Origin: Eledone cirrhosa
Lineage: Eukaryota
Direction: 5' to 3'
Assembly: GCA_964016885.1 (NCBI GenBank)
Contig: CAXHJY010000303.1
Coordinates: 1-64,000 of the forward strand
DNA length: 64,000 bases
Under the pieces are notes generated by a model. It saw only the letters and a list, made by a program, of their open reading frames with translations. It was not told the origin of the DNA and did no database searches. Shown in pieces: positions 1 through 64,000 of this stretch. The position numbers and the translations under genes are program-made. Each line of letters opens with the position of its first letter. Positions within the stretch are counted from its first letter, which is position 1.

Positions 1-1272
<1,272 letters not shown>

Positions 1273-3890
1273 ATAACTTTGAATAACTTTGAAATGTTTT
1301 GGCCAGTATTGGCCCAGGCCATGTCTAACTTAATAGCACCACCTGGCGAAGTCTTTCAATTCAGGATTTGGGCACCATGGCCCATTCGAGAAGAGAATTA
1401 CTGTTTGCGGAGACATATCCGGGTGTGGGTGGTTTGTCCGGGATTACTTGGAGGAATTTGTCCAAAGACTTCTTGAATTTTGTGTGGTCAGTTTCTGTTT
1501 TGACGTGTCCTGGTGTGATGTTGAAGAGAGCAGGGCCGATTGAGGTGAAATAATTGTGCCGTATTGTTGTTATGAGTTGCGATTTAGATTTTTGAATGGG
1601 ACGGATAGCACGGGGCCCAAGCCTTGGGTGTATCTTGAAGGCGATGCCAACATCATTTGGGCAGTGATGATGGAACATTTTCCACATCATGCAGATTATA
1701 TAACGCTCACGGCGACGTTGGAGTGAGTAAAGTTTCAGGTTTTCCAATCGACCCCAGTAGTCAAGGTCTGACATGCCATCTATCTTTTTCGTGATTGCCC
1801 TTTGAGGAGCTTCAAGTTTCATGATACTTTGTTTCGTGTGGGGAGACCACAGTGGACAACAGTATTCAAGGTGTGGTCGGGCGAAAGTAGAGAAGAGAAG
1901 GATAATGGTGCGGGAATCTCTCGACTGGAAGGTTCTGAGGATCCAGGAACACATTCTGCGGGCCATGTCAACTTTGCTGTTTATATGCGTGGTCCAGCTT
2001 ATGTTGCTGTCCACGGTTACTCCCAAGTCTCTGATGTTGTTAGATGCCACGAGAGTTTCCCCGGAGGGAAGGGAGTACGGGAGTTTCAGAGCATCCTCTT
2101 TTCCAAAGTGGATCAGTTCGAATTTGTCTTCGTTCAGTAACATGTTGTTCTTTTCTGCCCATTGGGTAACAGCCAGTAGGTCTGACTGAAGGCTTATCCG
2201 GTCATCCACGCCATTGATGACCTTTTGGAGCTTGGAATCATCAGCGAAAATTTTAATGTTGCTGTGTTTGATGATGTCAGTGATGTCATTAATATAGATG
2301 ATGAAGAGAAGTGGGCCCAACACAGTGCCTTGTGGGACCCCACTACTGACTTTGGCTGGGCTTGATTTGACTCCCTCAACTACAACATGTTGGGTTCTGT
2401 TTGACAGGAAGCTCTTGATCCACTGCAGCAGCTTTCCAGTGACACCAATATTGGACAGCTTTCTCAGTAGAATGTTATGATCAACCCTGTCAAAGGCCTT
2501 GCTGAAATCAAGGTAGATAACATCAGTGTTGGAACCCTCTCCCAAGGCTCTCAAAATGTCATCAAAGTGATGCAGTAGTTGCGTCAGGCAATCCCTTCCA
2601 TTACGGAATCCATGCTGGTTGGAGTTCAGCATATTGTTACTCTCAAGGAAGTGGGTCATTCGCGATCTCACCACTCGCTCAAATACCTTAATGATATGAG
2701 AGGTGAGTGAGATTGGACGGTAATTCACGGCAAGGGATATGTTTCCCTTTTTGAAAACTGGGACAACAGACTGGGATAGAAGGTTTTCTGGCACATATCC
2801 AGCATCAGTGAGTTCCGCCACAGATTGGCAAGAGGAGAAGCAAGTTGGTGTTGACACGCCTTCAAGACACAAGCAGGGAACCTATCGGGACCTACTGCTG
2901 AATTATGCTTGATTTCCTTTATTGCCGCCAAGACATCAGGGGCGCCAAACGTTATGTCCGATAAGGTGTAATGGGGAGTAACATCGCCGATACAGCCCAG
3001 ATCGGCCATATCAGGATTGCTGAAAACAGAGCAGTATTGTTTCTGCAGTATCTCACCCATGGTTTTAGCATTGTCTTGAAGAGTGCCATTTTCATCAATT
3101 AGAGGGCCAACAGTAGAGCCAGTGATTTTGTGTTTTTTTGCAAATGAAAAGAACACTTTGGGATTGAGTTTGATCTTCTCAATGGCCCAGGCCTCTTCAG
3201 CTCTTCTCTGATTGTTGATGAGGGACATTATGTTGTTTTGGAGGTTATGTTTTTTAATCTCTAGTGATGAAATGGCAGTCAAGTTGATGTGTTGCTGCTG
3301 ACAGTATTTCAGCTTGTTGATTTTTTTGTTCGTTCTCTTAATTTTTCTGATGAGCGTTTTTCTATTTCTAGGGATTCTGCTCTTAGATTTGTTTATAGTT
3401 CTTAATGGGGTGTGTTTAGCACATATGTTTGTAACAGTGTCCACAAATGTCTGCCAGGACTTTTGATGTTAGTGGGTGTATGAGTGTGCGTGAAGGACCA
3501 GTCGACATGTGCAAGATCATGACTGATCGCTTCCCAGTTTGCATTGTGGAAATCCATAGCGTCAAACGGATGGACAGGAGAGATGACATTGGGTTTGTAT
3601 ATTGGACGGTGGAATCTCAGATCACAGAGAACCATGTCATGATCAGAGAGTAGAGTTTTCTCCACTGCAATATTGTGGATATTGTCAGTGTGATTGCTGA
3701 AAATTAAGTCTAGGACGTTTTTGTGGCACCTCGTTGGTTCGAGCACTAGTTGGATAGGAAGAAATCATCCATGAAGTCAAGAAGCGATTCCACAGCTTCC
3801 CTGTCAGAGGTTGAGGCAGAAGAACCTGGTGGCAGGGTGTTTGTGGACCAGTCAACTCCGGGGAGGTTGAAGTCCCCCATCATTAAGATG
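1273..3890 (-). mobile_element. 5'-truncated CR1-group LINE (C-terminal part of APE endonuclease plus reverse transcriptase), disrupted by a stop and two frameshifts
   Basis: Minus-strand pieces: [11 protein letters not shown] (~3880), EPTR..NVLDLIFSN..SDH (3402-3746), linker (2725-3444), then RT with YRPISLTS, YLDFSKAFDRVDH, SGVPQGTVLGPLLF, FADDSK, DLGV, HLEYCCPLWSPH, SLQRRRER (1361-2872). A short 3' UTR ends in a 10-bp repeat x2 (1273-1292). Confidence 0.93.
1361..2872 (-). pseudogene. LINE reverse transcriptase domain ORF (uninterrupted 3' portion of ORF2)
   Basis: 503-aa ORF with non-LTR RT motifs including FADD. Its first ~25 residues are out of frame with the upstream linker ORF. Confidence 0.9.
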
Positions 3891-5063
<1,173 letters not shown>

Positions 5064-5219
5064 TAGGAAGGGCATCCAGCTGTAGAAATCAAGCCAGATC
5101 AGTTCCTGTATGAGCAAGGCATGGTCAGCCGACCAGACACTGCCCACAACAGGACAACCCGTCTAACCCATGCTAGCGTGGAAGAACGGACGTAAAACGG
5201 TGATGATGATGATGATGAT
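5064..5219 (+). mobile_element. Short 3' end of RTE LINE/RTE-tailed SINE with (GAT)n tail
   Basis: ttaggaagggcatccagctgtagaaa...acccatgctagcgtggaagaacggacgtaaaacgg(tga)n matches the 3' UTR of the RTE copies at 33745 and 42814. Confidence 0.85.
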
Positions 5220-5937
<718 letters not shown>

Positions 5938-6096
5938 ATATTGTTATACTTTGGGAGGGTCATGTTGCCAATAAGAAACACACGCACCAGTTGCTTTCAC
6001 TTCAATTTAATTTAATATATATTTATAAATTTACAAATTTATAAATTTCTGGTTGGTTGGTTGGTTCCACAACCAGATAGTTGTTTATATATATAT

Positions 6097-6141
6097 AGTC
6101 ATAGTTCTTTCGTCACACACTCTGTGACCTCTTCAGTGACT
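6097..6141 (-). ncRNA. Minimal type I hammerhead ribozyme (mirror copy in the left palindrome arm)
   Basis: Exact reverse complement of 6253-6297. Confidence 0.78.
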
Positions 6142-6252
6142 GGGGATTTCTTTCTTCGTTTCTGTGCCTTTCCTTTCTTCTATCCTACGCCATTTTTGAA
6201 ATGGCGTAGGATAGAAGAAAGGAAAGGCACAGAAACGAAGAAAGAAATCCCC

Positions 6253-6297
6253 AGTCACTGAAGAGGTCACAGAGTGTGTGACGAAAGAACTATGACT
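6253..6297 (+). ncRNA. Minimal type I hammerhead ribozyme
   Basis: agtca CTGAAGA g gtcaca-gagtg-tgtgac GAA ag-aa-ct A tgact: 5-bp stem I, 6-bp stem II, 2-bp stem III, CUA triplet, one extra nt after the core. Confidence 0.78.
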
Positions 6298-6514
6298 ATA
6301 TATATATAAACAACTATCTGGTTGTGGAACCAACCAACCAACCAGAAATTTATAAATTTGTAAATTTATAAATATATATTAAATTAAATTGAAGTGAAAG
6401 CAACTGGTTGCGTGTGTTTCTTATTGGCAACATGACCCTCCCAAAGTATAACAATATCGGTTTCAACACACGATTTCAGATAAAGAATCTTGCTAAACAA
6501 ATTCAGAAACGAAA

Positions 6515-6977
<463 letters not shown>

Positions 6978-7024
6978 ATATAATATGTTGAGAAGGTAAC
7001 ACACCAGAGAGAGATATATAGTGC

Positions 7025-7391
7025 TGTAGCGGTTGTCTCCCTTGTTTTGATTGGGATCTAGACGGGAGGTGGAACCCTTTCTGCGACTTCCGGTCAGAGC
7101 CCTATAAAACTAACAACGTTAAGCTTCCTTTCTCTCTTTGCCTTTTCGGCACCAGGTCAAGAGTCTTCTCATTTGGCTCTGCCATTAATTTGGCCAACAG
7201 GCGCCTGGCCTTAGCCAGGCGCTTTCTGCCAGCCGCGTTTGCCTGGCAATCAAAACGGTAACTACTAACTTTGTTTCATTCTAACATCTATCTTTGACAT
7301 GTCAAGTATTCCATCTACCGTTAATTAAATATTATATACACAAACCATGTCTCGTTTTGTTACATTCATACAACTCAGTACTCTCGCTATA
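7025..7391 (+). repeat. 5' LTR
   Basis: 367 bp; TATA-like ctataaaa ~7103; GC hairpin gcgcctggc-ctta-gccaggcgc 7201-7222; attaaa ~7324. Confidence 0.93.
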
Positions 7392-7392
7392 T

Positions 7393-7424
7393 TGGTGACC
7401 CTGACGTGATACGAACACGCAGCC
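7393..7424 (+). promoter_or_regulatory. Primer-binding site complementary to the tRNA-Trp 3' end, extended to 32 nt
   Basis: tggtgaccctgacgtgatacgaacacgcagcc versus the reverse complement of metazoan tRNA-Trp (…GGCTGCGTGTTCGAATCACGTCGGGGTCACCA, from memory): 2 mismatches. Confidence 0.88.
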
Positions 7425-8692
7425 GTTCATCGCTATAAGTGGTCACCCCCCAAAAAAGAAAAAAATAGCACATCTGGTTTTGTGAGTAACATTACGAATA
7501 CACAGCAAATTTAGCGACAAACTATGAAAATACTCAAGGACACGCACACACGCACATGTGGAATTCGCACAGACATACTTTTTCTCTCACGCATCAATTA
7601 ACTGTCGCATTTCACCAATATATATATATATATTTCTCGTTTCTTACAACGAACTCTTTCAAAACACAAAAAAAAAAAAAAAGAAATTTGATATTCTTTA
7701 AATAACATTTCAACAGGAACATTTATTTTCGATGAACCATTGCCTTTTTGTTCATCGTTTTCTTCATCGTTCAATTTTTTTTTTTTTTTTTTCCAAAAGT
7801 TCACACCAATAATTATGCTGAGTGAAGCCTTTCTTTTTCATCATTGTCACTTTCAAAATTGCACTATCATTTTCTCGCGCGTTAGAAATATTTTTTTTTC
7901 AACCTTGTATTGGCACGTGTAGGCAGCATAAATTCTCGATTCACTGAGATGTCTCTACTCACAGACAGCCGCACGCCAGAGATATCATTTATCACCAGGG
8001 ATTCTTCAGCCTTAAGCTATATTCTTCTATTTGCCGGTTTATAAATTTACAATGTAAATTTACAGTTGATAACCGCGCATTTATTAGGAATGCTTATTTC
8101 TCTGGTCGCTGGCCTCTTGACCCTTCCAGGTCAACGCATTCTCAACATCGACCATCAACTTCGGCTGCTATTTCTAGCACTTTGCGCAACTCATTTTTTC
8201 TAAAAAAAAAAATTTTTTTACTGTGAATTTAAACACCGAATACGCTCACTCAGCGAGACAACAGCAGCCGCAACAGCAATACATCAATACAGCTTCACCA
8301 AAGCCAGAGAATTCATTTTTGCAGCACTCTTCCTGTGAGAAAATCCATTCGGAGGTTGGAAATTTCACGATATACCACAGAACAGAAACCACCTGCATTC
8401 ATTCTCTGGAACACACTTTCTTTCCTGCTGTCATGTGATTGCACACCTGTGAACTATATTTTGAACTTTGAGCTCTTCTATTACTTTTACTTTATTACAT
8501 TGTATCTTTGGGTGATGGATAGATGGATGTCCAGTCGTTCTCTGGCCAAGAGCGGTTGGCTACCTTGATATCTATCATTGATTTTTCCAAACATTCTTTT
8601 GTCGTAATTTTCATGCCTGTTACAACATTCTCGCCAACTTGCTACATATTTTCATTTCGATTTTTATACACTAAAATTCTGGCGGGAGGTTA

Positions 8693-9060
8693 TGTAGCGG
8701 TTGTCTCCCTTGTTTTGATTGGGATCTAGACGGGAGGTGGAACCCTTTCTGCGACTTCCGGTCAGAGCCCTATAAAACTAACAACTTTAAGCTTCCTCTC
8801 TCTCTTTGCCTTTTCGGCACCAGGTCAAGAGTCTTCTCATTTGGCTCTGCCATTAATTTGGCCAACAGGCGCCTGGCCTTAGCCAGGCGCCCTCTGCCAG
8901 CCGCGTTTGCCTGGCAATCAAAACGGTAACTACTAACTTTGTTTCATTCTAACATCTATCTTTGACATGTCAAGTATTCCATCTACCGTTAATTAAATAT
9001 TATATACACAAACCATGTCTCGTTTTGTTACATTCATACAACCTCAGTAATCTCGCTATA
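8693..9060 (+). repeat. 3' LTR
   Basis: 368-bp near-identical copy of the 5' LTR, preceded by ggcgggagg-tta. Confidence 0.93.
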
Positions 9061-9188
9061 GTGCGTTATCAATAATACAGGGAAAAAACCAGCAGTGTAT
9101 GGAATCTATAACCTATGAAAGGCAGACTATAGACACGATAATTAAAAATATAAATTAAAACGTAAATAAATACCTCTATAACTATATA

Positions 9189-9268
9189 ACACACGTACTA
9201 ATCCAAAGATATGTTTCACCAGAAATTTGTTGAAAGAAATGGTCTAGTCTCGGTTCATCAGCGTGTGT
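9189..9268 (-). ncRNA. Type I hammerhead ribozyme
   Basis: Minus strand: acacacg CTGATGA acc(g)aga...tctggt GAA ac-atatctttggatta-gt A cgtgtgt; 7-bp stem I, intact core, GUA triplet. Confidence 0.85.
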
Positions 9269-10007
9269 AAGGCCATACATTTCAGACAACACTAAGAGAA
9301 TTTTACAATTGACTGTCCAACTACACGTGGGAGAGAGAAGTCACAGCGTGTTTAAGGGCAGTGAACCGGTGGCCTCTGAGAGACGAACTGCTAGAAAGGG
9401 CAGCCCAAAGCCACTCAGAGAAGTGTGCTCAACCAAACAGAGATAGGAAAGACTGTTGTTAGGAGCGAAATATCACGATAAATTAACGGAGGCATAGGCC
9501 GTCGTTATTCCCTGTAAATAATGTGCTCAAAGGAGAAGAGATCCTGAGCCCTTTAAAATATAATATGTTGAGAAGGTAACACACCAGAGAGAGATATATA
9601 TATATATATCTCTCTGGTGTGTTACCTTCTCAACATATTATATTTTAAAGGGCTCAGGATCTCTTCCCCTTTGAGCAGTAACCCAGTATGAATTGATTTG
9701 AATAAACAATATAAAGGTGATCTGTAACCCAGTATGAATTGATTTGTTAACTTGAGCACCTTTATATTGTTTATTATAAATGTTAGTATATTGTATATTG
9801 TAAATGTTAATATATTATTATTATATTATTATTGTGACATCTATATTGTTTGTGTAAATTAACCGGAGATTATCTATCCTATTATATTGTATGATATAGT
9901 ATATAATTGTATTATTTATTATTTATTATATGTGCTACTTATAATTATATCATATTATTACCTCATGTATATTGGGTAGATGTATTAGTATTATTATTAT
10001 TATTATA

Positions 10008-10205
10008 GGCGGTGGATTGGCAGCATCGGTAGAGGGTCGGACGCCATGCTTTCCAGCATAGTTACGTCCCTTTACGATCTGAGTTCAAATCCCACCGAGG
10101 TTGACTTTGCCTTTCATCCTTACGGGGTCGATAAAATAAAGTACCAGTAATGCACTGGGTAATTGCTGGCCTTGTGCCAAAAGTAGAAACAATTATTATT
10201 ATTAT
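10008..10205 (+). mobile_element. tRNA-derived SINE family A
   Basis: A-box-like tggcagcatcggtag, B-box gagttcaaatccc, central gactttgcctttcatccttacggggtcgataaaataaagtaccag, (TTA)n tail; at least 10 copies in the window. Confidence 0.88.
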
Positions 10206-10659
10206 TTTCATTCCTATCATGCTTATTTTTGTATTCAAACTCTTAATAAGGTTTAATTTGTGCAGTTGAAGATGGATGTGTGTATTGTTGTATGTGTATG
10301 TGTGTGTACGTGTGCGCACATATATACATATGCATATTGTACCTTTTGATTTTTATTGTAATTTTAATGTTGGTAAAGGTATATTATATTATATTATATT
10401 ATATTATATTATATTATATTACATTGTATTATATATAATTCCTGCTCTATATAACCACCTTTGTTTAGCTCTAGGTTTTTTTTGCTTTGGACTATATTTG
10501 TAATATGGTTCTTAATGTTATATACATCCTTAGTAATTTTTATTATATATTTTTATTATTTTTATTATATATTTTTGCAATACTTTAGTGTATGTACACT
10601 CCATATTCTTCGGAGCTTCCGGCTTGTATCTGCCGATATTACTTCTTGTTGTTTTAATT

Positions 10660-10697
10660 GCCCTGATGAGTCCTTAATAGGACGAAACATTGTCGGC
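10660..10697 (+). ncRNA. Minimal type I hammerhead ribozyme
   Basis: gcc CTGATGA gtcct-taat-aggac GAA ac-att-gt C ggc, followed by aataaa; canonical core and GUC triplet. Confidence 0.9.
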
Positions 10698-10768
10698 TAA
10701 TAAAGACTTTTGATGTATTGAAGGCTTCTTTGTTTTACTCTCTTAATATATATATATATATATATTTG

Positions 10769-11119
10769 AATGTAAGTATGTATGTATACGTATATATATA
10801 CGTACATGCATATATGTATACAGACGTACAGTAGCATGTATATATATACATACAGGCACACATATATATGCACGTATCAGTTTACCGAACATTTATTAAT
10901 AAGCTTGAAACTAGTACATCGTTCCTGTGTCAGTGTTGAACAAAAAGGTGACGTGGTTTCCTAAACACTGTAAGGCGTAATTCAGGCTGTTTGTTTGTTT
11001 ACAAAAGATCAAACCGAGCATTATAATAAATGTTCGGTAAACTGATACGTGCATATATATATGTGTGCCTGTATGTATATATATACATTCTACTGTACGT
11101 ATACATACATACTTACATT
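10769..11119. mobile_element. Fold-back/MITE-like element with long inverted arms
   Basis: 10824-10897 pairs with ~11026-11100 (…gcacgtatcagtttaccgaacatttatt) and 10769-10792 pairs with 11096-11119. Confidence 0.7.
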
Positions 11120-11187
11120 TAAGTAAGTGCCGTACTAAGAGTGAGAAATGAAATTTCGTTTCATTCTATTCCATTTATATATATTTG

Positions 11188-11218
<31 letters not shown>

Positions 11219-11369
11219 ATTTAAAACTGCACTATCCACAAGTGTTTTTAACCTTCATATCATGTCCTTCTATTTTATCTGATGAAAACACAAATGTTAT
11301 TGCATGATGATATTTGTTTTTGAAATGCGCATAATAAAATACATGGAACTCATTTAACCATCTTTTGAT

Positions 11370-11407
<38 letters not shown>

Positions 11408-11410
<3 letters not shown>

Positions 11411-11561
11411 TCATCATCATCGTTTAACGTCCATTTTCCACGCTAGCATGGGTTTGGACGGGAATTTTTCCACTTGAGGCAAGATTGGTTGACTTGCTCG
11501 TATAGGACTGTCTGGCGGGTTTTCTGGATGCCCTTCCTAACACCAACCACGTATACAGTGT

Positions 11562-11563
<2 letters not shown>
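11408..11563 (-). mobile_element. RTE LINE 3'-end fragment
   Basis: (cat)n gtttaacgtccattttccacgctagcatggg...ggatgcccttcctaacaccaacc, inside a (TA)n tract. Confidence 0.85.
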
Positions 11564-11626
<63 letters not shown>

Positions 11627-11868
11627 CATATATTGACAGTTCAAAATTCCAAACTTGACTGTCACCACATAATATGAACCTGAAGATTGCGAAAGCATGA
11701 AAGTACTTGTTCAATTAACTCTTAACATTTAATATTCTACCATATTATTTCATTCTAATACCATTATAAATTTTAAAGGATTGTAAATAAAACGAGTAAA
11801 TCAGACAAAGTTGGAATTCCTTTTATTAATATAATCTTCTAAACACAATCATACACACCCGTGTATAT

Positions 11869-11989
<121 letters not shown>

Positions 11990-12041
11990 GATTTTAGTCT
12001 TCAAATTTATTATTATTACTATATATATATATATATATATA

Positions 12042-12200
12042 ATGGCTCTCTCAGGAATTTGTCATCTCTGTATTAAAGAAATATTTCACATAATTACCAA
12101 TCCTAAGAATGCTATAAACAAAAAGAAAGAATTATTTCATTCTTGTTTGCATCGACAGTCCAAAACTTTTAAAAGTATCTATAATCTACAGAAAATATAT
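12042..12200 (+). pseudogene. C-terminal fragment of a Penelope-like GIY-YIG endonuclease
   Basis: GICHLCIKEIFHIITNPKNAINKKKELFHSCLHR fits the CxLCxxE..I.....LNKRxEL...CRH pattern I recall at the C-terminus of some PLE ORFs. Confidence 0.68.
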
Positions 12201-13574
12201 ATAGCCTCTATATCTTGCCCAGTTACATTTTATATGTCTTCGCTGCTTTTGTGATGTTTTTAATGATATTTTTGATGATTTGTTGAACTTTTTTCTAATA
12301 GTCTTTATAGGTCTTTTAAATGTATACATACAAATACTTAATATCATCAAATTTATACATAGGTATAAGTAATGGTATCAAAATATATACATAAAATTTT
12401 TATCTTAGAACATATCTAATATATGATGCTCTCAAATCATATATAAAATCATTTTTCCATATACTACAATTAGAATATAATTTGAAAGTAAATTTGAGAC
12501 TAAACGATACATATAACTATAACTTAACTCCGTAAACTAATAATAATTAGAGTTATCTTTTAATTGGAAACGAAACTTGTTTACATCTAATATCTACGTA
12601 ACATTTAAACTTTACATAAATTAAAATTTCATAAATTTATTTCTATCTTGATACAACTATAGAATATACAAAATAATATACATCTTCTATACTAAAATAG
12701 AATTACTTCCACATTCTTAAGCCATATATTGAAAATGTAAACATATCTTCGCCCAACATATCATAACTCTTCTTATACAAAGCTATCTATATCTAACCAA
12801 AATTATTTATCTATCAAATAAATAATATATATACTCACCAAAACTATTTATATACATACAACTAACCTCTTTTAATAAAATATACTTATAACTGCAATCT
12901 TCATAATATTAAAACACACCAGTAGAATAGACCCAATCGTATATATAAATAGAAGATACCTTTCACATTTTAAATTAATATTCTCTCACTTTAACACATT
13001 TATTTATAATTCACACATTATATTATAAATACTTCCAAAATATATAATTAAATAAATAAAAAAATAAAAATAAATATAATTATTTCATTTTCTCTACACC
13101 CTTACAAATACGTTCCGGACAATTATTTACGTACATTCCTATAAATATTCTGTTAGTAGCTTTAATATATTTTTTTCTTAAAACCTTTCCTTAAATTTTC
13201 TTCCACCCTAATAATTGTTTCTACTTTAGGCACAAGGCCAGCAATTACCCACCCTAATAATAACCCCTGTTTCCTTTTCTTATTAAAAAAAAATAAATCC
13301 TAGTAATTATTTAAATTTACCTAGCGTCTAAACATAACGATCTTTTTCAGTTTTAACGTTATCCTCATTAGCATATTCATCTTGTGATTTGAAGTTTTTC
13401 TTCACTATTCAAATAGAACTCACAATATTAAGTTCTTGTCTGAATATGTCACTATCTGTAAACCAACTTTTGTATTTTATCTGATGAGAGAATACCAAAA
13501 TTTTGGTACCCTTGACATATATATAATAAAATAAATATGGTTTTATTAAGATAACTTCCATTTATTAATATTAT

Positions 13575-13640
<66 letters not shown>

Positions 13641-13815
13641 AATACATATATAATAAATACAATATCGAGAAAGCTTTTTAGCGATACTCCGGCCAAATTC
13701 CAACTCACTCAACAAACATTAGGAAACAATTGATTATATTCTCAATTATGTGTTCGGGGTGCTAACTAAAAGTATTGCGTGGAAAATTGGCTGTATTATT
13801 TCAAATATATCTCTT

Positions 13816-13942
13816 CCCAGACGGACGTCTCGTTTCATTATAGGATTCCTACAATTTGGGTGAAATTATACCAATTTATGTAGGAGCTTGTATACCATCA
13901 ATAGATATATATTCAAGTGGGCTCCTATAATTCATCAGTGGG
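13816..13942 (-). ncRNA. Type I hammerhead ribozyme with a large branched stem II
   Basis: Minus strand: ccca CTGATGA attatagga-[77 nt, two hairpins]-tcctataat GAA acg-agacgtc-cgt C tggg. Confidence 0.83.
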
Positions 13943-14156
13943 TGCCCCAATAATACTAATATATATATACTATATAGAGATATATGCATGTGTAGCGGGG
14001 TGGTGAATGCCACCCCACCCTCGCTACCACTATTACCACTGCTATCATACTTTTGATACCATGTCTTATCCTGTTTGCATTACATCTCAAAACCTCTCCA
14101 CCATGCAGTTCTCCTGTTCCACACCACACTCTTTGTAATTCTGGAATATATATATA

Positions 14157-15187
<1,031 letters not shown>

Positions 15188-15197
15188 TATGATCAAT

Positions 15198-15541
15198 GGA
15201 GGCACATGGCTTAGTGGTTAGAGCATTCGCCTTGCAATCAAAAGGTTGTGAGTTCAATTCTCAGACTGGGTGATGTGTTGTTTCTTTGAGCAAGACACTT
15301 TATTTCAAATTGCTCCAGTTTCCTCAGCTGTAGAAATGAGATGATAGGGGCTAGGGTCCATATCATTCCACTGCAAAGTGGTCGTGGAGGTGCCACGGCA
15401 AAAAAGCACCCAGCACTCACTGTAAATGAGGTTGGTGTTAGGAAGGGCATCCAGCTGTAGAAATCAAACCAGAATCAGTTCCCGTCCCACCCTTGCAAGC
15501 TGGGGGGAAAAAAAGCGGACGTAAAATGAAATGATGATGAT
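15198..15541 (+). mobile_element. tRNA-head, CORE-like SINE with RTE-derived tail (family B)
   Basis: A box tggcttagtgg, B box gagttcaattc, ttgagcaagacact core, tail shared with the RTE 3' UTR, (GAT)n end. Confidence 0.88.
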
Positions 15542-16914
15542 CAGAAACTTCCCAAGGAACCCCTACTAAATAGCTGTCATCTTTGAATTGTTAAACTGAA
15601 GGCTAAGCAACCTCCCCACCTGTTCTCTCTCTCTCCCTCCGTCTCTCTTTTTCCCATAATTATCAGTTATTTCCTTGGCTCACCTTGGTCTGCTTACCCT
15701 CTGAACCCTCCTCCTCTCCCAATGATGGCAGAAGCAGCTTTAACCTTCTCCTCCACCACTACCACTGCCAAACACCAGACCATCACTACCAGCAATAATA
15801 ACACCGCCACCACCAAACCGGAGCAGCAGTAGCTTCACCTCCTCATGTGATTCAAGTAGAGGTTAAGTTGGAACAGTTTGTTTACTTTCACCTCTTGTTG
15901 TTGCTAAAGCTGTTGGTTTTTTGTTTTTTTTTGAAGACCAGAAGTGAAGGCATATCAAAGTTGCCCCCCCCCCCCCGTCAGCTCCAATTATGCAGACCTA
16001 TGATCCGAGAGCATTCTAGCCAAGATCACTCCCATCATATTTTCATACATAGTACATAGCATAGCTAATATGTTCTTTTTTTCTTTATAAGATGGTCAAG
16101 TGTGATTTTAAGGAGATTTAGCTACTGTTTCTAGCAGTTTCAGCAACAGCTTAGAACTCTCCCCACACTTCCCTGTTGCTGTTACTCTTGTGGTTTATTT
16201 TTCCTTGGTTTGTAAGCTCTTCGTATTTTTTGTACTTTTGTCATACCCATCTCATATGAGAGTAACCTATCTCAGATTTATCATACAATAATGGTTGTAA
16301 ACCCATTAACCCTTTTCATATCAACCCCATTGAAACAACCCATGTTTCATGATACAAAACTGCTCCTTTTAAAAGTGTTGTCATTATCTTCTTCTTTTTT
16401 TCTTCTTCTGCTTCTTCTCCTCCTCCTTATCATCATCATCCCCTCCTCCAACAAAATCAGATTCAAAGGTGGTGTAATTTGAATTTAGAACTTCAAAAGA
16501 ATAACTAAATATCATATGGCCACTTTCTATGCTGGTATCAGTTGGACTGGTTGTCACTGTCTGACAAGAGGTGTCACAGAAACACACCTTGCTTATATGT
16601 TCCATATTTTGGCATGGTTTCTATAGGTGGATGCACTTCCTAAAATCAACCACCTTACAGAATGTACTGGATGTATTTTATTGTGGCACCTTTACTACTG
16701 CTATATAACATTAAAACTAAGAAAGATTTCTATTATAGGGCACAGTGTCATATATTTCAGGAACTTTGGTTTCAGTTCTTTGCTGTGCTACACACAAGGC
16801 CATCCTGGGATGGTTTTAGTAACATATGAATTTTTTTCTATGAGAAGTTGCTAGCTCTTTGTTTTCTATTTCTAGAGAATGATATTGTGAATAGTTTGAC
16901 AAGATGCTTCTTCC

Positions 16915-17170
16915 GGCACATGGCCTAGTCATGATGTCGTGGGTGTGATTCCTAGACTGGGTTGTATGTTGTGTTTTTGAGCAAAACACTTCATTTCATG
17001 TTGCTCCAGATACTTAGCTAAAAATGAGTACCAGCAATAGCTGGGGGTTTGACCTTGTGATGGAATGGAATCCTGTCATCCTGTCTAGGGGGAGTCTTGT
17101 ACTCTTAGTCATGAAAATCAGGATAAGCATTGGCCTGATGCGTATCCTGGCTCGAGACAGACTTTAAACT
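16915..17170 (+). mobile_element. tRNA/CORE-like SINE, alternative-tail family C
   Basis: Same head and core as family B, with tail ggataagcattggcctgatg...gctcgagacagactttaaac; related copies at ~26670-26910, 40710-40950, 49095-49337(-) and 50905-51185. Confidence 0.75.
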
Positions 17171-18579
17171 TCTTTCAGCACAACATAATTGATTCAGATA
17201 TAAATAAAATTAGAAATTCATTTTTCGCCCTAGCACTTATATTTATATATATATTTACTTACATTTATATATATATATAAGAGAGAGAGAGAGACACAGA
17301 GTGGGGAGCATGCATGTATCAAAGTATTTGTTGTCGCTGCTGTACTTAGAACTAACTGGAACTTTAGATCTGGATGGTACAACACACCAAGACTGGTGTT
17401 TTAATAAAAGAGAGTACAGAGAGAAAGAGAGAGAGAGCAAGAGGAGGGTCAATTTGATTGCTTGATTGGTACTTTATTTATCAACCCTAAACAGATGAAA
17501 AGTAAAGTTGACATCAACTGGATTTGAACTCTGAACACAGTGTCAAAACTTTCTATGAGGTATTCTATCTAGCACTCTAACAACTCTGCCAATTTGTCAC
17601 ATTCCACACATTTGAGGGTGGAGAAGAGTTTATTAAATCAACCTGGTACTTGATTTGTAACTATGTTATTGATGTTGAAGGGATGAAAAGTAAAGTTGGA
17701 AAATGTTTACAGAAGGCTTAGATTACTGAGTGCTTACTAATTCCAGGGATAAGCACACAATTAAAAAAAACCCTCTAGGTTATAATGAAAAGAATATGAA
17801 ATTTACAGCTCACCTATGCAAATTTAGATGGCTTCTGATGAGGTTATATTTCATAGTGTTTTTTTTTTTGCATGTGTTTTAATGATAGGAGCCCATCTTA
17901 TCATGGAAAGCAATGTGAAATGAAGTGTCTTGCTTAAGAACACAATGCACTACTCAGTCCTGGAATTAAACCTATGACCTTATGATCCTGAGTTCAACAA
18001 CCTAACCACTCGGCTATGTGGCTTTACTCTAGGTATTTAGTTATTGCTAGAAAATATAAAAGTAGATGAACCAATTAGAATTGATAGAAAAACAAGTAAA
18101 GTAATATTTGATGTGAACCCTCTAAGATCTGCGAGAAATAGTAGCCAAATCTCCCTTAAACCACACCTTACCATCTTAATCCATTTAAACACTAACTTGC
18201 CTGAAACTGCCTCTATTGAAGTGTTCAGATTTAAATTCAAACCTTGGGCTGAAATCTTATTACAAACTATATGATATTAGATTTCAGTAGTTAAATATCT
18301 GTCTTCTATTATTAAGTTGACAGGGTGGTGGAATGGCAGTATTGGTAGAGCATTGAAAACATGCTTTGTGGTGTATAGTTATGGCCCTTTATGGTCTGTG
18401 TTCAAATCCTACTGAGGATAAAATAGAATACACACTGAAGCCAATTTAATCAACTTTCCCCTTCCCTTTAAATTGTGCCAAAAGTAGAAACAATTATTAA
18501 GTTGACAGTTATTTCACTAAACCTCTTATAATTCTGGATTATTTTGATAATATGGTCAGAAAATGGTTAAAAAAAGGAA

Positions 18580-18770
18580 GGACAGTGAATTGGCAGTATC
18601 GGTAGAGGGTCGGACGCCATGCTTTCCAGCATAGTTACGTCCCTTTACGGTCTGAGTTCAAATCCCGCCGAGGTTAACTTTGCTTTTCATCCTTACGGGG
18701 TCGATAAAATAAAGTACCAGTAATGTACTGGGTAATTGGTGGCCTTGTGCCAAAAGTGGAAACAACTATT
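18580..18770 (+). mobile_element. SINE family A
   Basis: Near-identical to 10008-10205; an older copy lies at ~18322-18500. Confidence 0.85.
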
Positions 18771-19256
18771 TAGTCTTAGAATTGTAGTCTTAGAATAAAG
18801 GATGAGATAATCACCGATATGTCTTGATGATGGATTATTTGAGAGAAAACAACAGCAACATTAAATGTATTACTAGATATGAAAGAGGAAGGAGAAGATA
18901 ACATTTGCTCCTGTGGGACTGTAAAAATCATTTTGACACCAAACCACCTGAAACCACACTTGGTTGTACAAAATAAGGAGTATTTATATTAACGTGTCTA
19001 TATTATTGAAAAGCCTTCCATCATAATTTTATGTAAGAACTTTTTGTTAAATTATGTTCTAGACACCTGTTTAACCCTTTTGACAACAAACTACCTGAAA
19101 CTGCTCCTGGCTATAGACTACAAAACTGTTTGTATTAAAGTGTTTATATAGTGTTTATATATCATAATTTTATTTAAGAACCTTTTGTTAATTTATGTTC
19201 TAGACATAAATTAACTTTATTGATACTAAGTTACTCTGAAACTGCCCCTGTTTGTA

Positions 19257-19715
19257 TTAACCCTTTAACATTTAATTTACTCTACATTTACTATTGTATT
19301 TTCATGGTGAATACTTTCACACATAATATCGAATCTACAAGATTTTGATATTATTTATTTTGAGAACAGTACCTTAACATAAGTATGAGTGGCTGGTTTG
19401 AATAGAAAAAGGTGATAGAATTCTGGCTGGATACAGCCGGTTTAAATGCTAATGGGTTAAAGTATTTGTTTATCAAAAAGCCTTCCATCACAGTTTTATG
19501 CAATTCCAAACACCTGCTCAGCCCTGTAGCATTTAAACTGGCCATATCCGGACAGAATTCCCTCACATCTTTCTGTTCAAACCGCCTGGAACCAGCCGCT
19601 CATACTGATGTTAACGTATTGTTCTCAAAATAAATAATATCAAAATCTCATAGATTTGATATTATGTGCGATAAAGCCTTTACTGTGAAAATGTAATAGT
19701 ATACTAAAAGGTTAA
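19257..19715. mobile_element. Two TTAA-flanked MITE copies in opposite orientation (piggyBac-like ends)
   Basis: ttaaccctttaacattt...aatgctaatgggttaa (19257-19460) and an inverted copy at ~19520-19715; same family as 25533-25752, 30947-31161 and 37916-38142. Confidence 0.7.
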
Positions 19716-20118
19716 TAATGAAAAAGTTAGTTATATTACTGAATCCCTCCACATTCTTGGTTATTTTTCAAAATTATTTGAAAACCACAGGCAGTGTCTT
19801 TAATTAGAAATATGGTAAAGAAAGTGTTAAGTGAGAACAATATCACAAGTAACTGGTGCCACTAGAACTATGGGATTCATTTCATTAACAGGTGTTAGCA
19901 AACTGTCAGACACTTTCTGGATTGTTGTTTAACCCCTTTATGGCTGGATTTCTAATGAAATACACTGTATTCCAATTAATTAATGAAGAATTCAGAGGGA
20001 TTTATTAAAGTTATTAATTATTTCCTATATAACATTAATTACATTGGAAGATTTTGATTAAAACGGGTGGTTGTATTTCATTGAACCAGAAGCAGTTTTA
20101 GGTGTGTTGATATCAAAA

Positions 20119-20460
20119 TCCAATCCAATCCAGGGCCTTCTCAATCCTCTCACTATTGTTGGAGTAACCTCTCCCTGGTTGACCTCCACCACTTTCTGTT
20201 TGATTTTGGTCATGTCAGGTATGTAGCTGTTCTCACCACACATGGCCAATTGCAGGTTGGTGAGGCTATTTAACCTATAGTTGGGGTGGACAGCTGTTAA
20301 CTGAGAAGTTCATCTGCCCTTTTAACAGCTCTTGTTTTTTTGTGCTGCTGGCGTTCCATTTACTCTCCTCACCAGACCAGGGTCTGGTAAGGGGGCCAGT
20401 TTAATCATGGGGTTACATGGTACCTGTACCAGGCAGAAGCCTGACCTGACCATAAAACAT
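20119..20460. repeat. Unclassified dispersed repeat
   Basis: Reverse-complement similarity to ~39540-39810 and partly to ~28540-28615. Confidence 0.6.
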
Positions 20461-20876
20461 TGATAGATAGTAAATTAGCTGGCTCAGGAAAAAAGTACCA
20501 GTGAGTGACTGATTAAGTCATTACAGCATTAGATGGCTTTTGCATTTTGAGTTTAAACCCTATAATGACCTATTTGGGTTGTAGTTTTAATTTATCACCT
20601 ACTTTAACACTACCAACTGGCCCTTGGGTTCCTTCAGCAGTGTTCACTTTGTTGTAAGTATCTGGGTCAGATCTTTGTTTTGAGGATATCTCCTACTCTC
20701 TTATCAGCAATGGAGGCCTTGAAGAGAGTGATGCATAATGCCTTTCTTTCTGACCAACTAATAAAAAAAATGTTATATACTCTAAATGTTATATTCACTA
20801 AGCGTGAAACTAATACTATTTGTAACTTGTACTCCTGCGTTGTTGTTTTTTGTATTCCAAAATATATATATATATA

Positions 20877-21741
20877 TGAGGTGGTGTCAGAAGGTTCCTG
20901 GGCTAGTTATGTTTAAAAAAAAAAACAACTAATAATTTAAGTTTTAACACCATCTCCTTCGAAATAGTCACTTTGTGTAGCAATACACCGGCCCCAGCGT
21001 TCATGCCACTTTTGGAATACAGCCTGGAAGTTGTTTTCTGTAAATAAGATGAGGACCTCCTGCGGTTCACTCTGGATCTCGGCAACGGTGTTAAAATGGC
21101 AACCTTTGAACAGCCTTTTCAGCTTGGAGAAGAGATGGAAGTTTGCAGGTGGTAAATCTGGCGAATAGGGCAGGTGCAGAAGCAATATAATATTGTTTGG
21201 GGCAAGAAACCCATGAGTGAGGAGAGATTGGAGACAGGGTACATTGTTGTGAAGAATCCAATTCTTCTTACACTTCACAGATCTGGTCGTATATCCTCCC
21301 TCAAATGCCTCAAAACATCAGCAATATTGTTGATTGACCGCCATTGATCCTCTTGTACAAGCTGATTAATTTGCTCCACATTTCTGAGGGTGACGCTCAT
21401 GGCAGGTCTTCCACTTTTGAAGCGCATATGTCATTTGAAAAATTGCGTGCGGCCCATTGCCAGAGCATGCTCAATGTCTCTGTAGCAGACTTCCCAAGTT
21501 GAATACAAAATTTCCCGTTGGTTCTTTGTTCCAACTTCCTGTTCATGACAAAATCGCAGACTACAGCATACACATGATTACAAAAACACAAATTTCACAA
21601 CTTGCGAAGTGAACACAGTGATGTCACTCGGCACACTGGCGCATGAAAGTCACTGCTAGCTCCCACTGCATTTGCAACAACCATGTGTTGCCATCTGTTG
21701 GGGTGCTACAGAACTATCCAGAAACTTTTTGACACCACCTC

Positions 21742-21742
<1 letters not shown>
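20877..21742 (-). mobile_element. Internally deleted mariner transposon
   Basis: TIRs ta|tgaggtggtgtcagaaggttcctgg and ccagaaactttttgacaccacctcg|ta; transposase remnants EQRTNGKFCIQLGKSATETLSML and HLPYSPDLPPANFHLFSKLK. Confidence 0.92.
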
Positions 21743-21795
<53 letters not shown>

Positions 21796-21949
21796 GCCTA
21801 CTGAATACGCACGTGTTTTTTTTCTTGCCTTTCCCGTTCCTTCCTCTCATCACTCTTTCCTTTCTATTTATCTTCTATTTCTTCCATGTACTGTGCCGTT
21901 TTTTTGTGTTATTTTTATTACTAATTTTTACACACACACACATATTGTT

Positions 21950-22165
21950 TAACATCCACTTTCTACGCTAGCATGGGTTAGATGGGTTGTCCTATTTGAG
22001 GTAAGTTGGGTCAGGTGACTGTGCCTTGCTCATATAGAACTGCTTCTGGCTAGATTTCTACAGATGGATGCCATTGCTGATGCCAACCACATTTACAGTG
22101 TGTGCTGAGTGCTTTTTTTCGTGACTCTTACATGATGACTTTACAGTGTGGGCTGGGTGCTTTAT
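21950..22165 (-). mobile_element. RTE 3'-end fragment
   Basis: tttaacatccactttctacgctagcatgggttag...ggatgcc...aaccacatttacagtg. Confidence 0.75.
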
Positions 22166-22225
22166 CTGTATGCGTATGCGTATATATATATATATGTATA
22201 TTATATTATGTGTATGTATATATGC

Positions 22226-22259
<34 letters not shown>

Positions 22260-22260
22260 A

Positions 22261-22450
22261 TAGTGAATTGGCAGTATTGGGAGAGGGTCGGACGCCATGC
22301 TTTGACGTATAGAGTTACGGCCCTTGCTATTCTGAGTTCAAATCCCGCCGAGGTTAACTTTGCCTTTCATCCTTACGGGGTCGATAAAATAAAGTACCAG
22401 TACCGCACTGGGTAATTGCTGGCCTTGTGCCTAACGTAGAAACAATTATA
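22261..22450 (+). mobile_element. SINE family A
   Basis: Matches 10008-10205. Confidence 0.85.
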
Positions 22451-22530
22451 TATATATACATATATTTATTAAAATAACATTACAGTTTAAGCAAAGAATC
22501 GCTGCTTTCACCCTTAACGGGATCTTCTGA

Positions 22531-22576
<46 letters not shown>

Positions 22577-23599
22577 TCTTTTGGGACCATTTCTCCAATG
22601 AAATAGTTTTTTTTAAAATTTAATTTTGACAAAACAAAAAAAAACACACAAAAAAAAAAAGAATTTAGTAAGATAACTTTTTCGTTAAGTTGTTGTTTGG
22701 AATATATTTTAAACAAAAGGTTTATATATATATTTTTTTATGGAAAGTTTTTACATTCAAATACATCTACTTCAAATGAGAGGCTTTGTGTTATAGACCC
22801 AGTTACAGACAAGCTGGTTGTAACTTGTAATTTTGTTTTGGAATGACACTTCAGATATTGTGATATGGTGATAACTCTGTGAGATACTGAGATGGCGATA
22901 CATGTATATATTGATAATATTTTATAGCTGTCAACTGGTTTGATATCATTAAGATCTTAAGATGGTTTGTTGAAACATAACACCAATACTGCTTTAGTAT
23001 TTGGAAAAAGATATTTCCATGAACGTCTGCCAGACAAAATGTTAAACAGAGTTTTTTCTCTTTTTTTTTTAATGTATAACTCTGTTACAAAAGCCATCAG
23101 CTACACTTAGCAGTTTGTTTTTCATTCAAAACTATATTTATACAAATCAACTCATTTAATTTTTATACACTATCTGCTGAGTTCAACAAACTCTTATTCA
23201 AATAAATCTCTTAGAATTTTAACTGCTGTGCTTTTATTTTATTTGAAAACTGCTTGTAAATCTCATAACATACATGTGTATAAGTCATGGTCTTTTTCCC
23301 ATATAAATACATTGTAAAAACTTATTTATTGAGCATAGAAAGCTTCAAATAAAATATGGTACATTGTAAATAACTATCTATAAAATATTGTTTTTGTTGT
23401 TTAACTTAATACCTTAATAGTACAATGTAATCTATCATTTACTTGTCAATAATTAAAATATAATGATAATTTCTAAACCCCATAGATTGTTGAAGGTATG
23501 CAAACTCCTTGAACCCTTATTAGCAAAATGGGAAGCCTGTTAACCTATTTTTACCAACCTGCCTGAAACCACTCTGGTTATATAATGCACATCTCAATT

Positions 23600-24520
23600 G
23601 ATCCAGCTGGATCCCTAAGCGAAACCAGCCGAGATCATGGATGTTATCAAGCCATCTTGCTCGGGGTCTACCCTTGGGTCTGTTGCCTGTTGCCTGTTGG
23701 TTTTGCCTTTAATATCTGTCTAGTGCTTCCTTCTTGAGACATTCAGAGAAGTAGCAGCTCTACCTGGAATGACTCTGATTTCTGAACTACACACTCTATT
23801 GAGTAATGTTACTCCAAAGACCCTTTGGAGGAACCCCATTTTGGCTGCTTGTACTCACAATCATATTCTTTCGGTCATTATCCAAGTTTCATGACCATAG
23901 GTAAGGGTTGGCATGAATACCAAATTAAAGATTGCGAGTTTGGCTTTTATACCTACTTCTGATGACTGAATGCTGAAGCTGGTGCAGTAATGCACCAGCT
24001 CTTGCAATTCTTGCACTTAATTCAGCTTCCTGCCTTCCATCACTTGTCCCTGAGATAATTGAACTTCTCTACCTGCATCAGTGGTACTCCATTCACATGT
24101 AGAGTGCACTGCACAGTCTTTCTTGAGAGGATGAGTCTCGGTCTTCACAGCACTGATTTTCATACCTGCCGTGCAGCACTCAGCAGCAAACCTATCAAGT
24201 GTATGTCGGAGATCACTTTCTGATGAGTTAAGTAGAACCATGTCGTCTGCATGTTCCAGTCATCTGATCTTACATCTGCCAATCTCGATAACCGTTTCCA
24301 ACCAGATTGCACATATCAATCCTGTTCTTGAAAATTATGAACAGGAGAGGTGACAATATGCACCTTTGGCAGAGCCTGACACCTACATTAAATGGTTTTG
24401 ACTTAGCACCATTTATCTGAACACAAATACTAGGGCATTTATATAGAGACTTCAGGGTAACAAGGAGCTCTTTTCTCCCTTTTTGAAAACTGGGATTATC
24501 ACTCCTGATTGCCATTGCTT
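23600..24520 (-). mobile_element. Degraded RTE-clade LINE RT fragment
   Basis: KSKPFNVGVRLCQRCILSPLLFIIF; ADDMVLLNSSESDLRHTLDRFAAEC..GMKIS..KTE; many frameshifts. Confidence 0.82.
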
Positions 24521-24694
24521 AGATACTTTTTCAGAGGTCCAGGCCACCAGAGATCCATAATTATCTCATTGTAGTCTTCAAATTTTCAAAATTAATTGAT
24601 ACACATAGGCAGTGTATTTCATTAGAAATATAGTAGTAAAAGGGTTTATAGTTACCATCCATTATTATTGCCCACAAGGGCAATAATAATGCAT

Positions 24695-24885
24695 GGATTG
24701 GCAGTATCAGTAGAAGGTCAGACACCATGCTTTACAGCATAGAGTTACGGCCCTTTATGTTCAGAGTTCAAATCCCGCCGAGGTTAACTTTGCCTTTCAT
24801 CCTTACGGGGTCAATAAAATAAAGCACCAGTAATGCACTGGGATAATTGCTGGCCTTGTGCCAAAAGTAGAAACAATTATTATTG
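24695..24885 (+). mobile_element. SINE family A
   Basis: Matches 10008-10205. Confidence 0.85.
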
Positions 24886-24889
24886 CCCC

Positions 24890-25280
24890 ATATGTCACCT
24901 GTGTTCTATTGTATGGCTGCTCAGCATGGACCCTCACCTCAAAACTGGAAAGAAGATTAGATGGAGCCTACACTCACATGCTAAGAGTGGCCTTGAATGT
25001 TACTTGGAGAGTTTGTCTGACCAATGAGCAACTGTATGGGATCATTCCAGTGTCAGACATCATCAAAGAGCACAGTCACATTGCTAAAGATGAAATTGTT
25101 AGTGTTCTTTTGTGGTAGCCTACACAAGGAAGAGCTAGCAGAGGATGACAAGCCAAGTCCTATATCAAGCAGATTTATGACGACATAAACTGCAATCCCT
25201 TTGATCTGCTGAATATGATGAACAATAGAATTGGATGGCTATAGAGAGTCAAGAGAATCCATGCAAGCAGTGTGACTTAT
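24890..25280 (+). mobile_element. Degraded RTE-like LINE 3' fragment
   Basis: VLLYGCSAWTLTSKLERRLDGAYTHMLRVALNVTW thumb-region motif. Confidence 0.78.
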
Positions 25281-27385
25281 TGATTGATGGAAGTACAACA
25301 GACTATTACAGTGAATTGTCTGTATATTATTGTTATGGAATTTGCTTCCCTTGATAAGCTCCCAAATACTTGTTTTACACAAGAAACTATATTTGGTATA
25401 ATTAAATATGGAGGAGATAGTAGTGTGTACAGGATGTGGGAGCTAGATTGCATTACTGATTTCATTATTGCTTGTGATGAAATTAATAAAATGTGTTGTT
25501 ACATGTGATTAAATATATATAATAGAATTGTTTAATCCTTTAGCATTTACATTACTCTCTATATTTACCATTATATTTTCATATATCTCACATAATTAAC
25601 TCACATAATATCGAATTTATGAGATTTTGATATCATTTATTTTGAGAACAGTACCTTAACATCTGTATGAGCAGCCGGGTACAGCCAGTTTGAACAGAAA
25701 GAGGTGAGATAATTTTGGTCGGATATGGCCAGTTTGAATGCTAAAATGTTGATATAGAGAATTATGACTTTATTAACATGGTTTTAACTTATAAAAGAGC
25801 TACTAAAGGATTTGTTTCCATATAGTTTTATTCAATATATGTTTAGTTTTGGATGTTGAAATGGAAATTTCATCCAAGCATTATATGCAGTATTGATAAA
25901 CACAGCCTGCGCCATCTATGTGAGTCAAGTATAGCTTAGAATGATGAAAATAAAATGAGTGTGATTTATCTACTAGTGAAACCTTTACACAAGTATATAC
26001 AATATATTCATTAAAAATTGAAAGGGGTTGGTAATATATCTCATCAATATTTTTGTAATAACAATACATAATTTCAGACAGAAATGAGAGTATGACATCT
26101 TAACATTTTATATCAATGTCACTGTTTAATTCTCAGAAAAAAAGAAAACTTTCTTGCTTATAGGTAGCTTAGGGAATGTTGTTTAACCCTAGGCCATTCC
26201 TGATCAAGCAGGCTTATGATCAAACTACAGTCATCTTATTTTTTTTATTTTTTATTTTCCTAGATCTTCCTTTTTTTTTAAATGGTAGGGTTTGCTTTAC
26301 TGTTTGCTACCTCTAACACAGGGGTCAGGAACCTTTTCAATCTGAAGAATCATTCTTAGCTAAAAAAAACAACAATATGATAATAATAATTGAGACTATT
26401 GAAATCATACAATTAATTATAAACAAAAATACATACAATTAAACATGAATTTACTGCATCTCACATATGTTTAGGTGCATTTTATCATTACACCAACACT
26501 AGGGTGTCAGTCATAACTTTGACACAACTGAAGAACCCTCACTACTCTTTGGCAAATTTTTTTATGGCTAGATGCACTTTCTATCACCAACCACTTTACT
26601 AGGTGTACTGGGTGCATTTTATTGTATCACCAACACTAAATAATAAAATTATTATTTCTGAGTATCTAAGAGCCACTCCTAGTGGTAAGGATGTTGGACT
26701 TATGATCATAATGTCATGAATTTGATTCCTTGACTGGGTTATGTGTTGTGTTCTTCAGCAAAACACTTCATTTTATGCTGCACCAGTATACTCAGCTGAA
26801 AATGTGTACCAGTAGTAGCCAGAGGTTTAACCCTGTGATAGACTGGCACCCTATCCAGGATAAGCACTGGCCTAATGAGCCTCTGGGTTTGAAACAGACT
26901 TTAAACTTTAGAAGAGCCATTGAAGATATGCTAAAGAGCCACAGATTCCTGATCCCTGATCTCTGCTCTCTGCTCTAGCATATCAAGCAATTATATTACA
27001 GCAGTATAATCTATTTATCCTTCTGGGATCTGAAAATTACATCAACTTAAAGTCCTCTGTATTCTGATTATGGATGTGTAAACTAGTTGTTCGGGTGGTG
27101 AACTCATGATCATAAAGTGGTGCATTGTGTTCTTGATAGGGCTGAAACCTCTCTCATTAAAACTTCTCCTATGAGATGTAACCTCATAGAAGGCCAGCTA
27201 AACCTGCATGTGTATGAGCTGTAAATTTCATTTTTTCATAGATAGGAAAGTTTAGTGAATGATAGTTGATTTAAACTCTCTTCACACTCTTAGATGAGAA
27301 GCTCTGTTGACTTTGCTCTTTCTAGCAGAGAAAATTATATTATTTCTCATATAGTTAAATGCATGATAACCTAGTGACGTGATCT

Positions 27386-27726
27386 CATCATCATCATCAT
27401 TTTACGTCCGCTTTTCCCTTCTTGCAAGGGTGGGACGGGAACTGATTCTGGCTTGATTTCTACAGCTGGATACCCTTCCTAACACCAACCTCATTTACAG
27501 TGAGTGCTGGGTGCTTTTTTGCCGTGGCACCTCCACGACCACTTTGCAGTGGAATGATAGGGACACCAGTCCCTAGCATCTCATTTCTACAGCTGAGTAA
27601 ACTGGAGCAATGGGAAATAAAGTGTCTTCTCAATCAAGGACACAACACATCACCCGGTCTGAGAATTGAACTCACAACCTTTCGATTGCAAGGCCAATGT
27701 TCTAACCACTAAGCCATGTGCCTCCA
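27386..27726 (-). mobile_element. SINE family B (RTE tail)
   Basis: Reverse complement of 15198-15541. Confidence 0.88.
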
Positions 27727-28003
27727 TACAATATTTAACCAAATTGAAATTAAAAATACAGTGAAGTGAAATGACAATTTTTTTCGAGAAAGGCAAGGGA
27801 GAGAATTATGAAACTTAAATTAATTAAAAATTAAATGGAGTATCTTGGTACAATAATTGGCAGTAAAAGTCAATCTATGCAAAATTATTGAAATTGATAA
27901 ATGAATCATATACATACTAACATAACTTTCATTTCAGATTATATTATATAATATGATTATATAATCTAATCTAATCTATTATTTGTCTCTTTTTTTTTTC
28001 TAG

Positions 28004-28085
28004 GATTCAGTCCATTAAGGAAGAATCTCAGCTGGAGACTCCGGGTATATTTACCAAAGTATTTGATCAACATTTTTCTATGAAG
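28004..28085 (+). other. Candidate upstream (5' leader) exon of the PCGF3-like gene
   Basis: Strong acceptor (T-rich tract, ttctag|), 82 nt of non-repetitive sequence, donor AAG|gtaat; no transcript evidence. Confidence 0.4.
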
Positions 28086-28125
28086 GTAATCATGAATTCT
28101 TTTTCAAAAGTTTGTAGAATTTTCT

Positions 28126-28370
28126 TTAACCCTTTTGTTACCATATTTCTAATGAAATATGCTGCAAATGTGTTTCAATTAATATTGAAAATAATAATAA
28201 TGTTTGAGGTATTTAGTAATATAACTTTTTCAATAATAAGTTGATGTTTGAAATATTATTTTCAAATTTCTTACATAAAATTATGATGGAAGGTTTTAAT
28301 GAACACTTTAAAACAGACAGTTTTGTGTCATAGAACAAGGGTGGTTTTAGGTGGGTTGGTAACAAAAGGA
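28126..28370. mobile_element. Second TTAA/CCCTTT-ended MITE family
   Basis: ttaacccttttgttacc...ggtaacaaaagg; relatives at ~31959-32214, 38296-38812 (SINE inserted), 39925-40144 and 40225-40385. Confidence 0.68.
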
Positions 28371-29204
28371 TTATTATTATATAAATGGTGGTGTTCCAGC
28401 ATGGCCACAACACATGGGCTGGAACAGGTAAAAGAGTATTTTTTTTAATTTAGAATTCATAAAACAATTAAAAGGAACAAAAAATTTGGGGATAAAATTC
28501 TACATCCTTGGTCAGACCCCATACCTCAGTTCCATATAGCCCAAATATGACCAGGTCAACCAGGGAGAGGGTTCCTCCAACAGGAATGAGAAGGCCTTGG
28601 ATTTTGGATAGATTGGTCATATGGTGCTTATGTTAAAAAAATAAATCTTTATTACTAAAATGATGGTTGTGGCTTCTAGTAATCCTGTCACAAATCACAC
28701 AGGTTCATCAAATGTGTTTAACTATAGTGTTAACCAAATAACAGACAAATGCAGTTAAACTTCTAGAAAGCTCTATTCCTCATGTTGATCAAATAAAATG
28801 AATTTCTTTTTTTTTTTATAAGATTGGATAAAAATGTTATAATTATGTATGGCAAAAGAAAAAAATAGAAATGAAAAAAGGATGGGGAGAGATGATACAT
28901 GGGAACTCTACTCCTTTGGGTTGATAGCATATCTCAGCTGCTCTCTGCAGACAAGATGACAAAGGTGTTGCTACAGAGAATAACTATCAATAACTGCTAC
29001 CTCAGCCATTCCACCACTTGGTGCTCCATGTTGTGGCACAGTGTCAAACTCATTGCTTTAGCCTCATACCAAAGTGCCTCTGCCTGTAATGTAAAGGAGT
29101 AGAAGGTAACCAAATATTAAGCATTGACTGACCAATTCTATTTTGTGCTGGTCACCATTGAAACCTCCTGCGGTTTTTGAGAATTTATTTTCTTACTTAG
29201 CAAC

Positions 29205-29482
29205 ACAGTTCAAAGCATGTAGTAGATATGAACTTGTGTTGCACATAGATGATGATCGTTGGGTGAAGAAGTGCCAGTAAATCCCAGTGGAAGAAAGATG
29301 CTGTAGAAGAGGACCAGGGAAGATCTGGGCAGAGGCAGTGAGAGCTGACCGCAAATCACTGAGACTCACAGAGGAGATGATGAAGGAACGTGATGAGTGG
29401 AGAGATGCTGTGTTAAATAGGACCCATCCAACCCATGCAAGTGTGGAAAAGCGAACATAAAAATTATGATGATGAAGATGAT
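29205..29482 (+). mobile_element. RTE-family 3' fragment
   Basis: Degraded HV...DDDRWVKKC...RGPGKIWAEAV, then acccatgcaagtgtggaaaagcgaacataaaa (gat)n. Confidence 0.72.
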
Positions 29483-30418
29483 GGTGACTCAATAGTTGAC
29501 AGGATGATACCTTAACCACTCAGCTATTTTAACTAATCAGTAATGAAGTAGTAATGATTCCTGATTGGAATCGGACATTTCTACAAACTTCATTTGAAGA
29601 GATATTTTGGAGGAATTTTGATTTTCCCCTTTTCATATGGTATTAAAACATTTATGAAACAATTGAAATATTGAAATTCTTAATGAAATGAATACCAGTA
29701 ATATCCTGGATTTCAACTTATTAACTGTATTCCTTCTCTAAGGTATTGAGTCATAGCAATATTAATAGCTTAAAAGTAATTGAAGCAGTAGGAATTTGGA
29801 TTAGTTATTTTATGGTCTCTAATTCTATACATTAATTCCTCAGTTCAAATCCTCATAGGTGCAATTTTGCCTTTCATCCCTTTGGTGTTGTTAATTGAAT
29901 ATACTCCAACCCTTTACAATAATGGACACTTTTGTAGTGGGCAGCAGTGGGTGGGGTATGGTGATGGAGAAGAGTTGTAATCATTTGAACCAGCAGACTC
30001 TGTGGTATATACAATGTAGCTGATTACAGCAAGCACTAGCTTGTAACACAGGCTGCTATTGCTGCTGTCAGCTTTCAATTCATGAACTTAACCTTCAACC
30101 CAACCCTCTCACTATGGCGTTGACACAGCTGCTGCTAGTAAGAATCTTGTTGCAAATGGGCAAGGGAGTAAGTATGCTTAGAATAATGGCAAGCAGTCCC
30201 TACAAGACTAGATGTACCCTGCTGTTGCACATCATGCCTTACCAATTGCATGGCATTTATATCTAGAATTCTACTATCTTTTGTGTTAAGTAAACAACAT
30301 TCTATGTTGATTTGAGAAAATATTACTTTGTGGTTGACTTGATATTATTTGTGATGGTTATTTGTGTGATCACAGCAAATATTTAACCAGGAACAACGAC
30401 ACTTGATGAAATATTGAA

Positions 30419-30534
30419 GTGGGTTTCATATATGCTAGTGTGTGTGTGTTTGTGAGAGAGAGGGGGCAAGGTCCACGTGGGTTTCATATATGCTAGTGTG
30501 TGTGTGTTTGTGAGCGAGAGGGGGCAAGGTCCAC
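30419..30534. repeat. 58-bp tandem duplication
   Basis: gtgggtttcatatatgctag...ggcaaggtccac x2, one mismatch. Confidence 0.9.
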
Positions 30535-30946
30535 ACTATTTTTCTAATAACAAATTTGATACTTTTTGTTCTCCAAACTAGAAGCTAATGGTATAGAATG
30601 ACTTCTGATGGAGTTGAAGGGATGCTGTAGTGACAAACAGCATTTTCCTCTCTAGGTCTGAACACTGCAGAGAAGGATAGAAAGTGAGAGAAAGAGATAT
30701 AGAGGAAGAATCAACCCCAGTACTAGACTGGTACTTTTTTTTTTATCGACCTTGAAAGTATGAAAGACAGTGTTGGTCTTGATGGGATTTGAATTCAAGG
30801 AGCAGAGAACCAGAATGAATAACACAAAGAATTCTATCCAATGTTCTAACGACTCTGCCAATTTGCTGCCTGGAAGCTAACAATGAAGTAAAAATGAAAT
30901 TAAGTATCCTTACTCTCTCTGTTGAAGGGTAAATAAGAGGTGATAT

Positions 30947-31161
30947 TGACCCTTTAACATTTAAACCAGCCGTATCCAGCCAGAATTCTCACAGCTCTTT
31001 CTGTCCAAACCAGTTGTAATCGGTCACTCATACCACTATTAACGTATTGTTCTCAAAATAAATAACATCAAAATCTCGTAGCTTCGATATTATGTGAGGT
31101 AAAGCCTTTACCGTGAAAATACAATAGTAAATATAGAGCAATGTAAATGTTAAAGGGTTAA
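30947..31161. mobile_element. TTAA-flanked MITE (piggyBac-like ends)
   Basis: ccctttaacattt...aaatgttaaagggttaa. Confidence 0.78.
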
Positions 31162-32861
31162 ATGTTATTGTCACATAGGTTAGCCCTCTTGTTAACCTCT
31201 TATTAATTTCTCATGAAAGACTGTTTTTCAGTTAATTTTGAAAATAAGAATTTTAATGCATTTAGTAAAATAGGTTATTTTTAAGCTGATGTTAAAAAAA
31301 ACTAACAAAACAAATGTTCTTATAAAAAATTATGATGGAATGTTTAATTTTAAATATGAATGCTTTAAAACAAAATACTTTATATCATAGAGTAGTATTG
31401 ACACCAAATTATTGGAAAACATTTCTGCTTCTACAATATAAAATTGCTTGTTTTAAATTGTTTATATTTATCTAAAAAAACCTTCCATCATAATTTTATG
31501 TAAGAACCTCCAAACCCCAGTTTAATCACATGAAAGTAATATAAATTTGACCACTTCAGTCTGTCACACAATGTGTGAATGTATGTGTGTTTCATGTGAA
31601 TGTATGCCTGTAAGTGTGTATTTTTGTGTTTCTGTGTTTGCGCATTTATATTTATATACTCATACATATAAATGTATGCACATATACACATATGCATCAG
31701 CATGTTGAAAAAGGTTCTAGTATTACTAAATTCCTCCAAATTCTTGATTATTTTTCAAAATTATTAAAAAAAACATAAGTGTTGTATTTCTTTAAAAATA
31801 CAGTAACAAATCAGTTGTTTTACTGAAGTAGAATAATAGACTGAATGCCAAACCATAACATTCTCTCTCCCATCGTTGTTACCATTGGCATCATCCATCT
31901 ATTCCATTGTCAGCAGCAATAAATCTGGTTATTGCTAAGAGGCCTGTATACTAAATGCTTAACCCTTTTGAGACCAAACTGCTTGAAACCATCTCTGGTT
32001 CTATGATACATAGCTGTTTATTTTAAAGTGTTATATTTATCTAAAAAGCTTCCATCAATTTTAGGTAAGGACCTTTTGTTAAGTTGTTCTAAATACCAAC
32101 TTAAGAATGGAGGAGTTATTTTACTAAATCTCTCCAAATTCTTGATTATTTTCAAAATTATTTGAAAATCATAGGCAGTGTCCTTCAATAGAAATATGGT
32201 AATATAAGGTTTAACAACTGAAAGATTTGGAGTTATGTAAGCAGTTAAATATTTTTAGGTTATTTAACACAACATCCTGCTATGATTTACCAGAAAATGT
32301 CTTTTAAAAAAACAGGCTTCTTAATTAAAATGTTTGTAGTATTCTTACTAGTGGATAAAAAATTATTGCAAAAATTTGCAATCTTAGAATAAGGACTTTA
32401 ATTTTTAATGCTATGTAGCCATAATTCTATTTTATATTTTTCAAGAATGTTTAGTTAATGTGGTTTCCTGAGGTACAAGAATTTAAGACCTAAGTGGTGA
32501 ATTGTCAGAGAAAGTGTTTAAGAGCATTTTGTTATGGCACTTTACATCCGGATTTCAAATCCCGTTGAGGTCAACTTTACTTTTCATCCTTCCAGGGTCA
32601 ATTAAATAAAGTATCAGTCAAGTACTGGGGTTGATCTAATTGGCTTTCTCCTCTCCACCCATTTTGTTGGTTTTATACCTAAATTAGAAACCATTTATGC
32701 ATCTCTGATAGAGAAAAAAACTATCTACAGTAGAAGCTGCTTATTGTGATCAAGTTGGGTCAAAACCTTTTCTATAACAATAACTAACTGATAACATTAA
32801 CCAATTTATAATATATTTTAACTGGAAAGTCACTAGAACTTACTATTTGATATCATTATCT

Positions 32862-33052
32862 GGCAGTGGATTGGCAGTATCGGTAGAGGGTCGGACGCCA
32901 TGCTTTGATGCATAGAGTTACGGTCCTTGCCATTCTGAGTTCAAATCCCGCCGAGGTTAACTTTGCCTTTCATCCTTACGGGGTCGATAAAATAAAATAC
33001 CAGTAATGCACTGGGTAATTGCTGGCCTTGTTCCAAAAGTAGAAACAATTAT
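32862..33052 (+). mobile_element. SINE family A
   Basis: Matches 10008-10205. Confidence 0.85.
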
Positions 33053-33136
33053 CTTTAACTGTAAATAAGTGACTGATGTTCATTGTATATTTAAACTGGC
33101 TGTATCTGGCCACTCATACTAAGGTATTCTCGACAC

Positions 33137-33490
33137 AAACGGGACAACCCATCTAATAACCCATGCTGGGTTAATAGACATTAAACAGCGATGATGATGA
33201 TATATATATATATCGTCGTCGTTTAACGTCCATCTTCCATGCTAGCATGGGTTAGACGGTTTTGTTCCATTTGATGCGGGAATGGTCGGGAGACCAGATC
33301 TCGCTCACACGGAAGCGTCTCTGGCAGGTTTTTTTTACAGCTGGATGCCCTTCCTAACACTAACCACATTTACAGTGTGGACTGGGAGCCTTTTCACTGT
33401 GTTTCTTACACGGCCACCTTACAGTGTGGACTGTTGTGTCATCAACACAGTGGACGGAACGGGAGAGGGAGGATGGGGTAGGGTGTACAT
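33137..33490. mobile_element. Two RTE 3'-end fragments tail-to-tail around a short (TA)n
   Basis: + fragment 33137-33200 ending (gat)n; - fragment 33212-33490. Confidence 0.72.
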
Positions 33491-33711
33491 TGAGTTATTT
33501 ACTAGAAACAAAATAAGATTTAATAATGTAATTTTGATTTGATATATTACAAAAAATAATGTTTTCCAATTTTTCATGCGTTACATTTTACATTGAGTAC
33601 TATTGAAATGCAGAGTTTTCTTCCATAAATTATATCACTGATTTAAAATCAATCATCATTTTCTTACAAAAAAAATGTGTTAAATGCACCAAAGCACGAG
33701 TAATTCGGCTA

Positions 33712-33744
<33 letters not shown>

Positions 33745-33747
<3 letters not shown>

Positions 33748-36018
33748 TCATCATCATCTTCATTTAACGTCCATTTTCCACGCTAGCATGGGTTAGACGG
33801 GAGTTGTCCCACTTGAAGCAAGGCTGGTCGGGTGACCGTGTCTCACTCATATAGGACTATCTGGCACGTTTTCTATGGCTGGATGCCCTTCCTAACACCA
33901 ACCACATTTACAGTGTGAAACTGGGAACTTTTTACCGTGTTACCTACACGGTCACATTACAGCATGGACTGTGTGTGTGTTTTTTGTCGTGACACCTACA
34001 CGATCTCGATTTCATTTTCTCGTGCTGTTGGTGCGAGTGGGAGGATGGGGTAGGGGTAGTGGATCGGGGTGTATATTTGGTTAAGAGGTGCCTACTGACT
34101 GAAGGTTTCGCTTTGTACATAGGCAAGGCGTGTCTTCTGTATTACTGCCTAGCGCCAAAGATCTCGGTCCAGAGACATTGTCTTAGAGAGATGTAAGTGT
34201 GTGAGGTCGGAATTTATCAGATCATCCCAGGTTTTTCTGGTTCTACCTACTCCGTAACTACCATCAATTTTGATCGCCCTGCACTTTTTTATGCAGCTGT
34301 CGTCTTTCATGCGCATCACGTGACCATACCAACATAGTCTTCTCTCAAGTAAACAGCATCTTATCCCTCTTATTCCTAATTTCTCACTAGTTCATTTATG
34401 CTTTGCTGTTCACGTATATTACTATTACACATCCAACGGAGCATGCATGCTTCGTTTCTTTCCAGTCTACGCAGGTCCTCTGCATGTAATGCCCATGTCT
34501 CACTGCCATGTAGCATTGCTGTTCGTTTACAGGCATCATACAGCCTGCCTTTCATTTTTAGAGAGAAACCTTTTGTGGCCAACAGCAGTATAAGCTCTCT
34601 GAACATTTTCCATCCTGTTCTGACTCTGGCTACTGTACTTTCAGAACACCCTCCACCACTGCTGATTTCGTCACCCAGGTAACGGAAAGTGTCTACTATT
34701 TCTATAGAACCATCTGGACAATAGAAGGAGCTAGTATCCTTTGGACACTTGCTACCTATTGCAACTGAGCATCGGCCACATATAAAGTCTACGTTCTTAG
34801 ATAGTTTACCTGTGATCCCACTACATCTTTTATGTACCCATACTTTGCATTTGGGACATAAAATGGAATTTCTGCCTACTCCTTTCCTACACACTGAGCA
34901 TGGCCATTTCCCTGAGGGCACCTGTGCCCTATTTTCCTTTCTACAAACTAGAACTTTAGTCTTAGACAAGTTAACTTTAAGGCCTTTTGATTCTAGGCCG
35001 TGCTTCCATGTTTGGAATTTCTTCTCTAGTTGCTTCTAGCCATTGATTCAGCTATGAGCGTTAGATCATCTGCGTATAGGAGTTCCCATGGGCAGCCATC
35101 TTGAACTCCTTTGTTATAGCCTGAATGGCAATAATAATTAAGAGGGGGCTAAGGACAGAGCCTTGATGAACGCCAACTTTTACACTAAATTCTTCACAAT
35201 ATTCATTGTTAATTCTAACCTTACTGACTGTTTCATTATACATAGCTTGTATAGCTCTCACATGCCATTCATCTACACCTAGTTTTCTAAGAGCCCACCA
35301 GATAATGTAGTTGTCGTACAAGAAAAAAAGTGTCTGTGGTACTTTTACCTGACACAAACCCAAACTGCATTTCATCTAGATCAATTCGCTCTCTGATTAG
35401 TTGCGCTATAACTCTTTCTGTGACCTTCATGACCTGGTCAACTAACTTAATGCCTCTATAGTTTCCCCTATCTAGAGCATCCCCTTTACCCTTGTAGCAG
35501 CATCTACGCCAGTCTTTCGGTATGACCCAATTCTGTATTACTTGGTTAACTATACGGGTGACCATAGTGTGTCCCACCTTACCAGATGCCTTCAACATCT
35601 CAGCAACTATCTCTGAAAGCCCAGCTACCTTGCCTGTCTTCATATCTTTGATTGCCTTACTTATTATGCTACCTTTAACTTGCACCGCTGGTCCTTCTAT
35701 TGGATCGATTTGGGGCAGACTATCTTTTTCCCATTTATTCTCCTCATTTAATAGTCTCTCGTAGTGACACTTCCAGGCTATCTTCTTATCAGTATCAGTG
35801 AGCGCAAGTACACCATTATCATTACGGACACACTTCTCCCCGACAATATCACGGTTTTCCTTGACACATTGTCTAGCAATCCTGAACACCTCACGTTTTT
35901 GGTCCTCACGTTGTAGAACATGCTTGAACTTTCTATCCTCTGCTACCCTTTTTGCAAGGTACACTTGTCTCCTAGCTTCTCTTCTGGCCACTTGATAGTG
36001 CTCTCTACTTCCCCCATC
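33745..36018 (-). mobile_element. 5'-truncated, frameshifted RTE-clade LINE with a PHD-like Cys/His insert
   Basis: YKGKGDALDRGNYRGIKL, MQFGF, GVHQGSVLSPLL, CSVC..SILCPKCKVWVHKRC..FICGRC, FRYLG, MLHGSETW; (GAT)n tail. Confidence 0.93.
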
Positions 36019-36113
36019 ATTTCATCATCATCATTTTACGTCCGCTTTTCCCCGCTTTCATAAACAAGAAGTATAAGTCAACAGGTTAAAATTAACTTTG
36101 TTTATTTATATTT

Positions 36114-36172
36114 GCTGTTATATATATTTCGGTGATAACCATTATGCAACAGCTATGACCTCATCAGTCAGC
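36114..36172 (-). ncRNA. Minimal type I hammerhead ribozyme, slightly degenerate
   Basis: Minus strand: gctga CTGATGA ggtcatagctgtt-gcat-aatggttatcacc GAA at-atat-at A acagc, then aataaa; the first pair of stem I is an A-A mismatch. Confidence 0.68.
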
Positions 36173-37099
36173 TAGAATTTGAACAGAAAAAACATAACAA
36201 ATGGAATAAAGTTTATTTCTTATTTCAATTTTTTGATATGCTCAGTGGTGAAGTTTGGTTATATATACAAACACATACGTATATATATATATATATACAT
36301 ACATACACACACACCAGGAGCAAACACCTTAACCACACAGCTATATTTGCAACAATATGGTGGTAAATGAGAATTTACTTTTGAAATATTTGACTATTGC
36401 TGTGAAGTATTTAACAAACTACAGCAATTTTAGTTTCTAACAGAGATTATCAGCTAAAAGATCTTTTGATATAATAACAAAATCCACTTTGCTATAAACA
36501 CTCATCTTTTTCTATTGCTTAATTATGATCTTTTTTGTATTCACTTATAAATTTATAATATTATATATTAGTAATATAATTAACAGCGATTGGAAATAAA
36601 CTGATATCTATATTTTATTAATATTTATTGAAAAAATATTAACTAAATTGTAGGAAATGTAGTTAGGAAGGAATTATTGATTATGTGATTGTTGTGGAAA
36701 GCTTCTTTGATAGTTGTAAAGAACATTATTAGAAGAGTTACCAGTTGTCTTTTGAACCAATATTGCCAAATAAAGAACCCCCCACTAATGCAATAAATAT
36801 ATACTTAATTGAATTAGAAAGACCAAGGTTAGGTTAGCATATTTTGCAAGTTTCACTATTAACATTATTTAATGTGAACTTCTATTGTTAATTTTATGTC
36901 TGATTACAATCAAAGCTGTAGAATCTGTACAAACATATATAATGATATAATGATTTCAATGCCACACAAAAATGTGTTAAAGTGTTTATTTAGTTTGTGA
37001 CCTGTTGTTTCTGAGTTCAAATCTTACCATTCTCAACTTTAATTTAAAATTGTTTGGGTGTCAGTAAACTAAAGTGCCTATAAATGTACTTGCTTGAGT

Positions 37100-37372
37100 A
37101 TCATCATCACCATCACCAACATTATCAACACCATCATCATCACCAGCATCAACACCACCAGCATCATCAACACCATCATCACCACCATCATCACCACCAC
37201 TGCCACCATTACCACCATCACCACCACCACCACTACCACCACCATCATCATCATCACCACCACCATCACCACCGCCATCACCACCACCACCACCACTATC
37301 ACCACCACCACCATCACAACCATCATCACTACCACCATCACCACCACCACCACCACCATCACTACCACCACC
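37100..37372. repeat. (CAC/CAT)n trinucleotide repeat
   Basis: Direct reading; the poly-His/Thr/Val ORFs are artefacts. Confidence 0.95.
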
Positions 37373-37915
37373 AAATATCTTGTGTAGTTCTTATACATTC
37401 ACTATATTTTAGACATGTCCAATTCTTAATATAATTCTTTCACTTAATTCTTGGTATTTCCCTTTCCTATCTTTCCATTTATTTTTCTTTCTATTAATTG
37501 TCTCTGTAAAACATCTTTTTCTTCTAATTAGATGTCAAAAATATTTTACTTTTCTCTCTTTGGCAACGTCTTATAAAATGTTATTAGTTTTTGTTATTTT
37601 TATTATTTTCTCATTGTTTTTTGTTCTGTCCATGATATTCTCAAAGGCTTGCAATCTATTTGATAAATACTGTTAATGTCTAATGTTTCAACTATATATT
37701 GTAGTGTAAACCATACATAACATTTTAATAACTTTTTTTTACTATACTACCTTCCTTACAAAATTTGGCTTTATTCTTAGTAAAAAAAAAAAAGAAGCCA
37801 ATATTAACTCTTTCATGACCATATTTCTCTTAAATATGTTTTAATTAATTTTGAAAATAATAAAAAATTTGGAATTAAAAAAAAAACAAAAAAAACTCTT
37901 TCATTAAGCTAGTAT

Positions 37916-38142
37916 TAACCCTTTAACATTTACATTACTCTATATATACTATTGTATTTTCATGGTAAAAGCTTTACCTCGTATAATTATCTCACATAAT
38001 ATCGAATCTATGAGATTTTGAAAGTATTTATTTTGAGAACAATACCTTAACATCAGTTTGAGTGACCGGTTACAGCCAGTTTCAACAGAAAGTGGTAGAG
38101 AACTCTGGCCGGTTTTGGCCGGTTTGAACATTAAAGGGTTAA
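37916..38142. mobile_element. TTAA-flanked MITE (piggyBac-like ends)
   Basis: ttaa-ccctttaa...ttaaaggg-ttaa. Confidence 0.78.
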
Positions 38143-40539
38143 GAAGATAACAACAAATTCCTTACATAAAATTATAACAAAGTTTTAATTTAGATATGAA
38201 CACTTTAAAATGGGCAGTTTTGGTTTCAGGCAGGTTGGTGGTAGTGATAGAGTCATGAAAAATAAAATAAACTGTTTTTTAAGTTACTTCATATTTAACC
38301 CTTTTCATATAAAACTGCCTGAAACAATACAAATCTGTTTATCTTTAAGTGTTTATATTTATCTAAAAACCTCTCAGCATAATTTTATGTAAGAACATTT
38401 ATCAAGTTATTTTCCAAACACCAGTTATGTTATTAAAATTCACCTGTGAAGCCACATAGCTTAGTGGTTAGGTTGTGAGTTCGATTCCTGTTGGTGCATT
38501 GTGCCCTTGTGCAAGACACTTGACTTTATGATGCTTCAGTCCATTCAGCTAGCAAAAATGAGTTGTACCTGTAATTCAAAGGGCCAACCTTATCACATTC
38601 TGTGTCACACTGAATCACTCTTTAGATATGTGTGTCTGTTGAATGATCAGTCACTTGCATGTTAATTTTATGAGCAGGCTGTTCCATTGATTGTATCAAC
38701 TGGAACACTCATTGTAACTGTTTGAGTACCAGTTAATATCACTCTAAATTCATGATTGTTTGAAAGTCATATGCACTATCTTCTATTGGAAATATGGTAA
38801 TAAAAGGGTTAATACAAAATAGAGTTGTATTTTTTTTACATTGGTTTCAGCAAGTTAGCTACTAATTTTGCAGTTTTCTATGGCTGTAAAAGATAGATTG
38901 CACTATAGTTGCTAATTGATTGCCTTAAGGGAGCTGTTATGTAGATTGCTAGTCTATATCGGCCAAATCTTACATACCCCCCCCCCCCCCCCCCACACAC
39001 ACACACTTTATTGTATTACATTTTTGTGTGTGTATTGGACCTTTGCTGGTTCCGATAAGAAGTGTTCTGGGTATTTCATCAACGAAACAGCTTGCTTGTG
39101 AAATCAGCGTGCAAATGGCTGAGCATTCCACAGACACAGGTACTCTTAGTATAATTCTCAGGAAGATTCAGTATGAGAAGTCTGGCTTTTTGAGTTACAC
39201 ACAGGTACAATTCATTTTTCCAGCTGAGTGAATTAAAACAACATGAGCTAAAGTGTCTTGCTCAGATACAACACATTGCTAAGAACGAACTCCTGACCAT
39301 ATGATTGTGAACTGAACACCCTAACCACTAAGCCACATACCCTCAATCTGGCTGCACATATTCATTAGTATTTTAACTAATCACAGAGGAGAGGGTCATG
39401 ATTAATTAACCAGTTAATAACCAAAACAGATTGAAATATACACGCCTACTTATAAAAGCTCCTATTTTCATACAAATAATTTGTCATTTACATTTAGTCG
39501 GGTATATTGAAATTTAGTTTGATATAGTTGAAAATTACTGGTACCATGTAACCCAGTACAACCTGCTTCATGGTCAAATGATCAGCAACTAAACTGGCTC
39601 CCCACCAGACCAGGGTCTAATGAGGAGGGTAAGTGGAACCCCCAGCAACACAAAAAACAAGATCTATTAAATAGCCTCACCAACCTGCACTTGGCCAACT
39701 ATGGTGAGTATGGCTACACACCTGACATGACCAAAACCAAACAGAAAGCAGTGGAGGTCAACCAGGGAAGAGTTGCTCCAACAGGAGTGAGAAGGCCTTG
39801 GATTGGATAGTTGAAAAGTTAAAAATAGATGAAGACAAACATAAAAGATGCAATAAAAGGAAGTAACAGAATATATAGTTGTCTTCAATGGAGACAATGA
39901 CAATCTGTGTTCCTTAACACATTGGGCACCAAACTGCCTGAATCTGCCCTGGTTCTATGATACAAAGCTGTTTGTTAAAGTGTTTATATTTATCTAAAAA
40001 CCGTCCATTAATTTTCTGTAAGAGCTTAATAATGAGAAAGTTAATTATTTTATTACTAAGTCCCTCCAAATTCTTGATTATTTTCAAATTATTTTCAAAT
40101 CATAGGCAATGTATTTCATGAAAAATATGGTAATAAATGGTTAAACAGTGCCAAAAATTCAGTTACTTCACATAATAAAAACACTCTTGTATATTATTCT
40201 TTTTAGATATAAACAATACACAATTAACCCTTTTGTTACCAACCCACCTGAAAAACTGAACCTGACCCTGATTTTATGATACAAAATCTCATTTAAAGTG
40301 ACCCTATTTAAATTAAAACCTTCCATAATAATTTTCTGTAAGATCCTTTTGTTAAGTAAATAATATTCCAAACATCAGCTTAACTCTTTTCATTAACATC
40401 CTAGCCAACACTGGCTTTGGTTCTATGAAACAAATCCACCCATTTTAAAGGGTTCCGATTTAAATTATGATAAAATCATCTAACATAATTTTACATAAGC
40501 ATCAGAATTACAGACATGAAAAGATTAATAATAGTTACA

Positions 40540-41932
40540 AGCCAGCAATTTTGGGGGGAGGAGAAAGTTGATTAAATCGACCCCCAGTTCATTACTGGTG
40601 CTTTATTTTATCAACCCTGTAAGGATGAAAGGCAAAGCTAACCTCGGCAGGATTTGAACTCAGAATGTAAAGAGTCATAACTCTATGCCACTAATTATGT
40701 TATCCGACGCCTTGTGGGTTTGATTCCTGGACTGGGTTGTATGTTGTGTTCTTGAGCAAAGCACTTCATTTCATGTTGCTCCAATATACTCAGCTGGAAC
40801 TGAGTACCAGCAATAGCTGGGGGTTTAACCCTACGATGCACTGGTGTCATGTTCAGGAGGGAGTTATGTACTCTCAGTCACTTAACACCACAAAAACCAG
40901 GATAAGCATCGGCTTGATGCGCGTCCAGGCTTGTGACAGTTTTAGATTAGGGGGTTGAACTCATCATAAGTTTGTTGATTTAATTCCTGCACTGGGCAAC
41001 ATGTTGCATTCTTGAGTAAGATGTTTCATTTCAGGTTGCTTTTTAGGCCTGATAAGACAAGCCCCTATCATTAAAACACCCAAGAAACTTCTTATGAGAT
41101 ACAAGTTCGTATTAGGCTGGCTACATTTGTATACATGTGATTTGTGATTGTAAATTTCACTTTTCATTTTCATTGAAAGGTGTTAAGTGACAAAATTAGA
41201 AACAACAAAAGACCCTTTCCCTGAAAAATAACAATGACATTAACAACAATAATAATGGTTTCTATATTTAGCACAAGGCCAGCAATTTGAAGGGAAGGGG
41301 GGAAAGTCGATGAAATCGACTCCAGTGCGTGACTGGTACTTTATTTTATCAACCCCATAAGGATGAAAGGCAAAGCTAACCTCAACAGGATTTGAACTCA
41401 GAATGTAAAGAGCTGTATGCCACAAAACATGTTGTCCGACACCCTATCTATACTACCAATCCACCACCCTATTAACAACAAAAATAATAAAAATAGTTTC
41501 TAAAATAGGTAGAAGGCCAGCAATTTGGTCGTAGGGGAAAGTCGATTGACCCCAGTAATTGACTTGTATTTTATTTCATTGGCCCTGGAATGATAGAAGT
41601 TGAAATTAACCTTGGTGGGATTGTCAGGTTGCAAGGAATAATAGCAGTTAAGTCCCTGAAATTAGTAAGAAAAGAAAAGGTGTAAGCATGACTATACCTG
41701 ATGTTGTGAGAATAATGGTTTCTTATATAGGCACAAGGCCAGAAATTTTGAGGGAGGGGAAAATTGATTCAATCGATCCCAGTGTATGACTGGTACTATA
41801 TTTTTTTGACCCCTTAAGGATGAAAAGCAGAATTAACCTTGGCGGGATTTGAACTCAGATCATAAAGGGCTGTAACTCTATGCCGCAAAGCATGGCGTCC
41901 GACCCTCTACCGATACTGCCAATCCACTGCCC
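40540..41932. mobile_element. Cluster of SINEs (family A minus-strand copies ~40540-40710, 41240-41470, 41713-41932; family C ~40710-40950)
   Basis: Repeated ggatgaaaggcaaag..aacct..gcgggatttgaactcag motif. Confidence 0.8.
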
Positions 41933-42232
41933 TTGATGCTGTAAGAATAATGAAATGAAATTCTTTGAGGAGAAATGGTCTTAGACACTGTAGATGTAAT
42001 AAAGAAAGAAATATCTCTAAACAGAAGTGTTTACATGATAAAGAAAAAAATGTACTCCAACTATTAAAAGCCCCCTTGGAAACTGAACATTTACAGGAAG
42101 TACAAGAGTATAAACGGACATTCTTATAGGAAGTGTGTACATCCTGAGTAAGAACCTCTCTACACGAGAAGGAAACAAAATAGCATAGACGTATGTGTGT
42201 GTAGTGCTTTTGTTCTGTGTATGAACATAATT

Positions 42233-42268
<36 letters not shown>

Positions 42269-42434
42269 GTTTATGAGGTTATAGTGTAGTACTTCACTAT
42301 TTTCATTGGTAAGGTGAGATAAGCCTGATGCACTTTACCATCCTCAGTTCTTCAGGAGCAAAACACTGGATGTTTTATGAGCAGTTCAGGTAGCAAAGCA
42401 TTTAAAATTCAAAATTTTAAGAAAGTCAATGATA

Positions 42435-42630
42435 GGATGGTGGATTGGCAGTATCGGTAGAGGGTTGGATGCCATACTTTGCAGCAAAGAGTTACGGCTC
42501 TTTATGGTCTGAGTTCAAATCCCGCCGAGGTTAACTTTGCCTTTCATCCTTACGGGGTCGATAAAATAAAGTACCAGTAATGCACTGGGTAATTGCTGGC
42601 CTTGTGCCAAAAGTAGAAACAATTATTTAT
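42435..42630 (+). mobile_element. SINE family A
   Basis: Matches 10008-10205. Confidence 0.85.
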
Positions 42631-42813
42631 TTATACATCTCTATTAATACCATAAGACAAATATCAAAAAAATGAGAGGATTCAAAGTATGGAGCCTTTA
42701 GTCAAGCAGTTAAAATTTCAAGTGTAAATTTAGCATAGGCTTGTACAAGGGTTTTTTTAAACATGCAAGCTTATAAATTTATCTGCTTTTTTTTTCAGGA
42801 AAAAACACACACC

Positions 42814-45500
42814 CATCATCATCATCATCATCATCAACGTTTAACGTCCGTGTTCCACGCTTGCATGGGTTTGGACGGGGGTAGTCCCACTTGAGGCAAG
42901 AGTGATTGTCTTGCTCGCATAGGACTGTCTGGCAGGTTTTCTACAGTTGGATGCCCTTCCTAACACCAACCACATTTACAGTGTGGGTCTGGGAGGTTTT
43001 TACCGTGTTGCCTACACGGCCACATTACAGCGTGGACTGTGTGTTTTTTTGTCGTGACACCTACACGATCTCATTTGTTTCGGCCTGGATGGCGCGGCAC
43101 CAACATAACTTTACATAGAACGGGGTGGTGTGGATGGGGTGGGTGGTGGTGGTGGTGGGACGGGGTGTATTTTGTTAGAGATGCCTACTGGCTGGAGTAG
43201 GTTTTACTATATATTTAGGTAAGGCGGGTCTTCTCTGTTACTGTGTACCGCCAAAGGTCTCGGTCCAGTGACATTGTCTTGGAGAGGTGTAAGTGTGTGA
43301 TGTCGGAGTTTATCAGCTCGTCCCAGGTTTTTCTAGGTTTACCTATTCCGTGACTACCGTCTATCTTTATTGCCCTGCACTTTGTTATACAGCTATCGAC
43401 TTTCATGCGCATCACGTGTCCATACCAACGTAGCCTTCTCTCGAGTAAACAACATCTGATCCCTCTTATCTCTAATTTTTTCCTTAGTTCGTTTATGCTT
43501 TGCCGTTCACGTATATTACTGTTACACATCCAGCGGAGCATGCAAGCTTCGTTCCTCTCTAGTCTGCGTATATCCTCTGCACACAATGCCCAGGTCTCAC
43601 TGCCATGCAGCATTGCTGTTCGTATGCAGGCATCGTACAACCTGCCTCTCATTTTTAGGGAGAACCCTTTAGCAGCTAATAGTGGTATAAGCTCTCTGAA
43701 CTTTTTCCAATCAGTTCTGACTCTAGCTACAGTACTTTCAGAGCACCCTCCCCCACTGCTGATTTTATCGCCCAGGTAACGGAAGCTGTCCACTATTTCT
43801 ATAGAACCCTCTGCGCAATTGAAAGAGCTAGTATTTTGTGGGCACTTGCTGCTACTTATTGCACCAGAACACCGGCCACATGTAAAATCTATGTTCTTAG
43901 TTAGCTTACCTGTGATCCTACTACATCTTTTATGCACCCATACTTTGCATTTAGGACATAAAATGGAGTTTCTACCTACGCCTTTCCTACACACCGAGCA
44001 CGACCATTTCCCAGAAGGGACCGCCGCCTTGTTTTCTTTCCTACAAACTAGAACTTTGGTCTTAGCCAGGTTAATTTTAAGTCCTTTTGACTCTAGGCCG
44101 TGCTTCCATGTTTGGAATTTCTTCTCTAGCTCGGCCATTGATTCCGCTATGAGTGTCAGGTCGTCTACGTATAGGAGTTCCCATGGGCAGCCTGTCTTGA
44201 ACTCCTCTGTTATAGCCTGAAGGGCAATAATAAATAGTAGGGGGCTGAGAACAGAGCCCTGATGGACGCCAACTTTTACGCTAAACTCTTCACTATATTC
44301 GTTGTTAATTCTAACCTTGCTGACTGTTTCTTTATACATGGCTTGTGTAGCCCTCACAAGCCATTCGTCAACGCCTAGTTTTCTAAGAGCCCACCAGATA
44401 ATGGAGCGGGGGACTCTGTCGAAGGCTTTCTCCAAGTCGACAAAGGCTAAGTAGAGGGGTTTACCTTTAGCTAGGTACTTCTCCTGTAGTTGTCGTACTA
44501 TGAAAAGAGCGTCTGTGGTACTTTTGCCTGACACAAACCCGAACTGCATTTCATCTAGGTCAATTCTCTCTGATTAGTTGCGCTATTACTTTTTCCGTGA
44601 CCTTCATGACCTGGTCGATTAATTTAATGCCTCTATAGTTACTCCTATCTAGGGCGTCTCCTTTACCCTTGTAACAGTTAACGATGATGCTGCTATGCCA
44701 GTCCTTCGGAACAACCCCATTCTGTACGACTTGGTTAACTATGCGGGTGACCATGGTGTGTCCCACCGTGCCAGATGCCTTCAGCATCTCAGCAACTATT
44801 TCCGAAGGCCCAGCCGCCTTACCCGTCTTCATATCCTTGATTGCCTTACTTATTATACTCCCCTCGACTAAAACTGCTGGTCCCTCTATTGGGTCGATAT
44901 GGGGGAGACTGTCTTTCTCCCATTTATTCTCCTCATTTAGTAGCCTTTCATAGTGACACTTCCAAGCTACCTTCTTATCAGCGTCGGTGATGGCAAGTGT
45001 GCCATCGTCGTTTAGTACACACTTCTCCCCGACAATATCACGGTTTTCCTTGACGCATTGCCTAGCAATCCTGAACACCTCACGTTTTTGGTCATCGCGT
45101 TGTAGAACATGCTTGAACTTTCTTTCCTCAGCTTCCCTTCTTGCTAAGTACACTTGTCTCCTAGCTACACTCCTGGCCACTTGATAGTCTTCTCTACTTC
45201 CCCCATCCCGCCATACTTTCCAAGCCTGCTTTTTGGCCTTAATTGACCCCTCCACCTTACTGTTCCACCACCATGTTGCTCTCCTCCTGCCTACAGGCCT
45301 GCTCCAGCCACAGACTTCGTCTGTCGCCATCAGCAGGTTTGCCTTCAGGAATTCCCACTGTCCCCTCTATATTGTCCGACTCTAAATGCTCTTCCTTACT
45401 GTCGAAAGCATTAAGTAATATGCTTTGGAATTTATTTCTGGCTGTGGGGTCCTTTAGCTTCCATATTTGTCTCCTGAGGATAACTGGTACCTCCAGTCGC
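42814..45500 (-). mobile_element. 5'-truncated RTE-clade LINE, same family as 33745-36018
   Basis: ORFs 44560-45330 and 43215-44549 are joined by a 2-bp deletion relative to the other copy; FVDLEKAFDRVPR, GVHQGSVLSPLLF, LLYVDD, PHD-like insert, RLRWYGHV; (GAT)n tail. Confidence 0.95.
43215..44549 (-). pseudogene. RTE reverse transcriptase ORF fragment (444 aa)
   Basis: Open RT core, thumb and C-terminus; catalytic motif reads YVDD. Confidence 0.9.
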
Positions 45501-45629
45501 TCCGCAAATGGATGCAATATTCTAGCTGCTTTAAAACGTTCATAGAGATGTATAAATAAATAATAATTGACTTTCTTAAAATGTTGAATGTATATGTGAT
45601 GATGATGTATGTATGTATATGTGGGTGTA

Positions 45630-46162
45630 TCTATTTATATAAAATAGCTTGTTTGTCTGTTTGTCCCCAATACTCTTAAAAACAAGTGGATCAATCATGT
45701 TCAAACTTGGCATGTGAGTTCCTTAGATTCAGGAATAGGTTTTTCTCCACTGAAATTAATGCATGCAAGATTTCTCAGCTCTAGCATCACTTCTTCATAG
45801 TCAGCCAATGAACTTTTCAGCCTACCCTCGTGTGTGTGTGTGGTGCAAATGTCATCTGTGAAGGTGGTTTTTATCTACTTTCAAGATCCAAGGGCAAGTG
45901 ACCCACAGAATTGGACCACTTCAGCCACTTTCAGAAGAACAACCAAAACATTTACAACTGTATTTCATCAGTGATATGAAACCCAAGCACAGACAAGATA
46001 TGAAAGGATTAAAGAAACTAAGTATGAAATCATATTGCATCTAAAAGATATATTACACAAACGAAATAACTATATTAGAAGTTTCAAATATACCCTAGAA
46101 AAAGCTTTGAATGAAATTTCATTATTTTCTTTAACCCGGGCAACACTGGGTACTTCTGCTAG
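45630..46162 (+). mobile_element. Non-autonomous Helitron, 533 bp
   Basis: A|TCTATTTATATAAAA start; subterminal hairpin acccgg-gcaaca-ctgggt; CTAG|T end. Confidence 0.82.
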
Positions 46163-46770
46163 TATATATATATATGTGTGTATATGTATATATATATGTG
46201 TATAAGTATATATATATGTGTGTATGTGTATAAGTATATATGTGTGTATGTGTATAAGTATATATATATGTGTGTGTGTGTATGTATATTGTATATATAT
46301 ATATTTTTTTTTATGTATATACATATATACAACCCCTTTCCAATGATAAGCTTTCATAATAGAATTCAACATCAAGTTTAGATTCTGAGCTGACAGCTAA
46401 TAACACTATTACTATTACCACTTCATTCACATCATCACCATTACAACCATGGTCATAACCAATCCCCACCACCACTGGGATATTGTCATAGCCACATCAT
46501 TACCTCCACCACTGAGGTACCTATACCCAGTGTAATAACACCAGAGGGGCTCTGCTGCCCACAATGCAAAGGAGAGGAAGATAGTTAAATACCGGGGCCT
46601 GACTGACTACTTCCTCTTTGTACCGGTCTCCGTCAAGGCCTCTAGTGTCCTTGGTCTCTACACTGCTGATTTTCTCTGTAAAACCAGAAAGAGCCCTGTG
46701 AGGTAGGGTGGCTGTTGCAGCGAGTATCTCTGGCTATTCTCTGCAATAATGCTTTTGCCATTTTGTGCAT

Positions 46771-47110
46771 AGGCACATGGCGTAGTGGTTAGAGCATTGG
46801 CCTTGCAATCGAAAGGTTGTGAGTTCAATTCTCAGACCGGGTGATGTGTTGTTTCCTTGAGCAAGATACTTTATTTCACATTGCTCCAGTTTACTCAGCT
46901 GTAGAAATGAGATGATAGGACTGGGGTCCCTATCATTCCACTGCAAAGTGGTCGTGGAGGTGCCACGGCAAAAAAGCACCCAGTACTCACTGTAAATGAG
47001 ATTGGTGTTAGGAAGGGCATCCAGCTGTAGAAATCAAGCCAGTATCAGTTCCCGTCCCACCCTTGCAAGCAGGGAAAAAGCGAACGTAAAATGAAATGAT
47101 GAAATGAAAA
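46771..47110 (+). mobile_element. SINE family B (RTE tail)
   Basis: Matches 15198-15541. Confidence 0.88.
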
Positions 47111-47389
47111 TGACGCAGCTGAGACACTGCCCAGATTGGGGTGTAGTGTTTGTCCCTAATCCTCATCCTTTCTTTTGCTGCTTAATTCTTTTTTCTTTTT
47201 CTTCTTTTCATTGGGGCGGGGTCCTTCTAATAGTGTTTTGTTTTTGTATAAATGGCTTTGTAAAATAGATATTGATTTAGATGAGGAAAAAAATAACACT
47301 GGTGTGCTAAGCCCAACCTGAACACCAGCACTGTAATAGGACCACTGCAACTATAGATACCATACACTGTTTTTAACATTGTCATTATC

Positions 47390-48585
47390 ACCACAACTAC
47401 AACCTCTACTATTTACACCAACACTACAATTACAAATACTACTACTTAGACCAACACCACAACTACAACCACTACCACCACAACTACAACTACTTGCACC
47501 AACACCACAACTACAACCTCTACTACTTACACCTATACCACAACTGCAACCACTACTACTTATACCACTACCACCACAACTACAACTACTTGCACCAACA
47601 CCACAACTACAACCTCTACTACTTAGACCAACCCAACAACTACAACCACTACTACTTATACCACTACCACCACAACTACAACTACTTGCACCAACACCAC
47701 AACTACAACCTCTACTACTTACACCTATACCACAACTGCAACCACTACTACTTATACCACTACCACCACAACTACAACTACTTGCACCAACACCACAACT
47801 ACAACCTCTACAACACCACAACTGCAACCACTACTACTTATACCACTACCACCACAACTACAATTACTTGCACCAACACCACAACTACAACCTCTACTAC
47901 TTAGACCAACCCAACAACTACAACCACTACTACTTATACCACTACCACCACAACTACAACTACTTGCACCAACACCACAACTACAACCTCTACTACTTAC
48001 ACCTATACCACAACTGCAACCACTACTACTTATACCACTACCACCACAACTACAACTACTTGCACCAACACCACAACTACAACCTCTACTACTTAGACCA
48101 ACCCAACAACTACAACCACTACTACTTATACCACTACCACCACAACTACAACCTCTACTACTTACACCTATACCACAACTGCAACCACTACTACTTATAC
48201 CACTACCACCACAACTACAACTACTTGCACCAACGCCACAACTACAACCTCTACTACTTACACCAACACCACAACTGCAACCACTACTACTTATACCACT
48301 ACCACCACAACTACAATTACTTGCACCAACACCACAACTACAACTGCTTGCACCAACACCACAACTACAACCACTACTATTTACACCAACACCACAACTA
48401 CAACCACTACTACTTAGACCACTACCACCACAACTACAACTGCTACTACTTGCACCAACACAACTACAATCACTACTACTTCACCACACTAATACAACTT
48501 ACACCACCAATGACACTACTAAGACCACTACCACCGCTACCATCTCTACTCATATCACCACCACAACTACAACCACTGCAGCCAT
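47390..48585. repeat. C/A-rich minisatellite, 96-bp unit built from trinucleotides
   Basis: cacaactacaactacttgca recurs at ~47478, 47574, 47670 and 47766; two variants alternate. Confidence 0.9.
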
Positions 48586-48974
48586 GATAACAGAAGGACT
48601 ATAGCACCCCATTTCCCTTATCACAATAACACCTCCATCACTATCTCTGTGGCAATGCTATTCTATATTAGTAGTTTCTCCAGTCTTCCACAAGAAGTTA
48701 TCAATCATGGGGGGGGGGGGGGGGGATCTGTGCTCTGTTATCTGCCCCTTCTCATGTAATGTTAAACTGTTTTATGTCTTCTTTGACAATATAGGGGTGG
48801 GTGGTTGGAGGGAACATGTTTTCCATTGACCTTCCTTTTTCCTTCTTCAATTCTGGCAGTACCCTCATCATTACAATCCTGGCTATTTGTTGTCACTCTG
48901 GCATTCAGAATACATGTCCTGTAATGCTCATGCTTTGCTCTGTTATAATTTCCTGCAGGTTTTTTGATCTGGAA

Positions 48975-49080
48975 GATTTTACATTTCAACAAATGCAAAG
49001 CAGTGCATTGAATTTCAACAATTAATGGTCATCAATTTTGTAGATTTCATTAAGGCATTTGATAGTGTACATCGAGTAAA
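48975..49080 (+). mobile_element. Small degraded LINE RT fragment
   Basis: atcaattttgtagatttcattaaggcatttgatagtgtacatcga = INFVDFIKAFDSVHR. Confidence 0.65.
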
Positions 49081-49439
49081 GTTATCTAAGTCTAGAGTTT
49101 AAAGTCTGTCTCGAGCCCAGAGGCTCATCAGGCCGGTCCTTATCCCGGTTTCTGTGGAATGAGGCGACTGTGAGTACAAGACTCCCCCTGCTATTGCATT
49201 TTCAGCTGAGTATACTGGAGAAATGTGAAATAAAATGTTTTACTCAAGAACACAACATACAACCCAGTCCAGGAATCGAACCCACAACATTATGATCCTA
49301 AGTCCTACACCTTTATCACAAGGCCACATGCCTCCACAGTAAAGGTTTGGGGCATAGATATAAAGTATAGTGTGTCAGACAACTACATTATTTTTAATAA
49401 TCTTTTCTTTCAGATGAGGATGTCAGTTCTTCTGACACC

Positions 49440-49548
49440 ATGATGGAGCGGAGAATTCGTTTGAAGTCAGTCAATGTTCACATAACATGCACACTGTGTT
49501 CTGGCTACCTCATTGATGCGACCACCATCACAGAATGTCTGCATACAT
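49440..49548 (+). CDS. PCGF3: Polycomb group RING finger protein 3-like, first RING-domain coding exon (exon 49414-49548; the gene continues beyond the window)
   Basis: [36 protein letters not shown](F) matches the PCGF3/l(3)73Ah N-terminus; acceptor ttttctttcag|49414; phase-1 donor T|gtgagt at 49549. Confidence 0.9.
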
Positions 49549-51354
49549 GTGAGTATAGTTCTTCCTCATTTTATTGTAAAACCATTTGTCAGTTTTATTG
49601 CCTCTACTCATTTATTTTACTTCTTTGATATCTGGGTTTTTTTTTGTTTCCTTGTTGTTTTCAGTAATATTTCCAACTCCTGCTGCCTAAAACTATTGCT
49701 GTTACACCTAAGTACTTTCAGTCACACCTGAGTACTCTCAGTTACTATGCAACAACATTGTATCTAATTGGTAGATAACTTGTTGAGCCTCAATGTTACC
49801 TCTGATCAAGCAAATCTATAATCAAAGTTATTTAAGCAGTGACCATCTCATATATTTTTCTTTTCAGGCATAGTATATATAATGTGATATTTTTGAAAGA
49901 TGGTAAGGTGTGATTTTAGGAAGATTTGGCTGCTATTTTTAGCAGATTGAGCAATCAAGTAGTGGCTTCTTTATTGGCTAGTTGCTTGAAGTCATTTGGG
50001 TAACAACTGACAACTAACATCTGTGATGTTCCTAATGCAAATCTTTAATTTGTTCAAATCTGAATAAATTATACTCTGGTAAGAAATATCAATAGTGCTA
50101 TTTTACTTCTTCAACACTGTCATAATGTTATATTTAGTGAGGCTCTACTTACAAACAAACAGTGAAGGCACATAGCTTAGTGGTTAGTGCATTGGATTTG
50201 TAATTGTGAGGTTGTGAGTTTGATTCCCAGACCAGGTGACGTGTTGTGTCCTTGAGCAAGACATTTTATTTTATGTTGCTCCAGTTTACTCAACTGTAGA
50301 AATGAGTTGCAACATCACTGGTGCCAAACTGTATCCAACTTTGCCTTTCCCTTGAACAACACTATTGGTCTTCCACAAAAAAACCTTTCCCAGACTTTGA
50401 GCCTTGGAGGGGAACTTTCTAGGTGTAAATTTGAAGGTGGTCTTTACCTTTTTACTTACAAACAAGAAATAAAGTGACACCAAAAGATAAGAAATAAAGA
50501 TCATCAAAAAACTTTGATCTGAGGAGATATATTAAAGTCTGAAATAGCAGGGCACGCATATATGGTATAGTGGAAGCACGTTCTCTAGCAGTAAGTGAGC
50601 TGAACTTACAATCATAATGTTGTGTGTTCAACAGGCCGAGAGGTTTACATCCTGCTTGCATATGAACAAATGTTCTATCAAGTACAGAGAAGTTGTCAAG
50701 TCTTTTGACAAAAACTGATTCTTACACAAACATCAGATTTTTACACTCTACTGCAGAATACAAAATATGTAATTGCAGGATATTTTGCCAATTTCCACCA
50801 ACTTCAACAGGCACCAAAATATCTGGAATAATACATACAGATACTTCTGGTCATATCCATTTGTAAAATGACAATATTTAAAAAACAACCTTTATTATCA
50901 TACTTGTAATGGCTTAGTGGTAAAGGTGTTGGACTTACAATCATAATGTTGTGGGTTTGATTCTTGGACTGGGTTATGTGTTGTGTTCTTGAGCAAAATG
51001 CTTCATTTCATGTTGCTCAAGTATACTCAGCTAAAAATGAGTACCAGCAATAGCTGGGGGTTTAATGCTGCAATGGACTGGGTTTCTGTTCAAGGGAAAG
51101 TCTTGTACTTTCAGTTGCTTAACACCATAGAAGCTGGGATAAGCATTGGCCTGATGAGCGCTGGGCTTGAGACAAATTTTAGGCTTTTTAATGCGCACAT
51201 TCAGAAAATATATCTTTGAAATATGCAATTTTATGGATGTTTCAAGGAAACGAATTGGCATGGGGATATTACACTGTAGTTTTGTTCAAATATATATATA
51301 TGTGTATATAATAATGTAGCTATATGTGTATATATATATATATATGTATATATA

Positions 51355-51684
51355 TCATCATCATCATTTTACGTCTGCTTTTCTCTGCTTGCAAGGGTGG
51401 GATGGGAACTGATTCTGGCTTGATTTCTACAGCTGGATGCCCTTCCTAACACCAACCTCATTTACAGTGAGTGCTGGATGCTTTTTTTCTGTGGTGCCTA
51501 CATGTCCACTTTGCAGTGGAATGATATGGACCCTAGTCCAATCATCTCATTTCTACAGCTGAGTAAACTGGAGCAATGTGAAATAAAGAGTCTTGCTCAA
51601 GGAAACAACACATCATCCGGTCTGAGAATTGAACTCACAACCTTTCAATTGCAAGGCGAATGCTCTAACCACTAAGACATGCGC

Positions 51685-51686
<2 letters not shown>
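51355..51686 (-). mobile_element. SINE family B (RTE tail)
   Basis: Reverse complement of 15198-15541. Confidence 0.87.
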
Positions 51687-51738
<52 letters not shown>

Positions 51739-51770
51739 TGTGTTAGCAGCCAAAGTGTATGATAGAGTTA

Positions 51771-52695
51771 TACCCGTATAAATACAGTGTGTGTAATCGA
51801 GACTGCCGCTTTCAAATTCTATGCAAATGAGGTGTTCAAATATTTTTGCTTTGGAGGTGAATATTACACCTGTTTACTTTTGATGTGTAGTTTGTTTTTC
51901 CTCTTGTTTTTTAAGTGTTTTGATTGAAAATGGACTTCAAAATGGTCAAAAATTGGTAAATAGTCATTACATATTGGAGTTGTGAAACAAACTTTACTCT
52001 AAACAATGTTTAAAACATTTTGAATATCAAAAGAATAAAACTTCATAAATATATTCTCCACTTATTAGAATTTCATATCTACATCATCTAAACATAATGT
52101 GTTGATTTCCTGTCTCGGCTTATAAACGGTGTTTGGATTTTTTTCTCTCATTTCTCAGACATAAAATATGGGGTTGGCTTATATACTGTATATCAAAATA
52201 TTAACACTTCATAAAAATATTCTGTGGGAATTTACAAAACGGTGCCATCTAAATGTAATGAATATTTTAATTAGCAGCCTCAGCTTATACTCAGAGTTTG
52301 GATTTTTGCCCATTTCTCAGACATAAAATAGTAGTTCATCTTATAGGCAAATCATCTTATACACAAATATATACAGTGTATCCTCAGCATTTGCAATCCC
52401 GGCATTTGCAGTCCTGGTTATTTGCAGAATTTTCCTTAGAACGATCTTCTGCAATTTTTTTTGTGGCAATATATATTTTTTAACACTAAATTATTAATAA
52501 CAATATATCGTATTTGCCGACCTATTAGACACCCCTTCCCATAAAATGCTCCCTCTTTTTAAAATTATATTTTACGTTATATTTTGACGTTTATAGGCAT
52601 TTTTATGGACCACGTCTAATATTTGTGGTTTTTCACTCTTTGTGGCTGCTCTAGCAATGTAACTCCCATGAATACTGGGGAACAACTGTACTGTA
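51771..52695. mobile_element. Old pogo/Tc1-mariner-type MITE carrying a single satellite monomer, with a nested Tigger-like MITE (52374-52688) in its right TIR
   Basis: Left end tacccgtataaatac; right end tcttatacacaaatatata|...|ctgta; nested element cagtgtatcctcagcatt...aatactggggaacaactg with TA duplication. Confidence 0.62.
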
Positions 52696-53211
52696 AATTA
52701 AAACCTAAGAATTAAGCTATATTACTATATTTCTTCAATGTTTACAAAATAAATAGGAACATGAGCTATTTTTTGCATTAGAAATATGGTAATAAAAGGG
52801 TTAAAATGTAAATCAACAAGCAATCAGTTCATAAACATTATTTTTAGCCAATAAAGAATAGGTATACCATATTCCTGCACACTGCAAAAGGTTGGTAACT
52901 TGAAGGGAATATGACTGTAAAACATTGCCTCAAAAAAGAAACCATGATGAATATTATTAAAATTGTTATTGGGTCCATACAGCTAACCCACACTTTAGTG
53001 GGGAAAATAGCTTTAAAATGTTTGATGGTGATGATGATGATGATGATGATGATGACTACTATCAGAGCCTTATTTGTAAGAAGAGGCTAGACAGTAAAGG
53101 ACAGCCAACATGTTATGTCTGCAGTCTAGTCCTCAACCAAGTGGAGACATTGTATATATGTGATGTTAGATCTACAGATTGTACCCTAGCCCATTCACTC
53201 CTCTGAACATT

Positions 53212-53335
53212 TACTGTTTATACTCGTATATAAGCCAAGAAATATGTGATTTAAAAAAAATTGATGTTAAAATATATTTAAGATTTTTTGATTTTCACCA
53301 TTGTAAAAATTCTATGTAAATGAAGTGCTAAAATA
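53212..53335 (+). mobile_element. Left end of a second copy of the pogo-like MITE leading into the satellite
   Basis: TIR tactgtttatactcgtatataagcc; 53307-53365 aligns with 51813-51870. Confidence 0.7.
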
Positions 53336-56300
53336 TTTTCACTTTGGAGGTGAATATTACACCAGTTTCACTTTGGAGGTGAATATTACACCAGTTTTAT
53401 TTTGGGGTGAATATTACACCAGTTTTACTTTTGGGGTGAATATTACACCAGTTTCACTTTGGAGGTGAATATTACACCAGTTTTATTTTGGGGTGAATAT
53501 TACACCAGTTTTACTTTTGGGGTGAATATTATACCAGTTTTACTTTTGGAGGTGAATATTATACCAGTTTTACTTTTAAGGTGAATATTATACCAGTTTT
53601 ACTTTTGGGGTGAATATTACACCAGTTTCACTTTGGAGGTGAATATTACACCAGTTTCACTTTGAAGGTGAATATTACACCAGTTTTACTTTGAAGGTGA
53701 ATATTACACCAGTTTCACTTTGAAGGTGAATATTACACCAGTTTTACTTTGGAGGTGAATATTACACCAGTTTCACTTTGGAGGTGAATATTACACCAGT
53801 TTTACTTTTGGGGTGAATATTACACCAGTTTTACTTTTGGGGTGAATATTACACCAGTTTTACTTTTGGGGTGAATATTACACCAGTTTCACTTTGAAGG
53901 TGAATATTACACCAGTTTCACTTTGAAGGTGAATATTACACCAGTTTCACTTTGAAGGTGAATATTACACCAGTTTCACTTTGAAGGTGAATATTACACC
54001 AGTTTTACTTTGGAGGTGAATATTACACCAGTTTCACTTTGGAGGTGAATATTACACCAGTTTTACTTTTGGGGTGAATATTACACCAGTTTCACTTTGG
54101 AGGTGAATATTATACCAGTTTTACTTTTGGGGTGAATATTACACCAGTTTCACTTTGAAGGTGAATATTACACCAGTTTTACTTTGGAGGTGAATATTAC
54201 ACAGTTTTACTTTTGGGGTTAATATTACACCAGTTTTACTTTTGGGGTGAATATTACACCAGTTTCACTTTAAAGGTGAATATTACACCAGTTTCACTTT
54301 GAAGGTGAATATTACACCAGTTTTACTTTGGAGGTGAATATTACACCAGTTTCACTTTGAAGGTGAATATTACACCAGTTTCACTTTGAAGGTGAATATT
54401 ACACCAGTTTCACTTTGAAGGTGAATATTACACCAGTTTTACTTTGGAGGTGAATATTACACCAGTTTCACTTTGGAGGTGAATATTACACCAGTTTTAC
54501 TTTGGAGGTGAATATTACACCAGTTTCACTTTGGAGGTGAATATTACACCAGTATTATTTTGGGGTGAATATTAGACCAGTTTTACTTTTGGGGTGAATA
54601 TTACATCAGTTTTACTTTTGGGGTGAATATTATACCAGTTTTACTTTTGGGGTGAATATTACACCAGTTTCACTTTGAAGGTGAATATTACACCAGTTTT
54701 ACTTTGGAGGTGAATATTACACAGTTTTACTTTTGGGGTTAATATTACACCAGTTTTACTTTTGGGGTGAATATTACACCAGTTTCACTTTAAAGGTGAA
54801 TATTACACCAGTTTTACTTTGGAGGTGAATATTACACCAGTTTTACTTTGGAGGTGAATATTACACCAGTTTCACTTTGGAGGTGAATATTACACCAGTT
54901 TCACTTTGGAGGTGAATATTACACCAGTTTCACTTTGAAGGTGAATATTACATCAGTTTCACTTTGAAGGTGAATATTACATCAGTTTCACTTTGAAGGT
55001 GAATATTACACCAGTTTCACTTTGAAGGTGAATATTACATCAGTTTCACTTTGAAGGTGAATATTACATCAGTTTCACTTTGGAGGTGAATATTACACCA
55101 GTTTCACTTTGGAGGTGAATATTACACCAGTTTTACTTTTGGGGTGAATATTACACCAGTTTTACTTTTGGGGTGAATATTACACCAGTTTCACTTTGGA
55201 GGTGAATATTACACCAGTTTCACTTTGAAGGTGAATATTACACCAGTTTTACTTTTGGAGGTGAATATTACACCAGTTTTATTTTGGAGGTGAATATTAC
55301 ACCAGTTTTACTTTGGAGGTGAATATTACACCAGTTTTACTTTTAGGGTGAATATTACACCAGTTTCACTTTGGAGGTGAATATTACATCAGTTTTACTT
55401 TTGGGGTGAATATTACACCAGTTTCACTTTGGAGGTGAATATTATACCAGTTTTACTTTTGGGGTGAATATTACACCAGTTTTACTTTTGGAGTGAATAT
55501 TACACCAGTTTTACTTTTGGAGTGAATATTACACCAGTTTTACTTTTGGAGTGAATATTACACCAGTTTTACTTTTGGAGTGAATATTACACCAGTTTTA
55601 CTTTTGGAGTGAATATTACACCAGTTTTACTTTTGGAGTGAATATTACACCAGTTTTACTTTTGGAGTGAATATTACACCAGTTTTACTTTTGGAGTGAA
55701 TATTACACCAGTTTTACTTTTGGAGTGAATATTACACCAGTTTTATTTTGGAGGTGAATATTACACCAGTTTTACTTTTGGAGGTGAATATTACAACAGT
55801 TTTACTTTTGGAGGTGAATATTACACCAGTTTTATTTTGGAGGTGAATATTACACCAGTTTTATTTTGGAGGTGAATATTACACCAGTTTTACTTTGGAG
55901 GTGAATATTACACCCGTTTTACTTTTGGGGTGAATATTACACCAGTTTCACTCTGGAGGTGAATATTATACCAGTTTTACTTTTGGGGTTAATATTACAC
56001 CAGTTTCACTTTGGAGGTGAATATTACACCAGTTTTACTTTGGAGGTGAATATTATACCAGTTTTACTTTTGGGGTGAATATTACACCAGTTTCACTTTG
56101 GAGGTGAATATTACACCAGTTTTACTTTTGGAGTGAATATTACACCAGTTTTACTTTTGGAGTGAATATTACACCAGTTTTACTTTTGGAGTGAATATTA
56201 CACCAGTTTTACTTTTGGAGTGAATATTACACCAGTTTTACTTTTGGAGTGAATATTACACCAGTTTTACTTTTGGAGTGAATATTACACCAGTTTTACT

Positions 56301-59300
56301 TTGGAGGTGAATATTACACCAATTTTACTTTCGGAGTGAATATTACACCAGTTTTACTTTGGAGTGAATATTACACCAATTTTACTTTTGGAGTGAATAT
56401 TACACCAGTTTTACTTTTGGGGTGAATATTACACCAGTTTCACTTTGGAGGTGAATATTACACCAGTTTTACTTTTGGGGTGAATATTACACCAGTTTTA
56501 CTTTTAAGGTGAATATTACACCAGTTTTACTTTGGAAGTGAATATTACACTAGTTTTACTTTTGGGGTGAATATTACACCAGTTTTACTTTAGATGTGAA
56601 TATTACACCAGTTTCACTTTGAAGGTGAATATTACACCAGTTTTACTTTGGAGGTGAATATTACACCAGTTTTACTTTTAGGGTGAATATTACACCAGTT
56701 TCACTTTGGAGGTGAATATTACATCAGTTTTACTTTTGGGGTGAATATTACACCAGTTTCACTTTGGAGGTGAATATTATACCAGTTTTACTTTTGGGGT
56801 GAATATTACACCAGTTTTACTTTTGGAGTGAATATTACACCAGTTTTACTTTTGGAGTGAATATTACACCAGTTTTACTTTTGGAGTGAATATTACACCA
56901 GTTTTACTTTTGGAGTGAATATTACACCAGTTTTACTTTTGGAGTGAATATTACACCAGTTTTACTTTTGGAGTGAATATTACACCAGTTTTACTTTTGG
57001 AGTGAATATTACACCAGTTTTACTTTTGGAGTGAATATTACACCAGTTTTACTTTTGGAGTGAATATTACACCAGTTTTATTTTGGAGGTGAATATTACA
57101 CCAGTTTTACTTTTGGAGGTGAATATTACAACAGTTTTACTTTTGGAGGTGAATATTACACCAGTTTTATTTTGGAGGTGAATATTACACCAGTTTTATT
57201 TTGGAGGTGAATATTACACCAGTTTTACTTTGGAGGTGAATATTACACCCGTTTTACTTTTGGGGTGAATATTACACCAGTTTCACTCTGGAGGTGAATA
57301 TTATACCAGTTTTACTTTTGGGGTTAATATTACACCAGTTTCACTTTGGAGGTGAATATTACACCAGTTTTACTTTCGAGGTGAATATTATACCAGTTTT
57401 ACTTTTGGGGTGAATATTACACCAGTTTCACTTTGGAGGTGAATATTACACCAGTTTTACTTTTGGAGTGAATATTACACCAGTTTTACTTTTGGAGTGA
57501 ATATTACACCAGTTTTACTTTTGGAGTGAATATTACACCAGTTTTACTTTTGGAGTGAATATTACACCAGTTTTACTTTTGGAGTGAATATTACACCAGT
57601 TTTACTTTTGGAGTGAATATTACACCAGTTTTACTTTGGAGGTGAATATTACACCAATTTTACTTTCGGAGTGAATATTACACCAGTTTTACTTTGGAGT
57701 GAATATTACACCAATTTTACTTTTGGAGTGAATATTACACCAGTTTTACTTTTGGGGTGAATATTACACCAGTTTCACTTTGGAGGTGAATATTACACCA
57801 GTTTTACTTTTGGGGTGAATATTACACCAGTTTTACTTTTAAGGTGAATATTACACCAGTTTTACTTTGGAAGTGAATATTACACTAGTTTTACTTTTGG
57901 GGTGAATATTACACCAGTTTTACTTTAGATGTGAATATTACACCAGTTTCACTTTGAAGGTGAATATTACACCAGTTTTACTTTGGAAGTGAATATTACA
58001 CAGTTTTACTTTTGGGGTGAATATTACACCAGTTTCACTTTGGAGGTGAATATTACACCAGTTTTACTTTTAAGGTGAATATTACACCAGTTTCACTTTG
58101 GAGGTGAATATTACACCAGTTTTACTTTTGGAGTGAATATTACACCAGTTTTACTTTGGAGGTGAATATTACACCAGTTTTACTTTTGGAGTGAATATTA
58201 CACCAGTTTTACTTTTGGAGTGAATATTACACCAGTTTTACTTTTGGGGTGAATATTACACCAGTTTTACTTTTAAGGTGAATATTACACCAGTTTCACT
58301 TTGAAGGTGAATATTACACCAGTTTTACTTTTAAGGTGAATATTACACCAGTTTCACTTTGGAGGTGAATATTACACCAGTTTCACTTTGGAGGTGAATA
58401 TTACACCAGATTTACTTTTGGGGTGAATATTACACCAGTTTCACTTTTCGGGTGAATATTACACCAGTTTCACTTTGAAGGTGAATATTACACCAGTTTC
58501 ACTTTGAAGGTGAATATTACATCAGTTTTATTTTGGAGGTGAATATTACACCAGTTTTACTTTGGAAGTGAATATTACAGTTTTACTTTTGGGGTGAAAA
58601 TTACACCAGTTTTACTTTTGGGGTGAATATTACACCAGTTTCACTTTGGTGGTGAATATTACACCAGTTTCACTTTGAAGGTGAATATTACATCAGTTTC
58701 ACTTTGGAGGTGAATATTACACCAGTTTTATTTTGGAGGTGAATATTACACCAGTTTCACTTTGGAGGTGAATATTATACCAGTTTTACTTTAGATGTGA
58801 ATATTACACCAGTTTTACTTTTGGGGTGAATATTACATCAGTTTTACTTTGGAAGTGAATATTACACAGTTTTACTTTTGGGGTTAATATTACACCAGTT
58901 TCACTTTGGAGGTGAATATTACACCAGTTTTACTTTTGGGGTGAATATTACACCAGTTTCACTTTGGAGGTGAATATTACACCAGTTTTACTTTTAAGGT
59001 GAATATTACACCAGTTTTACTTTTAAGGTGAATATTACACCAGTTTCACTTTGGAGGTGAATATTACACCAGTTTTACTTTAGATGTGAATATTACACCA
59101 GTTTTACTTTTGGGGTGAATATTACACCAGTTTCACTTTGAAGGTGAATATTACACCAGTTTTACTTTGGAAGTGAATATTACACAGTTTTACTTTTGGG
59201 GTTAATATTACACCAGTTTCACTTTGGAGGTGAATATTACACCAGTTTTACTTTTGGGGTGAATATTACACCAGTTTCACTTTGAAGGTGAATATTACAC

Positions 59301-62300
59301 CAATTTCACTTTTAAGGTGAATATTACATCAGTTTCACTTTGGAGGTGAATATTATACCAGTTTCACTTTGAAGGTGAATATTACACCAGTTTCACTTTG
59401 GAGGTGAATATTACACCAGTTTTACTTTTAAGGTGAATATTACACCAGTTTCACTTTGAAGGTGAATATTACACCAGTTTTACTTTTAAGGTTAATATTA
59501 CATCAGTTTCACTTTGGAGGTGAATATTACACCAGTTTCACTTTGAAGGGGAATATTACACCAGTTTTACTTTGGAGTTGAATATTACACAGTTTTACTT
59601 TTGGGGTTAATATTACACCAGTTTCACTTTGGAGGTGAATATTACACCAGTTTTACTTTTGGGGTGAATATTACACCAGTTTTACTTTTGGGGTGAATAT
59701 TACACCAGTTTCACTTTGAAGGTGAATATTACACCAATTTCACTTTTAAGGTGAATATTACATCAGTTTCACTTTGGAGGTGAATATTACACCAGTTTCA
59801 CTTTGGAGGTGAATATTATACCAGTTTTACTTTGGAGGTGAATATTACACCAGTTTTATTTTGGAGGCGAATATTACACCAGTTTTACTTTGGAGGTGAA
59901 TATTACACCAGTTTTACTTTTGGGGTGAACATTACACCAGTTTCACTTTGGAGGTGAATATTATACCAGTTTTACTTTTGGGGTGAATATTACACCAGTT
60001 TCACTTTGGAGGTGAATATTACACCAGTTTTACTTTTGGGGCGAATATTACACGAGTTTCACTTTGGAGGTGAATATTATACCAGTTTTACTTTGGATGT
60101 GAATATTACACCAGTTTCACTTTGGAGGTGAATATTATACCAGTTTTACTTTTGGGGTGAATATTACACCAGTTTCACTTTGGAGGTGAATATTACACCA
60201 GTTTTACTTTTGGAGTGAATATTACACCAGTTTTACTTTTGGAGTGAATATTACACCAGTTTTACTTTTGGTGTGAATATTACACCAGTTTTACTTTTGG
60301 AGTGAATATTACACCAGTTTTATTTAGGAGGTGAATATTACACCAGTTTTACTTTTGGAGGTGAATATTACACCAGTTTTACTTTTGGTGGTGAATATTA
60401 CACCAGTTTTATTTTGGAGGTGAATATTACACCAGTTTTATTTTGGAGGTGAATATTACACCAGTTTTACTTTGGAGGTGAATATTACACCAGTTTTACT
60501 TTTGGGGTGAATATTACACCAGTTTCACTTTGGAGGTGAATATTATACCAGTTTTACTTTTGGGGTGAATATTACACCAGTTTCACTTTGGAGGTGAATA
60601 TTACACCAGTTTTACTTTTGGGGTGAATATTACACCAGTTTCACTTTGGAGGTGAATATTATACCAGTTTTACTTTTGGGGTGAATATTACACCAGTTTC
60701 ACTTTGGAGGTGAATATTACACCAGTTTTACTTTTGGAGTGAATATTACACCAGTTTTACTTTTGGAGTGAATATTACACCAGTTTTACTTTTGGAGTGA
60801 ATATTACACCAGTTTTACTTTTGGAGTGAATATTACACCAGTTTTACTTTTGGTGTGAATATTACACCAGTTTTACTTTTGGAGTGAATATTACACCAGT
60901 TTTACTTTTGGAGTGAATATTACACCAGTTTTACTTTTGGAGTGAATATTACACCAGTTTTACTTTGGAGGTGAATATTACACCAATTTTACTTTTGGAG
61001 TGAATATTACACCAGTTTTACTTTGGAGTGAATATTACACCAATTTTACTTTTGGAGTGAATATTACACCAGCTTTACTTTTGGGGTGAATATTACCCCA
61101 GTTTTACTTTTGGGGTGAATATTACACCAGTTTTACTTTTAAGGTGAATATTACACCAGTTTTACTTTGGAAGTGAATATTACACCAGTTTTACTTTTGG
61201 AGTGAATATTACACCAGTTTTACTTTTGGGGTGAATATTACACCAGTTTTACTTTAGATGTGAATATTACACCAGTTTCACTTTGAAGGTGAATATTACA
61301 CCAGTTTTACTTTGGAAGTGAATATTACACCAGTTTTATTTTGGAGGTGAATATTACACCAGTTTCACTTTGGAGGTGAATATTACACCAGTTTCACTTT
61401 TGTGGTGAATATTACACCAGTTTCACTTTGGAGGTGAATATTATACCAGTTTTACTTTAGATGTGAATATTACACCAGTTTTACTTTTGGGATGAATATT
61501 ACATCAGTTTTACTTTGGAAGTGAATATTACACAGTTTTACTTTTGGGGTTAATATTACACCAGTTTCACTTTGGAGGTGAATATTACACCAGTTTTACT
61601 TTTGGGGTGAATATTACACCAGTTTCACTTTGGAGGTGAATATTACACCAGTTTTACTTTTAAGGTGAATATTACACCAGTTTTACTTTTAAGGTGAATA
61701 TTACACCAGTTTCACTTAGGAGGTGAATATTACACCAGTTTTACTTTAGATGTGAATATTACACCAGTTTTACTTTTGGGGTGAATATTACACCAGTTTC
61801 ACTTTGAAGGTGAATATTACACCAGTTTTATTTTGGAAGTGAATATTACACAGTTTTACTTTTGGGGCTAATATTACACCAGTTTCACTTTGGAGGTGAA
61901 TATTACACCAGTTTTACTTTTGGGGTGAATATTACACCAGTTTCACTTTTGAAGGTGAATATTACACCAATTTCACTTTTAAGGTGAATATTACATCAGT
62001 TTCACTTTGGAGGTGAATATTACACCAGTTTCACCTTGAAGGTGAATATTACACCAGTTTCACTTTGGAGGTGAATATTACACCAGTTTTACTTTTAAGG
62101 TGAATATTACACCAGTTTCACTTTGAAGGTGAATATTACACCAGTTTTACTTTTAAGGTGAATATTACATCAGTTTCACTTTGGAGGTGAATATTACACC
62201 AGTTTCACTTTGAAGGTGAATATTACACCAGTTTTACTTTGGAGTTGAATATTACACAGTTTTACTTTTGGGGTTAATATTACACCAGTTTCACTTTGGA

Positions 62301-64000
62301 GGTGAATATTACACCAGTTTTACTTTTGGGGTGAATATTACACCAGTTTTACTTTGAAGGTGAATATTACACCAATTCACTTTTAAGGTGAATATTACAT
62401 CAGTTTCACTTTGGAGGTGAATATTACACCAGTTTCACTTTGGAAGTGAATATTATACCAGTTTTACTTTGGAGGTGAATATTACACCAGTTTTACTTTT
62501 GGGGTGAATATTACACCAGTTTCACTTTGGAGGTGAATATTATACCAGTTTTACTTTAGATGTGAATATTACAAGGGCGGTGCCCCAGCATGGCCTCAGC
62601 CGGATGGCTGAAACAGGTAAGAGAGTAAAAGAGTATTACACCAGTTTTATTTTGGAGGTGAATATTACACCAGTTTTACTTTTGGGGTGAATATTACACC
62701 AGTTTCACTTTGGAGGTGAATATTATACCAGTTTTACTTTTGGGGTGAATATTACACCAGTTTCACTTTGGAGGTGAATATTACACCAGTTCTACTTTTG
62801 GGGTGAATATTACACCAGTTTCACTTTGGAGGTGAATATTATACCAGTTTTACTTTGGAGGTGAATATTACACCAGTTTTACTTTTGGGGTGAATATTAC
62901 ACCAGTTTCACTTTGGAGGTGAATATTATACTAGTTTTACTTTTGGGGTGAATATTACACCAGTTTCACTTTGGAGGTGAATATTACACCAGTTTTACTT
63001 TTGGGGTGAATATTACACCAGTTTCACTTTGGAGGTGAATATTATACCAGTTTTACTTTTGGGGTGAATATTACACCAGTTTCACTTTGGAGGTGAATAT
63101 TACACCAGTTTTACTTTTGGAGTGAATATTACACCAGTTTTACTTTTGGAGTGAATATTACACCAGTTTTACTTTTGGAATGAATATTACACCAGTTTTA
63201 CTTTGGGAGTGAATATTACACCAGTTTTACTTTTGGTGTGAATATTACACCAGTTTTACTTTTGGAGTGAATATTACACCAGTTTTATTTAGGAGGTGAA
63301 TATTACACCAGTTTTACTTTTGGAGGTGAATATTACACCAGTTTTACTTTTGGTGGTGAATATTACACCAGTTTTATTTTGGAGGTGAATATTACACCAG
63401 TTTTACTTTGGAGGTGAATATTACACCAGTTTTACTTTTGGGGTGAATATTACACCAGTTTCACTTTGGAGGTGAATATTATACCAGTTTTACTTTTGGG
63501 GTGAATATTACACCAGTTTCACTTTGGAGGTGAATATTACACCAGTTTTACTTTTGGGGTGAATATTACACCAGTTTCACTTTGGAGGTGAATATTATAC
63601 CAGTTTTACTTCTGGGGTGAATATTACACCAGTTTCACTTTGGAGGTGAATATTACACCAGTTTTACTTTTGGAGTGAATTTTACACCAGTTTTACTTTT
63701 GGAGTGAATATTACACCAGTTTTACTTTTGGAGTGAATATTACACCAGTTTTACTTTTGGAGTGAATATTACACCAGTTTTACTTTTGGTGTGAATATTA
63801 CACCAGTTTTACTTTTGGAGTGAATATTACACCAGTTTTACTTTTGGAGTGAATATTACACCAGTTTTACTTTGGAGGTGAATATTACACCAATTTTACT
63901 TTTGGAGTAAATATTACACCAGTTTTACTTTGGAGTGAATATTACACCAATTTTACTTTTGGAGTGAATATTACACCAGCTTTACTTTTGGGGTGAATAT
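53336..64000. repeat. 29-bp satellite array (~365 units, runs off the window) with higher-order duplications
   Basis: Consensus GTGAATATTACACCAGTTT(C/T)ACTTT(G/T)G(A/G)G; period 29; no spacers. Confidence 0.98.
62574..62633 (+). mobile_element. 60-bp 5'-truncated retroposon 3' end inserted in the satellite
   Basis: TSD TATTACA (62567-62573, 62634-62640); related sequence at ~28386-28440; tail gtaagaga-gtaaaaga. Confidence 0.85.

Follow-up and report, generated by a model that had tools for sequence, protein, structure and literature searches.

Organization of the locus

The window is a stretch of 64,000 nt from Eledone cirrhosa (assembly GCA_964016885.1, contig CAXHJY010000303.1, positions 1 to 64,000). 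Two copies of a 43-nt direct repeat, 6978-7020 and 9558-9600, lie on either side of a non-coding LTR element and are identical at 43/43 positions (BLAST E value 6e-17); the identity can not be extended on either side. Of the 43 nt, 12 belong to TA runs: the outer end has 5, which are shared with the flanking (TA)n, and the inner end has 7. The true repeat is therefore 38–43 nt long. When the LTR element and one GTGC of its target duplication are removed, the repeat has a period of 540 nt and the resulting unit has a GC content of 39.1%. The features of the locus are collected in Table 1.

Table 1. Positions in the window of the 540-nt unit, its truncated copies, the LTR element nested in it and the flanking sequences.
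Feature	Position	Strand	Description
(TA)n-rich microsatellite	6514..6977	.	Meets the unit's 3' end; inferred target; Tandem Repeats Finder, period 2, 6514-6986
R3	6978..7020	-	Unit's last 43 nt (3' end, no tail); outer 5 nt ambiguous with (TA)n; exact match to 9558-9600
Left GTGC	7021..7024	.	4-bp target duplication of the nested LTR element
Nested LTR element	7025..9060	+	Non-coding, 2036 bp
5' LTR	7025-7391	+	367 nt
Primer-binding-like site	7393-7410	+	Unique in the window
Purine tract	8681-8689	+	Precedes the 3' LTR
3' LTR	8693-9060	+	368 nt
Unit body	9061..9523	-	463 nt; on the plus strand starts with the right GTGC; T-rich downstream of the ribozyme, GC 23–35%
Type I hammerhead motif	9189..9268	-	Predicted cut after H17, between 9196 and 9195
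T	9524..9557	-	Unit's first 34 nt, recurring as the tail of the inverted copy; from the hairpin alignment, tail as defined in PMC8557442 and PMC11167929
R5	9558..9600	-	43-nt 5'-truncated upstream tandem copy (minimal pseudo-LTR); ends at the internal TA run
Inverted 5'-truncated copy	9601..9677	+	Head to head with R5; R 9601-9643 and 34-nt tail 9644-9677; 75/77 complementary to 9524-9600
Rearranged junction to right flank	9678..9775	.

Read on the minus strand, which is the strand of the hammerhead, the order is an inverted copy of R and 34 nt, then R, the 34 nt with the 463-nt body, R again and (TA)n. The 540-nt unit is made up of the 34-nt segment T, the body and the 43-nt R. The arms 9524-9600 and 9601-9677 form a hairpin in which 75/77 positions are paired, and its edge is sharp because 10 consecutive mismatches follow directly after the pairing. 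The inverted arm repeats R and, after it, the 34 nt found next to R in the direct copy; T measures 34–39 nt once the 5 ambiguous TA-run nt that end R are taken into account. The direct 3' end has no such extension and continues into (TA)n. Both truncated copies, R5 and the inverted arm, end at the unit's own 7-nt TA run. The first-pass annotation had described a 540-bp unit, left after removal of the LTR element, with shared 43-nt termini and a terminal hairpin (9524-9677) formed by an inverted copy of its own end, and each part of this description was confirmed.

Beyond the hairpin, the junction at 9678-9775 contains a 23-nt direct repeat (9678 = 9724) and a 19-nt inverted repeat (9701-9719 and 9757-9775). 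The last 7 nt of the tail (9671-9677) recur in the right flank (9752-9758), which is AT-rich and without (TA)n. A microRNA reading of 9515-9684 was rejected; the Rfam microRNA-family matches fell far below gathering scores and mirror only the long hairpin.

The LTRs of the nested element differ by 5 substitutions and 1 indel, with 362 of 368 alignment columns identical, and the right copy of the target duplication lies at 9061-9064. We take the primer-binding-like site to be of the tRNA-Trp type. No Pfam match above cut-off was obtained for the element, and no hammerhead of type I, II or III was found within 7025-9060. It is a later insertion, unrelated to the unit. Kinship with Helenus and Ajax (PMC10886601) was not supported, as the LTRs gave no tRNA or 5S match. 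The target duplication of the element adjoins the TA run where the two truncated copies end. The hairpin arms differ at 2/77 positions and the direct repeats at 0/43, compared to 6/368 for the LTR pair. As judged from these counts, the arm divergence fits an age at or above that of the LTR pair, and the compatibility of these values points to a real and fairly young insertion.

Coding content and other copies

The longest Met-initiated ORF in the sense strand of the closed 540-nt unit is 32 aa and the longest stop-to-stop frame is 52 aa. Pfam scans were performed with low-complexity filtering on 104 ORFs of at least 40 aa (5.9–16.5 kb) and on 134 ORFs of at least 62 aa from the rest of 1-53300. 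None of the 104 reached the cut-off, in agreement with the earlier statement that the unit is non-coding. Over 1-53300, the only matches above cut-off were of the LINE-type RT and PHD kinds, with one RT fragment below cut-off, and none of the 238 ORFs had a GIY-YIG or PLE-type match. The RT and GIY-YIG ORF expected of an autonomous EN+ PLE was not found in the unit. A 70-aa antisense frame gave no candidate in a protein set from which host repeats seem to be missing, since the best match to the window's LINE protein was only 67% identical over its length.

No further copies of the unit were found in the window by BLAST or motif search. The unit does not behave as a decayed dimer (best split score 25, equal to the shuffled maximum of 25), and there is no tandem array at the locus, which holds 1.08 units and one hammerhead motif. 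A 22-nt motif from the unit had 0 matches in prokaryotic genomes, a set that does not cover the host, and three short motifs had 0 exact text matches in the supplement of PMC8557442, which consists of wrapped FASTA for Naiad, Chlamys and Hydra only. No description of the unit's family was found in the open-access literature searched. With a single copy in the window, the terms "unit" and "family" rest on one locus.

The hammerhead motif and its neighbourhood

The motif at 9268-9189 (minus strand) has a 7-bp stem I, CUGAUGA, GAAA and GUA, with H17 at 9196, and its predicted cut site lies 178 nt upstream of the unit's 3' end. A strict descriptor had matches in 0/200 block-wise dinucleotide shuffles of 1-53300, even when stem I was allowed to be as short as 4 bp. 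A relaxed descriptor returned 5 motifs in the real 53.5 kb, compared to a shuffle mean of 0.08 (n = 200: 185 with none, 14 with one and 1 with two). CUGANGA words occur only twice in 6978-9677, one of them within the LTR element. However, helix II is closed by an A-U pair instead of the usual G10.1-C11.1, helix III contains two adjacent mismatches, and no hammerhead family was found in Rfam at the gathering threshold or among the 36 matches up to E 10. An earlier claim of a full type I hammerhead holds for stem I, both boxes and the GUA, with these caveats on the word "full". On its sequence, the motif is real though not canonical. The active-like fold lies 3.7 kcal/mol above the MFE, and the corresponding values for three neighbouring motifs are 4.2–5.7 kcal/mol. 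Because the gap is like that of the neighbours, folding neither demonstrates nor rules out activity.

All 5 relaxed matches fall within 6097-11341. Four hammerheads besides that of the unit, belonging to three other insertions, lie within 3.2 kb of it, which places four hammerhead-bearing insertions in ~5 kb of the window. Two of these hammerheads sit one on each arm of a palindrome at 5938-6457, bordered by (TA)n, whose head-to-head arms of 258/259 nt differ by 1 indel. In this neighbour (5938-6513 with its extension), which is 0.5 kb from the unit, the cut lies 165 nt from the arm end and one arm carries a 56-nt extension. The hammerheads at 10660-10697 and 11271-11341 run 40–55 nt further and then meet (TA)n. 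The four hammerhead-bearing pieces show no sequence likeness, with local scores within the shuffle range. PLE-type 3' ends cluster in this TA-rich stretch, where remnants of this kind are common. The unit differs from the neighbouring remnants in that a complete short unit is present.

Ends of the PLE type

PLE insertions are described in PMC8557442 as having partial tandems, an inverted 5'-truncated copy right at the 5' end and a 30–40-bp tail, often on one end only; PMC2377424 gives 34–37 bp for Penelope. Pen2a_Av in PMC3846280 consists of two direct pLTRs and an adjacent inverted pLTR, with a 31-bp tail on one inverted pLTR, and palindromes are noted at inverted junctions. The same source gives 8–10 bp for PLE target duplications and 181–218 bp for rotifer pseudo-LTRs. 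Hydra-clade PLEs in the supplement of PMC8557442 show (TA)n insertion and a hammerhead near the 3' end.

The locus shows each of the five hallmarks published for PLE insertions (PMC8557442, PMC3846280, PMC2377424, PMC8969392). The unit is preceded by a 5'-truncated tandem copy of itself (9558-9600 = 6978-7020), provided that R is element sequence and not target. An inverted 5'-truncated copy lies beside the 5' end (9601-9677) and bears a tail of 34 nt (34–39), with none on the direct end. The type I hammerhead is near the 3' end, its cut 178 nt away and its 10.1-11.1 pair non-canonical, and the 3' end enters (TA)n at 6514-6986. The likeness to PLE termini noted in the first-pass annotation, in the partial tandem and the inverted end, was upheld. 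The annotation had also named an ordinary pLTR as the case against its retrozyme-like reading; ordinary PLE ends are indeed present, but they sit on an ORF-less unit.

Provisionally, the unit can be placed among non-autonomous PLE derivatives, a known kind. The favoured reading, to which we give by judgement, not by computation, a probability of about 0.58, is of such a derivative, close in kind to a retrozyme monomer, that was copied from an RNA longer than one unit and subsequently split by the LTR element. Mobilization in trans of an ORF-less hammerhead unit, inserted at slightly more than one unit length, is the most likely account, as had been proposed earlier.

Proposed route of insertion

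The layout is observed in the DNA, and the steps of insertion are inferred from it together with the work on the PAc protein in PMC11167929. In vitro, PAc cuts and extends both strands, favours AT-rich DNA and initiates reverse transcription at two internal positions, which delimit the tail. Hammerhead cleavage was not needed there; hammerhead mutants inserted normally and uncut RNA was the main template.

A master locus elsewhere would have supplied an RNA longer than one unit, at least R-unit-T (~617 nt), either uncut at the hammerhead or in the form of a circle. A PLE RT/GIY-YIG protein acting in trans would then have cut a TA-rich site and started reverse transcription at two fixed internal sites 34–39 nt apart. 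The first cDNA would start at the end of R and extend over 583 nt (1.08 units), past the hammerhead cut site; the second would start at the end of T and extend over 77 nt. Both would have halted at the same self-complementary TA run and been joined there head to head. The right junction would have been mended by repair using short templated repeats, and the LTR element would have inserted afterwards, 135 nt downstream of the cut site. With one hammerhead, which lies outside the redundant 43 nt, and with the unit interrupted, the locus cannot release unit-length RNA; the copy is dead as a source of it.

The head-to-head arms and the one-sided 56-nt extension of the neighbour at 5938-6513 count in favour of this account. 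Against it, the 43-nt pseudo-LTR is short compared to those of 181–218 bp in rotifers (PMC3846280), the ribozyme has no G10.1-C11.1 pair, and no autonomous partner was found among the ORFs scanned in 1-53300. The main doubt concerns the tail. Its end has 7 nt in common with the flank, and templated repeats occur at the junction, so that the 34 nt could simply be the arbitrary length of a snap-back; if one cDNA had folded back at the TA run, an identical hairpin would result, and the length of 34 nt would then be arbitrary. The tail hairpin was also considered as a signal for the start of reverse transcription and rejected (z -0.46, with 61/200 shuffles equally stable).

A circular or an uncut template

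The template could have been a ~540-nt circular RNA, cut out of a tandem array at another locus by two hammerheads and closed by a host ligase, as in a true non-LTR retrozyme. An uncut tandem transcript and a circle yield identical DNA, so the layout cannot separate them. The cDNA reads through the cut site as well as the unit junction, which a circle would allow, and the size and GC content (39%) fall within retrozyme ranges (<50% GC, PMC7229834; 51–972 bp, 10.64898/2026.07.22.740005). Coral, mussel and axolotl retrozymes are abundant as circles (PMC7229834), and the gap to the active-like fold is no worse than that of the neighbouring motifs. The circular fold has an MFE of -124.1 kcal/mol (z -2.2, 1/100 shuffles as stable). 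However, 3/18 GC-matched 540-nt genomic controls, drawn from 37 eligible pieces and shuffled 20 times each, reached z <= -2.2, the antisense strand had a z of -2.1, and pairing was 57% compared to 56% in shuffles. The core is mostly predicted to be paired in the circle (P unpaired 0.16–0.46), whereas most metazoan circles leave it free (PMC7229834).

The locus itself has one hammerhead and no tandem array. Furthermore, 8/9 Xenopus dimers were uncleaved in vitro (10.64898/2026.07.22.740005), and both the normal insertion of PAc hammerhead mutants and the use of mainly uncut RNA as template in vitro by the PLE tested (PMC11167929) count against the circle. The proposal in the first-pass annotation that the locus is the genomic copy of a ~540-nt circular RNA was not borne out, given the single hammerhead, a circular fold matched by controls and the equivalence of an uncut transcript. 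A circle as template is possible but unlikely, and the same holds for a ~540-nt circular-RNA retrozyme family whose insertion bears a PLE tail and inverted copy. Circular permutation is the wrong test for a circle here, because PLE reverse transcription starts at fixed internal sites; circle-derived copies would keep fixed 3' ends, and permutation is not expected either way. If true, a circular retrozyme with PLE ends would give direct structural support to the view that retrozyme circles are templates for reverse transcription by PLE enzymes, with fixed internal start sites. The link between retrozymes and PLEs has been argued from co-occurrence and pLTR similarity (PMC7229834; 10.64898/2026.07.22.740005).

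Other explanations

The 540 nt might never have been a replicating unit. A one-off internal deletion of an autonomous PLE, in which the ORF was lost and the pLTR, tail and 5' UTR came to adjoin the 3' UTR, would leave identical ends as well. Deleted derivatives are described in PMC3846280, and short Hydra-clade UTRs could sum to ~540 nt, as estimated by eye from the supplement of PMC8557442. The copy looks young (~2% divergence), and a coding remnant should remain open; yet the stop-to-stop and Met-initiated frames are no longer than 52 and 32 aa and have no Pfam match, although Pfam is weak on short PLE termini. We regard such a deletion as unlikely.

R could instead be a 43-nt duplication of host target, in which case a 5'-truncated PLE 3' end of 497 nt would lie between two TA runs and the hairpin would stem from later snap-back repair. 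Such 3' ends are the commonest PLE remnants (PMC8557442; 10.64898/2026.07.22.740005), and three others lie nearby. TA runs bound R on both sides, the junction at 9678-9775 resembles templated repair, and retrozyme target duplications exceed 4 bp (PMC7229834). Yet 43 nt is four times the size of the PLE duplications of 8–10 bp (PMC3846280), and two rare events are needed, with a snap-back that overshoots R by 34–39 nt and falls in the 30–40-nt tail range by chance. This explanation is improbable.

Capture of host DNA between PLE ends, moved in trans, is very improbable. Unrelated non-coding sequences between pLTRs are reported in PMC3846280, and the 5' 250 nt of the body have no match in the window, but the hammerhead inside the body near the 3' end makes at least the last ~270 nt element-derived, and the tail matches the 34 nt with which the body itself starts. 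The least credible explanation is an artefact of assembly or amplification: PMC8557442 warns that such structures trouble assemblies and the arms of the neighbouring palindrome match almost perfectly (1 indel in 259), but the arms of the hairpin differ at 2/77 positions, in line with LTR divergence, and the direct repeat lies 2.58 kb off, beyond a nested element that has a target duplication itself.

Significance

As a single dead copy the unit matters little, since hammerhead-bearing PLE remnants are common in animal genomes. It is useful, however, as a test case for retrozyme mobilization, for which both the mechanism and the template (circle or uncut tandem transcript) are called open in PMC7229834 and 10.64898/2026.07.22.740005. 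From an ORF-less unit whose tail can be read, two exact start sites of reverse transcription are predicted, at the ends of R and T. A genome-wide test follows from this, in which retrozyme monomers that end at R or at R plus tail and bear inverted copies are tallied.

Comparison with known systems

Plant LTR retrozymes resemble the locus in that LTRs, a primer site, a 4-bp duplication and a hammerhead occur close together. However, the hammerhead here is of type I and outside the LTRs, not of type III in each LTR, and the LTR element is a separate nested insertion without a hammerhead.

The ends of the unit are those of EN+ PLEs such as Penelope of Drosophila virilis, Pen2a_Av of Adineta vaga, PAc of Anolis and the Hydra and Neptune clades, with which it shares the partial tandem, the inverted truncated copy, the one-ended 30–40-nt tail, the type I hammerhead and (TA)n. 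In contrast to these elements, the unit has no RT/GIY-YIG ORF, is 540 nt long compared to 2–4 kb, and has an upstream copy of only 43 nt. Compared by eye with the Hydra-clade rows in the supplement of PMC8557442, its cut site is farther from the 3' end than most. Some EN+ PLE families have a spliceosomal intron in the 5' region; in the unit, GT and AG dinucleotides occur downstream of the predicted cut and speak neither for nor against such an intron.

Non-autonomous PLEs are known in the form of Chlamys elements such as MRC1 (PMC8557442) and a short Penelope in Heliconius (PMC6685494), which, like the unit, are ORF-less and have pLTR-type ends, and which are moved in trans, as the unit probably was. 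The unit carries a hammerhead, whereas Chlamys elements are mostly without a canonical one (PMC8557442).

The unit is not classed as a retrozyme because the tandem arrangement asked of that class is lacking at the locus: compared to non-LTR retrozymes (PMC7229834; 10.64898/2026.07.22.740005), it has no tandem array or second hammerhead and its fold is unexceptional. The main texts of these two sources make no mention of tails or inverted ends. The unit has in common with non-LTR retrozymes an ORF-less sequence, a type I hammerhead and a GC content below 45%, and lacks an LTR, PBS and PPT of its own, as expected of retrozymes. Its 540 nt are within the 51–972 bp of the preprint and above the 150–450 bp of PMC7229834. 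PLE hammerheads occur singly in their thousands per genome according to PMC4209133, where circular templates are proposed. Animal retrozymes were concluded in 10.64898/2026.07.22.740005, which also counts dispersed monomers, to be non-autonomous PLE derivatives. Dispersed monomers are a form described for retrozymes, and PLEs are the proposed mobilizers of these elements.

Hammerhead-bearing sequences near the 540-nt unit

The head-to-head palindrome, whose right arm has a 56-nt extension, is likely the 3' end of a Penelope-like element (PLE) joined to an inverted copy of itself. To the right of the ORF-less 540-nt hammerhead unit, the AT-rich stretch is probably a further PLE 3' end, and it is split by a SINE-like repeat at 10012-10197. 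The stretch and the 540-nt unit form one block with (TA)n at both outer edges, and the two may therefore represent a composite insertion. In the short segment bounded by (TA)n runs on either side, the hammerhead combines a long helix II with a helix III that is palindromic.

Features of the window apart from the 540-nt unit and its nested LTR element
Feature	Position	Strand	Description
LINE-type reverse transcriptase ORF	1361-3890	-	ORF of 506 aa, RVT_1 E 7e-32; coordinates include the frameshifted upstream pieces
Head-to-head palindrome	5938-6513		flanked by (TA)n arrays; arms of 258/259 nt that differ by 1 indel
Minimal type I hammerheads, one per palindrome arm	6253-6297, 6141-6097	+, -	
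AT-rich stretch	9678-10745		closes with canonical minimal type I hammerhead 10660-10697 (+), then (TA)n
Short segment bounded by (TA)n runs on either side	11214-11375		type I hammerhead 11271-11341 (+)
Inverted-repeat structures, older	10799-11125, 19289-19701, 31316-31507		72-74% self-complementary
~340-nt repeat family	15200-15537, 27388-27723, 46771-47102, 51352-51686		90-93% alike
Second repeat family, ~190 nt	copies at 10012, 18585, 22262, 24694, 32865, 42440		
126-aa frame	20937-21317	-	
LINE with RT and PHD finger, two copies	33744-36018, 42821-45207	-	82-85% alike
Minisatellite, 96-bp unit	47468-48486		~11 copies
Satellite array, 29-bp units	53337-64000		58-bp higher-order period; >10 kb, continues beyond window end

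The nested LTR element

LTRs usually end in CA. Both LTRs of the element nested in the 540-nt unit (7025-9060) have a TA terminus, which was therefore already present in the donor element. The 1.3-kb interior holds no recognisable ORF and has no second copy in the window. The target duplication of the element (7021-7024) adjoins the 540-nt unit's internal TA run, and it is at this run that both the direct and the inverted upstream copies break off (9594-9609), an apparent coincidence.

Other repeats and protein-level matches

The ~340-nt repeat family is a tRNA-derived SINE. Its members have a tRNA-like head, with an Rfam tRNA match at 15205-15268, and ARAGORN found no tRNA gene. The 126-aa frame, which had no Pfam match at E 0.001, is similar in one motif to the C-terminal portion of a mariner-type transposase. 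A Pfam match to APOBEC1 (24818-25024, +; E 1.4e-4, below its cut-off) lies in a frame that begins within a SINE-like repeat, and is probably due to chance. The LINE-type reverse transcriptase ORF is accompanied by frameshifted upstream pieces, which end at the (TA)n array 3891-5941. The LINE with an RT and a PHD finger has relatives in marine invertebrates.
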